This document shows, one piece after another, positions 1 to 64,000 of a stretch of DNA of 64,000 nucleotides; the stretch's first letter is position 1, and every line of letters begins with the position of its first letter. A program made the translations under genes and the position numbers. The stretch lies in the sequence record OZ196285.1; one strand, written 5' to 3'. Below the pieces are notes generated by a model that had not been told where the DNA came from, did not search any database, and was given only the letters and a program-made list of their open reading frames with translations.

Positions 1-151
1 CTAAGTGCTTGCCAAGAACTCGTACACGCTACTTACGATGATGACACTCACTCTTTCGAATGTGTCGTCGAAACTGTTACACAAAACGGCACTGAAGTAG
101 ATGAGTTCAGCCTGAGCGCATCACACGTCGAAACTTATATGGGAATCTAAC

Positions 152-334
152 ATGACTACTATCGTATTACCATCTTACCTAAGTCACGTGATCGTCGATG
201 AAAACACTATCACCATCGACTCTGCACGCGATAAAGCATTAGTCGTTGACTGGCTTACAAGCAATAAAGCTAAGTTCACTATCACCACTAAAACAATCAG
301 CCGATGTGTTATACACGTAAAGAGACTCAAATGA
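152..334 (+). CDS. hypothetical early protein
   Basis: 60-aa ORF with GGGA RBS; overlaps next ATG. Confidence 0.7.
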   Translation: MTTIVLPSYLSHVIVDENTITIDSARDKALVVDWLTSNKAKFTITTKTISRCVIHVKRLK

Positions 335-714
335 ATATGAAAGGACTGCTGCAACAACTCAATAGCACTGAAGAAGCTATAGCTGATATGTTTGGTCTCG
401 ATGAACTATGGCATAAGCTAATAGACTGTACTGGCTACAAATTCACATTCAATATCTGTACTGATGATGTTAAAGATGCATATACAATTCGCAATCAAAT
501 AAGCGAAATCACATATGGCTTTAAAACAATACCTGATATCGATAAAGGCAATTGCTATAGCATTGAAGTATACGGCACTAGTGTATGGTTCGATGAAGAG
601 AAACGATATGTACTCGTCGTAGCCGACTCGAACGGCGAACAAAACATGTATCTCTTCGACATGCAGAACAACAACAATCAAGAAGAATCAGAATACATCG
701 AACAACAATACTAA
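331..714 (+). CDS. hypothetical early protein (acidic C-terminus)
   Basis: ORF 304..714; ATG at 331 overlaps upstream TGA. Confidence 0.7.
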   Translation: MNMKGLLQQLNSTEEAIADMFGLDELWHKLIDCTGYKFTFNICTDDVKDAYTIRNQISEITYGFKTIPDIDKGNCYSIEVYGTSVWFDEEKRYVLVVADSNGEQNMYLFDMQNNNNQEESEYIEQQY

Positions 715-723
715 AATAATTTC

Positions 724-772
724 AAAAAAAGCGCAAATAACCATTGCGCTTTTTTTTCGTCTGATGTACAAT
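724..772 (+). promoter_or_regulatory. terminator-like hairpin fused to sigma70 early promoter
   Basis: AAAAAAAGCGCAA/TTGCGCTTTTTTT inverted repeat; -35 TTGCGC 744-749, 17 bp, TG-TACAAT 767-772. Confidence 0.75.
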
Positions 773-803
773 AACTGCAAACAAGAGAACAAGAGATTGC
801 ATT

Positions 804-953
804 ATGCTTATCATATCTTCACTAGTGCTAACACTCATTGCTATAATGATGATAGTACAATCACTAAAGTCATTCAGCTTTATCATGTTCGCTCTAAGCG
901 CACTTATAGGCTTTATCGCTTATGTTCTACTAGGCATGGGGATGCTATCATGA
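804..953 (+). CDS. small two-helix membrane protein (49 aa, below ORF-track cutoff)
   Basis: Manual translation MLIISSLVLTLIAIMMIVQSLKSFSFIMFALSALIGFIAYVLLGMGMLS; ATGA overlap with next gene. Confidence 0.65.
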   Translation: MLIISSLVLTLIAIMMIVQSLKSFSFIMFALSALIGFIAYVLLGMGMLS

Positions 954-1120
954 TCGCACTCACTGTAATAATTGCTATCATGATAACGATTCTTCTGTTC
1001 GATAACTTCGATAGCATTCTCAATAGAACAGAACGACAAATACTACTGATCTTTCTCACTATCGCGTCTGTCATCAACATCGCTAATGTAGCTGTGTTAG
1101 TAAAATATGGAGTATCATAA
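950..1120 (+). CDS. small membrane protein
   Basis: Hydrophobic 3' part of ORF 764..1120; ATG 950 coupled to upstream stop. Confidence 0.65.
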   Translation: MIALTVIIAIMITILLFDNFDSILNRTERQILLIFLTIASVINIANVAVLVKYGVS

Positions 1121-1350
1121 TGAAAGCTCAATCTCAACTCACGGCTACTTGCGTCGATGTATGCTCACCGCGTATAGACAAACCAAGCTCAAATGAAACT
1201 CCTACTGGGCTCACTGTTGGCAAAGATTACGTCGTTCACATGTATAACGCCAACAATGATAACAATAAAGCTGAACCAATGATTCGTATCACTAACGATA
1301 ACAATCAACGTGCGTCATACGTCGCTAGACGCTTCAACATTAAGAGCTAG
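1120..1350 (+). CDS. hypothetical protein
   Basis: 76-aa ORF, TAATG coupling. Confidence 0.7.
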   Translation: MKAQSQLTATCVDVCSPRIDKPSSNETPTGLTVGKDYVVHMYNANNDNNKAEPMIRITNDNNQRASYVARRFNIKS

Positions 1351-1473
1351 TCGAAACTAAGAGCATCGTCGCTTAACACAGCTAACAGCTCTTAGAATCG
1401 CTGTCAGAAGCTCTCAGACGTGATTTTCTATAGAGCAAATGATAATGTTTTTAATATCACGCACCACGCCTCG

Positions 1474-1591
1474 TTATCCACAGCGTGTTGTGTATAACTA
1501 CTGAATAACTCTCAGTGAATTGTGGATAACTTATTGATAGTCTGAGAGTAAAACAGAAATCAGTGGATAAGTCTGTGGGCAATGTGGATAA
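1474..1591. promoter_or_regulatory. cluster of DnaA boxes
   Basis: TTATCCACA 1474-1482(+); TTATACACA 1489-1497(-); TTATCCACA 1521-1529(-) and 1583-1591(-); near matches 1562-1570 and 1574-1582; intergenic. Confidence 0.8.
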
Positions 1592-1786
1592 GAAAATACA
1601 GTTACAGAAATTGGTGGAGTGTCGTGCGCTCCGAGTAAGACAGAATTACTCAGAATAAGTCTAGATTGGCTGCGTTCAGTCGCGGATGGTAGACGATTTC
1701 GAAAAGGCGAAGACCACCCGCGGTAATGTCTAAGCACATCAAACAACATAAGTCAACCGATTCGAGAATGGTAGAGGATAATTGAA

Positions 1787-2374
1787 ATGAAGAAGATAAT
1801 TGAAGAGAAGTCGTTAGAGGCAGAGAAGTGCATCATTGACGTAGGTGAAGTGTACCCATGCCGAGTGCATAGCGGTGGTCACAATTACACTGGTCGTTTG
1901 CATCGTGTTAAGCATAGCGTATTGCCATTGACTGGTGATTTTGCAGCACCGATTTACTTGTTAGAGCATGGAGAGCATGTATCACGCTTGACTGAGTATG
2001 GTTTGAACGAGTTCAATGCTCAGAAGTCGCCTTCCGTTGAGTTAAAGGTTGATGGTGAGTGGTACAATTGCGTGTGGTCAAGTACGATGAATCGTTTGTA
2101 TTACATGCGCGTGCCGCCATCGAGAGAGAAGTTAGAGCCTTGTAAGGTTGGTGATCGATTATGGTTGAATCAGCGATTGGTATCTCATGCCGATTCTTCT
2201 CAGTTAATGCCGCAGGTTGAATCTAAAATCGTATTAGTGTACGATAAGCAGCTAGTAGTCGATGCAAAGGGTAAACTAGTGACATTTAGTTTAGCTGTGC
2301 AGCGTTCTAAGAGTATCGTGAGTGATTGCGGTGAATATGAATTAAGTCATGCCATGCATGTATCGAGTGAGTAA
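1787..2374 (+). CDS. paralogue family B protein (C-terminal S[DT]C motif)
   Basis: IVSDCGEYEL shared with 2904, 3481, 7534, 8105. Confidence 0.75.
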   Translation: MKKIIEEKSLEAEKCIIDVGEVYPCRVHSGGHNYTGRLHRVKHSVLPLTGDFAAPIYLLEHGEHVSRLTEYGLNEFNAQKSPSVELKVDGEWYNCVWSSTMNRLYYMRVPPSREKLEPCKVGDRLWLNQRLVSHADSSQLMPQVESKIVLVYDKQLVVDAKGKLVTFSLAVQRSKSIVSDCGEYELSHAMHVSSE

Positions 2375-2748
2375 TGAACAGAACAGCACGAAACACATTA
2401 CGCGTAGTAGCAAACGACATGCTATCAGAAGAGCGTGTATTGTCGAACAGATCAGCATTCAGTTGTATTCTATTGGCTAATCGTGTTCACAGAATACACT
2501 TGAACAGCGCATTAGGTGCAGTAGAAGAGAGTGATGCGCATGATTACGTTGAATCTCTTGGTAAGTTGTTTGTATCGTACGTCAAGTTGAATCCAGATGT
2601 GTTGGGATTTGAGTTGAATCAAATGCCACCAGCGCGTGGTGCATTTGTTCATATGTTTGCTACTTACGGTAAAGATGACGTGTACGACAGTGATGAGCGA
2701 TTTGTATTAGCTCGTAAAGCATGGTTAAAGTTCGTAACGGAACAATAG
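2374..2748 (+). CDS. paralogue family A protein
   Basis: FSC...FVH...RKAWLKF motifs. Confidence 0.75.
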   Translation: MNRTARNTLRVVANDMLSEERVLSNRSAFSCILLANRVHRIHLNSALGAVEESDAHDYVESLGKLFVSYVKLNPDVLGFELNQMPPARGAFVHMFATYGKDDVYDSDERFVLARKAWLKFVTEQ

Positions 2749-2757
2749 GAAAAGACA

Positions 2758-2904
2758 ATGGTAACTTGTGCAATTTTTTACATGGCTCGTGATATGAGCT
2801 ACGGCGACCGTCCTAGTGATTTATATCTTGGTACGGTTATGATTGATTTAGCGATTGTAGCGGGTATTGCTGCATTCGCATGTAAGCTAGTGGGGTTATA
2901 CTAA
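2758..2904 (+). CDS. small membrane protein (48 aa)
   Basis: Manual translation; GGA RBS; TAATG overlap with 2904. Confidence 0.55.
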   Translation: MVTCAIFYMARDMSYGDRPSDLYLGTVMIDLAIVAGIAAFACKLVGLY

Positions 2905-3491
2905 TGTACATAGTTGGTACAGAGAAGAAAGAAGTAACGACGCAGCATTTAGTGCCTGATGGTACCCTTGTGCGAGTTGAAGATCGTTACAAGAATCACA
3001 ATGGTAATTTGACTTTCATCAAGAAGGGTTCTTTGCATGGTGTTACTGAAGACATTTACCTTGTTGGTGATACGCGTCGCATTCACGTTATTGACAAATC
3101 GACTATTGATGGTCTAGGTAAGACTGGTGATACTATCATCAAAGCGCGAGTAACGGAACATGATTGGGTTAAGTGTATCAATCGCCAAGGTCGACTTGCT
3201 TATGAACAGACTGCATCTGATTTCGTTGACGCTTATACGCCAATTGAGATTGGTCTAAAAGTGCCGGTAAGTCGAAAGAACCCAGACGTAGCCTTTCAAG
3301 CTGAAGTCGTGTTCATCGGTGAAACTCAGTTCATTGTTCAGTCTGACGGTGCATTGTACATGTTCTCTGACATTGGTTTGCCAATTAAGGGTGCTATGCA
3401 GTCTGATTGTGGTATCTTGCAGTTAGGCGTGAAGTACAGTCGCAATAAATTCCCTGTATTGAGTGAAGAAGGTGCTGTCGATGCTACTTAA
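2904..3491 (+). CDS. paralogue family B protein
   Basis: MQSDCGILQL motif. Confidence 0.75.
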   Translation: MYIVGTEKKEVTTQHLVPDGTLVRVEDRYKNHNGNLTFIKKGSLHGVTEDIYLVGDTRRIHVIDKSTIDGLGKTGDTIIKARVTEHDWVKCINRQGRLAYEQTASDFVDAYTPIEIGLKVPVSRKNPDVAFQAEVVFIGETQFIVQSDGALYMFSDIGLPIKGAMQSDCGILQLGVKYSRNKFPVLSEEGAVDAT

Positions 3492-4038
3492 ACAACAAAA
3501 CACCGTGTCTGAGCGACATGTAGCTGTTGTACACTCAGGTGACAAAGTTCGAATGTTCTCTAGTGGTGAATGTTACGAAGGTAAGATTTACAATCTTGAT
3601 GAGCTTGATGGTAATCTTGATGATGTATTTGTAATTGCCACAGAGAAAGGGCCTATTACACTAGTGGTGAATGACAATGACAGCATTGCCGTGCATTCGC
3701 CATTGATTGGTGAGAACTGGACAATGACAGTTGAGCACTCGCCAACGGTGTGGTATACGTGTACTGTCAAGAATGGTGTAATTTGCTATTCGTACGTCAA
3801 AGACACGTCAGGTTTCGAGTACGTTGAGATTCAGACTGATCAAACGTTCGATATGGCTAGTGTAGGTACTCAAGCGAAGTTCGATGCTGCTGTTCGTCTA
3901 GTTAGTTCGAATCAACTTGTGCTTGAGCATGGTTTAACGAAACTGGTGATGTTCACGCTAGTTGGTAAGGGTGCTTTTAATGCTATTACCAGTGATTGCG
4001 GTAAGTACAGAATAAGAGGCGATTACAAAGTCTCATAA
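3481..4038 (+). CDS. paralogue family B protein
   Basis: ITSDCGKYRI motif; start may be 3463 or 3481. Confidence 0.75.
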   Translation: MLLKQQNTVSERHVAVVHSGDKVRMFSSGECYEGKIYNLDELDGNLDDVFVIATEKGPITLVVNDNDSIAVHSPLIGENWTMTVEHSPTVWYTCTVKNGVICYSYVKDTSGFEYVEIQTDQTFDMASVGTQAKFDAAVRLVSSNQLVLEHGLTKLVMFTLVGKGAFNAITSDCGKYRIRGDYKVS

Positions 4039-4046
4039 AACTACAA

Positions 4047-4083
4047 AAAAAGGGTTGCATTGTGCAGCCCTTTTCTGTATTCT
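4047..4083 (+). promoter_or_regulatory. terminator hairpin fused to sigma70 promoter
   Basis: AAAAGGGTTGCA/TGCAGCCCTTTT; -35 TTGCAT 4055-4060, 17 bp, TG-TATTCT 4078-4083. Confidence 0.75.
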
Positions 4084-4114
4084 ACGTAAATCGAAACGAA
4101 CAAGAGAACACTAT

Positions 4115-4504
4115 ATGACTATTTTAGAGCTATTTCAGAAGAAAGCACGTATGCTACTTGAAGACGAAGGGTTCCTATCTTCTATGAATCAGTACACTTG
4201 CCATGAAATGCGTGACTACGCGATTGACCATGCGTCTGTATCTGACTACTTGTCAATCTATGACGAAGTGCAAGCACTTGGTGATGGTTTCCGTAAATTG
4301 CTTCTTACTGCGCCAGTCTCTACGGTTGGTTTTGAACTGTCCACCAGCACTATCGAGATTCTTGAGAGTGACGGTTGTACTGCGTTTGTACACGCTCTGA
4401 CGTACGGTGGCGACGACGAGTGTATGACTGAAACTGAAGCAATGCGTCGATTCGTAACTGGTCGTAAAGCTTGGTTGAACTACATCATTAATGCAGAGGC
4501 ATAA
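4115..4504 (+). CDS. paralogue family A protein
   Basis: YTCHEM...CTAFVH...RKAWLNY; ATG 4115 follows leader motif. Confidence 0.8.
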   Translation: MTILELFQKKARMLLEDEGFLSSMNQYTCHEMRDYAIDHASVSDYLSIYDEVQALGDGFRKLLLTAPVSTVGFELSTSTIEILESDGCTAFVHALTYGGDDECMTETEAMRRFVTGRKAWLNYIINAEA

Positions 4505-4505
4505 T

Positions 4506-4877
4506 ATGACTACATTAGAGCTATTTCAAAAGAAAGCACGTGAGCTGATTCAAGACAAAGAGTTCTTGTGTGATGATAGCGCGTATTCTTGTCACATCAT
4601 GCGTGATTATGCCTCAAACAAATTGCCGTTCAATGATGCGCATCAATTGATCGACGAACTTGGTGATGAGTTTCGCGAGAAATTACTTGCTGATTCGGTT
4701 GGCTTAGTCGGCTTTATACTAAACGCAGATAGCCGTGCTGAATTGTCAGATGAAGAAGAGCCTTGTACTGCGTTCGTACACACCTCTAGCCAACTTTATA
4801 ATGGCGAATACTGTACTGAGCGTATGGCTGCTGCTCGCACAGCTTGGTTGCAATTCATCATCGATTACGAGGGATAA
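4506..4877 (+). CDS. paralogue family A protein
   Basis: YSCHIM...CTAFVH...RTAWLQF. Confidence 0.8.
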   Translation: MTTLELFQKKARELIQDKEFLCDDSAYSCHIMRDYASNKLPFNDAHQLIDELGDEFREKLLADSVGLVGFILNADSRAELSDEEEPCTAFVHTSSQLYNGEYCTERMAAARTAWLQFIIDYEG

Positions 4878-4878
4878 C

Positions 4879-5262
4879 ATGATCAATCTTATTTTCTTCA
4901 AAGAGAAAGCTACTGAGCTTCTTAGACAGACCCATCTCCATGAATTGCGCGATTACTACACGTGCATTGAAATGAAGAATCACGCCAGAGAACAATTATC
5001 ATGGGATGGTGAAGACGACTTGAATCGTGTTAGCAAAGACATGGACAAGTTAAACACCAAGTTTGTAAACGAGCTGAGATTCAATGCACTCGACACTATC
5101 GGGTTTATTCCCTGTCAAGACGCATATGACGCATTCGCTGATTTCAACTGTACTACGTTCGTACATGCGTGCGTAGAGGGTCTTAGTGGCGATGAGCGCA
5201 CAGAAAAATTTGCTCACGTGCGTCGAGTATGGTTACAATTCGTTATTGACTACGAGGAATAA
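4879..5262 (+). CDS. paralogue family A protein
   Basis: YTCIEM...CTTFVH...RRVWLQF; ATG 4879. Confidence 0.8.
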   Translation: MINLIFFKEKATELLRQTHLHELRDYYTCIEMKNHAREQLSWDGEDDLNRVSKDMDKLNTKFVNELRFNALDTIGFIPCQDAYDAFADFNCTTFVHACVEGLSGDERTEKFAHVRRVWLQFVIDYEE

Positions 5263-5264
5263 AC

Positions 5265-5663
5265 ATGGACGTTGAAATTATAGACGATAGCGACATCATC
5301 GAAATGAAAAGTCGCATTCTGGTAATTGCTCAAGAGCTTATAAAAGACCGCGACTCATTAGCCAAGATTAATTTTTACACTTGCCATGAATTCGAATGGG
5401 CTGCTCACTTACGTATGGATCGATTGCGCAAGCCTGCTGATGATCTAGTGCATGAACTTGGTCGTGGTTTTATCGATGCTGTACTAGCAGGTGACATTGA
5501 TCTAGGCTTTGTGCTAGAGCAAGGCGCCATTGATCTTCTTTCTAACAAGAATTGCACGAGATCGTTTGTGCATGTTATGAAGCGCGGTGGTCATGACTTC
5601 GTAGATATTCGCATTCGTTGGGTCCAGTACGTGATTGATACGCTTATCGCTGAAGTGAACTAA
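5265..5663 (+). CDS. paralogue family A protein
   Basis: YTCHEF...SFVH...RIRWVQY. Confidence 0.75.
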   Translation: MDVEIIDDSDIIEMKSRILVIAQELIKDRDSLAKINFYTCHEFEWAAHLRMDRLRKPADDLVHELGRGFIDAVLAGDIDLGFVLEQGAIDLLSNKNCTRSFVHVMKRGGHDFVDIRIRWVQYVIDTLIAEVN

Positions 5664-5719
5664 AAGGTTGCAGAGAGTGATACATTCGTGTATCATTCTC
5701 TTACTGACTTAACGGAGAA
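5663..5719 (+). repeat. 57-bp direct repeat copy 1: sigma70 promoter with TTCG-loop hairpin and RBS
   Basis: Identical to 6863-6919; TTGCAG 5668-5673, 17 bp, TATCAT 5691-5696; GAGAGTGATACA-TTCG-TGTATCATTCTC. Confidence 0.85.
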
Positions 5720-5724
5720 ATATT

Positions 5725-6330
5725 ATGAAATTTGAACAATACGAACTAGTCACCTCGATATCAAAAGGTGCTAATTCACGAGTAGCGGCAGGCGAAATTG
5801 GTACGATTGCATATGCTACTAACAGCGTTGTGTTTATCTACTGGCATAATCTAAAAAAGATTACGCGCCAAACATCAAAAGCGTTTAGCATTCAACGTGC
5901 GACATACTTCTCATCGATTGAAGTGTCACATGAAGAAGTTGATAACGCATATTCGGTGTACAAAGAGAAGGCGAACGCGAAGGCGAATATAGCTTTAGCT
6001 CAGAGACGCAATGTCAAGCGTATGTCAACTCAAGAAAAATCTCAAACGACTATTGTCGAAACACCGGCATTAGATACGCCATTAGGTGCAGTGAGCGCGT
6101 TGCTAAACGACGTTGAATTCACACCAATAGAGCAATCAATGATCTTAACTGGTATTATGAACATCCTCAAACGTTTCAATGATCATGCAAGCATTGATGG
6201 TACGTTATTTGTATCAGGGTCGGCTATTGATAAAGCCAATGAACTCTCAGCACAACTTGATGCTATTAATCGCAAACTAACAGAACTAGGCATCACGCCT
6301 GAACAATTGGCACACATGAGAGGTGACTAA
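5725..6330 (+). CDS. hypothetical early protein
   Basis: 201-aa ORF with GGAG RBS. Confidence 0.75.
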   Translation: MKFEQYELVTSISKGANSRVAAGEIGTIAYATNSVVFIYWHNLKKITRQTSKAFSIQRATYFSSIEVSHEEVDNAYSVYKEKANAKANIALAQRRNVKRMSTQEKSQTTIVETPALDTPLGAVSALLNDVEFTPIEQSMILTGIMNILKRFNDHASIDGTLFVSGSAIDKANELSAQLDAINRKLTELGITPEQLAHMRGD

Positions 6331-6864
6331 ATGAACAAATCAGTCAATGTCGTGCGTTCTCTAGCGGGTGTATACATGCCAACAACGTATGAACTTGCTC
6401 AGAACTTCTATGATGCTAATGTACAGCATTCAGATACGTATGTCGATTCGGTACGTCGAACGGTCGCTAAAGAGCTTCGCGAAGGTGTTGAGAGCGGGTT
6501 ATTGTCTCGTGTGCAAGGTAAGAAATTCATCGGCTCGACTAAATTCGCTCATCGTTATACGTGTCGAGACTACGCCAATAAAATCGGTCTAGTGAACATC
6601 GGGTATAAAGATACTCATGCACCGTCTATTCGAACTGGTGTTATTGCGCTCATTGAAAAGTGCATCGCAGAAATGGTAATTGACAAGACGTATCGACATA
6701 AGAAATTCACGTCTAACGCAAGTGGTGTATTGTCGGTGATGTCTTATATTCATGAGCAAAAGACTACAGCGGCACAAATGCTTGTTCATAGTCACGGTCG
6801 TACTCTTGAAAAAAACGTCAAGTATGTTGTTCGTAATCATCGCGGCATATTAGATGACAAATAA
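6331..6864 (+). CDS. hypothetical protein
   Basis: 177-aa ORF with GAGG RBS. Confidence 0.7.
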   Translation: MNKSVNVVRSLAGVYMPTTYELAQNFYDANVQHSDTYVDSVRRTVAKELREGVESGLLSRVQGKKFIGSTKFAHRYTCRDYANKIGLVNIGYKDTHAPSIRTGVIALIEKCIAEMVIDKTYRHKKFTSNASGVLSVMSYIHEQKTTAAQMLVHSHGRTLEKNVKYVVRNHRGILDDK

Positions 6865-6919
6865 AGGTTGCAGAGAGTGATACATTCGTGTATCATTCTC
6901 TTACTGACTTAACGGAGAA
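6863..6919 (+). repeat. 57-bp direct repeat copy 2 (promoter)
   Basis: Identical to 5663-5719, exactly 1200 bp downstream. Confidence 0.85.
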
Positions 6920-6924
6920 CGACT

Positions 6925-7302
6925 ATGAAACGCCAAGAGATTCTGAAACGCCTCAACTCTGCTGCCAAGACCTTGCTTAATGTCGAAGACATGCACGCTG
7001 ACACTAGCGAGTACAGTTGTTGTGTGCTGCAACGCCTTGTTGTTGACAGTGCTATTAGCGAGGGTATTAAGCTTAGACGTTTGCCAGTCATTAACTTGAC
7101 TGAAGAGCTTGGTTATCAGTTTCTATGTACAATCGTAGATTCGCCTGATAATCTTGGTCTAGATGTTGAAATCGAAGACCCGAAATCTGTCAGTACAGCA
7201 TTCGTGCATCATTTGTCGCTTGAGAACAACGTTATTCGCGAGTCAGTCTTTATTGCTTTACGTAAAGCTTGGTTAGAATTCGTCTCAACTTACGAGGGAT
7301 AA
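6925..7302 (+). CDS. paralogue family A protein
   Basis: YSC...TAFVH...RKAWLEF. Confidence 0.75.
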   Translation: MKRQEILKRLNSAAKTLLNVEDMHADTSEYSCCVLQRLVVDSAISEGIKLRRLPVINLTEELGYQFLCTIVDSPDNLGLDVEIEDPKSVSTAFVHHLSLENNVIRESVFIALRKAWLEFVSTYEG

Positions 7303-7306
7303 AAAC

Positions 7307-7534
7307 ATGTTTTTAAATTTTCTGATTTTCTATGGGCTGGTGGGCATACTAGCTTTTATCTACAACGTCTGCACAGACGCCATTGCCGAGTTCTATTTCA
7401 AAAAGCCGAACTCGACTTATTCACTACGCCATGCTGAGGTCTACAAGATCATTGCAATTGCATCTATTGCATGGCCCGTGGTCGCAGTGATTTACATTCG
7501 CGAGTTTATTCGTCCTTTACTGAGAAAAGTATAA
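7307..7534 (+). CDS. small membrane protein
   Basis: Two hydrophobic segments. Confidence 0.65.
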   Translation: MFLNFLIFYGLVGILAFIYNVCTDAIAEFYFKKPNSTYSLRHAEVYKIIAIASIAWPVVAVIYIREFIRPLLRKV

Positions 7535-8103
7535 TGAAAGTTATTCAGAATTCAAAGCCAGAAGAGCTATTAGTTGAAGTTGGTCAAGAACTGAAGTTAC
7601 GTGTAAATGCGTTTCTATCAGTCGATGTGATTCTTCATGATATGACCGACGTGCTTGGTGCAATTGACGGTAAGCCGCGCTACGTGATTTCATCACCAAA
7701 CAAGAATGACTTGAATCGAGTTGTTCTGAGCGAGTTCTACACGAAAGACGGTGACGTATACGGCTTCGATAACACGCGCATTCTAAGTGCTAGTTGCATG
7801 GTCGGTGATGTTCGTCAGCCGGTTTTCTTCAAGCATGGTGTATTGAAAGTGGTCAAGCCAGTTCTGCCAGAAGATGAACGCACTCATGAAATTGTCGTTG
7901 GTGATTCGTTCACTGGCAATTTAGATGGTCACGGTTATAACATCGCGTTTCATGTCATTCATGTTTCTCCGAACAGCATGACTCTATACAACAAAGTCTA
8001 TGGTCCGTTTAGCATTATGACGCCTGCTACAGGTGAAACATTAGAAAACCCTCAGAGTACGTGTAAAGCGTTCACGCTTGACGGTAAATTTAAGAGAGGT
8101 TAG
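7534..8103 (+). CDS. paralogue family B protein
   Basis: PQSTCKAFTL; TAATG coupling at 7534. Confidence 0.7.
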   Translation: MKVIQNSKPEELLVEVGQELKLRVNAFLSVDVILHDMTDVLGAIDGKPRYVISSPNKNDLNRVVLSEFYTKDGDVYGFDNTRILSASCMVGDVRQPVFFKHGVLKVVKPVLPEDERTHEIVVGDSFTGNLDGHGYNIAFHVIHVSPNSMTLYNKVYGPFSIMTPATGETLENPQSTCKAFTLDGKFKRG

Positions 8104-8104
8104 A

Positions 8105-8683
8105 ATGCACATTTACAGAGACGTAGAAACAAAGACAACAGCTCAGGTTAAAGTCGAGCTAGATGATGTCATGTGCGCTACTATTCAGTTTGACAATCGT
8201 ACCGTTACGGGTCAATTGACTACAGCTATGCTTGGTGAGGTGTCTTTGCCTCTAGTGATTACTGACGACAACGAAGCAATCGTGTTTTCGTTAGACTCGA
8301 ATTACATGTACCCGCGTGCTAACAACAAGCCGTATAAAAAGCTATTGCTTCAGTTCAAGAGCATCGCAGGGACTTATGCCGCATCTATCACACCCGATGG
8401 CATTACCGTTTGTCGTCCCGTCGCTCATACGAATAAAGACTGGTGTACTGTAAACACGGGTGGTAACAAAGAGATCATGGTTGTTCTTGGTGCGGCTAAT
8501 GAGACGATGAAGTGTGACGTTGTATTTGCTTCGCATCGTTCAATTGCAGTACGTACGCCTACGGGAACGATATTAGCATTCAATTTACCATATGGCGAAC
8601 CAACTGCCGTAAATTTACGCAGCACATGCCGTAATTATTACTTGCTTGATGCTGTACGTACAAGCGAACCAGAAAAGGGTTAA
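8105..8683 (+). CDS. paralogue family B protein
   Basis: LRSTCRNYYL; GAGG RBS. Confidence 0.7.
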   Translation: MHIYRDVETKTTAQVKVELDDVMCATIQFDNRTVTGQLTTAMLGEVSLPLVITDDNEAIVFSLDSNYMYPRANNKPYKKLLLQFKSIAGTYAASITPDGITVCRPVAHTNKDWCTVNTGGNKEIMVVLGAANETMKCDVVFASHRSIAVRTPTGTILAFNLPYGEPTAVNLRSTCRNYYLLDAVRTSEPEKG

Positions 8684-8686
8684 AAC

Positions 8687-9016
8687 ATGTTTGGAAGAAA
8701 AGATTACAATCGCTACCTTGTTTGTATTCAATACAAGAGTGGTGCAAAGAACGCGTTTTGGGTAACACGTTTTTCTATTGATAGAACTGGCCGTACCAAT
8801 CACTACATGTGGAATGAAGCTGAGTGTCCGTTTAGTGAGACGCAGAATCTCGATAAGCTGAGAGATTTAGCGACGACCGTATCGCAGCGTTTAGACTCTG
8901 CTAATGTATTGATGTGTGATAGTGTAGTTTCACTGAACGTTGATGATGTCAGCAGCGTATGGACGGTTTGTACAGTTGAAGGTAAAGACGGTGATGAACC
9001 AGAGCCGAAAAAATGA
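8687..9016 (+). CDS. hypothetical protein
   Basis: 109-aa ORF in operon. Confidence 0.7.
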   Translation: MFGRKDYNRYLVCIQYKSGAKNAFWVTRFSIDRTGRTNHYMWNEAECPFSETQNLDKLRDLATTVSQRLDSANVLMCDSVVSLNVDDVSSVWTVCTVEGKDGDEPEPKK

Positions 9017-9189
9017 TCATCGTATTGCTTTATTTGACAGTAGCATTTATGTTCTATGCGTACTGCGTAGTTTATGATTACGTTAAAGTGGGTTGGACAG
9101 GTGGTCAGAAATTTCCACTTAATTGTTTGGCGACGAGCCAACCACAACAACGACGGACGAAGATGCCGTTCGTGACGTTGCTCACTTGA
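9013..9189 (+). CDS. small membrane protein (58 aa)
   Basis: Manual translation MIIVLLYLTVAFMFYAYCVVY...; ATGA overlap upstream, TGATG overlap downstream. Confidence 0.55.
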   Translation: MIIVLLYLTVAFMFYAYCVVYDYVKVGWTGGQKFPLNCLATSQPQQRRTKMPFVTLLT

Positions 9190-9707
9190 TGAATTCTACT
9201 GAGACGGAGATGGTTAATTTCTGGCTTAAAGATTTCGAACGGTCGACTTATCTGTATCGTGACTTGTGGTATGGTATTGCTACACGCAATCGATATGGGG
9301 ATGCGTCAGTCAAGCGACTTGACAGTGAACTGCCGTTCTGTGATGTGATTGCGCAACTCGTTAAATCTGAGGCGCGTATTCGTATCAGCGTCAAAGGTAC
9401 ACTTACAAATCAGTGGCGTCGTGCATATGGCATTACACTAGCTGAACAATGTGGTTACGTTGCACCGCCTGCTGAATCAAAAGGCGAAGACGAGGTAGAA
9501 CAGATTGAAATTGACGGTGACGCGCCAATTGCACCTGCTGAGTACGATGTTCTAATCGAGAGTGCGCGTGAATGTAAGCGTGCTAAACATGCACTACTGA
9601 ATCTTACAAAGATCGGTGACCCGATCACTAAGAGTCAGCGAACTGAAATCAACAATCTAGTTATCGATTGTAAAATGCAACTGCTCGAAGACGAGCTGAA
9701 CAAATAG
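9189..9707 (+). CDS. hypothetical protein, paralogue of lipoprotein 24395..25117
   Basis: ELPFCDVIAQLVK, ECKRAKHALLN, LVIDCKMQLLEDEL shared. Confidence 0.7.
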   Translation: MNSTETEMVNFWLKDFERSTYLYRDLWYGIATRNRYGDASVKRLDSELPFCDVIAQLVKSEARIRISVKGTLTNQWRRAYGITLAEQCGYVAPPAESKGEDEVEQIEIDGDAPIAPAEYDVLIESARECKRAKHALLNLTKIGDPITKSQRTEINNLVIDCKMQLLEDELNK

Positions 9708-9715
9708 GAAATATC

Positions 9716-10192
9716 ATGACTGAACCAACACATGGCTATGCAGCCAACCCAACTAATGCTGAAGTGAATGAACTTTTAAAAGAGCTTGGTTGTGAGAAAA
9801 CAGAATCGTTGCACAATGTACATGGCGTTCATGACGTTGAGATTGATCGACTTATCGAAGCAACTATGAGTGATGACGAGCCTACGTTCGAACGTCACAA
9901 CGACCCATTAGTGACTGAGGCGCAAAAGATCAGATTTCATTTGGCTAAAGCAAACGCGACTGAAGTGAATTATCGTGGTAAAACATACTACTTCATTGGC
10001 AAAGATCCACTTAATTCTGAATACGTGCATATTCTTGACCCGACCAATCAAGTGTCTACGCGTGTTCCTGCGTCACATTGCTTCACTGGTAAAGAATTCA
10101 ACGAAGCAACTGCTATTTCTAGACGCTATCCTGGTCATCTATCAGTGAGCGACATGGCTCGACTGATTCGAGAAATCCGAAACGAATCATAA
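9716..10192 (+). CDS. hypothetical protein
   Basis: 158-aa ORF, AGGA RBS. Confidence 0.7.
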   Translation: MTEPTHGYAANPTNAEVNELLKELGCEKTESLHNVHGVHDVEIDRLIEATMSDDEPTFERHNDPLVTEAQKIRFHLAKANATEVNYRGKTYYFIGKDPLNSEYVHILDPTNQVSTRVPASHCFTGKEFNEATAISRRYPGHLSVSDMARLIREIRNES

Positions 10193-10212
10193 ACGTGAAT
10201 TGTTGTCTGTTC

Positions 10213-10218
10213 TAAATA
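10213..10218 (+). promoter_or_regulatory. T4-like late promoter (TAAATA)
   Basis: Same hexamer precedes tail-fibre genes and endolysin in this window. Confidence 0.6.
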
Positions 10219-10249
10219 TGAATATATTTCTAACATTAGGACATTCAAC

Positions 10250-10807
10250 ATGCCAATGCAATCATCGGGTGCAATCTCGCTTGACGACATCCAAAATTAT
10301 TTTGGCGGTGAGCCATCTATAGGCATCACTGAGTATTATCGCGGCGGTGCATATGTACCTGACATTACAGAAAACGCAGGTATTCCTACTAGCGGTCTAA
10401 TCGACATGAATGACTTTTACGGTTCAATGCGTCTGACTGCGGTGAATACTAGTCGCGATACAACTATCTCAACAACTGCATCACGTTCGACTGGTTACAG
10501 TTCAACATGGAGCACTGGTTACACTTCATCATGGGGTACGGCTCGCGGTACTTCGCGTGGGACAAGCCGCACCACTTCTTGGACAACGACGTGGTCAACA
10601 GAGACCACATGTAGTAAAGGTGGGTGTGGTAGTCGAAACACTTCGCGCACCACTTCACGCGGTACGAGTTACACGACTTCATGGACGACTTCATGGACGA
10701 CTTCACGCAGCACTTCGCGAAATACGTCTCGTGCAACTACGCGCGATACCACATACTCATACGATACGACATACACGACATCGTGGGATACACAAACACC
10801 GGAATAA
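10250..10807 (+). CDS. Ser/Thr-repeat protein with phage adhesin/fibre-tip-like N-terminal domain
   Basis: N-terminal SSGAISLDDIQNYFGG...EYYRGG...IPTSG.I.MNDFYG; residues 66-183 are T-S-[RWY]-x tetrad repeats around CSKGGC. Confidence 0.8.
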   Translation: MPMQSSGAISLDDIQNYFGGEPSIGITEYYRGGAYVPDITENAGIPTSGLIDMNDFYGSMRLTAVNTSRDTTISTTASRSTGYSSTWSTGYTSSWGTARGTSRGTSRTTSWTTTWSTETTCSKGGCGSRNTSRTTSRGTSYTTSWTTSWTTSRSTSRNTSRATTRDTTYSYDTTYTTSWDTQTPE

Positions 10808-10809
10808 TC

Positions 10810-11031
10810 ATGACAGAACAGCGAATAGAACATCTTGAAAATGAAGTCAAACGTATGAGCGCCGAATTGTCGCGTGCAAACGACATCATTAAAAACTTGA
10901 ATGAAAGTCAGACTCTATTAATGGAGACGATCATTGAACACATCGCGTCACTTGAAGCTGAACGAGATCAGCTTCTTCGGAGTTATGACGATGGTATGAA
11001 GTCAATAATTAACAAATACAAAAACGAATAA
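10810..11031 (+). CDS. small coiled-coil protein
   Basis: Heptad pattern; ATG 10810 after upstream TAA. Confidence 0.65.
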   Translation: MTEQRIEHLENEVKRMSAELSRANDIIKNLNESQTLLMETIIEHIASLEAERDQLLRSYDDGMKSIINKYKNE

Positions 11032-11038
11032 GGGACGA

Positions 11039-11899
11039 TTGCACGTGAACAATAACAACTTTCGTAGTGAAATGACGGGCTTTAATAATGCATGTCGAAT
11101 TGGTAAGTTAGTGTTGAACGATACGCGACCCTTTGAATTGTGCATGAAAGCTATTGACGAACTGCAACACAACGGCATTGATTGTCAATTTGACATGTCA
11201 CATGATGATGGTGGTGATGTATCTGCGGCAGAGTGGGTATCTCAGTTGCGTTCATTTTGTATTCGATATCTAAACATCGATGTTCAATGTCGTGCATTGA
11301 TTGCATCGTTCTACGACAACAAATCTGACCTTGATATTAATTTCTCAAGCAACTCAGTTGACAAGTACAAACTGAGTTCACTTGCTCCTTGTTTCGAGCA
11401 TTACAAGCGCGTTGTATTTCTTGGTGGCACTAATATCTTACACGACCAGATGGATCTCGATAAGATTGAGTACATCATGAATGCAGACTCAAGTGTCGTC
11501 ATTAAGCCACACCCACTAACTAACGTCAGTGACATGAAAATGTTGAGTGAGCGATTTGGGAGTGAGCGAGTGCTGTCGAACAAGATCAATGGTGTTCAAT
11601 TGCTTTCACAGTGCGAACACGCGTGGGTGCCATCTAGTTCTGAAATGTGGTTCACGTGTGTTATGAATAACATTGATTTTGATATCATCACGCGTGATGC
11701 CGTTGCGCGTCGTGGGCTGTATTACCCGATGATCAATGCAATGAATGTGATTCATGCCGACACTGGTATTGACAAAAAGACAATCGCGTCCAAGATTATC
11801 ACGTCTCCATCATCGGGGATATACACATCTTACCATTCATTCAAATACTGTCATGCGAATTTTATCGAAAACGTTCGCATGTGTGGTGGTGACATATGA
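11039..11899 (+). CDS. KpsS/KpsC-like (capsule-synthesis family) glycosyltransferase-like protein
   Basis: VVIKPHPL motif followed by LLSQCEHAWVPSSSE, matching the GT-B HP...vNS pattern. Confidence 0.55.
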   Translation: MHVNNNNFRSEMTGFNNACRIGKLVLNDTRPFELCMKAIDELQHNGIDCQFDMSHDDGGDVSAAEWVSQLRSFCIRYLNIDVQCRALIASFYDNKSDLDINFSSNSVDKYKLSSLAPCFEHYKRVVFLGGTNILHDQMDLDKIEYIMNADSSVVIKPHPLTNVSDMKMLSERFGSERVLSNKINGVQLLSQCEHAWVPSSSEMWFTCVMNNIDFDIITRDAVARRGLYYPMINAMNVIHADTGIDKKTIASKIITSPSSGIYTSYHSFKYCHANFIENVRMCGGDI

Positions 11900-12543
11900 T
11901 TAACATAGACATACATACGTACATCTACAGTGTTCATGATTTAGACCAATTGCGGGTGCTCAGTAAGTCGTTTGAACTTACTCACCCTGACAACGATGGT
12001 GGTGTAATTTGCATAGTAGCCGATGAAATAGAAGTGTCGTCGTTGCCTGAAATTCAGAACGTTCGATATACGAAAACATACCCTACGGGTCGGTACATAT
12101 TCTTTTCCGTTGAACAGTTCTTCATGAACAAGTTGTATTCTCTAGTCGCAAGAACAAAAGACACTTGCGGGTTGTTGTCGTATTATCATGATGATGAGAA
12201 GAATGACTTTCGCATCGTCAACGACATTGAGGCTGATCTACCACACGAGTTCAGTAATGTGAATTTCACAATCGAGCCGCACGCAGATCGTCTAATGTAT
12301 TACAAGATTCTGAAGCACATGCGTGATGTTGTGACGTTGAATACTCGCAAGTTTAATCCTAGCGATACGTCTCAAATCAACAGCATATACACGCTTACGT
12401 TTCCGTGGGAAATGTATTTCAATGTTTTGCGACAATGCGACGGGGTTTCTGAATCGTTTAAATCCGATGTAGTGTTTAACTGTAAGCGGTTTTCACATAG
12501 TATATGGTACAGATACAGCAATATTCTGAACATAGGTGAGTAA
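11896..12543 (+). CDS. hypothetical protein in modification operon
   Basis: 215-aa ORF, ATGA overlap. Confidence 0.75.
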   Translation: MINIDIHTYIYSVHDLDQLRVLSKSFELTHPDNDGGVICIVADEIEVSSLPEIQNVRYTKTYPTGRYIFFSVEQFFMNKLYSLVARTKDTCGLLSYYHDDEKNDFRIVNDIEADLPHEFSNVNFTIEPHADRLMYYKILKHMRDVVTLNTRKFNPSDTSQINSIYTLTFPWEMYFNVLRQCDGVSESFKSDVVFNCKRFSHSIWYRYSNILNIGE

Positions 12544-12545
12544 TT

Positions 12546-13247
12546 ATGAAACAGATACACGAAGTGGCATTGGTGTCTGGACTTGATAGCATTGTTCTTT
12601 ATGAAATGTTGTCGAAAAATAACCCAAACATATTGCCCGTTTATTTCAAGTGGGGGTTTGATATTGACGATGCAGAAATTGCCAAGCTCCCTGAAGGGAC
12701 AGTCATTCATGAAATCCCCGAATACTTAAAATTCGATGTTGATATCGGTTCGCGTGAGTGTGTCAATCTTGATGGGCGTGACACGATTATGATGAACATG
12801 ATCATGCACATTTATAAGCCAAGTGTGATTTACAAAGGCACGATACTGAACGATGAATCATATGTCGAGTCGAATTTCATGTTCACTCAAAAGATCGCTC
12901 ATACATGGAGTTTAATCAACCGCAAAACGACGGAGATTAAGCACCCGTTCCAAACAAAAAGTAAGCGCGATGTGATTATGCTTGCTGAGGCGATGGACAT
13001 CAACCCATTAGATTTTCAATATTGCTACAATGAATCGGGTAATTGTGGGTATTGTAACAAGTGTCGGATGACGCGCCTATTGAGTATGTACACGTCGAAT
13101 CCAGATATCGATTTCTTGAATAAATTCAAGGCTGAGTGCGAAGACGAAACAGTTCGTCTCACCGGTAATTACATAACACAGACCGATGATGTCGTCGGTG
13201 AAATAACTCGACAAATTGAGGGAAAATATGAACATACAATATCATAG
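12546..13247 (+). CDS. QueC-like PP-loop ATP pyrophosphatase
   Basis: VSGLDS PP-loop, HPF...SKRDVI, CY...CGYCNKC zinc motif. Confidence 0.75.
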   Translation: MKQIHEVALVSGLDSIVLYEMLSKNNPNILPVYFKWGFDIDDAEIAKLPEGTVIHEIPEYLKFDVDIGSRECVNLDGRDTIMMNMIMHIYKPSVIYKGTILNDESYVESNFMFTQKIAHTWSLINRKTTEIKHPFQTKSKRDVIMLAEAMDINPLDFQYCYNESGNCGYCNKCRMTRLLSMYTSNPDIDFLNKFKAECEDETVRLTGNYITQTDDVVGEITRQIEGKYEHTIS

Positions 13248-13905
13248 CATCGGCGGGCGACACTTAATTGTGATCGATGATGCATTCACATCCGATGAAT
13301 TGAAGTTCATCACAGATACAGTAGACGCGATATCAGAGTCTTTGTGGCAAGAAGGTCACGATGACAACTTGTTGCGGTATAGTGGCATTCACGAACTGAA
13401 CGTAATAAACGGGACCGACGATCCGAACAGTGTCATCAAAGGCGACTGTGTGTTTCTCAACGCTCTAGGTGCTCCTCACAAAAAGATTTGCTCTATTGTA
13501 GACAATGTGGTGTATAGCGCGTTCTCAACTAAAAGCATCGTCACGTCCGAAGATCGTGAGCGCATCTTCTTTGACAAGAACGAGTTTTTTTGCCGAGTTT
13601 TACGTTATATGCCGGGATATTACGACCAATGTGCAGATGACGATTTGTTCTTGCATACTGACATTTCAACTGGCGTGATGTTCACCCCATTCGAAAACAC
13701 AATCGATCATCAATGCACGTATTATTACGAAGATGATAAATTCGAAACTCCCGTGCTTACACTTGAACATAAACCCGGTCGGTTGGTTGTGTTTGATGGT
13801 CGTATTGTTCACGCACCTAATCGATGTGACAACTCGACTCGTTACGCGATGTCGATGCACAACGATCACGATTTGCAAAAATATCTAGGTGCATTTAGTG
13901 AGTGA
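13228..13905 (+). CDS. 2OG-Fe(II) oxygenase
   Basis: HTD...KPGRLVVFDG.IVH...TRY facial triad and 2OG Arg. Confidence 0.8.
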   Translation: MNIQYHSIGGRHLIVIDDAFTSDELKFITDTVDAISESLWQEGHDDNLLRYSGIHELNVINGTDDPNSVIKGDCVFLNALGAPHKKICSIVDNVVYSAFSTKSIVTSEDRERIFFDKNEFFCRVLRYMPGYYDQCADDDLFLHTDISTGVMFTPFENTIDHQCTYYYEDDKFETPVLTLEHKPGRLVVFDGRIVHAPNRCDNSTRYAMSMHNDHDLQKYLGAFSE

Positions 13906-14797
13906 TTTAATATCGGATACTGCCGATAATATGATTCACGTGTATGATGATGAACTATCGGCAGCTCAGTGGTACTTCGGCAGTAGAACTTGCGATTTCT
14001 ACTTATACGGTATTAAAGAATTACGTGCTTCTCTATCGCAGTACCCGTTCATAGATGTTCAGTCACGCTCGGATGGTGATTTGATACGAGTGGGTGAGCC
14101 TGCAATTACGATTACAATTCGTCGTGCTAGTGTATTGAAGTATGGGAATATGATCGAAACGTTGTTGTATAATACCGTATGGTATCGTTCGACAGTCGGT
14201 ACTATTTTGATAGGCATGAAAGACACGTTGATTCGTAATGGGTTTAGTGTGTATTCAGCATTCCCTCAGACAGGTCGCGCTAGTGTGAATCATGAGCAAA
14301 CGCTGGTTGCAAATGAAATGTTCGAGCGTGTGTTTTATAAACTCGGTACAGAACTACGTTCTGTTGCAACACACAATGAAATATTGATGACATCTGAGCG
14401 CTTTTGTTTGCAGAATTATCGAAGTGTGATGGCAGATACTTATGATATTGCGAACTTTTGCGAACTGTGTCATGAACTCGATTATACTGGCAACATCATG
14501 ATTGATTCATCGCCTATAATTGAAAACATCGATTACGTATTATCTCACACGAACAACACGATTAGTCAAGTTGAATCGATTACTATCAACGAGTGGCATG
14601 AACTAGTCGAACATTATAGTGGGAATAAACGTCTGACGTTCGGCATAGGAAGTTGTTGTTTCACTAACATTTCGCGTGATACATTTGGGCTTGTCTTCAA
14701 AACATGCGCAATTGAACGCAATGGAAAATGGATCGGTGTGAGTAAACAGACATCAAATAAAAAAACACACAATGGTTATGTGGGTAAGTTATCATGA
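13889..14797 (+). CDS. divergent nicotinate/nicotinamide phosphoribosyltransferase-fold protein
   Basis: TGRAS, THNE, ADTYD, FGIGS, ISRDTFGLVFK align to NadV motifs DFGARG, EHS, MDSYD, FGMGG, DRDTQRFAMK. Confidence 0.65.
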   Translation: MHLVSDLISDTADNMIHVYDDELSAAQWYFGSRTCDFYLYGIKELRASLSQYPFIDVQSRSDGDLIRVGEPAITITIRRASVLKYGNMIETLLYNTVWYRSTVGTILIGMKDTLIRNGFSVYSAFPQTGRASVNHEQTLVANEMFERVFYKLGTELRSVATHNEILMTSERFCLQNYRSVMADTYDIANFCELCHELDYTGNIMIDSSPIIENIDYVLSHTNNTISQVESITINEWHELVEHYSGNKRLTFGIGSCCFTNISRDTFGLVFKTCAIERNGKWIGVSKQTSNKKTHNGYVGKLS

Positions 14798-15798
14798 GAA
14801 AATATTGCATTGCGCCTTTTGCATCACCTGCGATTACGCCAGATGGATTTAAGGTATGTTCATATCCCGGTCAGAAAGTATATGACGACATTTCATTCTG
14901 GAATAGTGAAGAGATAATGGAAATGCGTCGAACGATTCGTGAGGGCGGTACACCTGAATCTTGTATTGAATGTCGCAAAGGGCGAGACGGGTTGGTATGC
15001 TCGGCAAATCCAGATGACGTTCGCGATGAATACGTCCCGTTGAATTTTAAAAACTTGTTTATTGCACGCAGTAATAAGTGCGATATGGCATGTGAAATGT
15101 GTTCTTCTACAATATCACACACGTACGACAAGGTGCATGGTGATGGGAGCGTGGGTGTAATCGAGAACAATATCGATTTGACCCCCTATCTCCACGAGAC
15201 AACACACGCAGCAATCAGCGGCGGTAACCCTGTGCTTGATAATAAGCTTCTTGATATCATCGACGGATTAGACGCTGACCGTCTGCGCTCTATGTTCTTC
15301 ACTAGCAACGGAAGTGTATTCCCTAAGTCATTCATTGATTCGATCAAGCGTCTATCAAAGACTGATATCAGCTTGATATTTTCAATTGATGGGCCCAAAT
15401 ACGTAAATGAAGTCGTGAGGGAAAGGAGTCGTCAGCAACGATTCTACGATACATTTCAACGCGTGATGCAGGATGTCATCGAACACGAAAATATATTCAT
15501 GTGTATTGAGTTCACCGCAACAAACAAGACGGTATCGCATCTTTCTGATTTGTATGACGAAATGATGTTTATGCTATCGACGGATGAATTGTCGAGAGTG
15601 AAATTCATTTTCAACGTGTGTAGCTCGCCAGTACATCTTTCTGCAATGCATCTTACGGCAGAGCAAGAAAACTCAATCACGAAGCAATTGTCGTATTTTG
15701 AGCATGTACTCAGAACCGCGCCGACTGAATTGGCTAGTGTGATGCATAGTAGACTGTACGATTTTGCAGAACGTTACAACGAGCAGCGAATACTATAG
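14794..15798 (+). CDS. radical SAM protein with N-terminal SPASM/twitch-like Cys cluster
   Basis: CDMACEMC, SGGNP, FFTSNGS, FSIDG; N-terminal YCIAPF...CS...CIEC. Confidence 0.9.
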   Translation: MRKYCIAPFASPAITPDGFKVCSYPGQKVYDDISFWNSEEIMEMRRTIREGGTPESCIECRKGRDGLVCSANPDDVRDEYVPLNFKNLFIARSNKCDMACEMCSSTISHTYDKVHGDGSVGVIENNIDLTPYLHETTHAAISGGNPVLDNKLLDIIDGLDADRLRSMFFTSNGSVFPKSFIDSIKRLSKTDISLIFSIDGPKYVNEVVRERSRQQRFYDTFQRVMQDVIEHENIFMCIEFTATNKTVSHLSDLYDEMMFMLSTDELSRVKFIFNVCSSPVHLSAMHLTAEQENSITKQLSYFEHVLRTAPTELASVMHSRLYDFAERYNEQRIL

Positions 15799-16884
15799 AA
15801 TAATAGTTCGTTCGACCATAGAGGCGAGCAAAGGTGACACTGTTTTCAGTTCATCGATGTTTGCCTTTTTTATTGTCTCGTGGCAAAACTCTACCCACTT
15901 GACGTGTTCATATCTTGAATTTCGTTGTATTCCGACTAATTCATTATAGGCGCGGCGAGTTGTCATGTTGTTTTGCAACGCCTCGTACTTTTCAACCATT
16001 GCGTTTATGAATTCGGGTGGTGCATTAAACAGAGACATGCGCTCAGGCATAACAATAAATCCAACCCCGAGTTCAATATCATCGTGTAATTCTGAAAGCT
16101 CATCAAATCGTTCGATGTTGTACATGGTCATTGTTGACAATAATGACACATCAATATGTGTGGATAGATTCTTCGAATCGTTTATGAATGTGTTCAAACG
16201 ATCATAGTTTATAAACTTTCTCTGAAAGTTGTTTACTGATTCCACCCCGTCGATTGAAATTACTAGTCGAACATGTTTGCCGCTGAAGTGGAGCTGCATT
16301 AGTCGTGTGAATATACACGACCCGTCACGCATCTTGCTAGTATTGCCGTTTGTTACTATGGTGATTTCTTCGGCTCGGCTTCTGTCAAGCGCGTCAAAGA
16401 TTTCAACCCCTCTTTCCATGTCTTGGATATTCCCGCCTAATATGCGAATCGATTCTACGTTGGTGGATTGTTCGATTGCAAACAAACACTCATCTACGTT
16501 GTCGATTTTATTCGTCGTCTTGCTATACGTGCGTGAATATGCTCGGCTGAACTCATCACCGCACATAATACAAGCACCTGAGCACTCATTAGATGGGTAT
16601 AAAATCAAATCGCGCACTTCAGATATCTTCATTTCTAGTTTAGCTTCAACGTTTCGTTGAAATTGAATGTGCATGTTTGTAGCGATACACGATTGGCACG
16701 CTTGGGGTAATGATTTGACATCGTGGTCGACCATTGATTGTCGAACTTGAGTGATTGTGTCGTGGTTAAGCGCGTCGTGTATGTTGTCAGCTTCATATCG
16801 TATGTATGACATGCAGCATGAGCTATAAGACTGAGCAGCGATACCGAAGTCAGTGAATGGCGCAGAGCAAAGTGGTTTATTCAT
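15793..16884 (-). CDS. radical SAM protein with N-terminal SPASM/twitch-like Cys cluster
   Basis: CSGACIMC, LGGN, TNGN, ISIDG; LCSAPF...CCM...CQSC. Confidence 0.88.
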   Translation of the reverse strand: MNKPLCSAPFTDFGIAAQSYSSCCMSYIRYEADNIHDALNHDTITQVRQSMVDHDVKSLPQACQSCIATNMHIQFQRNVEAKLEMKISEVRDLILYPSNECSGACIMCGDEFSRAYSRTYSKTTNKIDNVDECLFAIEQSTNVESIRILGGNIQDMERGVEIFDALDRSRAEEITIVTNGNTSKMRDGSCIFTRLMQLHFSGKHVRLVISIDGVESVNNFQRKFINYDRLNTFINDSKNLSTHIDVSLLSTMTMYNIERFDELSELHDDIELGVGFIVMPERMSLFNAPPEFINAMVEKYEALQNNMTTRRAYNELVGIQRNSRYEHVKWVEFCHETIKKANIDELKTVSPLLASMVERTIIL

Positions 16885-16926
16885 TATGTTTAATCTCAAT
16901 CTATGTTCGTCTATAATTATTGTGAG

Positions 16927-16932
16927 TATTTA
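16927..16932 (-). promoter_or_regulatory. late promoter TAAATA for minus-strand radical SAM
   Basis: TATTTA on + strand in 44-bp divergent gap. Confidence 0.55.
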
Positions 16933-16943
16933 GGAGTAAAAAA

Positions 16944-17882
16944 ATGAACAAATTAATATCATTCAATCGAGTAGACTCGTCATATGACTATCTAGTCGAG
17001 AACAATCTAGCGAATGTTCCAACTGTGATGCAATCTCTGTACAACATGATGACTACACTAGAAATTCCCGTTCAGTACAACGCGTCTGTGTCTAACAGTC
17101 AGAACTTGCTAGTGGGCGTTTGCTTTATGCAGCATTCGTACGAGAATGATCGCGAACACTTCAACCGGGTGATTGACAATATCGCTCTCACTCGGCGCGT
17201 ATTGTTAGTTTTCAATTCATGGCAAGTTCGACAATCAATCGAATGGTTTAGGAGAGTGCGACATGAGCTAGACAAACGCACTGAGCGCGTTCTTAGTAGG
17301 TTGTTTGATGCAAGCGAAGCATTTGTACCCGTGTACTTCAATCACGATGTGAGTGCGATAGAGAGCGCGTATGGGTATAGAGTGTTGCCGTACAATCCGT
17401 GTACATTCATTGATTCTTCGTCATACGGGACAATGACGACACACAAAGACCGAAAGGTTGTGTATGGCGAACTAGATTTGAATTTGGCATCAGCATTTAC
17501 AAGCAGATTTGATATCCCAACCGACGAATTTGTTATGTTCAATTTTCGCAACGTGATTGATGAGCGCGATCTTGTTGAGAATCACTACTCGCGGTCGTGG
17601 TTTGTATTGATGCCAAGTCACATAGGTGATACAGCAGGGATGGGGTTCTGGCGTTCCAAAGTACAGCACGCGATTAACGTTGGATCTATCATCATCACGG
17701 ATGAGCATGAGGCGAAACATCTAGGTGAATCGTTCGCGTATACGTACTCTCAACTTGTAACTAAGAGCGACGACGAGCTACAACGCATCGCAGAGGAGCA
17801 AAGATTAGAGTTCGAACATAATCTCTCACGAAGGGCTGCATTGACACAATTCAAACTTACTATAAAGAGTATCGAGTTATGA
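16944..17882 (+). CDS. putative GT-B glycosyltransferase-like protein
   Basis: C-terminal YSRSWFVLMP...WRSKVQHAINVGSIIITD resembles GT-B donor-binding segment; weak. Confidence 0.4.
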   Translation: MNKLISFNRVDSSYDYLVENNLANVPTVMQSLYNMMTTLEIPVQYNASVSNSQNLLVGVCFMQHSYENDREHFNRVIDNIALTRRVLLVFNSWQVRQSIEWFRRVRHELDKRTERVLSRLFDASEAFVPVYFNHDVSAIESAYGYRVLPYNPCTFIDSSSYGTMTTHKDRKVVYGELDLNLASAFTSRFDIPTDEFVMFNFRNVIDERDLVENHYSRSWFVLMPSHIGDTAGMGFWRSKVQHAINVGSIIITDEHEAKHLGESFAYTYSQLVTKSDDELQRIAEEQRLEFEHNLSRRAALTQFKLTIKSIEL

Positions 17883-19204
17883 GAACTGTATTGGCTATTC
17901 CGATGGCTGGGCGTGGTGAACGTATGGGTGATATTTCCCGTGTCGTACCTAAAGGGTTGATCAACTATCACAATCACACATTTTTATATCACATTTATCA
18001 ATATTACGATGGTCAATTTGACGAGTGTGTGGTTACTGTAGCTTCAGAGTTCAAGGATATGCTGACGCAGTATGCACATAACTTTGGACTAGAATTGACG
18101 ATAGTCATTGACGATTCGTACAATGGAAATTCGGTGATTCTTGAAAGCATCGACGCTGACACTGTGATATTGAATTGGTGTGACGTTGTGCCAGTTGATG
18201 TTGATGTTCGGAATTTGAGTGACGGGGTGACGGTATTTACGAAGAGCGGCACTGGTCGGTATGTATATGACGGGAGCGTTGTTGAAACTGCGGTTGACGC
18301 GGGTGATTTCTGTGGGATATATGCGCTGCACAACACGCCCGAGTATAATCTTGTGTGGGGTGATTTCGTCGATGTCATGCAGGCAAACTCATTTGATGTG
18401 TCATTGCGTGCATGTGATGTTGTCGATTTGGGGTCTGCTGATAAACTCGCCCGCACTCAAGAGTCGCTACCGACATGTCGTTACTTCAACGAGATTGAGT
18501 TTGATGATGACACAGTGACAAAACGAGCGTCTGGCGAAGAAGGGACGTTTAAGATACGGCAAGAGATATCGACGCTACTCGAAAGACGTGTTGGGTACGT
18601 CGAGTTATTAGAACACGATGAGAGTTCGTACACGATGCGTCGCGTTGATGGTAGAATCCCACGTCAAATCAATGCTCCTATGATTAACGAGGGTGATGAT
18701 GTGTGTGTTGAGTCGATCCGACGTGAGATCACACATCGAATTCTGAGCAGAATGCGTGACATTGAATGTTATGTCGGTATTAATTCTGAAGATTTGGTGA
18801 GCGGGGTCAAACGAATTGAAGAGTTTGTCATTGAAAACACGACAAAATTCTACGATATTCACGGGGATTTGGTGTGTGATAACGCGATTGAAACTATCGA
18901 CGGTGACATTGTTTTAATCGACCCTCGTGGATTTTTCGGTCATTCGAAGCGCGGGCCAATCGAATACGACACAAGCAAATTCTTGTATAGTGTCAACGGG
19001 TACTATAAATTCAATTATGACGTTTTGTATGATGGTAATCACGCTCGTTATGACAATCACAGCGACATGTCACTGTTGGAAGAAGCATGGGTTGCGACAC
19101 ACTGGTTGGCGTTGGCTGGCTTTTTTAAGAATAACCCAGCCAAAGCAATCGGTGCGTATCATATCGGGATGTGTAAGATGAATCGTGTTATAGAAAAGCT
19201 GTAG
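17879..19204 (+). CDS. nucleotidyltransferase fused to APH/choline-kinase-like domain
   Basis: IPMAGRGERMG...PKGL N-terminus; HGDL..DN...IDPRG...YDTSK C-terminus. Confidence 0.85.
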   Translation: MRTVLAIPMAGRGERMGDISRVVPKGLINYHNHTFLYHIYQYYDGQFDECVVTVASEFKDMLTQYAHNFGLELTIVIDDSYNGNSVILESIDADTVILNWCDVVPVDVDVRNLSDGVTVFTKSGTGRYVYDGSVVETAVDAGDFCGIYALHNTPEYNLVWGDFVDVMQANSFDVSLRACDVVDLGSADKLARTQESLPTCRYFNEIEFDDDTVTKRASGEEGTFKIRQEISTLLERRVGYVELLEHDESSYTMRRVDGRIPRQINAPMINEGDDVCVESIRREITHRILSRMRDIECYVGINSEDLVSGVKRIEEFVIENTTKFYDIHGDLVCDNAIETIDGDIVLIDPRGFFGHSKRGPIEYDTSKFLYSVNGYYKFNYDVLYDGNHARYDNHSDMSLLEEAWVATHWLALAGFFKNNPAKAIGAYHIGMCKMNRVIEKL

Positions 19205-19751
19205 CGTGAGCAAGTGCCGATGATTGATTGTTGTGCCTGTCTACGTGCAAGCAGCATATCTCGGGGAAGTTCGTTTTGATATCATTTATGTTCTCGATTC
19301 GGTCGTCGATGAAGAATTCAATATCATGTCGTTTCTGTAGATCTTTTATGTACACTGACTTGTTTTCATGGAATTCGATACTGATCAGCTCGTCTATCAT
19401 GTGCGGGAACAATGCACTTAGATTGAATTGTCTATTGCACCATGCAGTTCGACTCCACCCGAACTTGGTAAGCGCGATTATCTTGTGCGTCTTTGAAAGT
19501 CGCTCTAATGTCGAGTACGCGTCTTCGTATGCAGGCATATACTTTGCACTGTCGTGTTCAGTGTATGCAGCTATGAGCTTTCTTGTTTCGTCTGTTGATG
19601 TGTTCTTAAACATTTCGTGTGCGTGTATGTCAGTGTTGATCAGTGAAAGGTCGTTGAGCTTGTGTTGGAGACCAAGCTGAGTCATGAAGAATGGGAGATT
19701 AGATTTCCAGTTCAGAAGTACGCCATCCACATCAATTATAAGGGTTTTCAT
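19188..19751 (-). CDS. HAD-family phosphatase, 5'(3')-deoxyribonucleotidase-like
   Basis: IDVDGVLLNW, LTK, FIDDRIEN. Confidence 0.85.
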   Translation of the reverse strand: MKTLIIDVDGVLLNWKSNLPFFMTQLGLQHKLNDLSLINTDIHAHEMFKNTSTDETRKLIAAYTEHDSAKYMPAYEDAYSTLERLSKTHKIIALTKFGWSRTAWCNRQFNLSALFPHMIDELISIEFHENKSVYIKDLQKRHDIEFFIDDRIENINDIKTNFPEICCLHVDRHNNQSSALAHATAFL

Positions 19752-19788
19752 TATAAATACTCATAGGGTTTTAAAGTGAGTATTTATA
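19752..19788. promoter_or_regulatory. inverted repeat with TATAAATA late promoters on both strands
   Basis: TATAAATACTCA 19752-19763 / TGAGTATTTATA 19777-19788. Confidence 0.7.
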
Positions 19789-19936
19789 GCATTCGAAAAA
19801 TAAATGAAAAAAATGTTAGAATTCTATTGACAGCCCTTCTAAAAAATGTAATTATGTACACATCAGCTCAACACTGAAACGAAAAACAAAAACTTAACGA
19901 TAACAAACAATCAATCATCAAAAAAGGAAACATCCT

Positions 19937-20128
19937 ATGAAAACTCTAAAAACTATCGCACTAACAGCTATCCTTTCAATCGCTTCTGTATCTGCTTTCG
20001 CAGGTGGTACAATGGGCGGAAACCCTGGCTTCGAAATGTGTAAAATCGGCGCAATCAAATGTGGCGTACCAATGAAAGCAGAGACGAAAGAATCTACTGA
20101 CGTTGTTGAAGTTAAAACTGAAAAATAA
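19937..20128 (+). CDS. small secreted protein (signal peptide, two Cys)
   Basis: MKTLKTIALTAILSIASVSAFA/GG; upstream TTGACA 19827; own terminator. Confidence 0.75.
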   Translation: MKTLKTIALTAILSIASVSAFAGGTMGGNPGFEMCKIGAIKCGVPMKAETKESTDVVEVKTEK

Positions 20129-20146
20129 TCATTAACGTGATTACCG

Positions 20147-20178
20147 AAGCAACGTTCAAATCGAACGTTGCTTTTTTT
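20147..20178 (+). terminator. Rho-independent terminator
   Basis: AAGCAACGTTC/GAACGTTGCTT followed by T run. Confidence 0.85.
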
Positions 20179-20250
20179 ATACGTGTTTAACATCACGTAA
20201 GATGCGTTTATAATAAACGCTCAATCAATCGCATATTTGGGGAGTCCATC

Positions 20251-21807
20251 ATGCAAACATCTAAAAACGTAATTACCGAATCTCTTGAAAACGCATTTAA
20301 CGTACAAGACATTTTCGGCGCACCTAGTAACATCGTAACAGCAGTAGATAGCTATAAAGTATCGCACTGGCTACAATTTCCCAAGAAGCTTGAGATCAGC
20401 CAGTATTACGTCGAGTCACGCGGTGGCAAATTCGACAAAATCATGATTGACGGAATCGCGTACATGTGTCGCATTCTTGAACGTGGCGTTCGTAAAGGCG
20501 ATGTGAAATACGCGAAACGTCTATTCAAAAAGCACTTTGGTTCTGAAGTGTTCAATGAAGAAGGGTTTAACATCATCGTGGATGAACTTGACGGCAAGCT
20601 ACCGATTAAAGTTCGTGCAGTAAAAGAGGGCACAGTCGTGCCAGTTAAAAACCCCATTCTGACAATTGAGAACACAGATAAACGATTCGGCTGGCTACCT
20701 GGCTACCTTGAAACGTTCATCTTGCGTGCTATTTGGTATCCGACAACAGTGGCAACAATCTCTTTTGAAGTTAAGAAAATCATTCGCAGTTTCATGAAAA
20801 AGACTGTTGATGAAGAACTTATTCCTCAATTAGAGCCTTTCAAACTTCACGATTTCGGTGCACGTGGTGTATCAAGTGGCGAGTCAGCAGCAGTTGGTGG
20901 CGCAGCACACTTGAAAAACTTCTTAGGCACAGATACTGTCGAAGCTTTGGTTGCCGTAGAAGCAATCTATGGTGAAGATCTTGAAGACTTCATCGCGGGA
21001 TTCTCGATTCCCGCACGTGAGCACTCAACAACTACAATCTACAAAGAAATGGGCGAAGACCTAGCGTTCTTGAACTCGATTGAAAACTGGGGTGGCGGTC
21101 TATACGCATGTGTAATGGATTCATACGATTACGATGCGGCAATGGAACGTGTATCAACAGGTCGTTTCAAAGAACTGATTATCAGCAAAGGCGGTACTTT
21201 CATCGCTCGACCTGATAGTGGCGTACCAGTAGATGTTGTAATGCGCGGTCTTGAAATTCTTGGCAAGAATGTTGGTTACACTATCAACAGTAAAGGCTAC
21301 AAAGTCTTGCACCCTAGCTACAGAATCATTCAAGGTGACGGTGTGAATATCGAAGAGATTCGACGCATTCTAGACTTCATGGAATCGAAGGGCTGGTCTG
21401 CCGAGAACATTGCATTCGGTATGGGTGGTGGCTTGCTACAACAATCTGACCGTGATACTCAACGTTTCGCGATGAAGATGTCGGCTGCTATCGTTGCAGG
21501 TGAATATGTTCCGGTGTTCAAGATGCCGAAAACAGACATCAGCAAAGCATCAAAATCTGGTTTCTTGGATCTAATCGCAGTTAAACCTGACGAAGAAAAT
21601 CCGGCTGCTCGTGGCTACGTGACTGTCTCTACTGAAAATTACGAGAATCGCGTACACCCTCAGAGTGTTATGGAAACTGTGTTCGAAGATGGCGTGACTG
21701 TGGCTAAGTTTAGCCTTGCAGCAGCACGCGAACTTTCAGACAAACAAGCAAACTTCATGAACGAAAGTGAGTGGAAAGTTGCTAAAAAGGTACGCATTAC
21801 TGAATAG
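20251..21807 (+). CDS. nadV: nicotinamide phosphoribosyltransferase
   Basis: DSYKVSH, LHDFGARG, IPAREHS, RPDSG, IIQGDG, FGMGGGLLQ. Confidence 0.95.
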   Translation: MQTSKNVITESLENAFNVQDIFGAPSNIVTAVDSYKVSHWLQFPKKLEISQYYVESRGGKFDKIMIDGIAYMCRILERGVRKGDVKYAKRLFKKHFGSEVFNEEGFNIIVDELDGKLPIKVRAVKEGTVVPVKNPILTIENTDKRFGWLPGYLETFILRAIWYPTTVATISFEVKKIIRSFMKKTVDEELIPQLEPFKLHDFGARGVSSGESAAVGGAAHLKNFLGTDTVEALVAVEAIYGEDLEDFIAGFSIPAREHSTTTIYKEMGEDLAFLNSIENWGGGLYACVMDSYDYDAAMERVSTGRFKELIISKGGTFIARPDSGVPVDVVMRGLEILGKNVGYTINSKGYKVLHPSYRIIQGDGVNIEEIRRILDFMESKGWSAENIAFGMGGGLLQQSDRDTQRFAMKMSAAIVAGEYVPVFKMPKTDISKASKSGFLDLIAVKPDEENPAARGYVTVSTENYENRVHPQSVMETVFEDGVTVAKFSLAAARELSDKQANFMNESEWKVAKKVRITE

Positions 21808-21836
21808 TGTGACGTAGATCACGCAAAACGCTAACA

Positions 21837-21871
21837 AAAGGGTTGCTTCGGCAGCCCTTTTTGCGTATTAT
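21837..21871 (+). promoter_or_regulatory. terminator hairpin fused to sigma70 promoter
   Basis: AAAAGGGTTGC-TTCG-GCAGCCCTTTTT; TTGCTT 21843-21848, 17 bp, TATTAT 21866-21871. Confidence 0.75.
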
Positions 21872-21910
21872 AGCTCTATCGAAACAAAACGACTAAACAG
21901 AGAGAACATT

Positions 21911-22234
21911 ATGCGCCTAACTACTTCAATGACTAAAGCACAGAAAGTTAAAGTAATCGCTGGCTACAACTTCGAACGCGAAACTGGTCAAAGCCAATAC
22001 AAATATCGCAACGGTACTTTCAACATGGCAGGTGGTGATACAGCTCGTCGTCTTAATCTTCTTTCTACTCTAGTAACTGGTCTACCTATTACAGTGTTCG
22101 AAGCAACTCTTGAAAACTTCAATGACGTTGTTGAAATGCAAAGCGATGTTGATGAGTTTTTCGATATGCACACTCGTCCACTTGAAGAGCAAAACGCTCA
22201 CGGTAAAAAACTTCTTGAGAAATGGTCAAAATAG
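21911..22234 (+). CDS. hypothetical early protein
   Basis: 107-aa ORF after leader motif. Confidence 0.75.
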   Translation: MRLTTSMTKAQKVKVIAGYNFERETGQSQYKYRNGTFNMAGGDTARRLNLLSTLVTGLPITVFEATLENFNDVVEMQSDVDEFFDMHTRPLEEQNAHGKKLLEKWSK

Positions 22235-22237
22235 TTA

Positions 22238-22266
22238 TTGACTATCACCACGAAAAAGCCGATAAT
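22238..22266 (+). promoter_or_regulatory. sigma70 early promoter
   Basis: TTGACT, 17 bp, GATAAT. Confidence 0.7.
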
Positions 22267-22302
22267 ACTTGTATTGAAACGAAGCACACAAGAGAGCACA
22301 TT

Positions 22303-22578
22303 ATGACTACAGAAACTAAACTAAACATCAAACAACGTACTCACAATTTCGACGGTGAGAAAGAGACTATTTTCACTGTAAATGGCTGTAATATCATCTA
22401 CTGTGTGTTTCGAAGCGAAGGTCGTCGCTGGGGTTATCAAGTAATTTCATTCGCGGCAGGTGATAACGCTAAAGTTGTCTACACTGGTTCTTCTTGGGCA
22501 GACATTCGCAGCAAAGCACGTAAGCTTGCTCCTGCGCTTTATGCACGCCACGCAGCACATCACGGGCTAACAAAATAA
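22303..22578 (+). CDS. hypothetical early protein
   Basis: ATG 22303 after AGAGAGCACATT leader. Confidence 0.7.
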   Translation: MTTETKLNIKQRTHNFDGEKETIFTVNGCNIIYCVFRSEGRRWGYQVISFAAGDNAKVVYTGSSWADIRSKARKLAPALYARHAAHHGLTK

Positions 22579-22823
22579 TGTTCTCAATTCTAGCACATCA
22601 GCATCACGTACAGTTCGTTCTTGAAAGTGTATCTGCGAACGGCTTTCCTAAGTATCGTCGCATGTACACGTTCAATCACGACTTAATCACAACATTCGCG
22701 ACACGCGAAGCAGCTCAAGAAATGATCGATGAATACGATCCCGACCCTGAAGCTTGCTTGCCGTGGCGCATTTACGAATTCTCTGAACTTGAAAAGAAAG
22801 TTTACTTTAAAAATCGCAAATAA
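22578..22823 (+). CDS. hypothetical protein
   Basis: TAATG coupling. Confidence 0.7.
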   Translation: MFSILAHQHHVQFVLESVSANGFPKYRRMYTFNHDLITTFATREAAQEMIDEYDPDPEACLPWRIYEFSELEKKVYFKNRK

Positions 22824-22832
22824 GGAATATTA

Positions 22833-24068
22833 ATGGGCTCATTCAACACAACTTGCGCAATCACTAATACACCGATCATGGAAGGCGACGCTGCTCGTGT
22901 GTTCTTCTTGGTGATGGATGCGTATGCAATGAATCGCAAATGTGCGTTCTTCAATCATAGTCAAATGGGTTCATCTTGCTACCCTTATGACCACTTCAAA
23001 GTCGTCGGCTACCCTATGAAAGGCGTGTACGCTGACTACAATCGCTATGAGTTCGACACTGATCTTGAAGCACTGAACTTGAAAATCATCAACAAAATCT
23101 ACGTGCCTAATAAAGTCGAAGAAGGCAAAACGCTCGATGATTACAATAGCTATCATGACTATATGAACATCGATGAGCTTACATGTATGCAAGAATTGCA
23201 AGACATGGAACATTCTGGTGCTCTACGTGTTAAAACATGGGCGGGTCCTAGCGCGATTGTTAAAATGGCGATTCACGAATCTGTGTATCAGATGATGATC
23301 GGTGGCACTTGGACTAAAGGTTGGGGTGATAGTGCTGTAACGTACACACACGCGTCGAAAGTAGCAGATGCAGTGAAACGCTACGGGGCTGCTGCAAACC
23401 CAGAAGACGCACTTTCTGAACGTGGTAAAATGCGTGTTGAAATGATCCGCGCCAAAATTGGCGAAGAAATCGACGGCAAGCCGTTCACTGAAGAAGATGC
23501 AGAAGCTCAAGTGAAATTTTTCATTGATATGAACAGCCATGATATTTCGACTGGTAGCAATGACGATTTCTTAATTGAAACGCACCCGAAGCGTGACATG
23601 GCAGATGCTGAAGAAGATACACTTGTCGAGTCTATCGCCTGCGCGTATTACGGTGCACGCATGGCAAGCACGTGGATGCAGTGTAACAACTATCAATTCA
23701 AACCTGCTGTTCTCGGTGGTCAAGACTACGAAATGATGCCACATGCGAATCGTCTTCGTAAGCTTGCAGACATCGTTGAGAAACTGCAACGTGAAGACGA
23801 AGAATCTGTGTCACTAGAGATTCGACGTACGACTACGAAAGTGCTCAAGCTATCGGCTCTGAAAGAGCGTTTCGACAGTTGGTACGATGAGTCTGACGAC
23901 GAATACAAAGACTATCTAGCTGCTGTACGCGACTTGCTAGACGGTACGTTGAACCCAAGCGATGCGATTTACGTTGTCGGTGACGGCTCTGTGTTCGACA
24001 AGTTCGTCGAAGGTTACGACGTTCTTGGTCACGATGTTAAACAAGGTGATGTAATTAATATCGAATAA
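22833..24068 (+). CDS. hypothetical protein (411 aa)
   Basis: Long ORF, AGGA RBS. Confidence 0.8.
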   Translation: MGSFNTTCAITNTPIMEGDAARVFFLVMDAYAMNRKCAFFNHSQMGSSCYPYDHFKVVGYPMKGVYADYNRYEFDTDLEALNLKIINKIYVPNKVEEGKTLDDYNSYHDYMNIDELTCMQELQDMEHSGALRVKTWAGPSAIVKMAIHESVYQMMIGGTWTKGWGDSAVTYTHASKVADAVKRYGAAANPEDALSERGKMRVEMIRAKIGEEIDGKPFTEEDAEAQVKFFIDMNSHDISTGSNDDFLIETHPKRDMADAEEDTLVESIACAYYGARMASTWMQCNNYQFKPAVLGGQDYEMMPHANRLRKLADIVEKLQREDEESVSLEIRRTTTKVLKLSALKERFDSWYDESDDEYKDYLAAVRDLLDGTLNPSDAIYVVGDGSVFDKFVEGYDVLGHDVKQGDVINIE

Positions 24069-24071
24069 ATG

Positions 24072-24113
24072 TTGACACGGCAACAAGATGGCTGTAGTAT
24101 CTATCTTGTTGCC
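24072..24113 (+). promoter_or_regulatory. sigma70 promoter overlapped by inverted repeat
   Basis: TTGACA 24072-24077, 17 bp, TAGTAT 24095-24100; GGCAACAAGAT/ATCTTGTTGCC. Confidence 0.7.
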
Positions 24114-24128
24114 TAATTGAGGTGACTT

Positions 24129-24398
24129 ATGAACAATCAGATGATACTTCGTATTACGAACATTTGGATGCATCGACGCGCATATGATGTGCTCTTCATG
24201 CAGCCTGCAAAGTTTCGTAAGGAGGCTCACGCAAAATGGGATGAGCGTCGCAAAGAATTTTGGTATGTCGCAGGGCGATTAAATCCTGAATTTTTTAGTA
24301 ACTGTCCCGACGGATATGTGTTATCATTGCACTGCGCGCCAGTTGCGCGTAATGCATCACAATTTTTCTTTTTAGAATATGTAAGGAAGACATCATGA
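24129..24398 (+). CDS. hypothetical protein
   Basis: GAGG RBS. Confidence 0.7.
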   Translation: MNNQMILRITNIWMHRRAYDVLFMQPAKFRKEAHAKWDERRKEFWYVAGRLNPEFFSNCPDGYVLSLHCAPVARNASQFFFLEYVRKTS

Positions 24399-25117
24399 AC
24401 AAATTAATGACTATCGCAGCAATCGCAGGCTCAATTCTTCTAACGGGCTGTTCGCCAGACACCGTTGAGACAGTTGGGAACTCGAAGCTGAACGCTGTAA
24501 TCCCTACGCTGTCAGTGACAGAACGCGCTATGCTTGACAAATATGTCGATGCTGCATACTCAAGTCGCTACGACAAGACGTACGCTGCAATGGCTCGTTC
24601 GCGTATCGACTTCGGTAAGCCAATCACTGAGCGTTCAGATACAGAAATTCCTTTCTGTGACGTGATCTCTCAAGTTGTCAAAGATGAAGATGACGCGGGC
24701 ATGGACGGTAAGTGGTACTCACTAAACGGCCAGTGGGAAACCACATACGGCATCACACTCGAAGAACAGTGTGGGAAACAAGGTGCGATTGATTTAGCAC
24801 TTGAGCGTGAACTAGCAGCACAAGCTAAAATTGAACAACTGAAAGCGAAAGCGAAAGTGATTCAAGAAGAGCAAATCGCTGAACTGAAAGTCGAGAAGAT
24901 TGAAGAATCTGTCGTGGTAATTTCTGACGACGTATTGCTTTCTCCTGCACTTGTTCGTGAACTTCGCGAGTCAGTTAAAGACTGTGGTCGAGCTAAACAC
25001 GAGCTGCTAAACACGATTTCAGCAAACGAAGACTTGACTGTATCTCATTACGATAAAATTCAAGGTCTAGTGCTACAGTGTGAAATGCACTTGCTTGAAA
25101 CTGAACTGAATCTATAA
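24395..25117 (+). CDS. lipoprotein
   Basis: Lipobox LTGC; paralogous to 9189..9707. Confidence 0.75.
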   Translation: MNKLMTIAAIAGSILLTGCSPDTVETVGNSKLNAVIPTLSVTERAMLDKYVDAAYSSRYDKTYAAMARSRIDFGKPITERSDTEIPFCDVISQVVKDEDDAGMDGKWYSLNGQWETTYGITLEEQCGKQGAIDLALERELAAQAKIEQLKAKAKVIQEEQIAELKVEKIEESVVVISDDVLLSPALVRELRESVKDCGRAKHELLNTISANEDLTVSHYDKIQGLVLQCEMHLLETELNL

Positions 25118-25239
25118 CGTGAACTAAATCACAAAAAGCCTCTTAAATGAGGCTTTTTTAGGTTTAATGGTTGTGCATTACCATGAAAACACTTAATATA
25201 GCTCTATAGAAACGAAAATCACTTATAGAGAGAAGCATT

Positions 25240-25743
25240 ATGTTCCATAAAACAATCACAGTACGCAAAGAAGTAGAAAAAATTCGTCACGTTTGCGTAG
25301 ATGATCATCTATTCGTTGCAACTGAAGCCGAGAACTTCATCGGTAAATCAATTCACGTCGACCGTCACGCGAAACTAGTCGTTATCATCAACGAATCGCA
25401 CGAATCATTCACGCTTGTGAATGGTCGTTGTAACGGTGCTAAGATTACGCAAATTCTGGTGTCGAACACTCGCACTGAAAAGGCACACGTTAAAGGCTTT
25501 GAGAACTTCAACTATACAGTGAAGAAAACTGAATCAGTACGCGAAGAAGTGCCAGTCGAAGTTGGTGATGAACTTGAAATGTGGCGTGACAATGATAATC
25601 ACGCAATGACTGTTGTCTATGTGTCATCAACTAAGATGATACTAGTAAACACATACTCAGAAGAAGAAGAAGTTTACGTCTGTACTGAAAGGTCATGGGA
25701 TGGTCTTGAACCACAAGATTCAATCTCATTTGTCTCTAAGTAG
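25240..25743 (+). CDS. hypothetical early protein
   Basis: Promoter TTGTGC 25171/TAATAT 25194; leader motif. Confidence 0.75.
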   Translation: MFHKTITVRKEVEKIRHVCVDDHLFVATEAENFIGKSIHVDRHAKLVVIINESHESFTLVNGRCNGAKITQILVSNTRTEKAHVKGFENFNYTVKKTESVREEVPVEVGDELEMWRDNDNHAMTVVYVSSTKMILVNTYSEEEEVYVCTERSWDGLEPQDSISFVSK

Positions 25744-25748
25744 AAACG

Positions 25749-25777
25749 AAAAAAGCAGCCAATTGGCTGCTTTTTTT
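25749..25777. terminator. bidirectional terminator
   Basis: A6-GCAGCC-AATT-GGCTGC-T7 between convergent genes. Confidence 0.85.
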
Positions 25778-26831
25778 AGTTCACCATCTTAATGGCGATT
25801 TTGTTGTCCATGTATGACATTTTCTGTTCGAACTCAACATCATATTCAGGTCGGTGCTCGTATTCGACCGAAAGCATTTCTTTCAGACATCGATACAATT
25901 CAGACTTGTAATACCCCTCTGGCATTGTCTGCATTTGCTTGTACTGCGCTTGCATTGCTTCTTTGATGATCTGAGGGTCCATGAACTTGATCGACATTTC
26001 TCGCGGTGCCTTTACAGTACCGAAGTCAACGAATACTTGCGCTTTCTCTGCAACTTGAATGAAGTCATAGATCGTATCATAGCTCATGCGCGATAGCGTG
26101 TGGTGCATACACAAGTGTTTGCTGTGCTCTTTAAGTAGCGGCACGTTAGCTAACATCAAGTCATGGTCGATGTTCTGACGAATGTATTCGTTACGTTCTT
26201 TACCACCGTCACAAGAGATTGTGAACACGATACGATGCTTGTATTCTTTGCAGATTGCTAGAATTTTCTTAGCAAGTGGCGTATGCAATACAGTGCCGTT
26301 CGTCAGAATGAACACTTCAGCTTTAGTATCTTCAAGCACTTCTTTCAGTACGTCGATGGTGCGCTTGTCCATAAAGGGTTCACCTCCATACAAAACAACA
26401 GTCTCGACGCCTTTCGGTATGCTGAAATCAAGCTGCTTGTAATCGTACGTATCTTCAATGTCATACAAGTCCATGTACGTCTTGCTGTTCTTGCCGTAAC
26501 ACATACGACATGCAAGGTTACATTTGTTTGACATTAGAATTTGAATCGTGCGCGGGTGTTCTTCTAGTGCTTCATACTCAAAGTATTTCTGATCAGACAG
26601 TTCACCGTAGCTCATACACTCTTTGCAGTATTCTGGTAAAGTGTCGTATTCGAACATCTTCTCGCGATGTTCATTGATGATGTCTGACGACCACCAATCT
26701 TCAACATTTGGGAATGGCTCAGAAAGCTGAGAACAGCAGATGTGATACCCGTCTGGCTTCGCATCGCGTGTGTTGAATGGAGAGCCGCAAAGCGGCTTCT
26801 TGCCATCTTTAAATCCAAATTTATCAATCAT
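25776..26831 (-). CDS. radical SAM protein with N-terminal SPASM/twitch-like cluster
   Basis: CNLACRMC, YGGEPF, LTNGT, ISCDG; LCGSPF...ICCS...CKEC. Confidence 0.92.
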   Translation of the reverse strand: MIDKFGFKDGKKPLCGSPFNTRDAKPDGYHICCSQLSEPFPNVEDWWSSDIINEHREKMFEYDTLPEYCKECMSYGELSDQKYFEYEALEEHPRTIQILMSNKCNLACRMCYGKNSKTYMDLYDIEDTYDYKQLDFSIPKGVETVVLYGGEPFMDKRTIDVLKEVLEDTKAEVFILTNGTVLHTPLAKKILAICKEYKHRIVFTISCDGGKERNEYIRQNIDHDLMLANVPLLKEHSKHLCMHHTLSRMSYDTIYDFIQVAEKAQVFVDFGTVKAPREMSIKFMDPQIIKEAMQAQYKQMQTMPEGYYKSELYRCLKEMLSVEYEHRPEYDVEFEQKMSYMDNKIAIKMVN

Positions 26832-27103
26832 TATTTGAACTCGTCTAGTAAATTCTGAAACTCACTGTCGCGTTCTGCATCAATCGAACCAGTCATCAGC
26901 GTCTCTAGTGCTGACATCGACATGATTGGTGGGACAACAGGTCTAAGATCTTCTAGAATGAAAATGATTGATTCCATTGGAAGATCATTCTCCACGATCT
27001 CTGGTGGTAGTGTGTGCTTGTATACGCAACCATCACCCCAATCGATAACGACTGCGTGTTCCCATTTGTCTATTTCAATAATTTTAAAGTTAGGCTTTTC
27101 CAT
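26831..27103 (-). CDS. small acidic hypothetical protein
   Basis: Coupled to both neighbours. Confidence 0.7.
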   Translation of the reverse strand: MEKPNFKIIEIDKWEHAVVIDWGDGCVYKHTLPPEIVENDLPMESIIFILEDLRPVVPPIMSMSALETLMTGSIDAERDSEFQNLLDEFK

Positions 27104-28109
27104 GTTTTAATCCCCAGAGTTGTTCCCAGTGTATATTCGTATCTTCTCGATACTTATCAATATTGAATTTTTCGTGTGGTGTGCTCATTACATCGCGAGC
27201 TACTTCCGCTAAGTTACTATTGTTTATATCGGCAAATTGAACCGGAAAGATGAAGTCTCGCGTGTACGGTGCATCGTATTGCAGTAAGCATGGAATATGC
27301 TGACTCGCTTCTAGAACTGCGTAAGGCATAATCTCGATGTGCGACATGTGCAGCAGCAACTTGCTTTTCATCATATGCGCGATTACTTTCTCTCGTGGCT
27401 GACATACGTGAGACGTACAATTCATATTTGCTGGTGATGTTATCTCTTCTGTACTGAATACATGAACGTTAAACCCGCTCTTAGACAGCGCACGAAGCAT
27501 TTCAGGGATCTGCTTGCGTTTGTATGCCCCAGATACGATAACCACGTCAGACGATTCAGCAGCGTCTAATTCACTTTGTGAAATCTCTGGTAGTCCGAAC
27601 GGCTCATATGCTGTTACGTGTTTTCCGCCAATCAGATTTTCACCCCAATATTTGATGCCGTCAGACTGTGCGATGTTCGTGACTAGACTATCAATCGACA
27701 TCATTTGCTTCCATTGTTCTAGACAGTAGATTCGGTTGATGTCCATGTACTTCTTGTACGACTCAGGCACGATCAAGTCACCGAAGTGGTGTTGATTGTA
27801 GCATTTGCGCTTTGCTTCGATGCAAGCACGTAACGCTTCGAATGAATGAGTGTAAATGATTGTATCGTCGTCTAATGAACGAATAACCATCGCGTTTGCT
27901 TTATAGTCATCAAACGAACGATTTGTGAGTACGTGTTCGCAGCCAAAGTCCCAATGTTTCGCATGAGCGCATTGCTCATCCCCTAGAACGATTACTTTCA
28001 CATCACAATCATACGATTTCATTAATCGAACGTGGTCTTGAATGAACGTATATATGCCACCACCGATGCCCATCATGAAATCAGTGACTACATAACGAAT
28101 CTTTTTCAT
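27090..28109 (-). CDS. GT-B (GT4-like) glycosyltransferase
   Basis: GIGGGI N-terminal loop; HMSHIEIMPYAVLEA (ExxxxxxxE) motif. Confidence 0.8.
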   Translation of the reverse strand: MKKIRYVVTDFMMGIGGGIYTFIQDHVRLMKSYDCDVKVIVLGDEQCAHAKHWDFGCEHVLTNRSFDDYKANAMVIRSLDDDTIIYTHSFEALRACIEAKRKCYNQHHFGDLIVPESYKKYMDINRIYCLEQWKQMMSIDSLVTNIAQSDGIKYWGENLIGGKHVTAYEPFGLPEISQSELDAAESSDVVIVSGAYKRKQIPEMLRALSKSGFNVHVFSTEEITSPANMNCTSHVCQPREKVIAHMMKSKLLLHMSHIEIMPYAVLEASQHIPCLLQYDAPYTRDFIFPVQFADINNSNLAEVARDVMSTPHEKFNIDKYREDTNIHWEQLWGLKHGKA

Positions 28110-28179
28110 TAATTTGTTGACTCCTCGTGTGCTATTGTGTAGACTGTATTTTATCGCATACAACCCTTGAGTTAAACAG

Positions 28180-28383
28180 ATGAGAATACTTTCACAAGAC
28201 TTAGTACGACTACGAGTAGAAGAACTCCCGTTTGTGCGTTTAAGTGTTGATCAGGAGCGTAAAATATGCGAGTATTTAAACACGTTAGACGACGAGACAA
28301 TTTACTCGTTAGAAAAACACACCGAGACTGCCGATGGCGCTCGAAAAATACTAAAATTCTTATTGAAAAAGATTGGAGATTAA
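28180..28383 (+). CDS. hypothetical protein
   Basis: 67-aa ORF. Confidence 0.55.
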   Translation: MRILSQDLVRLRVEELPFVRLSVDQERKICEYLNTLDDETIYSLEKHTETADGARKILKFLLKKIGD

Positions 28384-28387
28384 TGAT

Positions 28388-28849
28388 ATGGCTTACGAAT
28401 CAGTTTTTAATGGCGAGAATCGCTACAAAGTTCTACGTGAAGGTCGCGACTACATTAACAAAGTAGCGCACAGACATGGCGCAGTTGATAAAGGCATTTA
28501 CGTGACAATTGACTATCATGTCATTGATCGCATAATGGATCATGAGTTTCCCGCTCGTGTTTTCGAAATAATCGTTGGTCGATTCATCAAAAATCACCAA
28601 GACGAAATCTTGAAGCTTGCAAACATGCCTGCTGAAGAGCGTCCGAAGCACATTAACGTGTACGGCAACAAGCCAGACTCGCCTTACATGGTCGGCGTGA
28701 CAATTAACAAAGCTGCGACGGGAAAAGTTTATGTTAATCTTCGCACATGTTATAAAGAACGTAACAGTAAATATCGTCAACGAATCATCGAAGCATATAA
28801 AATTCGTGTGAAGACCTCTGAAGAGATTGAAGCCGAATTGAACGCTTGA
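28388..28849 (+). CDS. hypothetical protein
   Basis: GGAG RBS. Confidence 0.7.
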   Translation: MAYESVFNGENRYKVLREGRDYINKVAHRHGAVDKGIYVTIDYHVIDRIMDHEFPARVFEIIVGRFIKNHQDEILKLANMPAEERPKHINVYGNKPDSPYMVGVTINKAATGKVYVNLRTCYKERNSKYRQRIIEAYKIRVKTSEEIEAELNA

Positions 28850-28925
28850 TTTAGATCAATAAATAGAAAACAATCAAACTGTGCCTAGTGCGCAGTTTGT
28901 CATTTTAACAACAGGGGAAGTATTG

Positions 28926-31151
28926 ATGCTTGTAGTGAAGTCTTCGGGAATCACCGAAGAATATGAAGAACGTAAGCTTGTAAGAGTGCTATCAGATGCG
29001 TGTGAAAACACATCAGTTAACGCTTATGACTTACTAGAACGTGTGAAGAGCCAACTTTCAGACGGCATGACGAGCAAAGACATACAACGCGCAGCAGTGA
29101 AAATCGCTGCTGATAGCATTTCAGTTGACGAGCCAGACTATCAATATGTCGCGGCTCGTTTAGCTATGTATGGTCTTCGCAAAGATGTATATGGTCAGTT
29201 TGACCCAATCCCATTCAAAACTCTAATCGAAAAGAATACAGCAATCGATGTTTACGATTCTGAGATTCTTCAAAAATGGAATCACGAAGAACTTCGTATT
29301 CTGGAAACAAACATCATGCACGAACGCGACTTCGACTTCGCATACGCAGGCGTGATGCAATTCAAAGAGAAATACCTTTGTAAGAATCGCGGTACGAGCG
29401 AAATCTATGAAACACCTCAATACGCGTACATGCTTATTGCTATGTGTCTTCACCAAGATGAAAAAGAAGATCGTATCAAGCACACAATCGACTTTTACAA
29501 CGCGGTATCAACTCAGAAACTTTCATTGCCAACACCGATCATGGCGGGTGTTCGTACGCCAACACGTCAGTTCAGCTCATGTGTTAAAATTGAATCGGGC
29601 GATTCGCTTGATTCAGTGAACAAAGGCGCTGCGGCAATCGTGAAGTACATCAGTAAACGTGCAGGTATCGGCATCAATGGCGGTCGCATTCGTGCGGAAG
29701 GCTCTGTTGTTCGTGCAGGTGAAATTCGTCACACTGGCGTAATCCCGTTCTGGAAACACTTTCAAACAGCAGTAAAATGTTGTTCTCAAGGTGGTGTGCG
29801 TGGCGGTGCTGCAACTCTAACTTACCCTCTGTGGCATTTAGAAGTTGAAAAGCTACTTGTTCTGAAAAACAACAAAGGCGTTGAAGAAAACCGTATTCGT
29901 CACCTAGATTACAGCGTGTCAATCTCTCAATTGATGCTGAAACGACTAGTGAACGACGAGTATATCACTCTATTCAGCCCAGATGAAGAAGCAGGGAGCT
30001 TGTATGAGCTGTATCACGTCGATCCCGTTGCTTTTGAGCAAATGTACCTAAAACTAGAAGCCGACCCTACAGTGCGTAAGAAGCGCATTAAAGCGACTGA
30101 ATTATTCAGCGTCTTTGGGCAAGAGCGTGCAGGTACTGGTCGAATCTACCCGATCTTCGTTGACAACTTAAATGCACAATCGCCATACATCGAAGCTATC
30201 AAGCAATCGAACTTGTGTATGGAAATTGCATTGCCGACTTACCCTCTTGGTACTCAAGAAGAAGAAATCGCGCTTTGTACACTTGCTGCATACAACTTAG
30301 GTGCAATCGAATCGCCAGATGAATTCGCCGTATTAGCGCCAATCGTTATGCGTGCTCTCGACAATCTACTTGATTATCAAGACTATCCGGTTGCTGCTGC
30401 TGAAATCGCGAAGAAACGACGCGCACTTGGTGTGGGTATCACGAACTTTGCTTACTTCTTGGCTAAGAACTTTGTTGGCTACGATGCATCAGCGAAATAT
30501 CTTGTGCATGAGTGGATGGAAGCGATGTCGTTCTACAACATCAAAGCATCAAATCAGCTTGCAAAAGAACGTGGCACAAACGAATGGCATAGTCGTACTC
30601 GCTGGGCTCAAGGAAAATTGCCCGTTGATTGGTACAACAAAAACGTCGATAAGCTGATTGCTCCGAAATACAAGCTTGACTGGGATGGTCTACGTCGTGA
30701 TGTGTGGGATCACGGTATGCGTAACGACACGACTTCTGCATTCATGCCATGTGAAAGTAGCTCACAAATCTCGAACAGCACGAACGGCATTGAGCCGCCA
30801 CGTGGTCTTGTATCAACTAAGCAGTCGAAAGACGGCGTGTTTAATCAAGTTGTGCCAGAAGTTGATTTGTTGAAAGACGAATACACGCTTGCATGGGATA
30901 TGACGAAGCAAGGCATGGAAGGTTACTTGACGCTTGTTGCGATCATGCAAAAGTTCGTTGATCAGAGCATTTCTGCAAACGAATATCATGACCCGAGTAT
31001 CACTGAGAGTGGTAAAATCTCAATGGAAGGTCTGTTCAAAATTCTCGCGTTCTGTAGCCACTACGGTATCAAGACGCTTTATTATTCAAATACTCGTGAC
31101 GGTGCCGATGGCAACGAAAGCGATGATGATTGTGATGGTTGTAAGGTGTAA
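28926..31151 (+). CDS. nrdA: class Ia ribonucleotide reductase alpha subunit
   Basis: ATP cone VVKSSG; TPIMAG..TPTRQFSSC; QSNLCMEI; KTLYY; C-terminal CDGCKV. Confidence 0.97.
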   Translation: MLVVKSSGITEEYEERKLVRVLSDACENTSVNAYDLLERVKSQLSDGMTSKDIQRAAVKIAADSISVDEPDYQYVAARLAMYGLRKDVYGQFDPIPFKTLIEKNTAIDVYDSEILQKWNHEELRILETNIMHERDFDFAYAGVMQFKEKYLCKNRGTSEIYETPQYAYMLIAMCLHQDEKEDRIKHTIDFYNAVSTQKLSLPTPIMAGVRTPTRQFSSCVKIESGDSLDSVNKGAAAIVKYISKRAGIGINGGRIRAEGSVVRAGEIRHTGVIPFWKHFQTAVKCCSQGGVRGGAATLTYPLWHLEVEKLLVLKNNKGVEENRIRHLDYSVSISQLMLKRLVNDEYITLFSPDEEAGSLYELYHVDPVAFEQMYLKLEADPTVRKKRIKATELFSVFGQERAGTGRIYPIFVDNLNAQSPYIEAIKQSNLCMEIALPTYPLGTQEEEIALCTLAAYNLGAIESPDEFAVLAPIVMRALDNLLDYQDYPVAAAEIAKKRRALGVGITNFAYFLAKNFVGYDASAKYLVHEWMEAMSFYNIKASNQLAKERGTNEWHSRTRWAQGKLPVDWYNKNVDKLIAPKYKLDWDGLRRDVWDHGMRNDTTSAFMPCESSSQISNSTNGIEPPRGLVSTKQSKDGVFNQVVPEVDLLKDEYTLAWDMTKQGMEGYLTLVAIMQKFVDQSISANEYHDPSITESGKISMEGLFKILAFCSHYGIKTLYYSNTRDGADGNESDDDCDGCKV

Positions 31152-31152
31152 T

Positions 31153-32274
31153 ATGAAGACAATTTTTAATAGAGAACAAGTTAATCACCTAGATCAGCCG
31201 TTGTTCTTGGGCGAAGCTCCGAACATTTCTCGCTTCGAAACTGTGAAACATCAAGTTTTCGAACAACTAACAGAGAAACAGCTTTCGTTTTTCTGGCGTC
31301 CCGAAGAGGTCGATCTGACTCTCGACGCTCAGGAATTCGAACGTATGCCTGAACACTGGAAGCACGTGTTCACGCAGAATCTCAAGTACCAGTCGCTGCT
31401 TGACTCAGTACAGGGTCGAGCACCTAACGTAGCATTGCTGCCTATTGTTAGTGACGTATCGCTTGAGAACTGGATCACCACTTGGGCGTTCAGTGAAACT
31501 ATTCACTCGCGCTCTTACACGCACATCATGCGAAACTTGTATGCAAACCCTAGCAAGGTGTTTGATGAAATCATTCTTGATGACTCAATCATGACGCGTG
31601 CTAAAGCTGTTACTGAATACTACGACCGTCTGATTGAAGCCGTGTCGATTCGTGATGAGCTTACGCGTATGAACGTCGATGAAGCAATCGTGCTTATGCA
31701 AGAATCTAAAATCAAAGAGCTGCTTTACTTGTGTATGCACGCAGTAAACGCGCTTGAAGCTATTCGCTTTTACGTGTCGTTCGCGTGTACGTTCAACTTT
31801 GCAGAGCAAGGCATCATGGAAGGCAACGCGAAAGTCATGAAGCTTATCGCTCGTGATGAGCAGTTGCACTTGAAAGGTACACAATCTCTAATCGCTATCT
31901 GGCAGAACTACGGTGATGACCCTGAAATGGCTGAAATTGCCGAGCGTCTTCAGCCTGAAGCTGAGAAGATCTTCATTGAAGTAGCAGAGCAAGAGAAAGA
32001 ATGGGCTCATACGCTATTCAAAGACGGCACTGTACCTGGCTTGAATGCACAGATTCTGTGTGATTACGTTGAATATCTAACGTTTAGTCGCATGAATTCT
32101 GCGGGTCTGAACTGTCCATATGTGCGTCGTAAGCACCCGATCCCGTGGATTAAGAAGTGGCTAAATAGTGATTCAGTGCAAGTAGCAGCACAAGAAGCAG
32201 AACTTAGTTCTTACCTAGTTGGTCAAATCGACTCAACTGTTCGACCTGAGTTCCTAAAAACGTTAGAGGTATAG
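31153..32274 (+). CDS. nrdB: class Ia ribonucleotide reductase beta subunit
   Basis: FFWRPEE, LDSVQGR, ETIHSRSY, LEAIRFY, RDEQLH. Confidence 0.97.
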   Translation: MKTIFNREQVNHLDQPLFLGEAPNISRFETVKHQVFEQLTEKQLSFFWRPEEVDLTLDAQEFERMPEHWKHVFTQNLKYQSLLDSVQGRAPNVALLPIVSDVSLENWITTWAFSETIHSRSYTHIMRNLYANPSKVFDEIILDDSIMTRAKAVTEYYDRLIEAVSIRDELTRMNVDEAIVLMQESKIKELLYLCMHAVNALEAIRFYVSFACTFNFAEQGIMEGNAKVMKLIARDEQLHLKGTQSLIAIWQNYGDDPEMAEIAERLQPEAEKIFIEVAEQEKEWAHTLFKDGTVPGLNAQILCDYVEYLTFSRMNSAGLNCPYVRRKHPIPWIKKWLNSDSVQVAAQEAELSSYLVGQIDSTVRPEFLKTLEV

Positions 32275-32275
32275 A

Positions 32276-32572
32276 TTGTTGTTAGAAATATTCGGTTGGG
32301 ATGCAGCAGATTTTCGCTGTGTTCCTTGCTTGAAGGCTAAACGTTTAGCTGAAACACGCGGGCTTATTTACGATTTCATCCCGCTTGCAAAAGAGAAAGT
32401 GACTGAAGATCACGCAATTAATCGTGAAGAACTAGAAAGACGTATGCAAGAGAACTCACTAGAGCTAAAAACGCTCCCACAAGTGTTCTTTGACGGCAAA
32501 CATGTGGGTGGCTTTGATGACTTCAAAGAAATGATACACTCACTTGAAGAGCGCCGTTGGAATCAGATGTAA
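32276..32572 (+). CDS. nrdC: glutaredoxin (T4 NrdC-like)
   Basis: CVPC, TLPQVF, HVGGF; TTG start. Confidence 0.85.
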   Translation: MLLEIFGWDAADFRCVPCLKAKRLAETRGLIYDFIPLAKEKVTEDHAINREELERRMQENSLELKTLPQVFFDGKHVGGFDDFKEMIHSLEERRWNQM

Positions 32573-32582
32573 AAACTAAACA

Positions 32583-32618
32583 AAAGGGTTGACTTCGGTC
32601 AACCCTTTCGCGTATTCT
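32583..32618 (+). promoter_or_regulatory. terminator hairpin fused to sigma70 promoter
   Basis: AAAGGGTTGAC-TTCG-GTCAACCCTTT; TTGACT 32589-32594, 18 bp, TATTCT 32613-32618. Confidence 0.7.
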
Positions 32619-32644
32619 AGAGGTCAATAAACAGAGAGAATATT

Positions 32645-33220
32645 ATGAAGAAACTATTATCAATGCTGCTAGCCGTATGTTCATTCACCGCATCAGCCGC
32701 GTCTCATCAATGTGAAGTCAAATTCAATGGCGTTAAGTTATCAGATGAGCAATGGTACAACGTGCGTGGTGTGTTCGTGAACGGTTGGCTTGATGATCTT
32801 AGTTGGTCGCTTGCTGCTATCACTATCGTTGAGTCGAGTGCGGGTTTAGACCTAATCAACGACGTGTCGAAAGACTACGGTTTGATGCAGAACAACATCA
32901 AGACAGCGACTACACGCTTGAAGCGTTGGGAAAAAGCAGGGCGTGATTTCAGTCCATATGACTTGAATAACCCTGAAGATGTCAAAACGATTCTTGTTTC
33001 TAAGCCTGAAATCTCTGTTCAACTAGCAATTGAAGAGCTGCGATACTGGAAGAAAGTCCGCGGTGAGCATAATTGGAAAGTTACGTGGGCAAGCTATAAC
33101 GGTGGTTGGTATCTAGACAAAGCGTGGCAGCCCGTTGCCGAAGCGTATTCTAACAAGATAGCTGCTACTATTCGTAAACTTAAACCGTGCGCTAACGAGC
33201 TTACAAGAGGTCTACTATGA
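32645..33220 (+). CDS. secreted lytic transglycosylase (SLT/lysozyme-like, T4 Vs.1-like)
   Basis: Signal peptide; VESSAG, YGLMQ, SYNGG. Confidence 0.75.
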   Translation: MKKLLSMLLAVCSFTASAASHQCEVKFNGVKLSDEQWYNVRGVFVNGWLDDLSWSLAAITIVESSAGLDLINDVSKDYGLMQNNIKTATTRLKRWEKAGRDFSPYDLNNPEDVKTILVSKPEISVQLAIEELRYWKKVRGEHNWKVTWASYNGGWYLDKAWQPVAEAYSNKIAATIRKLKPCANELTRGLL

Positions 33221-33477
33221 TTACTGAAACTCTACGAACGAACATACGCTCTATCACTAACGAGAATTGCACATACAACATTCGATATGCATTCGCTATG
33301 TTCGAAGAGCATGACTTTGGACTCATCGACGCTGATATCGACGGTGATACTATCAATTCAATCGAAATGCTGCATGAACAAACGCAAGTCGTCGTTATAT
33401 TAAAGCCAAACGCATACTTTGGGTCAAATGTCACTGTAACAGAAGACCCACACAACATAACTAAAGGTGAAAAATGA
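33217..33477 (+). CDS. hypothetical protein
   Basis: ATGA overlaps. Confidence 0.65.
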   Translation: MITETLRTNIRSITNENCTYNIRYAFAMFEEHDFGLIDADIDGDTINSIEMLHEQTQVVVILKPNAYFGSNVTVTEDPHNITKGEK

Positions 33478-33653
33478 TTTCCGCATACATCGTATCAGCA
33501 TGGATAGTGCTGACTGAACCAAAACTGAAGCGCATATTCTGTATATTCAATTGGCATACATGGGACTATAAGAAAGGCGGGCATCGTGAATGTCGTCATT
33601 GTGGCAAAGGTCAAAGCTCTTACAAGGTCGGAGGTGATTCTGGCTGGCATTAA
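33474..33653 (+). CDS. small zinc-finger protein (C-x4-H...CRHCG)
   Basis: Manual translation, 59 aa. Confidence 0.55.
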   Translation: MISAYIVSAWIVLTEPKLKRIFCIFNWHTWDYKKGGHRECRHCGKGQSSYKVGGDSGWH

Positions 33654-33682
33654 TCTTTTTTGAAATAAATCGAACAAAGTGG

Positions 33683-33720
33683 TTTACAAGGTGTAGCTAA
33701 AAGCCTAATATAGCTACATC
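33683..33720 (+). promoter_or_regulatory. sigma70 promoter overlapped by inverted repeat
   Basis: TTTACA, 17 bp, TAATAT 33706-33711; GTGTAGCTA/TAGCTACAT. Confidence 0.65.
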
Positions 33721-33758
33721 GAAACGACATCGACTAATCAAAAAAGAGAGAACATTAC

Positions 33759-34763
33759 ATGCAAGCAATCATCGCAAACGCACTATACCGCAACACTGAA
33801 GTAAACGGCACTTTCACTCTAATCGAAAAATGCTGGAATAGCTCAGACGCTGCGCCTAAAAACGGTCGCATGAAAATCATGCTAGACGGTGCTGTTCGTA
33901 CGATTCGTGTAAACAAAGAAGACGTACAATACGTTGATGAAGCTGACGCGTCTCAAACGCCTGTTGCTGCACTTGCTCCTGTAATCGAAGCAGAAACCAT
34001 TGAACAAATCGAAGAGCGCATCACTGAGGCGTTCGACGCAATGGACATCTTCACTGTTGGTGCTATCGCAGGTCACGTTAAGTCACTTATCATTTCTGGT
34101 GCTGCGGGTGTTGGTAAAACATTCACACTTGAAAAAGAACTGAATCAAGCTGAGGAAGATGGTCAAATCGACTTCAAAAAAGTAGCAGGTACTTGTTCTG
34201 GTATCGGTCTTTTCACTAAACTGTGGGAATGTCGTAAGCCTGGTTCTGTTCTTCTTCTAGATGACGTAGACGTTTTCAAAGACGAAGATCAACTAAACTT
34301 GCTGAAAGCTGCACTTGATACGGGTGATGAGCGTTGGGTATCGTGGATGAAGGCAAGCTCTTATCTAGAAGATAAAGGTATCGAACAAGAATTCTTGTTT
34401 GAAGGTACAGTAATCTTTATCTCAAACAAAGACTTCGACCGTGAACTGCAAGCAAATACTAAGCTTTCTCCGCACTTCGATGCTCTAATCTCACGTAGTA
34501 TCTACCTTGATCTTGGTGTTCACACTAAGGAAGAAATCATGGTACGTATCAAGCAAGTTGTTGCGAACACGTCAATGCTTGAAAACGTTGGTATCGATGC
34601 TGAACAAATCGGCGAGTTACTAGCGTGGATCGAAACTCATATGCTTGAGCTACGCACTTTATCTCTACGAACTTGTCTACAAATCGCAAATATGATGCTA
34701 ACATCACCTAACAAATGGGAAATGCTTGCTAAAATGACAATGTTAAGTAAAAAGCGTAAATAA
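33759..34763 (+). CDS. AAA+ ATPase
   Basis: GAAGVGKT, LLLDDVD, FISN, SR finger. Confidence 0.85.
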   Translation: MQAIIANALYRNTEVNGTFTLIEKCWNSSDAAPKNGRMKIMLDGAVRTIRVNKEDVQYVDEADASQTPVAALAPVIEAETIEQIEERITEAFDAMDIFTVGAIAGHVKSLIISGAAGVGKTFTLEKELNQAEEDGQIDFKKVAGTCSGIGLFTKLWECRKPGSVLLLDDVDVFKDEDQLNLLKAALDTGDERWVSWMKASSYLEDKGIEQEFLFEGTVIFISNKDFDRELQANTKLSPHFDALISRSIYLDLGVHTKEEIMVRIKQVVANTSMLENVGIDAEQIGELLAWIETHMLELRTLSLRTCLQIANMMLTSPNKWEMLAKMTMLSKKRK

Positions 34764-34807
34764 TAAATGAACGGGGCTTACGAGCCCCATTTTCACAGTG
34801 AGGTAAA

Positions 34808-36094
34808 ATGGAGAGAACACTTACAAGTATTGTAAATGATGAAGCTCTTGAATATGCGATGTACACGATTGAGAATCGAGCAATTGCCAATGGCATTGAC
34901 GGTTTGAAGCCGGTGCAACGCTTTGTGCTTTATAGCGTTCTGAGAGACGCTGCGACATCGTATGATAAAGTTGCTGCTCTAGGTAGTGCTGTATCAAAGA
35001 TTGGTTACAATCACGGCGAAACATCTGCTCAAGACGCGTTAGCTTTGATGGCTGCTGAATGGCGTCAGAACATGCCAATCATTGACGGTCGTGGTAACTT
35101 TGGTTCACGTATGATTCAAGAATCAGCGTCAGCGCGTTACGTATACGCTCGACTACATTCAAACTTCTCGAATCTGTACAAAGATATCAAGCTATCGCCA
35201 GAACACAAAGATTTTGAACATGTGCCGCCGCAGTTCTACGTGCCAGTTGTACCGATGATTCTTGCGAATCACGTTCAAGGCATTGCGACTGGTTTCGCGT
35301 GTAACATACTGCCGCATGACCCTGCATGGATCAAGAAAGCAGTTGTTGAATATCTCAGTGGTAAAGAGATTAGCGAGCCAGTGATCAAGTTCCCTTGCTT
35401 TGATGGTGACATCATCAAGACTGATCATAACAAGTATATGCAGGTCGGCAAAGTCGAGACTAGTGGGTTGACTGCTGTCGTTACTGAAATTCCGACATCA
35501 TTTGATCACACAAAATACTTGGCAGTGCTTGACAAACTCGTAGAATCGGGTAAAATCAGTAGCTATGTTGATGAGACAAGTTCAAAGTTTCAGTTTAGAG
35601 TTCGATTCAAACGCGGTGCTCCTATGACCGAGAAGTTTATCAACACGACGCTGAAACTAACGAGTGCTTACACTCAGAACTTGAACATCATCGACGAGAA
35701 CTACAATATACGACATTTCGACGACGTGAGAGACATCGTGAGGTGGTTTGTTGATTATCGACTAACGTTTCTACCGAATCGCATCGCAGACGCAATACAA
35801 ACGTCTACGCACGATGTGAGTGTGTCAGGTGCGAAAGTTGAATTCATCAAACAAGTTGTTGGCGGGTCAATCGTTCTTCATGGTAAGAAACGTGCTGAAC
35901 TAATCAAAGAACTGAAAGAGCAAGAGATTTTCGAACCTCATGCAAAAGAACTTCTAAATATGTCGGTTGATAAACTAACTGACGATGAGATCGCGAAGCT
36001 CGAAAAGGAATCTGCTGCTGCAAGTAAAGAACTAACGTATTGGCAGAACACGACGCCAAAAAAAGAGTTTATCAAAGACTTAAAAGGTATATAA
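34808..36094 (+). CDS. 52: type II topoisomerase medium subunit (T4 gp52, GyrA-like)
   Basis: DGLKPVQR, YNHGE, GNFGS, SARY catalytic Tyr. Confidence 0.95.
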   Translation: MERTLTSIVNDEALEYAMYTIENRAIANGIDGLKPVQRFVLYSVLRDAATSYDKVAALGSAVSKIGYNHGETSAQDALALMAAEWRQNMPIIDGRGNFGSRMIQESASARYVYARLHSNFSNLYKDIKLSPEHKDFEHVPPQFYVPVVPMILANHVQGIATGFACNILPHDPAWIKKAVVEYLSGKEISEPVIKFPCFDGDIIKTDHNKYMQVGKVETSGLTAVVTEIPTSFDHTKYLAVLDKLVESGKISSYVDETSSKFQFRVRFKRGAPMTEKFINTTLKLTSAYTQNLNIIDENYNIRHFDDVRDIVRWFVDYRLTFLPNRIADAIQTSTHDVSVSGAKVEFIKQVVGGSIVLHGKKRAELIKELKEQEIFEPHAKELLNMSVDKLTDDEIAKLEKESAAASKELTYWQNTTPKKEFIKDLKGI

Positions 36095-36336
36095 TGAACA
36101 ACATAATCGTGAATAACGGTTTTGTTCAAGCTTCAGATAAAGAGACGCTATTCGGCGATGAAGACGTGATGATCGTTGAGCCGATGTCTCTGACTGACTT
36201 AGTTTGTCAGCTCGGCTTGTTCAAATCGAAGTCACAAGCACGTCAATCGAATCGCGTAGGTGATATACCTAGCGGTTACTCAGAGTTCAAGGGCAATAAG
36301 AAAACGCCTTTGTACGTCTGGAATCCCACAGAATAA
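36094..36336 (+). CDS. standalone S4-like domain resembling TyrRS C-terminus
   Basis: LTDLVCQLGLFKSKSQARQ. Confidence 0.5.
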   Translation: MNNIIVNNGFVQASDKETLFGDEDVMIVEPMSLTDLVCQLGLFKSKSQARQSNRVGDIPSGYSEFKGNKKTPLYVWNPTE

Positions 36337-36346
36337 GGTGAATAAA

Positions 36347-37216
36347 ATGCAAGTACGTTGGACGGAAATGTTCTACTCAATTCAAGGCGAAGGCAAGTAC
36401 ACTGGTCAGGCTAGTTTGTTCTTTCGCTTCTGGGGCTGTAACTTAGAGTGTCATGGCTTCGGTCAAGACGACCCAACTGATCCTGACACGTACGAGCTTG
36501 ACTTCAAAGAGTACGACCCGAAAGCACACAACGTGCAATCAGTTGAAGATTTGCCAGTCTGGTCTAAAGGCTGCGATTCAAGCTACACATGGGCGAAAAA
36601 ATACGCGCATCTAGCTTCGAAATCTGAAGTGAAAGACGTATGTGAAGCTATGCTTGACAAGCTACCGGGTCGTCGTTGGGGTGATATTCATCTTGTATTA
36701 ACTGGCGGTGAGACTATGATGAATCAACAGTCTATCACTGCAATGATTACGTACTTTGCGGGAATTGGCAATTTCCCGAAGAATGTAACAATTGAAACTA
36801 ATGGCACTAAGAGAATTACCCCATCGTTCGGTGATTTGATTGAATTAGTCGCACCGTATACGAAAATTAGTTTCAGCGTATCTTTCAAGCTTTTCAACGT
36901 TACTGGCGAATTGTCAGAAAAGGCTATAATCCCGAGTGTAGTGAACGGCTACGCACGCTATGCAGAAACATGGCTCAAGCCCGTTGTCGTCGATACTGAC
37001 GCATGTTGGGATGAGCTTGATACTCACATTGCTCAATACAAAGATTGTACAGCATTGCACAACGTACCGGTATATATCATGCCATGCGGGGCAACGCAAG
37101 AAGAGCAAGAGAAAGAGAACTACATGGCGTCGATAGCTAACAAAGCACTAGCACGCGGTTATAACGTCTCAGTTCGCGCACATGTGTGGATTTGGGGTAA
37201 TGCAGTCGGCACATAA
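36347..37216 (+). CDS. queE: QueE-like radical SAM (7-carboxy-7-deazaguanine synthase)
   Basis: EMFYSIQGEG, FRFWGCNLEC...GCDS, LTGGE, IETNGT, SVRAH. Confidence 0.85.
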   Translation: MQVRWTEMFYSIQGEGKYTGQASLFFRFWGCNLECHGFGQDDPTDPDTYELDFKEYDPKAHNVQSVEDLPVWSKGCDSSYTWAKKYAHLASKSEVKDVCEAMLDKLPGRRWGDIHLVLTGGETMMNQQSITAMITYFAGIGNFPKNVTIETNGTKRITPSFGDLIELVAPYTKISFSVSFKLFNVTGELSEKAIIPSVVNGYARYAETWLKPVVVDTDACWDELDTHIAQYKDCTALHNVPVYIMPCGATQEEQEKENYMASIANKALARGYNVSVRAHVWIWGNAVGT

Positions 37217-37246
37217 GTGTCATTTTAACTTGAAAAGAGAGAAACA

Positions 37247-37555
37247 ATGATTTTATTTGGTCACATCGTAGGTACATTAGGCATGATTCTTATCTGTCTG
37301 GCATTTTGGTTCGTAACAAGCGAGAAATACGGCCCGAAACACAACACGTATCTGTGGACGAACATGACAGGCGCTGTATTGCTGACAATCAGCTTGCTTA
37401 TCAACTTCAATCTAGGCAGCTTCATGATTGAGCTATTCTGGATTGCAATCTCAGGTAGTGCTCTGTACGAGAACTACAAAGGTAAGAAATTGAGCGTCAC
37501 GCTAAACGAAAAGTTCAATATTTTCGGCACTACTGAGCGCGGTGGTCCGAAGTAA
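37247..37555 (+). CDS. three-helix membrane protein (CBU_0592-like)
   Basis: G..LI..AF...Y...N..GA.LL..S...NF...F.IE.FW..IS. Confidence 0.6.
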   Translation: MILFGHIVGTLGMILICLAFWFVTSEKYGPKHNTYLWTNMTGAVLLTISLLINFNLGSFMIELFWIAISGSALYENYKGKKLSVTLNEKFNIFGTTERGGPK

Positions 37556-37625
37556 ATAGTTTACATTCACTGCCGATTCGCGTATAATTCACTACGAATC
37601 GGCAGACATAACGGAGATAGTCACA

Positions 37626-37787
37626 ATGGCTAAGAAAAAGAAGAAGCAAGTAAACAAGCCACGCGATTTTGTGGCTAAACACATGAACACGTTCTGTCAT
37701 TCTACGGTCGAAGAAGATCGCAAGAAGAAAGAGAAACGCGGTCAATCACGAAAAGAGAAACACAAGGGAAAGATTTATGGGGACTGA
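37626..37787 (+). CDS. small basic protein common in T4-like phages
   Basis: Manual translation ...FVAKHMNTF...EDRKKKEKRG...KHK. Confidence 0.65.
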   Translation: MAKKKKKQVNKPRDFVAKHMNTFCHSTVEEDRKKKEKRGQSRKEKHKGKIYGD

Positions 37788-38103
37788 TCAGCAAACTGAT
37801 TTTCTAGAAGACTGGCCACAAGCATCGGTGGGATTTCCTGATATCCCAAAGAAAGCGCCGTTCGTACCTGAGAGTGACGACCATCAATTCTTCGCTGACT
37901 GTAGCGCGTTTGATTGGTATTACAACTTCTCAGACGATCATTCTGTGTGGAAGCGTGGTGAGAGTGGCATTCGAACATTGAAGAGTCGTATCACGAGCGA
38001 CAAACGTCAACAAATCTTCGATGACTGGAACACGTACAAGTTCTCGGGTGTTAACTTCGGTACTGAGCAAACGCCACAGCCGGTTTGGTCTGACTATGCA
38101 TAA
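37777..38103 (+). CDS. hypothetical protein
   Basis: 108-aa ORF. Confidence 0.65.
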   Translation: MGTDQQTDFLEDWPQASVGFPDIPKKAPFVPESDDHQFFADCSAFDWYYNFSDDHSVWKRGESGIRTLKSRITSDKRQQIFDDWNTYKFSGVNFGTEQTPQPVWSDYA

Positions 38104-38365
38104 AGACGTACTCGGTAACGTAATCGAAATGAAAGACATTGTGTTTCGTCTATCTAAAGAACGATTGTGTGTTGAGCCGTGTATTGTCTCTGGCTTTACG
38201 AAATACAAAGTTTTATTGAACGATGGCTTGCAGTGTGATCCTAATCGCGTTGTAGTCGTCACTGAACAAATTCAAAATAACGGTATCGATCTCTGGTCTA
38301 ATGTGTTAGAATTCAAATATCGTCAATCAATCATCAAAGGCTACAAACGCCTTAAACAAAAGTGA
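38096..38365 (+). CDS. hypothetical protein
   Basis: ATG 38096. Confidence 0.6.
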   Translation: MHKDVLGNVIEMKDIVFRLSKERLCVEPCIVSGFTKYKVLLNDGLQCDPNRVVVVTEQIQNNGIDLWSNVLEFKYRQSIIKGYKRLKQK

Positions 38366-38372
38366 GCAAAAC

Positions 38373-38645
38373 ATGAACATCATTCAAAAACTAATCGCAT
38401 TCTTCACTGGCACTCCACGTACTCCTGAAGATATCATCGCTGACATGAACAAAGGTGCAGTTGAGCTTCGTGAGCGTGCAGCGTTCGAGAAAGAACAAAT
38501 CGCGACTAACGTAGCAGAAGTTGAGCGCGTGCGTAAAGAAGTAGAAGCAAAAGAAAAAGAACTTGGCGAGAAGAACGCGGTTCATGCTGAATCGATTGAA
38601 CGCTCTGAGCGCGTTGCACAGCGTTTTGATGATCTGACAGCTTAG
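38373..38645 (+). CDS. coiled-coil hypothetical protein
   Basis: Heptads. Confidence 0.7.
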   Translation: MNIIQKLIAFFTGTPRTPEDIIADMNKGAVELRERAAFEKEQIATNVAEVERVRKEVEAKEKELGEKNAVHAESIERSERVAQRFDDLTA

Positions 38646-38646
38646 T

Positions 38647-38724
38647 GCTAATGAGTGATTAATCACTCATTAGCCGTAATATTAGCCCTTAATGAGTGAA
38701 AAACTACTCATTAAGGGCTTTTTT
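38647..38724. repeat. tandem inverted repeats with TAATGAGT core; second doubles as terminator
   Basis: 28-bp perfect palindrome 38647-38674; 14-bp arms 38684-38697/38706-38719 plus T run. Confidence 0.85.
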
Positions 38725-38760
38725 GTTTCTGTCATAAATACATTAAAAATGGAGACAACA

Positions 38761-39867
38761 ATGAAAAAATTCTCAGTGATGCTCGAAGAAATCATGCTAC
38801 TTGAGGTGAAGATTCGCGGCAGCAAACCCCGTGAGGGATCGCACGTTCTTTCGAACGGCAAAAACGTCTACGTATGGAACAATGAACGCGAGTTTGAACG
38901 AATTGTACCATTCATCAATCGCGATTTAGGCACAGATTTCGATGCTGAAGACGACATCGATATGTGGTATGACGAGGGTTCGAAAATCGTATACGGCACT
39001 ATCGAGCGCGGTGCATTACAGATGCCGGGCGAAAGCTCATATAAGCCGAGTTCAGGCGACAAGCAAACAGCCAAAGTTCTGAAAGCTCTTGGTTTGCACT
39101 CAACTGGTCGCAGACTTTCGACATTCACGAACGACTATCACGATCAGCACGATCATGAATTCGAGACGCGTCGCGATGAGTTCAACAAAGCTCTTGGCAA
39201 GAAAACGTTTTATCATGGCACATGTACGACGTACATCGAAGACATGCTCAAGGTCGGCATCAAGCCCGATTCAGGTTCTACACAGTTCGATAACATCATT
39301 CACAGTGATAAGGTGTTCATCACGACTGAACAAGACAAAGCAATGTTTCACGCGACGACTGCTGCAAACAACAACAATTCGTTCCCTGTTATCATCACGA
39401 TGTCTATTCCAGATGAATCGAAACTCGTGAGTGATTATGACGTTGTTATCGATACATTAGGGGCTGACTCAGAAGAAGCTAGTGAACTAGGCTACGCTGA
39501 CATTTGGTATCAAATGCCAGGTACGCGTGGCAACGGCCAGAAAGCAATCGGTGACGATCTAACAAGCCGTTACGGTAAAAAGATTGACCGACTGAGCACT
39601 GACGTAGGTATTTTCGGCTACAAGGGACGCATCCCTGCTAGTTTCTTCAAGAAGCTTCTTGCAGATACTGACGTAATCGAAGACGCAATGTACGAAAACT
39701 ATTTCGAAATCGGTGAAGAATTCTCGTTAGCTGAAATGCAAGCAACTGAAGCAGGCAACCATCGTCAATTCGACTATTGGGATGAAAAGCGCCCAGACCG
39801 ATTCGTATCTGACTTAGAAGACAGATGGGATGAAATGGTAGAAGAGAACGAAGACGAAGATTATTAA
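38761..39867 (+). CDS. late protein with ADP-ribosyltransferase-like HGT domain
   Basis: FYHGT...MLKVGIKP...VFITT...AMFHA; TAAATA 38735. Confidence 0.5.
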   Translation: MKKFSVMLEEIMLLEVKIRGSKPREGSHVLSNGKNVYVWNNEREFERIVPFINRDLGTDFDAEDDIDMWYDEGSKIVYGTIERGALQMPGESSYKPSSGDKQTAKVLKALGLHSTGRRLSTFTNDYHDQHDHEFETRRDEFNKALGKKTFYHGTCTTYIEDMLKVGIKPDSGSTQFDNIIHSDKVFITTEQDKAMFHATTAANNNNSFPVIITMSIPDESKLVSDYDVVIDTLGADSEEASELGYADIWYQMPGTRGNGQKAIGDDLTSRYGKKIDRLSTDVGIFGYKGRIPASFFKKLLADTDVIEDAMYENYFEIGEEFSLAEMQATEAGNHRQFDYWDEKRPDRFVSDLEDRWDEMVEENEDEDY

Positions 39868-39911
39868 ATAATAGGGAGCCGTTTGGCTCCTTTTTTTATT
39901 GAGGTAAGAAA

Positions 39912-40391
39912 ATGTACAAATGTAAATATTTTGAAATTTATGAGCTAGTCACACCGCAAATGTATGAAGCATGGGGCGAGAAGTGTTGGCAGCTTTTTGA
40001 TGAACGCGTTCTAATCACGCTAGACGCTCTCAGAGAAGAGTTCGGGTCTTGCGTTGTGAATGACTGGAAGTGGGGCGGATCGTTCGATGACAGCGGTTTT
40101 AGAGACGTTCACTTCTATAGTTCAGTGGATGCGTACTTGAAAAGCCGTTCGCAGCACAAATACGGTCGTGCAATCGACGCGAAGTTCAAAGTGCCTGCTC
40201 ACGAAGTGCGTAAATTCATTCTTGAGAACCCAACGCTGTTCCCACACGTGAAGTTCATAGAGACGGGTCCATTGAAAGATGGGCGCGCTATGTCATGGGT
40301 TCACATCGACGTACGCAACGGTGATTTGATTTGTTGGTCGCCTAAGGAAGGCGTTATCAGCGCACAGTCTGTGATTGAACGCAAACTTTAA
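39912..40391 (+). CDS. endolysin, peptidase M15 family
   Basis: SQHKYGRAID, WVHID; TAAATA 39865-39870. Confidence 0.85.
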   Translation: MYKCKYFEIYELVTPQMYEAWGEKCWQLFDERVLITLDALREEFGSCVVNDWKWGGSFDDSGFRDVHFYSSVDAYLKSRSQHKYGRAIDAKFKVPAHEVRKFILENPTLFPHVKFIETGPLKDGRAMSWVHIDVRNGDLICWSPKEGVISAQSVIERKL

Positions 40392-40463
40392 GTTTAACAG
40401 AGTTGACATTGACGCTATGATGTATTTGTCAACTCGACAACTCACAACTAAAAGGTCTACTAC

Positions 40464-41177
40464 ATGGGCAAGAAAAAACCTTCAGAAGATCCTCGTAACT
40501 CACAAAAAGTTGAATTACTTTCTTTCAATCAAGAGCAATACGCAAGCGCGATTGAAGAGGAAGTCAAAGAAGATGGCTCAGGCGCATTCGTCTTTGCAAT
40601 CGGTTCGGCTGGTACGGGTAAAACATGGTTAGCGACAACATTGGGTGCTGATTTATATTCAATGTTCGCGTACAATCAATTCTTGATCTTGAAGCCAACA
40701 CTTTCGTGTGGTGAAGAACTTGGCTATTTGCCGGGTACTCTTGAAGAGAAAATGGAACCGTGGATTCAAACAGTCACGCAGCCGTTGAAAGACCGTCTGG
40801 GTGCTGACAAGTTCAAATGTGATTGGAACAAGCGTATTCACGCAGAGCCTATTCAGTTCGTTCGTGGTAAAACGTTCGATAACTGTTTCATTGTAGTCGA
40901 TGAAGCTCAAAACTTAACGAAGACTGAAATTGAAACTATCATGACTCGTATCGGTGAGAACACGAAAATGGTGTTCTGTGGCGACTTGAAACAAGACGAC
41001 CACAAGCTAATCTACCGAACAGGCAAGAAAGAAATCAGCGGTCTAGCATGGATGGTGAACGAGATTCGTCGTCAGCAACGTGCAGGTATTGAAATCATCG
41101 AATTCACTAAAGAAGATGTTGTTCGTTCAGGTGCTTGTAAAATGGCATTAGACATCATCGACACAGCAGGGGATTAA
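40464..41177 (+). CDS. phoH: PhoH-family ATPase
   Basis: GSAGTGKT, LGYLPG, VRGKTF, VDEAQN, TRIG, GDLKQ. Confidence 0.95.
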   Translation: MGKKKPSEDPRNSQKVELLSFNQEQYASAIEEEVKEDGSGAFVFAIGSAGTGKTWLATTLGADLYSMFAYNQFLILKPTLSCGEELGYLPGTLEEKMEPWIQTVTQPLKDRLGADKFKCDWNKRIHAEPIQFVRGKTFDNCFIVVDEAQNLTKTEIETIMTRIGENTKMVFCGDLKQDDHKLIYRTGKKEISGLAWMVNEIRRQQRAGIEIIEFTKEDVVRSGACKMALDIIDTAGD

Positions 41178-41491
41178 TGAAAACACTGATCAATAACAAG
41201 ACAGTGAAGATCACAGACTCTGGCAACTTCAATAAGCTTGTCAGAGTCTGGTTCGATAAAGACGGCGTTGAAATTGTCGGTCTATCTCTCGATGAAGACG
41301 ATATCGTCAACATCAAAGAGTACAAAAACTTGACCGTACCGGGCGGGGTACACACGCTCATTGCCAAAGCCGTCGAAGGCACTGTTTACACTTCAACAGT
41401 TCTAGGTCGTCTGATATTCAATCGGAAAGACGCATCATACAAGATGAAAGAAGACCGACATCGAATTCAGTTCACTGAGAATCTGAAATGA
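41177..41491 (+). CDS. hypothetical protein
   Basis: TAATG coupling. Confidence 0.7.
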   Translation: MKTLINNKTVKITDSGNFNKLVRVWFDKDGVEIVGLSLDEDDIVNIKEYKNLTVPGGVHTLIAKAVEGTVYTSTVLGRLIFNRKDASYKMKEDRHRIQFTENLK

Positions 41492-41593
41492 TAAAAGCGC
41501 CTACGGGCGCTTTTTTGTTTAGAACGAGCACTATATACACTATAATGAAGAACGAGACTTCACAACAAAAGCCACAGAACATCGGGGAGTTGA

Positions 41594-42325
41594 ATGGAAC
41601 GAACAGAAATCGTAATTCCGACGACTAGCGTTAGAAATGCGGGTTACGAGTTTGAAGTAATTGACACAAGCAAGCTAGATCACTTTCATGTACGTTGCGT
41701 AACGAATACATTGTACGACAATCAGATTCAAGGTTCTAAACTAGACGGCTTTCGTGCCGAAATAACTTTAATGGACGCAGAATCACTAATATTCTTGAAC
41801 TCAATGAATCTTTATGCTAACTTTACTGAGTCGAACCGTGCAAATAATGGAATGAAGCGAATTAAGTCGGCTCGACATGATTATTATCACTATTATCAAC
41901 AACAAGAGGACTGGTTTAAAGGCATACTCAAACAACACAAGATTACAGTAAAATACCCCGGCGGAGAAACACGAAAGAAGCTTCCCAAGTTCTACACGTG
42001 TGGTCTGCGTTTGTCGAATGTAAGACGTTCGGCAGATAAAGCGTGCGCGATGCTCGTTCTCGACGAGTGCGGCAAGCCGTTGGTCTATGCTTTTGCAATC
42101 GGTAAACTTAGGTACGTTGTGGATGCTTATGATAGAACTATCAACGTTAACTGCCCTGCTCAAATAGGGAAAAGAACAGTTGACGTAATCGAATGTTTAG
42201 ATTACAATGACGGAGACGATTGGAATGACGAAAATGAGCTAGAAGAGACTCATAAAAAGATTGTTATTCCAGATGTATCCGATTTAGACAAAGTATTAAT
42301 GTCACTAGATGAAGAAGAGCTTTAA
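41594..42325 (+). CDS. hypothetical protein
   Basis: GGGGAG RBS. Confidence 0.7.
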   Translation: MERTEIVIPTTSVRNAGYEFEVIDTSKLDHFHVRCVTNTLYDNQIQGSKLDGFRAEITLMDAESLIFLNSMNLYANFTESNRANNGMKRIKSARHDYYHYYQQQEDWFKGILKQHKITVKYPGGETRKKLPKFYTCGLRLSNVRRSADKACAMLVLDECGKPLVYAFAIGKLRYVVDAYDRTINVNCPAQIGKRTVDVIECLDYNDGDDWNDENELEETHKKIVIPDVSDLDKVLMSLDEEEL

Positions 42326-42638
42326 TTATATGATGAACGAACAGCCAGTAACAAACTACACCGATATGTCAGAACTAGCACTAGACATCGCAGCTTATGC
42401 TTCACTATTAGTAAAAATGGGTCACTGCGATTGCGTGACGAATCAAAAACTTTTCGTTGAAATGTGCAACGAAGCAGGCTTTAGAACAATTACAGGTAAA
42501 GAATTCAGTCAAATGTCATTCAGAAAGATGTTTTTCCGATTACCGAAACGAATCAAAGATGAAGTACGCAAGATTTTCGAATGGGGCGACAATGCACCAG
42601 GCGAATCTCTATTAGAATCAGTTTATAATGTACATTAA
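42309..42638 (+). CDS. hypothetical protein
   Basis: 109-aa ORF. Confidence 0.7.
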   Translation: MKKSFNYMMNEQPVTNYTDMSELALDIAAYASLLVKMGHCDCVTNQKLFVEMCNEAGFRTITGKEFSQMSFRKMFFRLPKRIKDEVRKIFEWGDNAPGESLLESVYNVH

Positions 42639-42646
42639 GAGGCAAC

Positions 42647-42940
42647 ATGAATTTCGAAAGAGCACTAGAAGCAATTAAAGACGGGCTGCGCGTGCAGCGT
42701 GAGGGTTGGAACGGTAAGGACATGTTTGTTGTTCAGATGCCGGCTCTATATCTGCCGCCATACAACACACAAGAACCCGGTCCTAAAGTGAACGACCGTA
42801 CTGCTAAACACATCGGCGAAGATACGCCACTTGACTGTCAGCCGTATATCGCGTTGTTTACTCAAGACAAACTATGGCAACCTGGGTGGTTACCCTCTCA
42901 AGCAGATCTGTTTGCTGAAGACTGGGAAGTTTTAGATTAA
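42647..42940 (+). CDS. DUF2829 / Tad2-like anti-Thoeris sponge protein
   Basis: MNF..ALEAIK.G.RV.REGWNGK.MFV...W.PSQADLFAEDW. Confidence 0.8.
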   Translation: MNFERALEAIKDGLRVQREGWNGKDMFVVQMPALYLPPYNTQEPGPKVNDRTAKHIGEDTPLDCQPYIALFTQDKLWQPGWLPSQADLFAEDWEVLD

Positions 42941-42983
42941 AAAAAAAGGCGTGAATCTGTAATATCAGGTTCACGCCTTTTTG
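42940..42983. terminator. bidirectional terminator
   Basis: A-run GGCGTGAA...TTCACGCC T-run between convergent genes. Confidence 0.8.
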
Positions 42984-42995
42984 TTGGTCACTACT

Positions 42996-43559
42996 TTACT
43001 GTTGGTCAGATAATTTCTCTACCCTAGCATCCAATTTTTCGATTTGCGCCTTTAGCATATCTGCTTCAGAACTCGTGAAACGGTCTTCGTTAACTGCGTC
43101 TAGGCGTGTGTTCACTCTCGCCAAGTCTGCTGCGAATTCACCGTCTTTCGCATTACGCGCATCGATTTTGATGCCTAATTCTCTCTGAGATTCATGCAGT
43201 GTGGCAATGTTGGCACGCAAACTTACGTCTGCTGCTGTAGTTGTCACACGAAGAGATTCAACACTTGTTTCTAGTTTGCCGTATGAAGCAAGCAACTGAT
43301 CTTGCTTATGTCCAATCGCTGCTTGTTGCCCTTCGAGTGAAATAAGCTGCTGCGCTTGCGTTGCATTGGTTAATTTAATGTCGCCAATCTCTTGCACGAT
43401 TTTAGTGTTTAGCTCAATGGTGGTAGCGCCTTGGTCTTGTAAAACTACAAGAGCCTCTTGCATCCCACCATAGCTTGTCGCTACACTCAATGAAGATATA
43501 GATAGAGGAATAAGAATCGTCCCTACAATTGCTAAAACGCCTTGCCAGAACTTTGTCAT
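42996..43559 (-). CDS. membrane-anchored coiled-coil late protein (possible lysis component)
   Basis: N-terminal TM, long coiled coil; TATAAATA 43603-43610. Confidence 0.6.
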   Translation of the reverse strand: MTKFWQGVLAIVGTILIPLSISSLSVATSYGGMQEALVVLQDQGATTIELNTKIVQEIGDIKLTNATQAQQLISLEGQQAAIGHKQDQLLASYGKLETSVESLRVTTTAADVSLRANIATLHESQRELGIKIDARNAKDGEFAADLARVNTRLDAVNEDRFTSSEADMLKAQIEKLDARVEKLSDQQ

Positions 43560-43605
43560 AGTATTGGTTCCTATGTATTATTTACTCTTATGTCTTCAAA
43601 CGTAT

Positions 43606-46600
43606 TTATAAGCGGAAAAGTTTCTTCCACCACGGCTTTTTAAGCTCTTGTACTTCGTTCTGAAGCGTATTGACAGTTTCGTTAAGCTCTTTAATCGATT
43701 CGATTATAAGACCGCTTAGATTGCCGTACGCGACTGATTTGATGCCATCCGCGTCGTTATTATCGGCGCGAACCGCTTCAGGCAGAACTTTCTCAACTTC
43801 TTGAGCAATCACACCCGTTTCACGCGTTGTCTTGTCTTCGTGCAATGACAATTTCTTGTCGTAAACATACCCGCCAAGTTGCATGATCTTCTCTAGTGGA
43901 TTTTCGATGCGCTCGATGTTGCTTTTCAGGCGAATATCAGAGTAAGCAGTTACGTTGCCAGTTGCAGTAAAGTGCCCTGCATCATCGAACGTAAATCGAG
44001 TCGTTGATCCGTCACGAACATACCAGTTACCAATACCGCTGTTCAAGTCAGTGTACATGTGAGAGCCATTACAGAAGAACTCGACATCATCACTTGAACC
44101 GAAACGCATGATATCGTTATCAGCCAAATCGATTGCTGTACGAACACTCAACGTTCCATTAACCGTCATGCTACCAGTTATCGTACCGCCAGTTAGCGGT
44201 AAGTATCCCGCGCCTGACAGAGGAGCAAAACGCGCATCAGCTTCAGCTTCTGTGTAGTAACGACCATCATGTGTATGCGAATCGTTAGCAACTGCAACAG
44301 TGATCGAAGCGTTCGCTGAACCATCGAACAAGACTGAACCACTAGCATCACCTGCTAATGAAATCGTACGGGCTGTATTCAACTTAGTTGCTGTTCCCGC
44401 ATTTCCGTTCAGTGCACCTTGGAATGTGTTTGCTAACACCGTACCAGTAGACGCTTGAAATTTGAAACTAGAAGTGTCATACAAGGCGTTACTGTTGTTA
44501 TGCCAAACTACAGGATAGAACGTAGATGACGTTGAGTTAGAAACAGTTACTTTGCTTGCAGCATCTAATATTCCAAGATATTTCGCACTCAGTGCAGTAG
44601 TACCCTCGTAAATCGAGTTCGCGTACAGTTGACTGAATCTCCATGTACTTGTACCTAGAGCACCCACCCCATTCGAATGTGGCAATAGGCCATCACTCGT
44701 TATACGCACATATGCAGTTGTTGAATTACTTCTACCGGTCATTTGACGATATGTACTTGAATCGTTAATGCCCATGTAATTGGTGTGCGCGTGACTATCG
44801 TTAGCAACAGTAACGGTCAGAGTTTTGTTAGCTGATCCGTCAATCGAAACTGAACCACTTACATCACCGTTAAGCGTGATCGTACGAGCTGTTGTCCATT
44901 TATCAGCATTCGGATGATAGTTGTCTGCAAACAATCTTTCCCATGATGACCATGTCCCGTTATTTTGACCGCGAACATACCAAGCGTTGGTTCTCCAGTC
45001 ACTTGCTTGCTGCGTCTGCCACGAAACACTATATGAGTTCGTTTGAATCGCGTGATCTTGTCCCGAAGGTGCGTTACTTGCATCGGCTCCAAGATAACGA
45101 ACTGAGAACCCGCCAACATCACCTACTGTGTCTGCGTTGACTGTTGATTTATCAGCCAAGAACGCATCAAATCTATCATGCGCGTGACTATCGTTAGCAA
45201 CAGTAACGGTCAGAGTTTTATTAGCTGATCCGTCAATCGAAACTGAACCAGTCGCATCGCCACTTAACGTGATCGTACGAGCTGTTGTCCATTTATCAGC
45301 ATTCGGATGATAGTTGTCTGCAAACACACGCTGTGTGTTGTTTGCATAAATCTCGCCCTCTGCATACGTTGCGTCGCGAGTAACCCAGAAAGAACGTCGG
45401 TTGATAACATGACCAGTCGTATCACTCGCAGTTGAATGCAACACACTGAATGAATCATTATCGTCATTTGCAGAGATTACAACCGCAGCATGACCGTTAT
45501 CAGGGCCCCACAATGAAAGACAGTTGTTCGAACCTGGGATTAAACCATCGCCCGGGTTTGTGCTTCTGGTAATGTACGCGCCAGTATCGAATAGTAGCGA
45601 ATTAACACCCAATATAAGCGAACCCGTCATTGTATCGCCTGATTTAGACACGTAGCGAGCGTTCGATTCTGCTTCTGTGTAGTAACGACCATCATGCGTG
45701 TGCGAATCGTTAGCAACAGTAACGGTCAGCGTTTTATTAGCTGATCCGTCAATCGAAACTGAACCACTTACATCACCGTTAAGCGTGATCGTACGAGCTG
45801 TTGTCCATTTATCAGCATTCGGATGATAGTTGTCTGCAAACACACGCTGTGTGTTGTTTGCATAAATGCTACCAGTCATGTACACGTTATTGCTTTCTCG
45901 TGCACCGCTCATTACAAGATGGTCGGCTCCCCCAGTTCTACGCCACAACTGCCAGTCGTTCACGTCACCATCATACTTCAAGAAAGCACCATGCTGTCCG
46001 CTATCTTCAGTCATACGCAATTCAGAATCGGTGTTTGCAGTTGCATTCAAGTGAAGTAATGAGTTTGCTTTAGTGATCGTCAGATTACCCGTCATCGAAT
46101 CACCAGACTTAGAAACGTATCCCGCACCATTAATAGGCGCGAATCGTGCATTAGCTTCTGCTTCTGTGTAGTAACGACCATCATGAGTGTGCGAATCGTT
46201 CAGAACAACAACTTCTAGTGTTTCGTTTTCAGAACCATCGATTGAAACTGAACCAGTTGCATCGCCTGAAAGACTTAGTGTTCTTGCTGTTGTCCATCTA
46301 TCCGCATTCGGATGGTATGTGTCGGTGAAGAACATGCGCCAGTCTGCCCATGTGCTTTCATCAGTCGCTACACGAGTGCCAACGTTGCCGTTATCACCGA
46401 ATGCGAATTGCAAACTACGACCACCACTCGATCCCTGCCATGCATCGAAGTTCATCACTCGGTGGTATGTGCCACCTCCATGAGTAAAGCCGTCAATCGT
46501 GTTGTACTTGAAGTGATACTCAACACCATCACCGTAGTCGCTTGGTAGATAATCAACACTTCGGCTATCTTTGCGCGGTAGAACATCAGCTCCACCCGCC

Positions 46601-47418
46601 CCTTGACCAACTCTCATGTATCGAGTATCGTGCGTATGCGAATCGTTTACAACTGAAACGATCAGTGTTCGATTAGACGAACCATCGATTGAAACTGAAC
46701 CAGTCGCATCGCCACTTAACGTGATCGTACGAGCTGTTGTCCATTTATCAGCATTCGGATGATATGCATCGTGAAATACATCATTGCCCTTGTACGTGAT
46801 GCTCATCGCGTTCACGTCAAACGTCGAGCCATCACTACCGACACGAAATGCGTTGTCTGTTCGAACAACTGACGATCCGAAGTAAATACCGCTCGTGAAA
46901 TCAAGCTGATCGTTGATTCTCAGCCATGCATCATATCCGCGCATAACAGTTTTATCGTTAATCGATAGATCATCGACGAACAATTTAAACTCATTGCTGT
47001 ACAGAGAAACACGCGTATTTGATGTACTACCTTCACGAAACGAAACGAACCCACCATCATTGACTAAAAACCAGTTTTGAGCATTAGAGCCTGAGTTATC
47101 AGTCAGCGTTAGTCGTGGCGAGCTACCCTGTATTTCAATATCATTCGCAGCAACAGTCAATTTACCAGTCATCGTGTCACCATCGCGCTTCATGTACCCC
47201 GATGGTACAGTATCAGCAAAACGCGTGTCTGCTTCTTCTCTGGTATATGCTGACGTACTGCCTCCGTTACCAAGCTCACTCGGTAACGGAGTGTCGTGTT
47301 CTGTGAAGATTTTATAGCCGCTGTAGCGAATTGTCTCGCCTTGTGTATCAAAGCGTAAATTCCCCCCATGCCATACTATGTTACCGCCAATCGCAGTAGT
47401 TGACTTTAATTCTGCCAT
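43606..47418 (-). CDS. long tail fibre with C-terminal S74 autocleaving chaperone
   Basis: Six WTTARTI.L.GD..GSVSIDGS...NDSH.H modules; SDIRLKSNI...GVIAQEVE. Confidence 0.9.
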   Translation of the reverse strand: MAELKSTTAIGGNIVWHGGNLRFDTQGETIRYSGYKIFTEHDTPLPSELGNGGSTSAYTREEADTRFADTVPSGYMKRDGDTMTGKLTVAANDIEIQGSSPRLTLTDNSGSNAQNWFLVNDGGFVSFREGSTSNTRVSLYSNEFKLFVDDLSINDKTVMRGYDAWLRINDQLDFTSGIYFGSSVVRTDNAFRVGSDGSTFDVNAMSITYKGNDVFHDAYHPNADKWTTARTITLSGDATGSVSIDGSSNRTLIVSVVNDSHTHDTRYMRVGQGAGGADVLPRKDSRSVDYLPSDYGDGVEYHFKYNTIDGFTHGGGTYHRVMNFDAWQGSSGGRSLQFAFGDNGNVGTRVATDESTWADWRMFFTDTYHPNADRWTTARTLSLSGDATGSVSIDGSENETLEVVVLNDSHTHDGRYYTEAEANARFAPINGAGYVSKSGDSMTGNLTITKANSLLHLNATANTDSELRMTEDSGQHGAFLKYDGDVNDWQLWRRTGGADHLVMSGARESNNVYMTGSIYANNTQRVFADNYHPNADKWTTARTITLNGDVSGSVSIDGSANKTLTVTVANDSHTHDGRYYTEAESNARYVSKSGDTMTGSLILGVNSLLFDTGAYITRSTNPGDGLIPGSNNCLSLWGPDNGHAAVVISANDDNDSFSVLHSTASDTTGHVINRRSFWVTRDATYAEGEIYANNTQRVFADNYHPNADKWTTARTITLSGDATGSVSIDGSANKTLTVTVANDSHAHDRFDAFLADKSTVNADTVGDVGGFSVRYLGADASNAPSGQDHAIQTNSYSVSWQTQQASDWRTNAWYVRGQNNGTWSSWERLFADNYHPNADKWTTARTITLNGDVSGSVSIDGSANKTLTVTVANDSHAHTNYMGINDSSTYRQMTGRSNSTTAYVRITSDGLLPHSNGVGALGTSTWRFSQLYANSIYEGTTALSAKYLGILDAASKVTVSNSTSSTFYPVVWHNNSNALYDTSSFKFQASTGTVLANTFQGALNGNAGTATKLNTARTISLAGDASGSVLFDGSANASITVAVANDSHTHDGRYYTEAEADARFAPLSGAGYLPLTGGTITGSMTVNGTLSVRTAIDLADNDIMRFGSSDDVEFFCNGSHMYTDLNSGIGNWYVRDGSTTRFTFDDAGHFTATGNVTAYSDIRLKSNIERIENPLEKIMQLGGYVYDKKLSLHEDKTTRETGVIAQEVEKVLPEAVRADNNDADGIKSVAYGNLSGLIIESIKELNETVNTLQNEVQELKKPWWKKLFRL

Positions 47419-47488
47419 GTTTTTAATCTCATTTGTGCATTTACATGTATTTAGCAGACATAAAAAAAGCCCCGACGGGGCTTTTTAG

Positions 47489-50410
47489 TTAATTAAACAG
47501 TTTACTGTATATTTTTTTGTACCACGGAGTTTCAAGTCGTTCAACTTTTTCATTAAGCTCCTTGATTGATTCTACTAACAAGCCAATCATGTTTCCGTAA
47601 GCTACAGATTTGATGCTATCGGGGTCGTTAGCGTCAACGTGTACCGCTTCAGGCAGAACTTTCTCAACTTCTTGAGCAATCACACCCGTTTCACGTCTCG
47701 TCTCGCTCTCGCTCATAGAACGCTTCTTATCGTACGTGTAGCCACTAAGCTGTTTGATCTTCTCTAGTGGATTTTCGATGCGCTCGATGTTGCTTTTCAG
47801 GCGAATATCAGAGTAAGCAGTTACGTTGCCAGTTGCAGTAAAGTGTCCTGCATCATCGAACGTAAATCGAGTTGTCGAACCGTCACGAACATACCAGTTA
47901 CCGATGTCACTATTCAAGTCAGTGTACATGTGGGAGCCATTACAGAAGAACTCGACATCATCACTTGAACCGAAACGAAGAATGTCATTATCTGCTAAGT
48001 CAATCGCAGTGCGAACACTCAACGTACCGTTCACCGTCATACTACCAGTTATCGTACCGCCAGTTAGCGATAAGTATCCCGCACCGTTAATAGGTGCGAA
48101 TCGTGCATCAGCTTCAGCTTCTGTGTAGTAACGACCATCATGTGTATGCGAATCGTTAGCAACTGCAACAGTGATCGAAGCGTTCGCTGAACCATCGAAC
48201 GAGACTGAACCACTAGCATCACCTGCTAAACTGATTGTTCTTGCTGTTGCAAGCTTCGATGCGCTTGATGCGTTGCCAATGAACGACGCTGCTGTTACCG
48301 ATCCACGAAATTCCCAGTTGTTTGAGTTGTATTTGTTTCTAGCCGTCCAGTTATCATCAGAACCTGCTCGGTTAAACAGTGTGATGTAGTCTGAGCCAGA
48401 GCCAGAGCCAGTCGGAGTACCGTCACCGTTGTACTCAAGACCACCACCATGAGTTGAAGACTGACCCACATAAATTCGACCAGTACCTTGCGACCCACCC
48501 ATTGCTTGAATATTAGCCACGCCCGCATCGTCACAAATCACATTTAGTGTTGATGATGTGCCTGCATCGATAGTCATACTACCCGTCAGCGATCCACCCG
48601 TCAGCGGTAAGTATCCCGCACCATTAATAGGTGCGAATCGTGCATTAGCTTCTGCTTCTGTGTAGTAACGACCATCATGTGTATGCGAATCGTTAGCAAC
48701 TGCAACAGTCAAAGTCTTGTTCGCTGAACCATCAATTGAAACTGACCCACTAGCATCACCTGCTAAACTGATTGTTCTTGCTGTCGCCCATTTGCTTGCC
48801 GTCGTTGCGTTACCAGTCAATGCACCACTGAATTTTGTTGCAAAAACAGTCCCAGACGATCCTTCAAACTGAACACCAGTATGACTATACATTAAGCCAT
48901 TAACGTCAACAGTCATCGGGTATTTACCGCTGAACGTCGTTGTGATATCAACTCGATCTGCTAATGCTGCATGAGTTGCTTCGTTCACATCGACTGTGAT
49001 ACTCGCGTTAGCTGAACCGTCCCATGATACTGAGCCAGTTGCATCACCAGTAAGACTTAATGTTCTTGCAGTTGTCCATTTATCAGCATTCGGGTGATAG
49101 TTGTCCATGAAAATACGCTGAGATGTTGCGTCGGACGTTGTATTACTCGTATTGTTTTTATACGCATAATGTAGTTTATCAATGTTGCTAGTATCCGTCC
49201 ATAATGAATGTCTGAACTTAGACCCCCCGTTATGACCCCACTGAATCCAGTTGATGAAATCATTACTAGGTGCCCCAGAAACATTAGATGCCGACCCGGT
49301 TCTAAATTCGTCAGTTTGCGCGTTCCAGTCTGCGTTTAACGGGTCGATTCTAGTATGTAAGTGACTATCGTCTGCAACTACGACATTGATACTTGCATTA
49401 GTTGATCCGTCAATCGAAACTGAACCACTAGCATCACCAGTAAGACTCAACGTTCTTGCAGTAGCCCATCGACTTGATGTTGAAGCATTACCACTTAATG
49501 CGCCGTATACCGTATTAATGTACGCACTACTAAACCTCCAAGAAGATGTACCCAAAACACTGCCACCAGAAGTGCCAGATTTATAGGGAAGCAAACCGGA
49601 TGCAGGTGTACAAATATAAGTATTTGCATTAGTCTTACCACGAATTTGATAATAAGACCCAGATGGGCTTAATGTATCACCCCGAGCATATCTAGTATCA
49701 TGTGTATGGCTATCATTTGCAACTACAGTTGTAATCGTAGTAGTTTTATTCCCAGTGCCATCCACGCTCATTGATGCCGAACCCGTAACATCGCCCGTTA
49801 ATGTAGTTGTTAATGTTCTCGCAGTCGTCCATTTATCAGCATTCGGGTGATAGTTGTCCGCAAACACGCGTTGCGTGCCACTTGCGTAGATGTTACCACC
49901 AACGACAATATGTAACGGGTGCGACGTTGAACTCGTGTCTTCGAAAAACAAGGCTTGACCCGACGTATTCGGCAGATTACCATCAGTTATTTCGTGACGA
50001 ATTCTCGCGTTCTGTGTTGAGTCGGATACGAAATTAATCGTTGCATCTATAGCTGTACTAGTCGATGTAAGCGACAAGAATGGAGAATTCCCGTATGCTT
50101 CAATTCCGTATTCAAGAACACGCAATTTGCTCCCTTTCAAGTCAAGAACGTTGCTTGAAGATGCATCGAAACGAGCGTCGTAATCAGACGCGCCGCCTGA
50201 GATATGAAAGTCGATGTATCTACCGACTTCCATAACCCCGTTTGTTCCTATGACTGGAATCATTTCAGTATCTGGCGTTCCATCAGTCCCGAAAAGACCG
50301 CCAGTCGCAACTACAGCACCGTTTAGCGTATTCAAGATCACATCGTTTAAAGACGTAACCCCTGTTACGTCTATACTACCGTAAACCGTAGTAGGGCCTA
50401 ATTTAGCCAT
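47489..50410 (-). CDS. tail fibre with C-terminal S74 chaperone
   Basis: Five copies of same module; near-identical C-terminus to 43606..47418; TATAAATA 50444-50451. Confidence 0.9.
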   Translation of the reverse strand: MAKLGPTTVYGSIDVTGVTSLNDVILNTLNGAVVATGGLFGTDGTPDTEMIPVIGTNGVMEVGRYIDFHISGGASDYDARFDASSSNVLDLKGSKLRVLEYGIEAYGNSPFLSLTSTSTAIDATINFVSDSTQNARIRHEITDGNLPNTSGQALFFEDTSSTSHPLHIVVGGNIYASGTQRVFADNYHPNADKWTTARTLTTTLTGDVTGSASMSVDGTGNKTTTITTVVANDSHTHDTRYARGDTLSPSGSYYQIRGKTNANTYICTPASGLLPYKSGTSGGSVLGTSSWRFSSAYINTVYGALSGNASTSSRWATARTLSLTGDASGSVSIDGSTNASINVVVADDSHLHTRIDPLNADWNAQTDEFRTGSASNVSGAPSNDFINWIQWGHNGGSKFRHSLWTDTSNIDKLHYAYKNNTSNTTSDATSQRIFMDNYHPNADKWTTARTLSLTGDATGSVSWDGSANASITVDVNEATHAALADRVDITTTFSGKYPMTVDVNGLMYSHTGVQFEGSSGTVFATKFSGALTGNATTASKWATARTISLAGDASGSVSIDGSANKTLTVAVANDSHTHDGRYYTEAEANARFAPINGAGYLPLTGGSLTGSMTIDAGTSSTLNVICDDAGVANIQAMGGSQGTGRIYVGQSSTHGGGLEYNGDGTPTGSGSGSDYITLFNRAGSDDNWTARNKYNSNNWEFRGSVTAASFIGNASSASKLATARTISLAGDASGSVSFDGSANASITVAVANDSHTHDGRYYTEAEADARFAPINGAGYLSLTGGTITGSMTVNGTLSVRTAIDLADNDILRFGSSDDVEFFCNGSHMYTDLNSDIGNWYVRDGSTTRFTFDDAGHFTATGNVTAYSDIRLKSNIERIENPLEKIKQLSGYTYDKKRSMSESETRRETGVIAQEVEKVLPEAVHVDANDPDSIKSVAYGNMIGLLVESIKELNEKVERLETPWYKKIYSKLFN

Positions 50411-50446
50411 ATATGTTTTCCCAATAAGTTATGTATAATGAGTTAT

Positions 50447-53400
50447 TTATACCTCGTTGAACTCAAACGTGTTCGTAGACCCATCAGATTTAATTCGCGT
50501 TGCATTGTTTTCATACTCACCTAGTGTGTTGTAACAACTGACAATAGGCGTATGTTCAGCGCCTGCACACAACTCGGCAATCGAGGGTTGAGTCCCATCC
50601 ATCACATCAACTCGCGGTCTATGATAATTCTGAATCGTGTTCGCATCAGTAGAATAATACAAAAAGCTTCGATGTGTATTGCTCGTCGAGCCCGCCTTGC
50701 TGCGAAAGTTGGATGATATATTGCCAATCTTCTCGCCATTGACGTTGTATATGCCATAATCGGTATATGTGTTTGTGTCAGTCGTACCCGCTGCATACAA
50801 ATAAGCAACGACTAAAAACCACTCGTTGCCATTTGGCAAATTACCAGACGATATAAAGTATGGGTTGGTATTTGCAGACCCACTGAGATTTTCAGTATGC
50901 GACCCACTACACCCCAAATACCAACTACCGTTGCCCGTAACTTCTCGTTGAATCCAATTTGTATATCGATGATGCTTGGTAGAATCAATCGCGACTGTCT
51001 GACCGTACCATCCACCATCACTACTGCTTGTCCCGCGAGTCATACCTTGCCATACAACATCATGGTCACCCCACGGATTTTTCTTTATAGTTATCAAATT
51101 CTCAATAGGATCAGATGTGCCGAATCCGCCATCATCACCGATAACCCACGTCGAATAGTCCAACAACGAAGGCTCAAAATTCGTTTCAATCAGCTCGCCT
51201 GCATGAACAACTCCGTCACGAGTAACACCCGTGTCGTGGTAGCCGCCGGTCACGAATCGCGAATTTGTGTAGTAAACAATCGACCCGCTTTCGTTATATC
51301 GCCTTCCCTCTGCGAATTGAGACAGCAATTCACCGTTCTTGATGCCCATGAATCCCCACGTTCCGCGTGATGCAATTGCGTGATCCTCAGTAACCCCAAA
51401 ATACTTCAAGAATGTTTCTCTAAGTTGACCGTTCTGAGTCGTACTAGCATCACATCGAGCAGCAGTCATCAACCATCCATCTTCCATATTGTCCATTGCA
51501 TGAATCAGCCAGTCAGCAGCTTCTTGAGCAGAGTCAGCGATATCATTTGCAGACGCAACATAAACAGTGCCGTCGAACTCATAATACTGAGTAGTCGTGC
51601 CCGAATATGTATCCAACGAACCGTAGCCGCGCAACGTCATGCTTTCGTCGTAAATACAGAAGCTAATGCCGCGACTACTAGACTGATAACCTTGCTTAAC
51701 GCCATTGATAAACGTACCGGTATTTCCTGATGAGCTACTGCGAATTTCGATTTCTAAATCGCCATCGCTATCCCAACCCTCAACGAACTCAGACGCACAA
51801 AAAACACCCGTTTCAACAACAGACGCTCGGACTCTAGACAAACGATTGATCTTCTCTGCTGATAGCTCTGACGCATATACTCGAACATCAGATACGTGAC
51901 CCTCATTCATCTTGCGATATTCGTAGCTACCACTAGCACCCGCATCGTAATTGATCATTAGTCGATACGCAGCGCCCGGGTTGGTATTTACGTTCTCGCC
52001 AGTTCCTTCAAGAACGCCATCGACGTATGTTTTGTAAACGCCATCAGCGTACGACATTGCAAGGTGATGCCAAACGCCATCAGAGACTTGACTCGTGCCC
52101 GTTGCAACTTGCTTGTCTGTACCAGTCGAGCTATCACCATACAAATGACATGCTAGTACGCCCCCTTCGATTTGCATCGAATTTAGAACATTGTTACCGG
52201 TTCTACCACCAAACAATAAGAATACAGCCGAATCGGTAGTTTTTACCCACAACGAGCGAGTAAACGCAGGCAATGTTGCTAGATAGTCGTTCTTGAACTT
52301 AATTGAGTTGAAATGTCCATCAGCAGACGGTCGAATGTAATAACCACTGGCACCAACTGCTGCATCAGAACTCCATCCAGCGGTTGTCGAATCAAGATAC
52401 GCATCGTTGCCATACCCCGAACGGTCGTAGACCGCATCAGATTGTATGTCTTGTGGTTCACGTGCCAACGTATCAGACTGAACAGCAACAGAACGAGCAA
52501 ATTTGTACCAGTATGAATTCCCATCACTCGCACCCCCAATTCGCGATGTCAATTTCAAAATATCAGACGAATCAGTCGTGCGATGTGACTGAAACATGTA
52601 TCCTGTTTTCGTTATGAATTCTTTCGTTCCTGATTTGGTTCCGTCACCAACACCCTCATTTTGATACGAAATGAAGTACAAATGATCGCGATATGAGGGA
52701 TCATTTGTGGCGATCAATTCTACACCAAATGTATATGGTGTATCTGATTTCATATCAGTCACATTGAGCGAGTTCGTGTACCAGCTACCCACATCACCTG
52801 TCGTAGTTACAGTAAACGTACCATCGTCATTATTCACAACAGAATTGCGATAATGATTCCCACTAGCGTGTCCATCGCTCAGATTCAATCCGAACAGTGG
52901 AGCACCGCTCAGATGAACAATTTTCGCGTCTAAAATTTCATCCAATTCGAGGTCTGTGATGCAATGATCGTAAATTCGAACATCATTCATTTTTCCATTA
53001 GGGCGATAACTCGAACTCGAACTATTCGTTACAGACCAGTTGAACAACTCAAGATATTCTTCAGTATATGCAAACGACGAATACGGCTGAGTTTTTTCGA
53101 TTACCCCGTCAACGAGAAGTTCAAGTTTTGTGCCGTCATAACGATAAGTTAAGTGACGCCACGCCCCGCGCAAATCACTAGTTCCGTAATAAGCGTTGTA
53201 TGTTCGACCTGTACCACTCCCCGTGCTACACCCTATGTAAATCTCGCTACTATTGGTTCGCTTCATTAACCCAAGGCATGGGTTCGAATTCGCGACGTGA
53301 TTATGTAGAGTTACCAGCCCATTCGCAGTATTCGTATGAGCACTACCTCCACTATAGAACCACGCTGTCATTGTAAATTCTTTAGTAAGCAAGATCTTAT

Positions 53401-53575
53401 TATCAGAACGGAGCAAATCTACGGTATTGTATGTAATTCTTTCATGACAACGACCGATTTTACCGCCAGTCGCTGAAGCGATATTAGCCTCGCTCCCGAC
53501 TAATGACAAGTGGTTTGCATTCCCACTTTTATCGTGTAAGTCCCCGTCTAGTGGGTACCATGCTATTAATGACAT
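50447..53575 (-). CDS. LamG/concanavalin-like multi-domain tail adhesin
   Basis: LIAWYPLDG, WRHLT..YDG, G.MNDVRIY and second WHHLAM...SDVRVY. Confidence 0.85.
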   Translation of the reverse strand: MSLIAWYPLDGDLHDKSGNANHLSLVGSEANIASATGGKIGRCHERITYNTVDLLRSDNKILLTKEFTMTAWFYSGGSAHTNTANGLVTLHNHVANSNPCLGLMKRTNSSEIYIGCSTGSGTGRTYNAYYGTSDLRGAWRHLTYRYDGTKLELLVDGVIEKTQPYSSFAYTEEYLELFNWSVTNSSSSSYRPNGKMNDVRIYDHCITDLELDEILDAKIVHLSGAPLFGLNLSDGHASGNHYRNSVVNNDDGTFTVTTTGDVGSWYTNSLNVTDMKSDTPYTFGVELIATNDPSYRDHLYFISYQNEGVGDGTKSGTKEFITKTGYMFQSHRTTDSSDILKLTSRIGGASDGNSYWYKFARSVAVQSDTLAREPQDIQSDAVYDRSGYGNDAYLDSTTAGWSSDAAVGASGYYIRPSADGHFNSIKFKNDYLATLPAFTRSLWVKTTDSAVFLLFGGRTGNNVLNSMQIEGGVLACHLYGDSSTGTDKQVATGTSQVSDGVWHHLAMSYADGVYKTYVDGVLEGTGENVNTNPGAAYRLMINYDAGASGSYEYRKMNEGHVSDVRVYASELSAEKINRLSRVRASVVETGVFCASEFVEGWDSDGDLEIEIRSSSSGNTGTFINGVKQGYQSSSRGISFCIYDESMTLRGYGSLDTYSGTTTQYYEFDGTVYVASANDIADSAQEAADWLIHAMDNMEDGWLMTAARCDASTTQNGQLRETFLKYFGVTEDHAIASRGTWGFMGIKNGELLSQFAEGRRYNESGSIVYYTNSRFVTGGYHDTGVTRDGVVHAGELIETNFEPSLLDYSTWVIGDDGGFGTSDPIENLITIKKNPWGDHDVVWQGMTRGTSSSDGGWYGQTVAIDSTKHHRYTNWIQREVTGNGSWYLGCSGSHTENLSGSANTNPYFISSGNLPNGNEWFLVVAYLYAAGTTDTNTYTDYGIYNVNGEKIGNISSNFRSKAGSTSNTHRSFLYYSTDANTIQNYHRPRVDVMDGTQPSIAELCAGAEHTPIVSCYNTLGEYENNATRIKSDGSTNTFEFNEV

Positions 53576-53586
53576 TGTTTACCGCC

Positions 53587-55227
53587 TTATGCGAAAATAA
53601 AATCGATTGATTTAGATGTCGAATTGTATTCAATCGTTGCAGCCCCATCGTCGAAGTTCATTTCAGAACGACCATCGTGTTGCATAGGGCTGCCGTTGTA
53701 TGTTACTGCGTCGGCTGAACTTGCACTCGTTGTTGAGTCAATACGCAGTGTGTTTTTAGAACCTGCGCCTGCACGCAACTCGATTCCTTCAGTTGCACCA
53801 GTCCCGTCTAAGTCAGCTTGAATGATCACACTTGCGTTCGACTGCAACGTAGGTGATGAATTACCACCCATCAGATTCAAAAAGTATCCGATTGACGAAC
53901 CAACGATAGAGTTAGTACCAATCGTCAAGTTACCAGTCATCGAATCACCAGTCGCATTCACATAACGGCTGTCTAGCTTCGACGTGTAGTTACCCATGTG
54001 GATAAGATCGTGACCGTTGAACTCAACTCCGTTAATGTCCGTCCCTCCGCCGCGAACGCGCAACGTGTTCAGACCTGCTTTTAGATTTAAGTATCGTGTT
54101 GCTTCGTTATCATTAGAATCGGCTTCAATTGTGATATCACCGACCGATTGCATATCAATCGACGTGGTATTGAATTTCAGATTATACGATGCATTCGAAC
54201 CCTCAAGACCATGACCGACTTCAAACCGAATATCAGTGCCTTTCATGTCAAGGTCGCCTGCGGTAGTGAATTCCCAGTTGTCACCACTCACTTTATTACC
54301 ACGAAACGCAACTAATGAACTATCATCCCCATCCCCGATGTAAATCGTATCTGAGTATATGTATGTAGTCGGTGCGCCTGACTGAATGTAAAAATTACCG
54401 CCAGTGAATGCTGTTCGACCATCAGAGTCTGTATAGAAATACCCGTTGCCTTTATCGCCAAGATAAACTCTAGGCGCGACCAGCGCAGTGTCAGAACTCA
54501 CGTCCCCGTCGAACGATGCTGCACCGTTGCCTAAATTAAATTCAATTCGCGATATATCAAGGTCGCGGTCGATGAATCGCAGCAGCTTAGAAACGCTGTA
54601 GTCAATACCTGCGATGTATGCAGAGTTTTGAAATTGCAATTCAGATGAGTAAGACGTACCATTATCTTGCAGAACTATGTCATCAGTAAATATAACTTTA
54701 CCAGAGAACGTGTTATCGCCATCAGTACCTGCATAACGCGAGTCAAGATACGTCGTATAGTTGCCAGTATGAAGCATTTTGCTCGTAGATGAACCGTCGT
54801 AATAATCGAAATTACCGTCATGATCGAATTTCCACGATTTATTCGAATTAGTCGATTGAATCATGAACTCATTGCCGTCAGTCCCTGACGTACTACCCAG
54901 ATATGTCAAATTCCATGCATACGTAGAATTACCCATGCGAATCCACGCATCAGTGCCACCAAGAGTGTCGCCACTGCCATCAGATACGCCACCATCAATT
55001 GACAACGCAAGTCCTGTTTTGTTTAGATGCAGCGGGCCGCTCATCGAATCGCCTGCGCGTTTAACAACAGATTCAGTCAAGCCGGTATGCGGGTCTGGTT
55101 TGTCGTTCTCAGTGTAAATTTTATAGCCGTCGTAACGAATCGAATCGCCCTGTGGATCGAAACGTAAATTCCCTCCGTGCCATACTATGTTACCGCCAAT
55201 CGCGGTAGTTGACTTTAATTCTGCCAT
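53587..55227 (-). CDS. tail fibre (proximal/connector type)
   Basis: N-terminus shared with 1270-aa fibre; YVNATGDSMTG; C-terminal TIEYNSTSKSIDFIFA; TAAATA 55267-55272. Confidence 0.8.
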   Translation of the reverse strand: MAELKSTTAIGGNIVWHGGNLRFDPQGDSIRYDGYKIYTENDKPDPHTGLTESVVKRAGDSMSGPLHLNKTGLALSIDGGVSDGSGDTLGGTDAWIRMGNSTYAWNLTYLGSTSGTDGNEFMIQSTNSNKSWKFDHDGNFDYYDGSSTSKMLHTGNYTTYLDSRYAGTDGDNTFSGKVIFTDDIVLQDNGTSYSSELQFQNSAYIAGIDYSVSKLLRFIDRDLDISRIEFNLGNGAASFDGDVSSDTALVAPRVYLGDKGNGYFYTDSDGRTAFTGGNFYIQSGAPTTYIYSDTIYIGDGDDSSLVAFRGNKVSGDNWEFTTAGDLDMKGTDIRFEVGHGLEGSNASYNLKFNTTSIDMQSVGDITIEADSNDNEATRYLNLKAGLNTLRVRGGGTDINGVEFNGHDLIHMGNYTSKLDSRYVNATGDSMTGNLTIGTNSIVGSSIGYFLNLMGGNSSPTLQSNASVIIQADLDGTGATEGIELRAGAGSKNTLRIDSTTSASSADAVTYNGSPMQHDGRSEMNFDDGAATIEYNSTSKSIDFIFA

Positions 55228-55295
55228 TGAAAAATTCCCAATTTATGAAAATAAGATATATGACAGTATTTAGTATAGCCGAAAAAAAGGACGCC

Positions 55296-55826
55296 TTAGC
55301 GTCCTTTAGTTTTTTTATATTTCGCTTTCTTATTCTTTCGATTAATCTTGCGAACTTCTTTTCGTTTAGCGATTTTATCAGCTCTTCGCACTGCATCGTA
55401 ATCAGCAGCACAAGACGCTGCAAACGCATCAGGCTTGAATACAGGCTCCTGACCTACATAACCCAAGATCGTGCCCTTAGCTTCGTTATACGCAATGCTA
55501 GACTTATGTTTCGGGTCAGGATTGATATCGACGTGAACTTCAAAGCCACGAGGACCGCACATTGGCTTAACGCGCAACGCACATTCACCTGCTTTGTAGA
55601 CTTCATTCATTAGACGACTGCGAATACCGTCAGTCGCGTTCATGTATGCAGGTTCAGTTTCAACCATCTTGAAGACTTGAGCACCTTTACTGCCTTCCAA
55701 GTGAATTATGATTACAGTCGCATAACTGATTAAATCACTCTTTCGCTTACTGTCACATCCGACATAAATCGTGCTGCTCGGGTGACTATTGCATATCGCT
55801 GTTTCTATTGCTTCCCAATCAAACAT
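55296..55826 (-). CDS. RNase H-like YkuK (DUF458) family protein
   Basis: IYVGCDS, RLMNEV, EVHVDIN, FKPDAFAASCAAD. Confidence 0.8.
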   Translation of the reverse strand: MFDWEAIETAICNSHPSSTIYVGCDSKRKSDLISYATVIIIHLEGSKGAQVFKMVETEPAYMNATDGIRSRLMNEVYKAGECALRVKPMCGPRGFEVHVDINPDPKHKSSIAYNEAKGTILGYVGQEPVFKPDAFAASCAADYDAVRRADKIAKRKEVRKINRKNKKAKYKKTKGR

Positions 55827-55870
55827 TGTTCACCTCACAAAAAAGGCGGCATGAAGCCGCCCCATTCTAG

Positions 55871-57319
55871 TTATACTGCGTACCGGTCGATACCAACAGT
55901 CTTCATCATGATCTTCACTGGCTCAAGCTCGCCATCAAGTAAAGAAGTCAGGATAGATGGACTACAACCCGACACAAGTGCCGTACCTGCCTCACCCGTT
56001 TTCACTGGTACGTTGTCTAGACGACCGCGAATGTTCCAGAACGCTAGTTGCGGCATTTCGTAGCCCGCTGCTGCGTATTGAGCTTTGATAGCATCAAAGT
56101 TTGTTTCTGTGCGGCTTGGCCAACCACCACCGCATTTCGCAGTGTTGAATTCCATGTCAGACATGATCAACATCTTCGTAGGCATTTCAGATTGTGGCAA
56201 GTTTGCACGCTGCGCACGCTCCAATAGCACTTCGAAACACTTCTGAATATCAGTGCTCATGTTCTCACCAGAACGACGCATGTTAGCAAGACGCGTTGAC
56301 AGTGTATCACCAACAAGCTTGTGGAAATGTGGATCGCCTGAGAACGAAATGAACTGATCTTTGAAGATACCTTCGTTACGTTCAGCTACGTAGACACCAA
56401 GAGACATCGCTACGTCCATACAAGTTGTAACAGTGCCCTGTGAATAGCAGCTACCTTGTTCTGAGTTAATCGCACAATTCATTGAGCCAGACACATCAAC
56501 AACAGGGATGATGCGCTCGTCAGACCCTTCCATGTAATTCGGAAGTGCTTTCCATTGCTGATCTGCTACACGTGAATCGCCCATTCGTACGCTGCGAACA
56601 ACGTCGTAAGGGAAGACTGCACCTGCATTGATCTTAGCTTCGCCTTTCTCAAGCTTGTTGATGTACTCACCGTAGTTCTCAGCCGCGTTACGACCGAATG
56701 CTTTCTGATAACGCGCAGACGCTACAGATGGCAACTTACCGAAGTCGATCTCGTTCCAGTTCTGTGAACACATTTTCTGTTCAACAGTGTCAGACAGCGT
56801 AGAAATGACCTTACGCCATTGCTTCGATGTCACGCCAAGCGCCTTGATAGTGCGCTTAAACACGATACCGTTTTTACTCTTCTCACGAGGGAACCACTTC
56901 GCAGCCAGTGCGTTTTTGCCGTTCACGATTGCATTTGCCCATAGAGCAATTGCATCAGACTCAAGAGGAGTACCGAACGCAGTCACTAAGTCATCGAAAC
57001 GACCTAATTCTGGCACCTTGTGCATTACAGCACGTGCAACGTCAGGGTTTTTCGCGATAAGTTCAGCGAAAATGCGACGGAAAGTACCGCGCTCACCTGC
57101 ACCACCGCGCACGTCGCGAGACCATAGCAAGATACGTGTTGCTAGTTCAGGGTTTTCACCGTATGCGCGATTGAACGCATGTACTGAATCTTTGTTACCG
57201 CGCATTGCTGCTACAGTAAAGAACAAGTTCAGACACTCGTTACCCGAAGTGCTGTGTGTAATTGCACCGTTTGCTGTACGTGCGTCGTTTGTGCTCATTG
57301 CGTTCATAAATGCTGACAT
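55871..57319 (-). CDS. TROVE/Ro60-like vWA protein (DUF2828)
   Basis: TANGA...CLNLFF, RDVRGGAGER, GRFDD, LAAKWFPRE, DVSGSM MIDAS, IMSDMEF; start 57319 with AGAGG RBS. Confidence 0.85.
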   Translation of the reverse strand: MSAFMNAMSTNDARTANGAITHSTSGNECLNLFFTVAAMRGNKDSVHAFNRAYGENPELATRILLWSRDVRGGAGERGTFRRIFAELIAKNPDVARAVMHKVPELGRFDDLVTAFGTPLESDAIALWANAIVNGKNALAAKWFPREKSKNGIVFKRTIKALGVTSKQWRKVISTLSDTVEQKMCSQNWNEIDFGKLPSVASARYQKAFGRNAAENYGEYINKLEKGEAKINAGAVFPYDVVRSVRMGDSRVADQQWKALPNYMEGSDERIIPVVDVSGSMNCAINSEQGSCYSQGTVTTCMDVAMSLGVYVAERNEGIFKDQFISFSGDPHFHKLVGDTLSTRLANMRRSGENMSTDIQKCFEVLLERAQRANLPQSEMPTKMLIMSDMEFNTAKCGGGWPSRTETNFDAIKAQYAAAGYEMPQLAFWNIRGRLDNVPVKTGEAGTALVSGCSPSILTSLLDGELEPVKIMMKTVGIDRYAV

Positions 57320-57395
57320 TGTGTATTTCCTCTTAAATAATATGCTGTAAAATGTCTTATGCGTTGTATTATACACACGTTTTTACGAGTGTAAA
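57315..57395 (-). promoter_or_regulatory. sigma70 promoter and structured leader of TROVE-like gene
   Basis: TTTACA 57395-57390, 16 bp, TG-TATAAT 57373-57368; leader AGACATT-TTACAGCA...AGAGG...AATGTC pairs over the start codon. Confidence 0.7.
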
Positions 57396-57418
57396 CAACA
57401 TTTTCAAGTTTTTTTTAA

Positions 57419-57739
57419 TTATCGCTGCATCGGATTTCTGCGAGTAAATGCCGTACCATTCTTGTGTACTTCGACAAGAATATTACCTGCTGTACCGTAA
57501 CTCGCACGAACAGTACGATACCCGTATTTCTCAAACCAATTGCGAATGATCGTCGCTCCACGCTTGTCTGTGTCAATTACATGAACTGGCACTTTGAACG
57601 TAATCGGAAACACCTGATTCGCTTCTACTGCTGCCATAAATTCAGTTTCACACTTTGACGTGTAGTGGTCGGTCAGTGTTTTACGCTCATCAGCAATGCG
57701 CGTTTCGATTGCATCTTGAAGTTTGGTATATTCAATCAT
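57419..57739 (-). CDS. hypothetical protein
   Basis: 106-aa ORF in operon. Confidence 0.7.
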   Translation of the reverse strand: MIEYTKLQDAIETRIADERKTLTDHYTSKCETEFMAAVEANQVFPITFKVPVHVIDTDKRGATIIRNWFEKYGYRTVRASYGTAGNILVEVHKNGTAFTRRNPMQR

Positions 57740-57744
57740 GGTGA

Positions 57745-58068
57745 TTATCCATTATTCTCGCGAATTAACAGAGTCACGTATGAGAATGATACCGCGTTGT
57801 ATTCACGATAATCTGCGTCATGGCGACCGAATTCAGCGTCGAAGTTAAAAAATCCCTCATCACGAAGCACTTCATGAATAAGTGTCATGTATTCCGAACA
57901 CGCATCGCTTTGTGAGTCAAGTGTAATTTGCATTTTCAAAGGGAATCGATATCCCTTTGACGAGTCAATCAAATCTGCAATCGATTTGCGTAGCTTGACT
58001 GTGAAGTCAGTTGCACGCTGAGAACGATTGTCTTTGACTTTCGAAACTAAGTTGTCATATAAACTCAT
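57745..58068 (-). CDS. hypothetical protein
   Basis: 107-aa ORF in operon. Confidence 0.7.
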   Translation of the reverse strand: MSLYDNLVSKVKDNRSQRATDFTVKLRKSIADLIDSSKGYRFPLKMQITLDSQSDACSEYMTLIHEVLRDEGFFNFDAEFGRHDADYREYNAVSFSYVTLLIRENNG

Positions 58069-58361
58069 GATTGTACCTTAGGCAGCATTGAAACTGTCAG
58101 TTTAGGTTCGTTAAGACGACCGCGAAATTTCACAAGCATTCGGTGACTGAAGTCGTCGGGATGCTCTTCAAGATGGGCTGCAAACTCCCACAGACGACAG
58201 TCGTTGCGCATTGCTCGACCGATAGTGTGATGATAAGCTGATAAGTCAGTCTCATCATTCAGAAACTGCTCACGCGCTTCTGGTGGGCTATTTTCCCAAA
58301 GTCCCTTCAACCAACGCTGACAGTGTGCAGCTAGAATATGTTTCACTAGAAATGTTTTCAC
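58065..58361 (-). CDS. hypothetical protein
   Basis: ATGA overlaps. Confidence 0.7.
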   Translation of the reverse strand: MKTFLVKHILAAHCQRWLKGLWENSPPEAREQFLNDETDLSAYHHTIGRAMRNDCRLWEFAAHLEEHPDDFSHRMLVKFRGRLNEPKLTVSMLPKVQS

Positions 58362-58729
58362 ATGTAATCCTTAATGTCACCAACAAAATGACGAATGCAT
58401 GAGCTATCAAGTCGAGGACGCGTGTCTTCTTCTGCAATAGCAGGTAAAATGTATTGATCATTAAAAGGCTGACCACTTGCCTTTGCGATTTCGAGCGCAT
58501 CACCGCGATTGAAATACTCACCGCAGAAATTCACAAACCCCTGCCCGCGATCACCGAGTTCACTTCGATGTCGAATCGTACAACCAAGCTCTTTAAGAGT
58601 CTTGATTATAGGCGACATGTTTCTACCAAAGTGACAGCTATCAACGACGACGAGATCTTTCACTGTACCGTCAGGGTACGTTACTTCAATCGCGTTCGCA
58701 GCAGCAGAGATTACATTAATATGTTCCAT
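58358..58729 (-). CDS. conserved phage protein (QGF...FNR.DA..IA..SGQ motif)
   Basis: Motif recalled from many phage hypothetical proteins. Confidence 0.7.
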   Translation of the reverse strand: MEHINVISAAANAIEVTYPDGTVKDLVVVDSCHFGRNMSPIIKTLKELGCTIRHRSELGDRGQGFVNFCGEYFNRGDALEIAKASGQPFNDQYILPAIAEEDTRPRLDSSCIRHFVGDIKDYM

Positions 58730-58730
58730 A

Positions 58731-59063
58731 CTATCTCCGTGTAAAAATTGAGCCTAACTGACTATACTTGTTGCTGTGTAGCAACATTTGTTTCATTCGA
58801 GCGAGTGCAACTGAATTGCTCGTCACTAGAACGATAGTTTTTGGAAAGTTACCGTGGTCGATAGCATAACTTAAAATATCATAACCTTCACCATCGTAAG
58901 TTCCCAAGTCGTTGTCCATGAACAGAGTGATGTCAGTCAAGTTCGTGAACTTAACGTATTTCATCCCATCTTCGAACGTTCGAATCGTGAGTTTTTCGTC
59001 ATCGAGAACGTGATCAGCAGTCATCTTGTTGATATCACGCAAATCATCGATTAGCACGTACAT
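58731..59063 (-). CDS. cyclic-phosphate-processing receiver-like domain protein
   Basis: LIDDLRD...RTFEDG...MDNDLG...EGYDIL. Confidence 0.65.
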   Translation of the reverse strand: MYVLIDDLRDINKMTADHVLDDEKLTIRTFEDGMKYVKFTNLTDITLFMDNDLGTYDGEGYDILSYAIDHGNFPKTIVLVTSNSVALARMKQMLLHSNKYSQLGSIFTRR

Positions 59064-59329
59064 ACATCAATCTCCACGGCATGTAAGTCTACAAGCCAAT
59101 AAGTTAAATCATAAGCAGAAGCTAAAGTCGGAGTATACGAAATCCAATAATGCATGTTATTAGACATCGATTCTAGATAGAACACTGCTTCGTCAGCAGA
59201 CACGCGATAGATGAATTCTGAATTCATGTACGCATCAACAACTTTAGTACGAGGATCGATGATAACATCGAACCCAGCTTGCGTAAACAAGCTTGCAATT
59301 GTCTCGTGTTCAGTCAGAAGTAATGACAT
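59051..59329 (-). CDS. hypothetical early protein
   Basis: TTGACA-17-TATATT promoter at 59390-59362; leader motif. Confidence 0.7.
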   Translation of the reverse strand: MSLLLTEHETIASLFTQAGFDVIIDPRTKVVDAYMNSEFIYRVSADEAVFYLESMSNNMHYWISYTPTLASAYDLTYWLVDLHAVEIDVCTC

Positions 59330-59390
59330 TTTCGTTTCTCTCGTTCGCTTCGATAAATACAAATATACAGATACAGTAAGGACTTGTCAA

Positions 59391-59768
59391 ATGAAAGATG
59401 AAAAAATCTCAAACTTTTGTGAATACCTAGAAGAGAGTTGGGTTGAACGTAAGTGGAAAGAGTTTAAAGATGGCGGCGAACAGCGCACGTTGAAAAGCTT
59501 AGGTAAGAAAATGACCAAGCTCAGTAAGACGATGAAGCAAGCTGAGAGCAACGAGAACCGCAAAAGATACGAAGCAGCAGAAATGAACTTCAAGAAGATA
59601 CGAATGGACGCTACTCACGCGCTGCGTACAGCCCAGAAAGTGTCGAAAGGAAAGAACATGAGCGTTGATATGTATGAGGCGCTTAAAGTCATTGAGAGTG
59701 AGCTACAGAGCTGGATTCAATATGCCAACGATGGTTTATTGAGATTAATGACGAATCAGTTAATTTAA
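59391..59768 (+). CDS. basic helical late protein
   Basis: TAAATA 59354-59359; NFCEYLEE leader. Confidence 0.6.
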   Translation: MKDEKISNFCEYLEESWVERKWKEFKDGGEQRTLKSLGKKMTKLSKTMKQAESNENRKRYEAAEMNFKKIRMDATHALRTAQKVSKGKNMSVDMYEALKVIESELQSWIQYANDGLLRLMTNQLI

Positions 59769-59770
59769 AC

Positions 59771-59798
59771 CAAAAAAGCCCGCATTGAGCGGGCTTTT
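59771..59798. terminator. bidirectional terminator
   Basis: AAAAAAGCCCGC-ATTGA-GCGGGCTTTT. Confidence 0.85.
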
Positions 59799-59801
59799 GT
59801 T

Positions 59802-60014
59802 TTAATGGTTATGGCGTAACTTGCGATTGATCGTTTGATCTACAACCGTGGAGTACATTAAATGTTCTTTATAATATTTCTCATCAACTCGATTGCATTG
59901 GAATTGTCGAAAGTCTTTGCGCAGTCTCGCAATGAATTTATTCAGTGCTTTGCGTACTTGGCAAACTTCGTTTAGTTCCATGCCTTTTAGCGTATCTTCA
60001 GAAAGTATTTCCAT
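59802..60014 (-). CDS. hypothetical protein
   Basis: GAGG RBS before ATG 60014. Confidence 0.6.
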   Translation of the reverse strand: MEILSEDTLKGMELNEVCQVRKALNKFIARLRKDFRQFQCNRVDEKYYKEHLMYSTVVDQTINRKLRHNH

Positions 60015-60044
60015 GATTGTTACCTCTAGGTTATTAGACATAAA

Positions 60045-60110
60045 GGCGGGGTCAGGACTCGAACCTAACGTGTAACCATTCCCACCACCGAGAAAGTTAC
60101 ACCATGCTGA
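60045..60110 (-). ncRNA. tRNA-like element (T-arm plus long hairpin, no canonical acceptor/CCA)
   Basis: TTAGG-TTCGAGT-CCTGA; GTGTAAC/GTTACAC hairpin. Confidence 0.4.
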
Positions 60111-60326
60111 CTAGTAAGCCATGCTTTGAAGACGTTTCATTCGTTCTTTAAGCTCAAGATCTTCAAGATCTACCGCTTCGACTTTCACTTCTTCTGTATC
60201 AGGCTTTTCATCTTGTTTTGATTTGAGACCGATATTGTCCCACAATGGACTATTACGCCAGTTGTCGTTATAGCCATTGCCAACGCCTCGACCTTGCCTT
60301 GCGTGTGATTTATTTGCTTGACTCAT
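60111..60326 (-). CDS. hypothetical protein
   Basis: 71-aa ORF, coupled. Confidence 0.6.
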   Translation of the reverse strand: MSQANKSHARQGRGVGNGYNDNWRNSPLWDNIGLKSKQDEKPDTEEVKVEAVDLEDLELKERMKRLQSMAY

Positions 60327-60568
60327 TATTCGTTTGACTTCTTCGTAACTTGTGAAGCAACAGCAGCAGTTGCACCCGCAGCAGCGACTTTAGCACCAGT
60401 CTTAGCAGCTTTACCCGCTTTCTTAGCACCAGATTTCACGCGATCAGACATTGAACGCTTTTTCTTTTCAGGCTTCTTCTTGTCATCGGAAGGCTTTTCG
60501 TTTTTCTCTTCTTCTAACTGCCCCATGAATTGATCAAATGTTTTGTCACTCATTGTGAGTTTCTCCAT
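60326..60568 (-). CDS. small Lys/Ala-rich late protein
   Basis: TAAATA 60585-60590(-); KTFDQFMGQLEE leader. Confidence 0.6.
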   Translation of the reverse strand: MEKLTMSDKTFDQFMGQLEEEKNEKPSDDKKKPEKKKRSMSDRVKSGAKKAGKAAKTGAKVAAAGATAAVASQVTKKSNE

Positions 60569-60587
60569 TGTGTGTGTATGAGTGTAT

Positions 60588-60965
60588 TTAGAATAACTTT
60601 TCTGTTACCACTAACTCAAGTTCAGAACTCATTCGAGTTTGAGTTGGGTTCATCAAAATTTCATCAATAGAGAATCGAGCACGCTTATTTGACATGTTCA
60701 ATGACATATCAAGCCAACGGTCGCGATTTTCATCAGTACCGAACCAACGACGCTGACCGCGAAGCTGTGGGCTGCTACGCTGCGAGAAGTCATTGACGAT
60801 AGAATACACGTATCGACCGTGAATAACGATAGCAGACAAGTGTGTAGTCGTCTTAACGACATTCTTAACGATAGTATCAGAATGACGCAACTCAAATAGA
60901 ACAGTCGCGTCGGGCATCTTAGAAATGCGTGCAATTTTGGCAGGTGAAACGAATTTCTCAAACAT
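60588..60965 (-). CDS. hypothetical protein
   Basis: GAGGA RBS. Confidence 0.7.
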   Translation of the reverse strand: MFEKFVSPAKIARISKMPDATVLFELRHSDTIVKNVVKTTTHLSAIVIHGRYVYSIVNDFSQRSSPQLRGQRRWFGTDENRDRWLDMSLNMSNKRARFSIDEILMNPTQTRMSSELELVVTEKLF

Positions 60966-61028
60966 GATTTATTCCTCTTTTGTTTTACTCAGCATCGCAC
61001 ATTACGACAGTTTTGTAAACCACAAAAA

Positions 61029-61053
61029 CAAAAAAGCCCCAATTAAGGGGCTT
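61029..61053 (-). terminator. terminator of tRNA operon
   Basis: AAGCCCC-TTAATT-GGGGCTT plus T run on minus strand. Confidence 0.8.
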
Positions 61054-61068
61054 ATTCGTGCAATAATC

Positions 61069-61260
61069 AGACATTCGTGAACAGTTTTAAAGTCTTTCGC
61101 ATAAATCACATTTGACTTTCATGTTTAACGATACATGAATCCCTAACGACGAATCGTCAGTCGTGCCTTCGAGCGTATTGCTTTAAATCACCGAGAAAGC
61201 GGCTATGCGTTGCTCTATTCTTTTAAGTAAGTTTTGTTAGTTGGTTGCAGTACAATGTCT
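61069..61260 (-). ncRNA. structured ncRNA A (Y-RNA-like candidate)
   Basis: Closing stem AGACATT/AATGTCT, GTACTGCAA motif; 45/58 ungapped identity with ncRNA B at 3' end. Confidence 0.7.
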
Positions 61261-61270
61261 TTTGCAAAAT

Positions 61271-61359
61271 TGGCGGAAGCACTGGGAGTCGAACCCAGAG
61301 AACGCTATTAACGTCCGACACCTTAGCAGGGTGCTGTCATACCATTAGACCATGCTTCC
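61271..61359 (-). tRNA. trnS: tRNA-Ser(GCT)
   Basis: Cloverleaf, CT-GCT-AA loop, long variable arm, G73, CCA. Confidence 0.95.
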
Positions 61360-61365
61360 GTAATG

Positions 61366-61442
61366 TGGTGCTCAACCCGAGATTCGAACTCGGACGTTCT
61401 AGTGTTTGAAACTAGTGACTCTGCCAATTGGCCTAGTTGAGC
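61366..61442 (-). tRNA. trnL: tRNA-Leu(CAA), short variable loop
   Basis: TT-CAA-AC loop, A73, CCA. Confidence 0.9.
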
Positions 61443-61448
61443 GATGTT

Positions 61449-61525
61449 TGGTACGCGTGGGCGGATTCGAACCGCCATCCCTGAGATTTTAAGCCTCATG
61501 CCTCTGCCAATTGGACCACACGCGC
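61449..61525 (-). tRNA. trnL: tRNA-Leu(TAA), short variable loop
   Basis: CT-TAA-AA loop, A73, CCA. Confidence 0.9.
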
Positions 61526-61527
61526 AT

Positions 61528-61601
61528 TGGAGCTCGTACAGAGAATCGAACTCTGACCGTGAGATTTGCAATCTCCCATACTACCGTTATACGATACGAG
61601 C
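61528..61601 (-). tRNA. trnC: tRNA-Cys(GCA)
   Basis: TT-GCA-AA loop, U73, CCA. Confidence 0.93.
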
Positions 61602-61616
61602 ATTAAAAATGTACTT

Positions 61617-61693
61617 TGGGGTGACCGACGGGGATCGAACCCGCATCTTCCGGAATCACAACCCGGAGGTATTTCCACTTCACCCACAGCCAC
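61617..61693 (-). tRNA. trnH: tRNA-His(GTG)
   Basis: TT-GTG-AT loop, C73, CCA; genomic -1 base is T. Confidence 0.93.
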
Positions 61694-61785
61694 ACCAAAG
61701 TACACTTCGGGACATATAACGTCTGTCAACCGGACTCATTTACGTGGGTCATTCGAGCAAAGCACAACTTTGCTAGTAAGTTTTC

Positions 61786-62013
61786 TTAACTGAGATAAAT
61801 TCTATCAGGAGAGAGTTCGCGATTAAACATTTTTCTAAAGAAAATTGCAACGTCATCACTAGTGATATTCGACTCGATTTGTTGTGCAAGCTCAAGCACT
61901 TTAACGCGCTTATAGCCTTTACGCCAACAATCAAACATCAATCGATCCATTTGCTTCAATTTCTCGACTTGGTTCGAGTGAACATACTCGTGGGTTTCTA
62001 ATAGCGAACTCAT
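61786..62013 (-). CDS. hypothetical protein in tRNA array
   Basis: 75-aa ORF filling inter-tRNA gap. Confidence 0.6.
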   Translation of the reverse strand: MSSLLETHEYVHSNQVEKLKQMDRLMFDCWRKGYKRVKVLELAQQIESNITSDDVAIFFRKMFNRELSPDRIYLS

Positions 62014-62033
62014 AATAAAAATCTCATAATAAA

Positions 62034-62107
62034 TGGTGTTCCCTAGTGGAGTTGAACCACTGACTCCTCTTTGTAAGAGAGGCGTATTCCCGTTATACTA
62101 AGGGAGC
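62034..62107 (-). tRNA. trnV: tRNA-Val(TAC)
   Basis: CT-TAC-AA loop, A73, CCA. Confidence 0.93.
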
Positions 62108-62112
62108 AGATT

Positions 62113-62188
62113 TGGAACGCGTAACGAGATTCGAACTCGTACTCTCGGTTTGGAAGACCGCAGTGCTACCGTTAAACACCATACGCGC
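62113..62188 (-). tRNA. trnG: tRNA-Gly(TCC)
   Basis: CT-TCC-AA loop, U73, CCA. Confidence 0.93.
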
Positions 62189-62484
62189 ATTGTAAGTTAG
62201 TCAGACGCATTGAACAAGTCTTGAATTGCTTTCAAGTTGGTCAACTCTACTTCAAGTGTTCTTATAAAGAACGGGTTGGTCTCTATTGAGAGACGATATT
62301 CAACATCGCGAATAAATCGACCGATGTTGCCCTTGCTTAGTGTAAAGTAGTCATGCTTCTTTCTCTTCGTTTGAGGTTAGTATTAGATGAACTTGTTCGT
62401 AAACTTCTTGCTCAATCAGCCATTGTTCGTAAACGTAGTCTGCATACAAAAGTGTTTCGTACATACTTCACCTATTTTAAAATG

Positions 62485-62561
62485 TGGTGGTGACTCTGAG
62501 GTTCGAACTCAGTACCAGCGGCGTATGAAACCACGACTTTACCATCATAAGCTAAGTCACC
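62485..62561 (-). tRNA. tRNA with CAT anticodon (elongator Met or Ile2)
   Basis: TT-CAT-AC loop, G1-C72 paired, CCA. Confidence 0.9.
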
Positions 62562-62704
62562 AAAGACGATATTTCTCATTTAATCTGCACACGGGCTAGA
62601 CACCATATTTTAATGGTCTGAGTGAAGAACCTCTGCACAACAATCCCGATCTAATTGCGTTATGTGGTGACTGTCACGAGGAATCGTATCTTCAAATTAG
62701 TATC

Positions 62705-62913
62705 AGGCAATCGCGAAATGTTTTATCGTCTTTTGCATAAATCGCTATTGACTATCTTGTGTATTCTGTACAAGAACATATCACATTTTCGCAAGTGAGG
62801 CTATCATATCATCACTGATATGCACGTCTTGTAATGCTTGAAGTGACACGTTTCCGCTCACCCGCACCAAGAGCCATCTTTGAGTTAGAAAGATTAGTTG
62901 CAGTACATTGCCT
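62705..62913 (-). ncRNA. structured ncRNA B (Y-RNA-like candidate)
   Basis: Closing stem AGGCAAT/ATTGCCT with compensatory changes relative to A; GTACTGCAA motif. Confidence 0.7.
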
Positions 62914-62956
62914 AGCGCACGTTTTAGCCGAAGCAAACGTGAACTCTAATTATGTG

Positions 62957-63032
62957 TGGCACGCCATATAAGATTCGAACTTATAACCCCGAATTTAGAA
63001 GATTCGTGCTCTTCCAATTGAGCTAATAGCGC
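62957..63032 (-). tRNA. trnR: tRNA-Arg(TCT)
   Basis: CT-TCT-AA loop, CCA. Confidence 0.93.
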
Positions 63033-63109
63033 ATCATTAAGAATCGAACCATAAGATCTTGTGACACGATGGTAGTAAAGAGAGTGTCTATCTCATGTGT
63101 TCGAAAATT

Positions 63110-63184
63110 TGGTGGACCGTAAGGGACTCGAACCCTTAACTCCGCCTTGCAAGGGCAGTGTATTCCCACTTATACTAACAGCCC
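63110..63184 (-). tRNA. trnA: tRNA-Ala(TGC)
   Basis: CT-TGC-AA loop, G3:U70, CCA. Confidence 0.95.
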
Positions 63185-63190
63185 AAATTG

Positions 63191-63400
63191 TTATAACTTG
63201 ACGACGTTAATAACTCTCCAAGAGAACAATCCGTCAAGATCTTCTGCCGACTCACCTGTACATGCAGAGAGTTCAGCAACAACTTTCGCCTCGATTTCAT
63301 CGACGCTTAGTGAATCATCTACGATATACGCTTCTTCGTTGTTATTACCACCGAACGCGCCATTAAAATCGTATTCACACCATACAGAAATGAATTTCAT
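63191..63400 (-). CDS. small acidic hypothetical protein in tRNA array
   Basis: MKFISVWCEYDFNG...; GGA RBS. Confidence 0.65.
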   Translation of the reverse strand: MKFISVWCEYDFNGAFGGNNNEEAYIVDDSLSVDEIEAKVVAELSACTGESAEDLDGLFSWRVINVVKL

Positions 63401-63424
63401 TATATATTCCAAAGTTGTAAAAAA

Positions 63425-63499
63425 TGGTGCACCCACTCAGACTCGAACTGAGATAGTCGGATTACAAAACCGATATAATTGCCTTTATATTATGGGTGC
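63425..63499 (-). tRNA. trnT: tRNA-Thr(TGT)
   Basis: TT-TGT-AA loop, C2:G71, CCA. Confidence 0.88.
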
Positions 63500-63504
63500 G
63501 TTAC

Positions 63505-63614
63505 TGAGTGTCGTTTATACCGCGTCTCCAAGACCTGAGCTACCAACTCAGCGTGAGATTCGAACTCACAACGTTTCTTGTATCGAAAGAATTTAAAATT
63601 GCTGTAAACACTCA
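63505..63614 (-). ncRNA. structured ncRNA C with circularly permuted tRNA module (YrlA-like architecture)
   Basis: Closing stem TGAGTGT/ACACTCA, TTACAGCAA motif, anticodon-like arm, T-arm GTGAG-TTCGAAT-CTCAC, closed acceptor-like hairpin. Confidence 0.7.
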
Positions 63615-63622
63615 ATGGTATC

Positions 63623-63697
63623 TGGAAGGGCTAACAGGATTTGAACCCGTACTCCGAAAGTCAAAGTTTCGTATGCTACCAGTTACATCATAGCCCT
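63623..63697 (-). tRNA. trnQ: tRNA-Gln(TTG)
   Basis: CT-TTG-AC loop, CCA. Confidence 0.9.
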
Positions 63698-63707
63698 ATT
63701 GTTTGTC

Positions 63708-63856
63708 AAGACATCTTACACGACGGCGTAAGTGAACGTTCTAATGGTTAGTTCAGAATCCACGTCATAATATTGATGCTATATTCGCGCCACTATCTGC
63801 TGATAGATATGTTATGCATCATCTATGCAGACTCTTCTTGCGCTGTAAATTGCCTT
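63708..63856 (-). ncRNA. structured ncRNA D (same family)
   Basis: AAGGCAAT-TTACAGC 5' arm pairs with TGTAA-G-ATGTCTT 3' arm. Confidence 0.55.
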
Positions 63857-63896
63857 CTTATGATATGAGACTGTCACTTCTCAAATCACGACAAAT

Positions 63897-63971
63897 TGGC
63901 GGTCCCGAAGGGAATCGAACCCTCATCTCAGCATAGACAGTGCAGCATAATTGCCATTATACGACGAGACC
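63897..63971 (-). tRNA. trnD: tRNA-Asp(GTC)
   Basis: CT-GTC-TA loop, G73, CCA. Confidence 0.92.
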
Positions 63972-64000
63972 TTTAAATTAAGTACAGTAATCGTTTTAGT

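What the first reader, a model, noticed from the sequence alone, without database searches (positions are those of the whole stretch)
10250..19751. Late operon pairing the Ser/Thr protein with a large tailoring-enzyme set: candidate phage protein-modification (RiPP-like or glycosylation) system
Seen: gene-dense, overlapping run: S/T protein, coiled coil, KpsS-like GT, unknown, QueC-like ATPase, 2OG-Fe(II) oxygenase, NAMPT-fold PRTase, two SPASM-type radical SAMs, GT-B-like, nucleotidyltransferase-kinase, HAD, with late promoters at 10213, 16927 and 19781. Established: nucleotidyltransferase plus kinase plus GT make and transfer NDP-activated sugars or phospho-moieties; SPASM radical SAMs and 2OG oxygenases often tailor peptides or sugars. 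Inference: the phage builds an unusual activated donor and decorates the Ser/Thr array or other virion protein, for receptor tropism or evasion. Late timing argues against pure DNA hypermodification. I do not know a described system with this composition.
Basis: partly seen in the sequence, partly recalled or inferred. Interest (0 to 1): 0.85.

Follow-up and report, generated by a model that had tools for sequence, protein, structure and literature searches.

The report
Phage fibre-protein modification cassette
A Vibrio phage gene cluster pairs a Ser/Thr-rich repeat protein with a Kdo/sialyl-transferase-like enzyme and a radical SAM enzyme; this trio recurs beside tail-fibre genes in many unrelated marine phages and probably decorates a virion fibre protein, which has not been described for phages of Gram-negative bacteria.

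Summary
The window is Vibrio phage F86, a KVP40-like member of Straboviridae. The gene run at 10250-19751 is real. It is not one late operon, because two genes lie on the minus strand and the "late promoter" motifs occur no more often than chance.

The core claim holds. The Ser/Thr protein is functionally paired with the "KPHP" transferase.
- The transferase's partial model best matches beta-Kdo transferases, and it carries their K-x-H-P CMP-binding motif.
- In 75 of 80 environmental viral loci that encode a relative, the gene just upstream encodes a protein with at least 35% Ser+Thr (150-1547 aa). After dereplication this is 8 of 9 lineages.
- The pair usually sits at the end of a tail-fibre block.
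- rSAM1 belongs to the same module. All 9 non-KVP40 loci with an rSAM1 relative show the order S/T protein, rSAM1, transferase.
- In one relative the QueC-like gene is fused to rSAM1.

The rSAMs are of the N-terminal-twitch type, not clear SPASM RiPP maturases. The QueC-like, PRT-like and HAD genes are confined to KVP40-like phages.

Most likely function: post-translational decoration of a fibre-associated repeat protein, by O-linked ulosonic-acid-type glycosylation plus radical chemistry. The chemistry is unproven. No description was found in the literature searched.

The parts
10212..10218 (+). CTAAATA, a late-promoter-like heptamer 32 nt upstream of the S/T gene
   Evidence: There are 7 matches in the window against 7.25 expected, so on its own it is not evidence of late timing.
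10250..10807 (+). Ser/Thr-repeat protein of 185 aa. It has a conserved N-terminal domain of about 60 aa and a 125-aa tail of (S/T)3-bulky tetrapeptide repeats.
   Evidence: The tail is 55% S+T. Autocorrelation of R/K/W/Y/F/H is 0.72, 0.67 and 0.49 at lags 4, 8 and 12. Orthologues exist in 35 KVP40-like phages. The N-terminal domain is shared with small proteins encoded just downstream of tail-fibre genes in Xanthomonas phages. The F86 record does not annotate it as one CDS.
10810..11031 (+). Small coiled-coil protein of 73 aa
   Evidence: Only coiled-coil-type weak Pfam hits. It is conserved between the S/T gene and the transferase in all KVP40-like loci and in L096.
11039..11899 (+). K-x-H-P transferase-like protein. 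It has a GT-B-like C-terminal half and resembles CMP-ulosonic-acid (Kdo/sialic acid) transferases. The annotated start is 11072.
   Evidence: The AF2 model has mean pLDDT 66, with residues 120-286 good. Top Foldseek PDB hits are the WbbB beta-Kdo transferase at 5e-5 to 2e-4; KrkA and the WaaA CMP-Kdo domain appear lower in the list. Column shares over 94 family members: D52 94, K156 94, H158 94, P159 94, N132 94, G260 94, K109 93, G130 93, E202 91. The only GT families hit among members are weak matches to PF05159, PF07922 and PF07388.
11896..12543 (+). Conserved protein of 215 aa, function unknown. It always follows the transferase in KVP40-like phages.
   Evidence: There is no Pfam, NCBIfam or PDB match. 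The AF2 model is unusable, with pLDDT 34.
12546..13247 (+). QueC-family PP-loop ATPase. It keeps the P-loop and a four-Cys cluster.
   Evidence: PF06508 at 3e-7. The profile's best solved relative is Cap9 (9nto_B) at 3e-5, ahead of QueC (2pg3) at 0.07. Invariant S11, G12, D14, S15 and C160, C167, C170, C173. It is fused to rSAM1 in contigs L096 and L097.
13216..13905 (+). Probable 2OG-Fe(II) oxygenase. The annotated start is 13228. It is an accessory gene.
   Evidence: Weak hits to PhyH (0.008) and the FlmC family (6e-5) on the C-terminal 50 aa only. It is present in 6E35.1a, D479 and L096 but absent from the KVP40 cluster.
13889..14797 (+). Short NAMPT/NAPRTase-fold phosphoribosyltransferase-like protein. 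The annotated start is 13931.
   Evidence: PF04095 at 1e-6. The profile hits NAMPT structures at 4e-10. hhalign against the phage's own NadV gives 94% probability. The His at the NadV E-H-S position and the G-I-G-S ... R-D-T ... K block are aligned and invariant in the family.
14794..15798 (+). rSAM1, a radical SAM enzyme with an N-terminal Cys-rich twitch-type domain
   Evidence: NF033640 at 8e-27. The nearest solved relative is CteB (5wgg) at 9e-7. In 9 of 9 non-KVP40 viral loci it lies between an S/T-rich ORF and the K-x-H-P transferase.
15793..16899 (-). rSAM2, a paralogue of rSAM1 (23% identity), on the minus strand
   Evidence: The record's start (window 16812) cuts off the N-terminal Cys motif that matches NF033640 from residue 8. 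It is present in KVP40, QD01 and 6E35.1a. No rSAM2 orthologue was found in the stretches held of D479, L009 and L096.
16944..17882 (+). Accessory protein of 312 aa, function unknown.
   Evidence: No match in Pfam, NCBIfam, PHROGs or PDB. It is found only together with the nucleotidyltransferase-kinase, in F86, 6E35.1a and L096.
17879..19204 (+). Bifunctional nucleotidyltransferase (N-terminal) and small-molecule kinase (C-terminal). It is an accessory gene.
   Evidence: NTP_transf_3 at 2e-5 and fructosamine kinase at 0.008. eIF2B-gamma NT fold at 5e-3 and MTR-kinase-like 2pyw at 0.85. Invariant G11, G13 and K25, and H328, D330, N335 and D348.
19188..19751 (-). HAD-type phosphatase-like protein, a paralogue of T4 30.2, on the minus strand. 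A TATAAATA motif faces it at 19781-19788.
   Evidence: phrog_420 at 1e-35 and the deoxyribonucleotidase phrog at 7e-4. KVP40.0262 is annotated as 30.2 with PF00702. It is conserved at the end of the cluster in all KVP40-like loci. Motif.

Best explanation
The core is a phage-specific cassette for post-translational modification of a protein.

Substrate. It is a protein whose tail is built of tetrapeptide repeats: three Ser/Thr followed by one bulky residue (Arg, Trp, Tyr, Phe or Lys). It is probably attached to, or part of, the tail-fibre apparatus.

Transferase. A roughly 300-aa GT-B-like enzyme with the K-x-H-P CMP-binding signature of Kdo and sialic-acid transferases. It most likely takes a CMP-activated ulosonic acid from the host pool (CMP-Kdo or a nonulosonic acid), or another donor that releases CMP. 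It would transfer the group to the many Ser/Thr hydroxyls. This step is inferred.

rSAM1. An N-terminal-twitch radical SAM enzyme that acts in the same pathway, either on the repeat protein or on the attached group. This is inferred from strict adjacency.

KVP40-like extension. In F86 the cassette has been extended with:
- a QueC-family ATP-dependent amide-forming enzyme, physically fused to rSAM1 in one relative;
- a PRPP-type phosphoribosyltransferase-like protein plus a HAD phosphatase, the same logic as PRPP-dependent ribosylation followed by dephosphorylation in capsule synthesis;
- a second rSAM.

F86-subgroup extension. F86 and its closest relatives add a 2OG oxygenase, and a kinase/nucleotidyltransferase with an unknown partner protein. 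These would activate and add a further substituent.

Shown: gene content, folds, motifs and co-occurrence. Inferred: the donor, the acceptor residues, the order of steps and virion location.
For: 1. Transferase identity.
- Foldseek top hits are the WbbB beta-Kdo transferase.
- K156, H158 and P159 are present in 94 of 94 family members, and S/T201 with E202 in more than 90 of 94.
- The K/R-x-H-P His and a Ser pair bind the CMP phosphate in KrkA, and the paper describes K/R-x-H-P as a named motif of these Kdo transferases (PMC12887879).
- The only GT Pfam families hit by members are Capsule_synth, GT52 and polysialyltransferase.
- The L027-type lineage also encodes a GT29-like sialyltransferase nearby, above the Pfam cut-off.

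2. Pairing with S/T proteins.
- 75 of 80 viral loci have an ORF with at least 35% S+T ending 140-570 nt upstream on the same strand. The background mean is 15%.
- After dereplication at 60% identity, 8 of 9 clusters show this.
- The same pairing is seen in Caulobacter phages Lullwater and Cr30 and in T4-like contigs L006 and L008.

3. rSAM1 link.
- The order S/T protein, rSAM1, transferase is seen in 9 of 9 non-KVP40 loci and in the Tara contigs.

4. QueC link.
- A 558-aa QueC::rSAM1 fusion occurs in an otherwise collinear cluster.

5. Fibre context.
- Tail-fibre proteins lie directly upstream in L027 (phrog_892, 4e-59) and L098 (phrog_30742, 2.5e-44).
- The same holds for Lullwater gp40 and the baseplate genes of L006.
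- The N-terminal domain of the F86 protein recurs after tail-fibre genes in Xanthomonas phages.

6. Cluster persistence.
- The cluster stays together despite rearrangement in D479 and L009, where rSAM1 has moved upstream.

7. PRT-like protein.
- It keeps the aligned His and the PRPP block of NadV.
- Kdo transferase, PRPP-ribosyltransferase and HAD phosphatase are combined in KrkA.
Against: - No direct evidence exists that the S/T protein is in virions or is modified. No proteomic data were found.
- The transferase lacks a conserved Q-x-x-x-D nucleophile where retaining Kdo transferases have it. An invariant G-x-N sits there instead. The N-terminal 119 residues of the model are unreliable. Sequence matches to KpsC and PF05159 are not significant.
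- In KVP40-like phages the cluster is not next to tail-fibre genes. It lies beside nadV and nrd genes.
- QueC-like, PRT-like, HAD and the 215-aa protein occur only in the KVP40-like lineage. Their linkage could therefore reflect inherited synteny.
- All known NAMPT-family enzymes ribosylate pyridine bases, not glycans or proteins (own knowledge).
- The strict period-4 repeat looks more like an ordered beta structure than a mucin-like glycosylation region.
Confidence: 0.5

Rival explanations
1. RiPP-like radical chemistry is the main event. The radical SAM enzymes cross-link or otherwise tailor the bulky residue of each tetrapeptide repeat, or its Ser/Thr neighbours, giving a rigid covalently stapled fibre. 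The transferase-like protein adds only a minor decoration or acts as a scaffold.
For: - The strict period-4 placement of R/W/Y/F/K is what repeat-motif peptide maturases act on.
- rSAM1 lies between the substrate gene and the transferase in 9 of 9 loci.
- Unrelated rSAM/SPASM genes also sit beside the pair in the L006-type and L085-type lineages.
- The nearest solved relative of rSAM1 is the peptide thioether synthase CteB, at 9e-7.
Against: - Most lineages with the S/T-transferase pair have no radical SAM gene within 5-6 kb. The transferase, not the rSAM, is therefore the universal partner.
- rSAM1 falls in the N-terminal twitch family NF033640. All matches to named peptide maturases are far below their cut-offs.
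- No leader-peptide or RRE-like element was seen.
- The substrates reach 1547 aa, far beyond RiPP precursors.
Confidence: 0.2
2. There are two unrelated functions side by side. The S/T protein, coiled-coil protein and transferase form the fibre module. QueC-like, PRT-like, HAD, the rSAMs and the oxygenase make a free nucleobase or nucleoside-type metabolite. This could be a nicotinamide- or 7-deazapurine-like compound for NAD metabolism, counter-defence, or tRNA or DNA modification. These genes would be only syntenic with the fibre module.
For: - The QueC family, a PRPP-type PRT and a HAD phosphatase together follow the logic of base-to-nucleoside pathways.
- The cluster abuts nadV, and the PRT-like protein is a NadV paralogue.
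- The nearest solved relative of the QueC-like protein, Cap9, handles 7-deazaguanine.
- These genes are absent from every non-KVP40 lineage that has the S/T-transferase pair.
Against: - rSAM1 is tied to the S/T-transferase pair in an independent lineage, and QueC is fused to rSAM1. The two halves are therefore bridged.
- The set stays contiguous with the S/T gene after rearrangement in D479 and L009.
- No transglycosylase was annotated in the parts of the KVP40 and F86 records read.
- The one gene annotated as QueE-like matches QueE models only over about 30 N-terminal residues.
Confidence: 0.2
3. No enzymatic modification takes place. The S/T-repeat protein is an ordinary beta-structured fibre or adhesin subunit, and the K-x-H-P protein is a non-catalytic assembly chaperone that descends from a glycosyltransferase.
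For: - Tail-fibre genes are often followed by dedicated chaperones (own knowledge).
- The transferase-like gene always follows the fibre-like gene.
- The N-terminal half of the model is disordered.
Against: - The residues that bind the donor in characterised relatives are invariant across 94 members that share only about 20% identity. This argues for retained catalysis.
- Other sugar-handling or radical enzymes co-occur repeatedly.
Confidence: 0.07

Closest known systems
Virion O-glycosylation in mycobacteriophages (Freeman et al. 2023, PMC10527164, reference seen)
   Same: Phage-encoded glycosyltransferases are thought to decorate Ser/Thr-rich parts of virion proteins.
   Different: What Freeman et al. 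found is recalled from my own knowledge, not read here: actinobacteriophages, capsid and tail-tube C-terminal extensions, and GT-A/GT-B enzymes using hexose donors. In F86 there is a separate repeat protein beside tail-fibre genes, a K-x-H-P CMP-type transferase, a partner radical SAM, and hosts that are Gram-negative marine and freshwater bacteria.
Retaining beta-Kdo transferases WbbB (GT99), KpsC/KpsS (GT107) and KrkA (GT140)
   Same: Best structural match. They share the K/R-x-H-P motif and a Ser(Thr) position that bind the CMP phosphate.
   Different: The phage family has no conserved Q-x-x-x-D nucleophile. It is about 300 aa with a divergent N-terminal half. The presumed acceptor is a protein, not a glycan. 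No significant sequence match was found.
KrkA/Bcs3-type polysaccharide ribosyltransferases (PRPP-dependent phosphoribosyltransferase plus HAD phosphatase, fused to a Kdo transferase in KrkA)
   Same: The same three activities are present as neighbours: a Kdo-transferase-like protein, a PRPP-type transferase and a HAD phosphatase.
   Different: The phage PRT has the NAMPT (type II) fold, not the Bcs3-type module. The proteins are separate. The analogy is of logic only.
Cap9 and QatC, QueC-family enzymes that conjugate a 7-deazaguanine to a protein N-terminus (10.1101/2025.04.06.647259; PMC13279940; PMC13329287)
   Same: Cap9 is the nearest solved relative of the QueC-like protein (3e-5). The P-loop and Cys cluster are retained. 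It is a precedent for a QueC fold acting on a protein.
   Different: Those are bacterial defence components with a TGT-like or QatB partner. Here the partner is a radical SAM enzyme (fused in one relative), and no 7-deazaguanine supply genes were identified.
Flagellin O-glycosylation with nonulosonic acids (Maf/FlmG systems; own knowledge)
   Same: CMP-activated nine-carbon acids are added to many Ser/Thr of a filament protein in the cytoplasm. The 2OG oxygenase's best NCBIfam hit is the FlmC family (weak).
   Different: The transferase family is different. No phage-encoded nonulosonic acid synthesis genes were found.
Radical SAM/SPASM RiPP maturases such as CteB
   Same: A radical SAM gene lies adjacent to a repeat-containing substrate gene. 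CteB is the nearest solved relative of rSAM1.
   Different: The auxiliary Cys domain is N-terminal. There is no leader or RRE. The substrates are whole proteins of up to 1547 aa. Scores to all named maturases are far below their cut-offs.

Membership tests
Retaining beta-Kdo glycosyltransferases (GT99/GT107/GT140) | GT-B-like double Rossmann architecture resembling WbbB, KpsC or KrkA | tested here: inconclusive
   The C-terminal Rossmann half is modelled well. WbbB gives the top Foldseek hits (5e-5), but TM-scores are only 0.3-0.4 and the N-terminal 119 aa have pLDDT below 50.
Retaining beta-Kdo glycosyltransferases (GT99/GT107/GT140) | (K/R)-x-H-P motif whose His binds the CMP phosphate | tested here: met
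   K156, H158 and P159 are present in 94 of 94 members. Motif definition from PMC12887879.
Retaining beta-Kdo glycosyltransferases (GT99/GT107/GT140) | Q-x-x-x-D motif with the Asp nucleophile, about 34 residues before the His | tested here: not met
   At that distance the family has G130 (93 of 94) and N132 (94 of 94). Positions 136 and 139 are variable. Motif definition.
Pfam PF05159 Capsule_synth (KpsC/KpsS) | Score above the family's gathering threshold | tested here: not met
   The window protein gives no hit. Only 3 of 94 relatives hit, with best E 1e-3.
QueC (7-cyano-7-deazaguanine synthase) | Score above the TIGR00364 cut-off (150 bits) | tested here: not met
   21.7 bits. The Pfam family-level hit PF06508 at 30.6 bits is above its cut-off of 22. 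It is therefore a member of the superfamily, not an equivalog.
QueC (7-cyano-7-deazaguanine synthase) | PP-loop and C-terminal four-Cys zinc motif | tested here: met
   S11, G12, D14 and S15, and C160, C167, C170 and C173, are invariant in 6 of 6. Motif description from PMC13329287.
Cap9/QatC protein-deazaguanylating enzymes | Partner TGT-like Cap10 or QatB, and a defence-island context | tested here: not met
   The neighbours are a radical SAM, a PRT-like protein and a transferase in a lytic phage genome. Only sequence similarity to Cap9 was found.
NAMPT/NAPRTase type II phosphoribosyltransferases | Pfam PF04095 above the gathering score, and conserved catalytic His and PRPP-binding block | tested here: met
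   29.2 bits against a cut-off of 20.8. The His and the G-I-G-S/R-D-T/K block are aligned with NadV and invariant. The protein is about 200 aa shorter than NadV and lacks NAMPT_N.
SPASM-type radical SAM RiPP maturases | C-terminal SPASM domain, and a score above a named maturase model's cut-off | tested here: not met
   No PF13186 hit. The best model is NF033640 (N-terminal twitch), at 94 and 112 bits against a cut-off of 170. Named maturases score 17-39 bits against cut-offs of at least 268 bits.
Phage virion glycosylation systems (mycobacteriophage type) | Glycan demonstrated on a virion protein | not testable with these tools
   This needs mass spectrometry of virions. No data were found in the literature held.

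The most novel reading that the evidence does not exclude
A widespread, phage-only pathway in which an N-terminal-twitch radical SAM enzyme and a CMP-dependent transferase together convert (S/T)3-bulky tetrapeptide repeats into a new kind of covalently modified fibre material. In KVP40-like phages this is elaborated by a QueC-family ligase working with the radical SAM enzyme, and by a NAMPT-fold transferase. Together they would install a ribosyl- or nucleobase-containing group on a protein. Such chemistry has no described counterpart in viruses.
Probability: 0.2. Interest if true: 0.9.

Novelty: new variant of a known kind. Interest (0 to 1): 0.72.

Why it matters
- Tail fibres decide which bacteria a phage can attach to. 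A phage-encoded system that chemically decorates a fibre-associated protein would be a new layer of virion surface biology for phages of Gram-negative and marine bacteria.
- The transferase family is large. It has 301 clusters at 50% identity, is not covered by Pfam, and was found only on viral contigs here. It would be a new glycosyltransferase family with a protein acceptor.
- The tetrapeptide-repeat proteins reach 1547 aa at about 50% Ser+Thr and are unannotated or mis-annotated in records.
- The QueC::radical-SAM fusion and the short NAMPT-fold enzyme point to unexplored enzymology.

Tried and rejected
- Single-sequence searches of the PDB with the transferase, the QueC-like protein and the NT-kinase gave nothing.
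- A profile of the 215-aa protein against the PDB gave nothing. Its AF2 model failed, with pLDDT 34, so no fold search was run on it.
- A profile of the 312-aa protein against the PDB gave nothing credible.
The model was built from a 6-row alignment instead.
- Scans of one genome per bacterial and archaeal species with the transferase and rSAM1 patterns found no cellular relative. This is limited to exact peptide patterns.
- DNA hypermodification was considered as the main reading and judged less likely. No transglycosylase or hydroxymethylase appeared in the parts of the records read. The gene annotated QueE-like at 36347-37216 matches QueE models only over about 30 residues.
- Late-promoter and sigma-70 or terminator scans were uninformative.
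- Literature searches for KVP40 radical SAM, phage virion glycosylation, threonine-rich tail fibre, Kdo transferase with tail fibre, and the "cell wall mannoprotein" annotation found no description of this cassette.
- The rSAM/SPASM genes of L006 and L085 are only distantly related to rSAM1 and to each other.
- The BFVD fold search returned only uncharacterised orthologues.

Full report
IDENTITY AND ANATOMY

The window is 100% identical to Vibrio phage F86 (OZ196285.1, 228 kb; window base 1 is record base 124001). F86 is a KVP40-like member of Straboviridae.

The finding's coordinates span twelve ORFs:
- S/T protein, 10250-10807
- 73-aa coiled-coil protein, 10810-11031
- "KPHP" protein, 11039-11899
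- 215-aa unknown, 11896-12543
- QueC-like, 12546-13247
- 2OG-oxygenase-like, 13216-13905
- NAMPT-fold PRT-like, 13889-14797
- rSAM1, 14794-15798
- rSAM2, 15793-16899, minus strand
- 312-aa unknown, 16944-17882
- nucleotidyltransferase-kinase, 17879-19204
- HAD, 19188-19751, minus strand

The genuine nadV gene follows at 20251-21807. The F86 record does not annotate the S/T ORF as one gene. It also starts rSAM2 too late, removing the Cys-rich N-terminus.

PROMOTERS AND THE OPERON CLAIM

- The heptamer at 10212 is CTAAATA on the plus strand.
- The motif at 16927 is the same heptamer on the minus strand, facing rSAM2.
- The motif at 19781 is TATAAATA on the minus strand, facing HAD.
- Neither motif is over-represented in the window: 7 found against 7.25 expected, and 4 against 2.2.
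- A general promoter and terminator scan was uninformative.

The run is therefore at least three transcription units, and its timing is unknown.

WHAT THE INDIVIDUAL PROTEINS ARE

The KPHP protein.
- It has no Pfam or NCBIfam match.
- An AF2 model (pLDDT 66, residues 120-286 confident) has the WbbB beta-Kdo transferase as its three best PDB matches (5e-5 to 2e-4). Other GT-B enzymes follow, including KrkA and the CMP-Kdo domain of WaaA.
- An exhaustive profile search found 301 cluster representatives, typically 270-330 aa.
- Over 94 of them the following residues are present: D52, N132, K156, H158, P159 and G260 in 94; K109 and G130 in 93; Y110 and E202 in 91; D108 in 88; Ser or Thr at position 201 in 92.
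- PMC12887879 describes a (K/R)-x-H-P motif in the retaining Kdo transferases. In KrkA its His, together with a Ser pair, binds the CMP phosphate. The same paper defines a Q-x-x-x-D nucleophile about 34 residues upstream.
- The first two features are present here. The third is not: an invariant G-x-N sits in its place.
- The only glycosyltransferase Pfam families touched by any member are Capsule_synth (3 members), GT52 and polysialyltransferase (1 each). All are weak and all are CMP-ulosonic-acid transferases.
- I read this as a new, phage-borne family that works like a CMP-dependent Kdo or sialyl transferase but is not a demonstrable member of GT99, GT107 or GT140.

The QueC-like protein.
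- It belongs to PF06508 and keeps the P-loop and four Cys.
- Its nearest solved relative is Cap9 rather than QueC.
- Cap9 and QatC attach a 7-deazaguanine to a protein. Other branches of the superfamily are N-sugar amidotransferases.

The PRT-like protein.
- It is a shortened NadV paralogue with the aligned His and PRPP block intact.

The radical SAMs.
- Both are paralogues (23% identity) of the N-terminal-twitch family NF033640.
- The nearest solved relative of rSAM1 is CteB.

The remaining proteins.
- The 441-aa protein has nucleotidyltransferase and small-molecule-kinase signatures.
- HAD is a second copy of the T4 30.2 type.
- The 215-aa and 312-aa proteins remain unknown.

Among isolated phages:
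- The S/T N-terminal domain, the KPHP protein, the QueC-like protein and rSAM1 occur in the same 35 KVP40-like Vibrio phage records.
- The KPHP protein also occurs in 9 Caulobacter phage records.
- KVP40 itself has S/T, coiled-coil, KPHP, 215-aa, QueC, PRT, rSAM1, rSAM2(-) and 30.2(-). It lacks the oxygenase, the 312-aa protein and the NT-kinase.
- 6E35.1a has the full F86 set.
- D479 and contig L009 have rSAM1 moved upstream of the S/T gene, but the set stays contiguous.

Outside this group:
- Caulobacter phage Lullwater (T7-like) has the order tail fibre, a 215-aa Thr/Ser/Tyr-rich protein, KPHP homologue.
- Cr30 (T4-like) has a Thr/Tyr-rich 116-aa protein before its homologue, in the fibre and neck block.
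- T4-like contigs L006 and L008 have a 607/637-aa S/T/W/R-rich protein and the homologue among baseplate genes, with an rSAM/SPASM gene adjacent.

A scan of IMG/VR gave 137 relatives, of which 80 loci were kept.
- In 75 of them a same-strand ORF with at least 35% Ser+Thr ends 140-570 nt upstream. These ORFs are 150-1547 aa, usually 45-55% S+T, about 10% aromatic and about 7% Arg/Lys.
- The mean over all other ORFs is 15%.
- Two of the five exceptions have no upstream sequence.
- After clustering the transferases at 60% identity, 8 of 9 clusters have such a neighbour. The ninth has a 30% S+T, 18% aromatic protein.

In the largest lineage:
- The gene upstream of the giant S/T protein is a tail-fibre protein (phrog_892, 4e-59).
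- A GT29-like sialyltransferase lies nearby.

rSAM1 AND THE QueC-LIKE PROTEIN BELONG TO THE MODULE

- Homologues of rSAM1 (42-50% identity) occur on marine contigs that are not KVP40-like. There the order is tail-fibre genes, a 119-171-aa S/T-rich protein, rSAM1-type, KPHP homologue.
- A reciprocal IMG/VR scan with the rSAM1 alignment found 9 non-KVP40 loci. All have the KPHP homologue immediately downstream. All 8 with upstream sequence have the S/T-rich ORF immediately upstream.
- One relative (contigs L096 and L097) encodes a 558-aa QueC::rSAM1 fusion inside an otherwise collinear cluster: S/T (367 aa, 55% S+T), coiled-coil, KPHP, 215-aa, fusion, oxygenase, PRT, 312-aa, NT-kinase, HAD(-).
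- rSAM1 is thus linked to the S/T-transferase pair by independent adjacency. The QueC-like protein is linked to rSAM1 by fusion.
- QueC-like, PRT-like, HAD and the 215-aa protein were not found next to the pair in any non-KVP40 lineage.
- Pattern scans of one genome per prokaryotic species found no cellular relative of either the transferase or rSAM1.

THE SUBSTRATE

- The F86 tail is not random low complexity. Bulky residues (R, K, W, Y, F, H) recur every fourth position, with autocorrelation 0.72, 0.67 and 0.49 at lags 4, 8 and 12, and negative values at all odd lags.
- The small rSAM1-associated proteins show the same pattern. The giant ones show even-lag periodicity.
- The N-terminal roughly 60 aa of the F86 protein recur at the start of small proteins encoded directly after large tail-fibre genes in Xanthomonas phages RTH11 and phiXF1, which have different C-terminal parts. 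This suggests a fibre-docking domain.

MECHANISM

Best-supported reading (confidence 0.5): a cassette that post-translationally decorates a fibre-associated repeat protein.
- The transferase would add a CMP-activated ulosonic acid, or another group released from a CMP-linked donor, to Ser/Thr. The host can supply CMP-Kdo (established knowledge for Gram-negative bacteria).
- rSAM1 acts on the protein or on the attached group.
- The KVP40-type additions resemble known glycan chemistry in logic only. The PRPP-dependent transferase plus HAD phosphatase would give net ribosylation, as in KrkA and Bcs3. The QueC-family enzyme would carry out ATP-dependent amidation or ligation.
- The kinase-nucleotidyltransferase with the 312-aa protein would activate and transfer a further substituent.

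Rivals:
- Radical cross-linking as the main modification (0.2).
- A separate nucleobase or nucleoside pathway merely adjacent to the fibre module (0.2).
- A non-catalytic chaperone (0.07).

COMPARISON AND NOVELTY

- Phage virion glycosylation is known from mycobacteriophages (PMC10527164, reference seen).
- This cassette differs in substrate type, transferase family, the radical SAM partner and host range.
- I found no description of it in the literature held.
- I rate it a new variant of a known kind, with a one-in-five chance that the chemistry is something categorically new.

Noticed in passing
window 10250-10807; also L004 about 11242-11754 (phage D479): The S/T-repeat ORF is not annotated as a gene in the F86 and D479 records. 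Only short fragments or opposite-strand ORFs are called there. In other records it is labelled "cell wall mannoprotein".
   Followed up: yes
window 25776-28109, minus strand: A second conserved trio lies 6 kb downstream: a third N-terminal-twitch radical SAM (NF033640, 4e-39), an 89-aa protein, and a 338-aa protein that KVP40 annotates with PF00534 (glycosyltransferase group 1). It may be another rSAM-plus-transferase module.
   Followed up: partly
window 15793-16899, minus strand: The record's start for rSAM2 (window 16812) removes the N-terminal Cys-rich segment. That segment aligns with the family model from residue 8 and is present in the KVP40 and 6E35.1a orthologues.
   Followed up: partly
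window 19827-20174: A small ORF (19937-20128, 63 aa) has a signal-peptide-like start. It has its own good sigma-70-like promoter (19827-19855) and a strong terminator (20146-20174), and sits between the cluster and nadV.
   Followed up: no
window 36347-37216: The gene annotated "QueE-like radical SAM" matches QueE models only over its first roughly 30 residues (47 bits or less against cut-offs of 200 or more). It gives no evidence of 7-deazaguanine synthesis.
   Followed up: partly
L096 10001-11677 and L097 4477-6153: A natural fusion of the QueC-like protein and rSAM1 (558 aa) occurs in a relative of the cluster. That contig also encodes a NADAR-domain protein just after the HAD gene.
   Followed up: partly
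alignment A11 (metagenomic relatives of the transferase): A few long members (503-553 aa) carry extra domains. One has a SET domain (1e-13) and others have class I methyltransferase domains. This hints at protein-directed modification.
   Followed up: no
L027 7487-8742, minus strand; L085 6455-7853, minus strand: In the largest marine lineage the S/T-transferase pair is flanked by a GT29-like sialyltransferase and a Caps_synth-like protein. In a 13-locus subgroup it is flanked by an rSAM/SPASM gene plus a short-chain dehydrogenase.
   Followed up: partly
L002 and L094 (KVP40 records 29201-29797 and 137172-137744): KVP40 carries two 30.2-type HAD paralogues. One is next to DNA ligase, as in T4, and one is at the end of this cluster.
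   Followed up: no
window 43606-55227, minus strand, and about 61274-63971: According to the record, the long tail-fibre genes and a tRNA array lie 24-44 kb downstream of the cluster. In F86 the S/T cassette is therefore not adjacent to the fibre genes, unlike in other lineages.
   Followed up: no

Follow-up and report, generated by a model that had tools for sequence, protein, structure and literature searches.

A Thr/Ser-rich protein of the KVP40-like vibriophage F86 with mirror-complementary Arg/aromatic arms and a putative role at the tail-fibre tip

Adhesins of the gp38 type (T2/T6/S16-type, PF05268) combine a small, conserved N-terminal module with a variable, repetitive C-terminal module, and in the phages bearing them the N-terminal domain attaches to the tip of gp37 (PMC3157838, PMC12032242). 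For gp37 of S16, an S74-type chaperone domain has been predicted (PMC10579305). Furthermore, S74-type intramolecular chaperones as well as the chaperones of Alteromonas phages possess 'tentacles', beta-hairpins of variable length which emerge from a small body at the fibre tip (PMC10579305). Here, the bodies are alpha-helical, trimeric and S74-related, and the hairpins are short and not built from Thr/Ser tetrads.

In the Trp-Arg ladders of thrombospondin type-1 repeats and in the WSXWS motif of cytokine receptors, stacked Arg and Trp residues hold the antiparallel strands of thin modules together. These modules are eukaryotic, three-stranded and disulfide-rich, comprise about 60 residues and contain one continuous, more closely spaced stack, with Trp and Arg located on separate strands. 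Designed tryptophan-zipper and cation-pi hairpin peptides are synthetic, have 12-16 residues and owe the stability of their two-stranded antiparallel hairpin to aromatic or cation/aromatic cross-strand pairs on one face, with Thr being favoured in the strands. Insect antifreeze proteins and single-layer beta-sheet proteins like OspA display Thr ladders on a flat beta surface, an exposed sheet without a conventional hydrophobic core.

Here, we describe an open reading frame of Vibrio phage F86, a KVP40-like, T4-type vibriophage, whose product resembles the gp38 adhesins in its two modules and the tentacle chaperones in a predicted hairpin of variable length on a small body. The window analyzed is a stretch of 64,000 nucleotides from record OZ196285.1 (228 kb), and a window coordinate equals the record coordinate minus 124000. 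Bases 9000-13000 of the window agree with the F86 record at 100 % identity. The frame at 10250-10807 is open on the plus strand and encodes 185 amino acids plus a stop codon. With a rough probability of 0.55, the product is a two-module, late-expressed, tail-fibre-associated protein, in which the N-domain docks on the fibre tip and the two arms form a long antiparallel hairpin ribbon. The features of the locus are the following:

10212-10218, plus strand: heptamer resembling a late promoter, putative, within the 57 nt that separate the stop codon of the upstream gene (10190-10192) from the ATG
10238-10241, plus strand: AGGA resembling a ribosome-binding site, 8 nt before the ATG, putative, read from the sequence
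10250-10807, plus strand: coding sequence (185 aa plus stop), an open reading frame with a phrog_30374 match and syntenic orthologues
10250-10435, plus strand: N-domain, residues 1-62, a module common to a large phage protein family
10436-10609, plus strand: arm 1 (residues 63-120), built of Thr/Ser tetrads and containing R69, R79, Y83, W87, Y91, W95, R99, R103, R107, W111 and W115
10610-10630, plus strand: turn, residues 121-127 (C-S-K-G-G-C-G), centred on G124, with the K-G centre present in all orthologues
10631-10804, plus strand: arm 2, residues 128-185, with the partners at position sum 248, R133, R137, Y141, W145, W149, R153, R157, R161, R165, Y169 and W179
10810-11031, plus strand: gene for a 73-aa coiled-coil-like protein, 2 nt past the stop codon; the deposited CDS begins at 10681 and overlaps arm 2

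The gene is real, since residues 1-154 of the protein match phrog_30374 (E 1.4e-27) and syntenic orthologues exist in the same frame in KVP40 (KVP40.0254), 6E35 (6E35.1a), QD01, PVA8, D484 and D479. The gene order is that of the KVP40-type phages, in which the frame is followed by a gene of about 72 aa, a gene of about 280 aa, a gene of about 210 aa, queC and NAD-salvage/radical-SAM genes; the gene of about 72 aa was found at the equivalent downstream place in KVP40, QD01 and PVA8. OZ196285.1 contains no annotation for 10250-10807 and gives three short or overlapping CDS there instead. The orthologous genes are likewise unannotated in the D484 and D479 records, so that, as a practical matter, three deposited genomes miss the gene, and other records misleadingly label the orthologues 'cell wall mannoprotein', a yeast-type label.

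The whole F86 protein matched no Pfam family at E<=10, and searches of NCBIfam and of PDB sequences returned only composition-level noise, among it designed 'pizza' propellers with an E of 0.05. When only the arms (residues 63-185) were searched, no protein matched. Residues 1-62, however, retrieved 2750 cluster representatives among 1.84 billion when E<=1e-3 was required, and 280 when E<=1e-10 was, where the roughly 2750 clusters are counted at 50 % identity. Nearly all of these matches lie at residues 1-60 of proteins ranging from 61 to more than 1000 aa. The N-domain thus marks a family of small proteins that is very large and has gone without annotation.

An AlphaFold2 model of the N-domain with 107 sequences reached a pLDDT of 89.8 and a pTM of 0.71. 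No Pfam model exists for this domain, a profile of the 107 N-domains matched none of the PDB sequences at E<=10, and Foldseek detected no fold match of the model in the PDB at E<=10. In BFVD, fold matches with TM 0.8-0.9 include proteins named phage tail protein, Gp38-domain proteins and the VH7D orthologue. Relatives with the same N-domain match the Pfam GP38 adhesin family (39-43 bits against a cutoff of 25), and Gly_rich_2, MAM, ConA-like, F5/8-C, beta-propellers, fn3 and Calx-beta are further C-terminal partners within the family. These variable C-termini are binding modules. The N-domain, which had been called adhesin-like, is more likely the conserved attachment module and not a part of the adhesin.

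The wider N-domain family resembles gp38 in two more respects, as the gene in most cases directly follows a distal fibre gene ending in a cleavable chaperone domain and as a C-terminal domain of the GP38 type is found in proteins that have this N-domain. In contrast to gp38, the F86 protein is not matched by the GP38 profile, it would form a Thr/Ser hairpin with Arg/aromatic rungs and not a polyglycine-II sandwich, and its N-domain has no sequence or fold match to the solved gp38 structures. By profile searches, the N-domain is also unrelated to the bodies of the S74-type and Alteromonas chaperones. A further difference to gp38 is the position of the F86 gene, which is not found directly after the distal fibre gene. 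In F86 and all KVP40-like phages it is located about 33 kb from the fibre genes, amid genes of unknown function beside queC. In F86, the candidate docking partners are encoded in the same window:

43606-47418, minus strand: long-tail-fibre distal subunit, 1270 aa, candidate docking partner (Phage_T4_gp36 6e-54; Peptidase_S74 4e-17, residues 1160-1217)
47489-50410, minus strand: second long-tail-fibre distal subunit, 973 aa, candidate docking partner (Peptidase_S74 6e-19, residues 867-924)

Both distal fibre proteins end in Peptidase_S74, and neither gene adjoins the frame at 10250-10807. No gp38-type gene follows the F86 fibre genes, where the next gene encodes a transmembrane coiled-coil protein, and KVP40-type phages likewise have no gp38-type gene after their fibre genes.

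In the family as a whole, the N-domain gene is syntenic with S74 fibres, and in hundreds of phages the domain accompanies fibres with an autocleaving Peptidase_S74 chaperone at the C-terminus. The neighbourhood was counted in 79 IMG/VR loci (60 distinct), 63 of which contained enough upstream DNA to be evaluated, and an ORF was called S74-ended if its C-terminus matched the S74 chaperone domain found in the fibres of F86 itself. Such an ORF is present immediately upstream of the N-domain gene in 37 of the 63 loci (gap -17 to +11 nt) and within 7 kb upstream in a further 12, giving 49 in all, and downstream in none of the 63. The P0004 and P0018 contigs show the same arrangement, in one case with the N-domain gene after a 2911-aa spike of a baseplate module and in the other, an SU10-like contig, after an S74 fibre of 1600 aa. 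In three Xanthomonas phages it likewise follows fibre genes. Short proteins bearing similar arrays (P0003 type) are encoded near S74 fibres as well.

This synteny suggests a partnership of the F86 protein with S74 fibres, and attachment at the fibre tip is a well-grounded reading of it. Considering also the domain partners and a promoter-like heptamer shared with fibre genes, a virion or fibre-linked role is plausible. Synteny with fibre genes would be equally in line with a component of the virion and with an assembly factor. The main rival is a factor for tail-fibre assembly, or a cap that is present only transiently. Here, the N-domain would bind the nascent or newly cleaved tip and the hairpin would lie along the shaft during folding, and the protein would be absent from the finished particle. 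The position right after the fibre genes in most of the N-domain family is where fibre chaperones are encoded, and Alteromonas phages have separate fibre chaperones whose beta-hairpin 'tentacles' embrace the fibre (PMC10579305). Furthermore, literature searches for virion proteomes of KVP40-like phages returned nothing relevant, and neither proteomic nor structural data on any orthologue turned up that would place the protein in virions. On the other hand, the partner fibres already have their own S74 chaperone domain, and relatives swap the hairpin for lectin-, MAM-, propeller- or Gp38-adhesin-type domains, which are binding and not chaperone modules. Known chaperone families in Pfam, PHROGs and NCBIfam gave no match either. 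An assembly factor is unlikely.

Within the arms, the original prediction had listed R79 to W115, a C121-SKGG-C126 turn and R129 to R165, and every position in this list is correct; it had missed R69 before the run and Y169, Y171, Y175 and W179 after it. Residues 63-185 contain 43 T and 26 S (56 %) together with 12 R, 1 K, 7 W and 6 Y. That almost all other positions are T or S was an overstatement, as about 71 % of the non-Arg/aromatic positions are. The reported 12-nt periodicity of the DNA is real, though mostly diverged: only 10673-10705 is an exact repeat (2.8 copies), and the remaining copies are 60-77 % alike. An inverted DNA repeat was looked for in the gene and none was found, and a cause at the nucleic-acid level was rejected for this reason. 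With diverged copies and no inverted repeat, this is an old, selected protein repeat and neither recent slippage nor an RNA stem.

The arms had been described as mirror-symmetric and were folded such that the positions of a pair add up to 244. The arithmetic of these pairs is correct, and with R69/Y175 added, 8 of 11 pairs are cation/aromatic and 3 are like-with-like. However, a scan of all registers in F86 revealed a better fit one tetrad off, at a sum of 248, where all 11 pairs are cation/aromatic and none is like-with-like (R69/W179, R79/Y169, Y83/R165, W87/R161, Y91/R157, W95/R153, R99/W149, R103/W145, R107/Y141, W111/R137 and W115/R133). The pattern is mirror-complementary instead of symmetric, with Arg/Lys opposite Trp/Tyr/Phe. 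The remaining rungs on the same face are mostly T/T (11), and the other face consists of Ser/Thr, Ser/Ser and Gly/Ser.

The sum of 248 equals the length of the protein (185) plus the number of the first residue past the N-domain (63). This means that the C-terminal residue would face residue 63, with which arm 1 starts, and that the two arms, residues 63-120 and 128-185, are exactly equal. When the Arg/aromatic labels of F86 were permuted inside each arm, the shuffle P was 0.001 at sum 248 and 0.002 across all registers within +-12.

With F86 as the discovery case, the end-fixed rule was applied without fitting to the six orthologues, which have 168-177 aa. In the register predicted by the rule, all pairs are complementary in KVP40 (9/9), 6E35 (12/12), D484 (11/11), D479 (13/13), QD01 (9/9) and PVA8 (9/9), with no like-with-like pair, and registers one tetrad off contain 3-8 like-with-like pairs. 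The shuffle P at the fixed register is 0.0004-0.003 per protein, where the P values of the seven proteins are not independent because the orthologues are related. The original observation is confirmed and is stronger than it had been stated.

As a control, the arms of F86 were paired by direct offset, that is in parallel. At an offset of 12, 14 pairs were complementary and 2 were like, and at an offset of 42 the counts were 12 and 1. These scores look good because the Arg and the aromatic tetrads of F86 occur in blocks, and alternating blocks would also fit a multi-stranded meander or solenoid, in which blocks of Arg tetrads pack on blocks of aromatic tetrads; a low-confidence AlphaFold2 model with five strands points in the same direction. 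Direct-offset pairing always leaves exceptions, however, and the offset that scores best obeys no rule. With mirror complementarity retained, the parallel arrangement is not significant (P 0.11-0.90). The tetrad spacing in F86 continues across the borders of the Arg and aromatic blocks, and Gly is not restricted to these borders. Furthermore, KVP40 and QD01 contain single alternating Arg/aromatic tetrads without blocks, yet their mirror register is perfect, which argues against a multi-stranded meander. This arrangement is extremely improbable.

The changes between the orthologues, lined up by distance from the N-domain, follow the antiparallel register. Same-face rungs are cation/aromatic or Thr/Thr (or Ser/Thr) and never like-with-like. 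The large rungs of the F86/6E35/D484 group are two residues out of phase with those of the KVP40/PVA8/QD01/D479 group, and this shift concerns both arms together. In addition, rungs change their orientation from Arg/aromatic to aromatic/Arg: KVP40 differs from QD01 by three such flips and from D479 likewise by three, and F86 differs from 6E35 by one. These paired flips and phase shifts are the protein equivalent of compensatory base changes. The two arms are equal in every orthologue at total lengths of 168-185 aa, and the K-G turn is found at the exact centre.

More distant metagenomic relatives obey the same rule. P0017 and P0019 have 6/6 and 5/5 complementary pairs at the predicted register. 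In three others (P0002, P0005 and P0009), matching arms of about 60/60, 60/60 and 40/42 residues flank a globular domain of about 80 aa. A stricter count, which includes only large residues in Thr/Ser surroundings, was used for these three and for P0008. The three proteins gave 5-7 complementary pairs without exception, two residues from the predicted register. P0008, which has a spacing of 10 residues and not 4, gave 10/11 pairs and, in the stricter count, 5 that were all complementary, at most 1-2 residues away from the predicted register. The tip domain of P0002, P0005 and P0009 is homologous to an insert in an N-domain loop of P0015, P0016 and P0018 (hhalign 92 %, E 6e-7), a homology that needed profile comparison, as BLASTP of the P0002 tip domain against the P0018 insert was weak (E 0.34). 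Since this domain also occurs as a loop insert, its two ends lie together, which is the geometry needed for the tip of a hairpin.

Due to this covariation, an antiparallel pairing of the arms is well supported; complementarity, flips, equal arms and the relatives with a tip domain all point to it. Complementarity itself shows only that arm 1 runs antiparallel to arm 2, and the pairing could occur otherwise than in a monomeric hairpin, namely between two swapped chains or in three hairpins on a trimeric fibre. The latter would give a six-stranded needle in which the Ser/Thr/Gly face points inwards and the Arg/aromatic rungs point outwards. Fibres are trimeric, one face contains only small residues, and a lone two-stranded ribbon of about 19 nm would be unusually exposed. 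Against this, every orthologue has a tight K-G turn at the exact centre, relatives insert a globular domain with adjacent ends at this turn, and the C-terminus returns exactly to the boundary of the N-domain. Furthermore, gp38 adhesins are monomeric (PMC12032242). Swapped chains or a trimeric needle are quite unlikely, and an intramolecular hairpin is the preferred reading.

The hairpin itself was not drawn with confidence by structure prediction. In an AlphaFold2 model of the whole protein, based on a 12-sequence alignment, the mean pLDDT is 44, with 33-41 over the arms, and five strands appear and not one hairpin. As confidence is very low across residues 56-185, this full-length model was not weighed for or against the register. 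Beta conformation of the arms seems probable because an even period keeps the large residues on one face, because the arms are rich in Thr and because they pair antiparallel.

Low model confidence over these residues would also be expected if the arms were disordered low-complexity arrays, either a flexible linker, a substrate of O-linked modification or a 'sticker and spacer' chain with transient Arg/aromatic contacts and no fixed register. The S+T content of 56 % and the mannoprotein label of the orthologues in public records are in line with this. Nevertheless, disorder would leave the exception-free mirror complementarity, the paired flips, the paired phase shifts and the equal arms unexplained. 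The label is an automatic composition match (PMC3468402), and a yeast-type Ser/Thr-rich cell-wall mannoprotein is rejected, as the sole serine-rich NCBIfam match scored 18.6 bits against a cutoff of 650. The dense O-linked modification that had been considered found no support: among the neighbouring genes, which belong to no informative family, no glycosyltransferase or other modification gene was detected. Disordered arms are very improbable.

The turn had been predicted to be capped by a disulfide. The K-G centre is common to all orthologues, and the Cys pair occurs only in the F86, 6E35, D484 and D479 lineages and is absent from KVP40, PVA8 and QD01. Furthermore, C121 and C126 do not face one another at sum 248. 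Since the Cys pair is neither conserved nor in register, a disulfide cap would be optional at most.

For the fibre-tip protein, we propose the following mechanism. Residues 1-62 would fold as a small domain and dock on the mature fibre tip in the manner of gp38's N-terminal attachment domain, and the docking site would be the tip exposed when the autocleaving Peptidase_S74 domain comes off. Residues 63-185 would fold back at the K-G turn centred on G124 into one two-stranded antiparallel ribbon, which returns the C-terminus to the N-domain. On one face of this ribbon, Thr/Thr rungs would alternate with cation/aromatic pairs, and the other face would present Ser, Thr and Gly. The result would be a thin stalk of about 58 residues per arm, up to about 19 nm long if straight. 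In relatives, this stalk would carry a globular distal domain, and in F86 and KVP40 it would end in the bare turn, which may itself be the exposed, host-facing part. We know of no close solved precedent for a free two-stranded ribbon with about 58 residues per arm. Given this, the ribbon may oligomerize or pack along the fibre.

Compared with the thrombospondin type-1 and WSXWS modules, the rungs of F86 occur at every fourth residue with Thr/Thr in between, are found in either orientation and extend over about 58 residues in each arm. No Pfam match links the F86 protein to such modules, and it contains only two Cys residues, which are not conserved in KVP40. In contrast to the designed zipper peptides, it is a natural protein with a predicted hairpin of about 120 residues, in which the pairing rule is kept by compensatory evolution. 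Antifreeze proteins and OspA have no sequence relation to it and differ in topology and context, and F86 gives no sign of ice or mineral binding. A literature search returned nothing relevant on an Arg/aromatic zipper in phage proteins.

A more general interpretation, for which the odds are a little short of even, is that the arms represent a natural, evolvable and 'binary-coded' duplex. Here, a cation/aromatic code at every fourth residue would set the register of the hairpin of about 120 residues, similar to base pairing in an RNA stem, and this would be a new principle for core-less rods as well as an adjustable stalk for the fibre tip. If this holds true, the length of the stalk could be adjusted by tetrads in both arms and domains could be grafted at the turn. 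A real ribbon would also be a rare case of a protein register that is read from sequence and verified by compensatory changes, the way RNA is routinely treated. It would provide a template from nature for long beta rods that lack a core and have cation-pi rungs. The N-domain proteins are likely an overlooked part of the host-recognition hardware of marine and soil phages, including the KVP40-type vibriophages.

A late TAAATA promoter had been taken as a pointer to a virion role. The six-base motif is present at 10213-10218, 31 nt before the ATG, and its promoter function is putative. It occurs 29 times on both strands of the window, so that a single site proves little. Nevertheless, the six-base core is found 31-32 nt before the ATG in F86, 6E35/D484 and KVP40/PVA8/QD01, three diverged lineages with different flanks; upstream of the D479 gene it is absent. 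The identical heptamer precedes the F86 fibre genes 0274 and 0277, just past their upstream terminators. This conservation and the parallel to the fibre genes are suggestive only.

The 185-aa gene is missing from the deposited annotation of phage F86 (window 10218-11031), as well as from the records of two phages carrying orthologues, D484 and D479 (loci L007 and L008). Here, short or overlapping CDS are listed in its place in all three records. The gene downstream, encoding 73 aa, probably starts at 10810 and not at 10681.

Within the encoded protein (window 10250-10804) the two modules are of opposite net charge, which is -6 for the N-domain and +7 for the Thr/Ser-rich hairpin part. Furthermore, within the N-domain residues 5-20 are similar to residues 47-59, which suggests an internal duplication. 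The first half of the N-domain was also matched ten times in P0160, a giant metagenome protein of 3391 aa that contains a choice-of-anchor A domain as well as DUF11 repeats, and the half-motif is therefore also found as a repeated unit within a protein of cell-surface type. In some N-domain proteins (P0208, P0237, and P0032), Hint/intein-type C-terminal domains replace the binding modules. Xanthomonas phage RTH11 (locus L004) harbors two paralogous N-domain genes after a giant S74 fibre gene, in which the C-terminal parts are nearly identical, whereas the N-domains have diverged:

6001-6471, first N-domain paralogue
7020-7502, second N-domain paralogue

In F86 itself, the fibre genes and the gene following them are located at:

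43606-55227, - strand, long-tail-fibre block
42996-43559, - strand, gene directly after the last fibre gene, whose product combines a long coiled coil with a transmembrane segment at the N-terminus

Both "distal subunit" proteins of the block end C-terminally in Peptidase_S74, and a third protein of 1042 aa contains a ConA-like Laminin_G_3 domain. Genes 0274 and 0277 are preceded by promoter-like heptamers and terminator-like hairpins. No gp38-type gene is present after the last fibre gene of F86; this position, taken by the transmembrane/coiled-coil gene, is occupied in T-even phages by gp38 and then the holin.

Elsewhere in the window (~12546-26100 and 36347-37216) there are QueC-like and QueE-like genes, several radical-SAM genes and two genes for nicotinamide phosphoribosyltransferase, which hint at the 7-deazaguanine and NAD-salvage modules that KVP40 also has. 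The CDS of the large and small subunits of ribonucleotide reductase overlap by 164 nt as annotated (28926-32274), and the small-subunit CDS may have been annotated with the wrong start. Finally, 13 annotated tRNA genes are clustered on the - strand (~61274-63972) with tiny CDS between them, one of which overlaps a tRNA.

What the first reader, a model, noticed from the sequence alone, without database searches (positions are those of the whole stretch)
57315..57360. TROVE-like gene leader mimics the ncRNA motif and masks its own start codon: predicted autoregulation
Seen (minus strand): the transcript starts a few nt after TATAAT with AGACATT-TTACAGCA-...-AGAGG(RBS)-AAATACAC-AATGTC, where GACATT pairs with AATGTC spanning the ATG. 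The 5' arm AGACATT is identical to that of ncRNA A, and TTACAGC matches C and D. Inference: the motif is this protein's binding site; excess protein represses its own translation while the ncRNAs titrate it. This is the strongest internal link between the protein and the four RNAs.
Basis: partly seen in the sequence, partly recalled or inferred. Interest (0 to 1): 0.8.

Follow-up and report, generated by a model that had tools for sequence, protein, structure and literature searches.

The report
Y-RNA-like operator in Ro-like gene leader
The 5' leader of a phage gene for a Ro60-like RNA-binding protein carries a miniature copy of the stem-plus-CAGCA box found in the small RNAs that travel with this gene across very diverse phages, and it sits on the ribosome-binding site, so the protein probably limits its own synthesis there.

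Summary
The window is Vibrio phage F86, a KVP40-like phage. On the minus strand a strong sigma-70-type promoter is followed by GACATT, TTACAGCA, a Shine-Dalgarno sequence, then AATGTC spanning the ATG. In 14 related phages GACATT, ACAGCA and AATGTC never vary, while only 15% of the other leader columns are invariant. A matrix trained only on the ncRNA 5' motifs ranks the leader as the best untrained site in 14 of 16 related loci.

The protein (DUF2828 + DUF7788) models as a Ro60 fold with an invariant DxSxS motif. The main new result is comparative. RNAs built as "AG-stem, 3-4 nt, C(A/C)GCAA ... stem-CTG" accompany DUF2828 genes in very diverse phage and MAG contigs, either just after the stop codon or in arrays just upstream. 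In many lineages the last element abuts the Shine-Dalgarno sequence, with different, compensating stem sequences. The F86 leader has this family geometry, but its loop encloses the SD and its 3' strand is the start codon.

Translational autoregulation is the best explanation, and it is inferred, not shown. The hairpin is weak, does not covary within the KVP40 group, and start-codon masking is specific to that lineage. No Rfam family or paper found covers this RNA family. I rate it a new variant of known kinds: the Ro–Y RNA particle and the mimicry operator.

The parts
57368..57395 (-). Sigma-70-type (T4 early-like) promoter: TTTACA, 16 nt, TATAAT, preceded by an A-rich tract. The predicted transcription start is 2-4 nt before AGACATT.
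   Evidence: 11/12 consensus match. Both hexamers are invariant in 14 relatives. The transcription start is inferred from spacing, not measured.
57351..57356 (-). P1 5' strand, GACATT. In the family register this is AGACAT followed by a 4-nt spacer.
   Evidence: Invariant in 14 phages. Identical to the 5' arm of ncRNA A.
57343..57350 (-). Box TTACAGCA. The conserved core is ACAGCA (57348-57343), the family's C(A/C)GCAA box.
   Evidence: ACAGCA is 6/6 invariant while the two bases before it vary. The same box follows P1 in ncRNAs A-D and in RNAs next to DUF2828 genes elsewhere.
57329..57334 (-). Shine-Dalgarno sequence AAGAGG, inside the 30-nt loop closed by P1.
   Evidence: Read directly from the sequence. 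GG is invariant across relatives.
57315..57320 (-). P1 3' strand AATGTC, covering position -1, the ATG (57319-57317) and the first two bases of codon 2.
   Evidence: Exact complement of GACATT. Invariant in 14 phages. Pair probability about 0.9 in the isolated leaders of F86, KVP40 and D525, and 0.23 in 1.081.O.
55871..57319 (-). Gene for the 482-aa Ro60-like protein (DUF2828 + DUF7788, phrog_850 'RNA-binding protein').
   Evidence: Pfam and PHROGs matches. AlphaFold model with pLDDT 81. Foldseek top four hits are Ro60/Rsr, E about 1e-7, TM 0.47-0.60. Invariant D275-x-S277-x-S279.
55843..55863 (-). Intrinsic-terminator-like hairpin plus T-run just after the stop codon. The gene therefore looks like a monocistronic unit.
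   Evidence: Terminator scan.
61059..61267 (-). ncRNA A, the last element of the tRNA cluster. It has an outer stem, P1 AGACATT:AATGTCT and the box GTACTGCAA. P2 is stacked on P1, and a terminator follows at 61053-61034.
   Evidence: Consensus structure from 12 phages, with P2 covarying. Terminator scan.
62704..62915 (-). ncRNA B, a paralogue of A. P1 is AGGCAAT:ATTGCCT and the box is GTACTGCAA. It shares a 60-nt 3' module with A.
   Evidence: Two P1 positions differ from A, and both changes are compensated.
63503..63616 (-). ncRNA C, which resembles YrlA. P1 is GAGTGT:ACACTC and the box is TTACAGCAA, followed by a V-like hairpin, a T-arm and a D-arm.
   Evidence: Single-sequence fold. Consensus structure with covariation in the T and D arms.
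63707..63857 (-). ncRNA D, with box TTACAGCGC. It is present only in F86 and the D483/D525 group.

Best explanation
The leader is a reduced, cis-acting member of the CAGCAA-box, Y-RNA-like family that partners the Ro60-like DUF2828 protein.

Proposed mechanism:
1. The protein recognises the terminal stem (P1) plus the adjacent 5'-strand box, as Ro60 recognises the 5' strand of the Y RNA stem.
2. On its own mRNA this site encloses the Shine-Dalgarno sequence in the P1 loop, and the AUG forms the P1 3' strand.
3. Bound protein stabilises an otherwise weak helix and blocks 30S binding, so free protein represses its own translation.
4. The abundant ncRNAs from the tRNA cluster compete for the protein, which would couple protein output to RNA supply.

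Shown: the sequence architecture, its conservation, the Ro-like fold, and the family-wide linkage of these RNAs and of RBS-abutting elements to DUF2828 genes.

Inferred: that the protein binds the box, that binding represses translation, and that the ncRNAs titrate the protein.
For: - Fold: the four best PDB matches of the model are all Ro60/Rsr, and the vWA domain has an invariant DxSxS motif.
- Leader conservation: GACATT, ACAGCA and AATGTC are as conserved as the promoter hexamers, while the neighbouring leader columns are 15% invariant.
- Motif sharing: a matrix trained on ncRNAs alone picks the leader as the best untrained site in 14 of 16 loci.
- P1 is a real helix in the ncRNAs, shown by compensatory changes between paralogues A, B and C and by covariation in P2 and in the T and D arms.
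- Family linkage downstream: P1+CAGCAA elements occur at 2.17 per kb in the 400 nt after DUF2828 stop codons, against 0.10 per kb elsewhere on the sense strand and 0.07 per kb antisense. 31 of 54 loci have at least one.
- Family linkage upstream: mini-elements abut the RBS in 15 of 74 non-KVP40-like leaders against 13 of 1423 control ORF starts (odds ratio 27.6, p = 1.4e-13). The same is seen in homologues of 30-46% identity.
- P1 arms of the leader elements differ between lineages with the pairing kept. The 3' end of P1 usually lies 0-3 nt from the SD.
- Neighbouring genes differ between loci, so DUF2828 is the only constant protein partner.
- Homing-endonuclease variants that lost the promoter and GACATT still carry GGAGCTTACAGCAATG.
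- Precedent: Ro60 contacts mainly the 5' strand of a short box near the Y RNA 5' end (PMC4201824).
Against: - There is no experiment and no direct evidence of binding or repression.
- Within the KVP40 group P1 never varies, so it has no covariation support. Its 3' strand is also constrained by the ATG and by codon 2.
- The hairpin is weak (-3.6 kcal/mol, z = +0.31), and its pair probability is only 0.23 in phage 1.081.O.
- The leader lacks the 3' module and P2 of ncRNAs A and B, and the TAC:GTA extension seen in other family members.
- Roughly half of the homologues have the RNAs downstream and no leader element. L061 has an upstream array but a motif-free leader. Autoregulation through a leader element is therefore not universal.
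- In compact phage genomes an RNA gene that abuts the next SD could reflect co-transcription alone. In L034, Y-like RNAs also sit 8-16 nt before the SDs of unrelated ORFs.
Confidence: 0.5

Rival explanations
1. Linkage or assembly without repression. The leader element is simply the last member of the Y-like RNA family, retained in its ancestral position directly 5' of the gene. It is co-transcribed so that protein and RNA are made together, either for loading of the nascent protein in cis or as an RNA derived from the 5' UTR. Contact with the RBS would reflect genome compaction.
For: - In many lineages the gene is preceded by arrays of full-size Y-like RNAs, and the leader element is the last of the array.
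- Canonical rsr and phage Ro60 genes also have Y RNAs encoded next to them (PMC4201824, PMC12135203).
- In L034, Y-like RNAs closely precede unrelated ORFs as well.
Against: - In KVP40-like phages the element cannot be released without destroying the SD and AUG, yet it is invariant.
- It has its own promoter a few nt upstream, while the real RNA genes lie 3.5-6.5 kb away in the tRNA cluster.
- The 0-3 nt gap between P1 and the SD recurs in many lineages with different P1 sequences. That gap is tighter than before unrelated ORFs in L034.
Confidence: 0.25
2. A shared processing or stability signal. The stem plus box would be recognised by a nuclease or another host or phage factor that matures the ncRNAs out of the tRNA cluster transcript. 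In the leader it would set mRNA half-life or define its 5' end.
For: - The ncRNAs must be cut out of polycistronic tRNA transcripts, and every element ends in a conserved CTG or CAG after P1.
- The leader element begins within a few nt of the predicted 5' end.
Against: - The only gene constantly linked to these RNAs across unrelated contexts is DUF2828.
- A generic host nuclease site would not be expected to track one phage gene.
- A simple 5' stabilising hairpin would not need an invariant ACAGCA.
Confidence: 0.12
3. Chance, or a decaying remnant. A duplicated 5' end of ncRNA A happens to lie in the leader, and its CAT happens to complement the ATG.
For: - The 7-mers alone occur at chance frequency in the window.
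- The hairpin is not more stable than shuffles.
- There is no covariation within the group.
Against: - 12/12 invariant columns against 15% for the flanking leader columns, across about 24% nucleotide divergence.
- The motif is retained in the replaced leaders of the homing-endonuclease variants.
- Analogous elements occur in unrelated lineages.
Confidence: 0.05
4. A DNA-level element. It would be a binding site for a transcription factor, or a MotA-box-like middle promoter on the opposite strand, since the reverse complement TTGCTGTA resembles TTGCTTTA (recalled from my own knowledge of T4 middle promoters).
For: - The resemblance is 7 of 8 bases.
- The family encodes an AsiA homologue, so MotA-type promoters are plausible in these phages.
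Against: - A -10-like hexamer lies about 17 nt away rather than 11-13 nt, and it would drive antisense transcription.
- The same box sits inside structured RNAs whose stems covary, including in phages unrelated to T4.
- The strand bias is strong.
Confidence: 0.03

Closest known systems
Ro60/Rsr-Y RNA ribonucleoproteins (bacterial YrlA/Yrn1; Thermus phage phiLo phiRo60 with Yrl1/Yrl2)
   Same: - A ring-type HEAT-repeat plus vWA protein by fold.
- Several small RNAs encoded next to the gene, each with a terminal 5'-3' stem and a short conserved box on the 5' strand.
- Some RNAs carry a tRNA-like T-arm and D-arm (ncRNA C; L034 and L061).
- An RNA-repair-type neighbourhood (cREC receiver domain, RNaseH-like DUF458).
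   Different: - No Pfam TROVE match. The protein belongs to DUF2828/DUF7788, and its sequence matches to solved TROVE proteins are insignificant (E = 0.13).
- The box is C(A/C)GCAA rather than GNCGAAN0-1G or CGAA, which is absent here.
- In KVP40-like phages the RNAs sit inside the tRNA cluster, kilobases from the gene.
- I found no report of a Y-like element on the Ro gene's own ribosome-binding site.
Translational autoregulation by molecular mimicry (E. coli thrS operator; ribosomal proteins such as L1, S8 and S15; T4 gp43 and RegA)
   Same: An RNA-binding protein whose own mRNA leader carries a copy of the determinant found in its main RNA ligand. The copy is placed at the ribosome-binding site, and competition from the main ligand sets the level of protein.
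   Different: Nothing has been tested here. The ligand is a Y-like RNA family rather than tRNA or rRNA. This comparison rests on my own knowledge of those systems, not on a tool result.
MS2/PP7 coat protein-replicase operator hairpin
   Same: A weak hairpin containing the start codon that needs bound protein to be an effective block to initiation.
   Different: There the hairpin is short, and the protein and RNA are unrelated to these. Here the loop is 30 nt and holds the SD, and outside the KVP40 lineage the element abuts the SD instead of containing the AUG. This comparison is from my own knowledge.
T4 stable RNAs C and D (species 1 and 2) at the end of the tRNA cluster
   Same: Stable-RNA genes of unknown function embedded in or ending a T4-type tRNA cluster, as ncRNAs A-D do here.
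   Different: No sequence comparison was made. T4 has no DUF2828 gene as far as I know. This is a lead recalled from memory only.

Membership tests
Ro60/TROVE protein family | Match to the TROVE domain profile (Pfam PF05731) | tested here: not met
   Pfam reports only DUF7788 (E = 1.4e-43) and DUF2828 (E = 1.8e-27) at E <= 0.01. A profile search against PDB sequences gives TROVE proteins 9l5y and 9kop at an insignificant E = 0.13.
Ro60/TROVE protein family | Ring-shaped alpha-helical repeat domain followed by a vWA domain (overall fold) | tested here: met
   AlphaFold model with pLDDT 81.4 and pTM 0.79. The Foldseek PDB top four are 2i91, 1yvr, 9nep and 2nvo (Ro60/Rsr), E = 1.8e-7 to 1.1e-6, TM 0.47-0.60 over the full length. 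The next hits are isolated vWA domains at E > 0.03.
Ro60/TROVE protein family | MIDAS-type DxSxS motif in the vWA domain | tested here: met
   D275, S277 and S279 are invariant in 34 homologues of 46-77% identity.
Bacterial Y RNA (YrlA type) | Terminal stem formed by the 5' and 3' ends, with a tRNA-like domain (T-arm and D-arm) | tested here: met
   Met for ncRNA C only. It has P1, a T-arm and a D-arm, with compensatory changes in both arms. Members in L034 and L061 show the same layout. ncRNAs A, B and D and the leader lack the tRNA-like domain.
Bacterial Y RNA (YrlA type) | 5' box GNCGAAN0-1G, the proposed Rsr binding site (PMC4201824) | tested here: not met
   Absent from ncRNAs A, B, C and D and from the leader. 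They carry AC(A/T)GC(A/G) instead.
Bacterial Y RNA (YrlA type) | Match to a curated RNA family | tested here: not met
   No Rfam 15 family matches the ncRNAs or the leader, at gathering score or at E <= 10. None matches the elements in six distant loci either.
Bacterial Y RNA (YrlA type) | Encoded next to the gene for its Ro-type protein | tested here: met
   20- to 30-fold enrichment just downstream of DUF2828 genes, and arrays directly upstream. In F86 itself only the leader element is adjacent. ncRNAs A-D lie 3.7-6.5 kb upstream.
Autoregulatory translational operator (ligand mimicry) | The leader carries the determinant shared with the protein's primary RNA ligands | tested here: met
   Matrix ranking. 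The family geometry is the same: AG-stem, spacer, CAGCA box, stem.
Autoregulatory translational operator (ligand mimicry) | The element overlaps or abuts the ribosome-binding site | tested here: met
   In F86 the SD lies in the loop and the AUG in the P1 3' strand. Elsewhere the P1 3' end is mostly 0-3 nt from the SD.
Autoregulatory translational operator (ligand mimicry) | The helix is supported by covariation | tested here: inconclusive
   There is none within the KVP40 group, where all six pairs are invariant. Between lineages the arms differ with the pairing kept, but those elements are not aligned position by position with the KVP40-like one.
Autoregulatory translational operator (ligand mimicry) | The protein binds the leader and represses translation, and the ligand RNAs relieve repression | not testable with these tools
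   Requires gel-shift, toeprint and reporter assays.

The most novel reading that the evidence does not exclude
DUF2828 proteins and CAGCAA-box RNAs form a large, so far undescribed branch of the Ro60-Y RNA world. It is spread through many unrelated phages of bacteria from most major phyla. A miniature Y-like element on the ribosome-binding site would act as a feedback operator that matches protein output to the supply of Y-like RNAs. In KVP40-like phages, where those RNAs are made from the tRNA cluster, this would tie the particle to tRNA surveillance or repair during infection.
Probability: 0.4. Interest if true: 0.85.

Novelty: new variant of a known kind. Interest (0 to 1): 0.72.

Why it matters
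Ro60 and its Y RNAs are conserved from bacteria to humans, but how the amounts of protein and RNA are balanced is not well understood. No cis-element on a Ro gene's own mRNA turned up in my literature searches.

If the reading is right, three things follow.
- It gives a simple model for that balance, testable in E. coli or Vibrio natriegens.
- It defines the RNA determinant (stem plus CAGCAA box) for a whole family of proteins of unknown function (DUF2828/DUF7788, phrog_850).
- It assigns a function to many unannotated or mis-annotated intergenic stretches in phage tRNA clusters and next to DUF2828 genes.

It also yields a compact RNA-protein pair that could serve as a translational switch.

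Tried and rejected
- **Exact-pattern scan of IMG/VR** with GACATTNTACAGCAA. These look like background in a very large collection, so the result was not used.
- **First batch of 51 distant leaders** showed no motif enrichment and no start-codon stems. Taken alone this would have refuted the idea. It turned out to sample mainly lineages whose RNAs lie downstream of the gene.
- **A loose genome-wide stem-plus-CAGCA scan** had high background (266 sense vs 218 antisense hits). It was replaced by stricter, position-specific tests with controls.
- **Sequence searches against PDB** gave only spurious armadillo-repeat design hits and sub-threshold TROVE hits. A fold comparison was needed.
It was redone without that row.
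- **A long-range partner for AGACATT** at about +120 in the coding region (AGTGTCT, in F86, VH7D and D525). The sequence encodes the E-C-L residues around the invariant Cys29, and KVP40 lacks the A that makes the seventh pair. I judged it incidental.
- **Second promoter reading.** Taking TTTACA of the box as a -35 hexamer finds no acceptable -10 hexamer at 16-18 nt (from the sequence).
- **MotA-box reading** on the opposite strand: rejected on spacing and orientation.
- **Literature.** I found nothing on DUF2828 in phages and nothing on a Y-like operator on a Ro mRNA.
Full report
**Identity of the window and the gene**

The region is 100% identical to Vibrio phage F86 (OZ196285.1; window coordinate = record coordinate minus 124000). 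It is about 76% identical to KVP40 and some 50 other schizo-T4-like Vibrio phages.

The gene at 55871-57319 (minus strand) encodes 482 aa. It matches Pfam DUF7788 and DUF2828 and PHROGs phrog_850, annotated 'RNA-binding protein'. It has its own promoter, TTTACA-16-TATAAT at 57395-57368, an 11/12 consensus match. A terminator-like hairpin follows right after the stop codon at 55863-55843. The gene therefore looks monocistronic.

Upstream lie small unknown ORFs. One carries a cyclic-phosphate-processing receiver domain. Downstream lies an RNaseH-like DUF458 gene. Between 61.2 and 64 kb on the same strand there is a cluster of 13 tRNA genes.

**Is the protein TROVE-like?**

By sequence, no. There is no Pfam TROVE match, and PDB sequence searches give only insignificant hits.

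By fold, yes. An AlphaFold model built on 34 homologues has pLDDT 81 and pTM 0.79. Its four best PDB matches are Xenopus Ro60 (2i91, 1yvr), a Ro60 cryo-EM complex (9nep) and Deinococcus Rsr (2nvo). These have E = 2e-7 to 1e-6 and TM 0.47-0.60 over the whole length. After them come only isolated vWA domains at E > 0.03. A DxSxS motif (D275, S277, S279) is invariant. 'Ro60-like fold, not a recognised TROVE family member' is the accurate description.

**The observation itself**

Within one genome it is not impressive. AGACATT and TTACAGC occur at chance frequency in the window. The leader's MFE is -3.6 kcal/mol, no better than shuffles (z = +0.31).

Comparison changes this. I aligned the promoter-leader region of 14 KVP40-like phages. 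The invariant blocks are the -35 hexamer, the -10 hexamer, GACATT, ACAGCA, the GG of the SD, and AATGTCAG. The two bases between GACATT and ACAGCA vary (TT, AT, AA), as do the rest of the leader and the promoter spacer. In numbers, 12 of 12 motif columns are invariant against 5 of 33 (15%) other leader columns.

A weight matrix built only from the 5' motifs of the ncRNAs puts the leader site directly behind the ncRNA sites in 14 of the 16 relatives' loci. It ranks 1-4 among 25,000-43,000 positions there, with a gap to the next background hit in most loci. In 1.081.O and D483 untrained sites outrank it.

The helix GACATT:AATGTC is invariant on both sides, so there is no covariation for or against it inside this group. 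In the isolated leader its predicted pair probability is about 0.9 in F86, KVP40 and D525, because nothing competes with it. In phage 1.081.O it is 0.23.

**The four ncRNAs**

All four lie on the minus strand inside or at the end of the tRNA cluster. Each starts with a stem strand followed by the box.

| RNA | Window coordinates | P1 | Box |
|---|---|---|---|
| A | 61267-61059 | AGACATT:AATGTCT | GT-ACTGCAA |
| B | 62915-62704 | AGGCAAT:ATTGCCT | GT-ACTGCAA |
| C | 63616-63503 | GAGTGT:ACACTC | TT-ACAGCAA |
| D | 63857-63707 | imperfect | TT-ACAGCGC |

- A is conserved in 15 of the 16 loci examined, and 1.081.O has an A-like variant. B and C are conserved in most. D occurs only in F86 and the D483/D525 group.
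- In A, RNAalifold pairs the invariant P1. It stacks on P1 a second helix that covaries: TGAGA:TCTCG against TGTGA:TCACG.
- B differs from A at two P1 positions, and both changes are compensated. A and B share a 60-nt 3' module.
- C has a V-like hairpin, a T-arm (GGTTCGAATCC type) and a D-arm (AGTTGGTA loop), with compensatory changes in both arms. This is the YrlA layout described in PMC4201824.
- None of them has the canonical YrlA box GNCGAAN0-1G. No Rfam family matches them.

**The decisive step: other phages**

The first 51 distinct leaders of homologues at 44-50% identity showed no motif. The one exception was L034.

A covariance model of ncRNA C then found hits next to DUF2828 genes in distant contigs.

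- L034 has four Y-like RNAs upstream. Each consists of P1, T(T)ACAGCAA or TCCAGCAA, T and D arms, and P1'. Its leader reads AGTTTGC / TTACAGCAC / 25 nt / GCAAACT, followed at once by GAAAGGAGG, 7 nt and the ATG.
- L061 has five such RNAs upstream, two of them about 55-nt mini versions without a tRNA-like domain. Its leader has no motif.

Reading the DNA after the stop codons of the 'motif-less' homologues showed the same RNAs there, usually two in tandem. A strict definition was used: a 7-nt arm, 1-3 nt, CAGCAA, and the complementary arm within 330 nt. By this definition the density is 2.17 per kb in the 400 nt after the stop. Elsewhere on the sense strand it is 0.10 per kb, and on the antisense strand 0.07 per kb. 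31 of 54 loci have at least one.

A second set of homologues, seeded with the L034 protein, brought in lineages where a mini-element sits in the leader. Examples are:
- AGAATT-ttaa-CAGCAA ... AATTCT-G-AAGGAG
- AGATTT-ataa-CAGCAA ... AAATCT-G-AAAGGA
- AGATTC-agtt-CCGCAA ... GAATCT-G-GAG

In three of these (L217, L223, L230) a sigma-70-type promoter lies just upstream. In others (L221, L231, L237, L245) a full-size RNA with T and D arms ends 2-3 nt before the SD.

Counted strictly, 15 of 74 unique non-KVP40-like leaders have a mini-element ending at the RBS. Among control ORF starts in the same contigs the count is 13 of 1423 (odds ratio 27.6, Fisher p = 1.4e-13). One of the 15, L245, is a chance hit inside a full-size RNA.

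A third set of 30-46% identity homologues came from MAG contigs assigned to many phyla. It shows the same tandem arrays upstream, with the last element abutting the SD in L294, L297, L298, L300, L303, L322, L325 and L332.

The P1 arms of the leader elements differ between lineages while the pairing is kept. Genes next to DUF2828 in these loci are unrelated to each other: UvdE, HSP20, TM2, DUF6378 and unknowns. DUF2828 is thus the only constant protein companion of the RNAs. No Rfam family covers them.

**What the F86 leader is**

In the family register it reads AGACAT-ttta-CAGCAT. That is the common geometry of an AG-initiated arm, a 4-nt spacer and the box. It is therefore best seen as a reduced member of the family in the family's common position directly 5' of the gene.

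Two features are special to the KVP40 lineage. The 3' strand of P1 has moved onto the start codon (AATGTC spans position -1 to +5). The SD lies inside the 30-nt loop. Such an element cannot be cut out as a separate RNA without destroying the message. It has its own promoter 2-4 nt upstream, and the real RNA genes are kilobases away. Its invariance therefore argues for a function in cis on the mRNA.

Two relatives, D483 and VH1_2019, have a homing endonuclease cassette that replaced the whole intergenic region and the first codons. They lost the promoter and GACATT. Their new leader still reads GGAG-CTTACAGCA-ATG, with the box between the SD and the ATG. I estimate the chance of ACAGCAA in a 45-nt leader at about 0.004. 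This is my own estimate, not a tool result.

**Mechanism**

The best-supported reading is as follows. The Ro-like protein recognises P1 plus the 5'-strand box. This parallels Ro60, which contacts mainly the 5' strand of the conserved Y RNA stem, and the short 5' box proposed for Rsr (PMC4201824). Phage phiRo60 likewise binds two Y-like RNAs encoded upstream of its gene (PMC12135203).

Bound at its own ribosome-binding site, the protein would block initiation. The ncRNAs would compete for it. Fold, architecture, conservation and linkage are shown. Binding, repression and titration are inferred. I put this at 0.5.

**Rivals**

- Co-transcription or assembly without repression: 0.25. It is favoured by the upstream arrays, and by the fact that in L034 Y-like RNAs also closely precede unrelated ORFs.
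- A shared processing or stability signal read by another factor: 0.12.
- Chance or a decaying remnant: 0.05.
- A DNA-level element: 0.03.

**Comparison with what is known, and novelty**

The system works like a Ro60-Y RNA particle combined with a mimicry-type translational operator (thrS, ribosomal proteins, T4 gp43, the MS2 coat-operator pair). It is not a member of the TROVE Pfam family, of YrlA as defined by its 5' box, or of any Rfam family.

A survey of jumbo phages notes TROVE proteins in some phages in passing (PMC7824862). My searches found nothing on DUF2828 in phages, on these RNAs, or on a Y-like element on a Ro gene's RBS. I rate it a new variant of known kinds.

The broader pattern that came out of testing it is the stronger and more interesting result.

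Noticed in passing
window 57371-57390 (-), and the same place in 13 relatives (alignment A4 columns 48-67): The promoter spacer between the -35 and -10 hexamers is an imperfect inverted repeat whose inner bases differ between phages while mostly staying complementary (for example ACACGGGTT..AATCCGTGT against ACACTCGT..ACGTGTGT). Two pairs show changes on both sides, but the support is weak (24 of 500 shuffles reach the covariation score). It could be an operator, or an RNA hairpin at the end of read-through transcripts.
   Followed up: partly
L003 (D483) 10547-11137 (+ strand of the locus), and L091 (VH1_2019) 7354-7956 (-): A homing endonuclease gene, in the opposite orientation, has replaced the whole intergenic region, the promoter and the first codons of the DUF2828 gene (MTSLF instead of MSAF). 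The same cassette sits in two different phage backbones, so the conserved leader region appears to be a homing site.
   Followed up: partly
window 61002-61109 (-); also the short + strand CDS in the tRNA cluster (record features VPHF86_0291 and 0293-0295, 0297): The deposited annotation-70 aa 'hypothetical proteins' that overlap ncRNA A and its terminator, tRNA-Met, and ncRNAs B and D. These are probably miscalls over structured RNA genes.
   Followed up: no
window 58731-59063 (-) and 55296-55826 (-): A cyclic-phosphate-processing receiver domain protein (cREC_REC, E = 6.6e-15) lies between the tRNA cluster and the Ro-like gene. An RNaseH-like DUF458 protein lies just downstream of it. Together they give an RNA-repair-type neighbourhood, which distant DUF2828 loci do not share.
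   Followed up: partly
window 61070-61135 (-) and 62700-62765 (-): ncRNAs A and B share a roughly 60-nt 3' module (AGTCAA..GATTTATG..AAAGAC..TAAAAC..TTC). It is 77% identical within F86 and conserved across the family. It contains the covarying P2 helix that stacks on P1.
   Followed up: partly
L061 9358-9485 (+): The Rfam tRNA model scores 40 bits across the junction of two adjacent Y-like RNAs, taking the D-arm of one and the T-arm of the next. This illustrates the permuted tRNA-like content of these arrays.
   Followed up: no
window 57229-57235 (-), in codons 28-30 of the gene: AGTGTCT, which encodes the E-C-L residues around the invariant Cys29, can pair with AGACATT of the leader (seven pairs, one of them G-U) in F86, VH7D and D525. 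I judged it incidental.
   Followed up: partly
L219 and L281, about 40-60 nt upstream of the start codon: In these two contigs a perfect TTGACA-17-TATAAC promoter geometry overlaps the P1 5' strand and spacer of the leader mini-element (AGATTTATAACAGCAA). A transcript from that promoter would lack the 5' strand. Either the promoter is fortuitous or the element acts only on read-through transcripts.
   Followed up: no
window 47833-47847 (-): GACACTTTACTGCAA, one mismatch from the motif, lies inside a tail-fibre gene. It is the only other hit with at most one mismatch in the 64 kb, has no stem partner nearby, and is probably chance.
   Followed up: no
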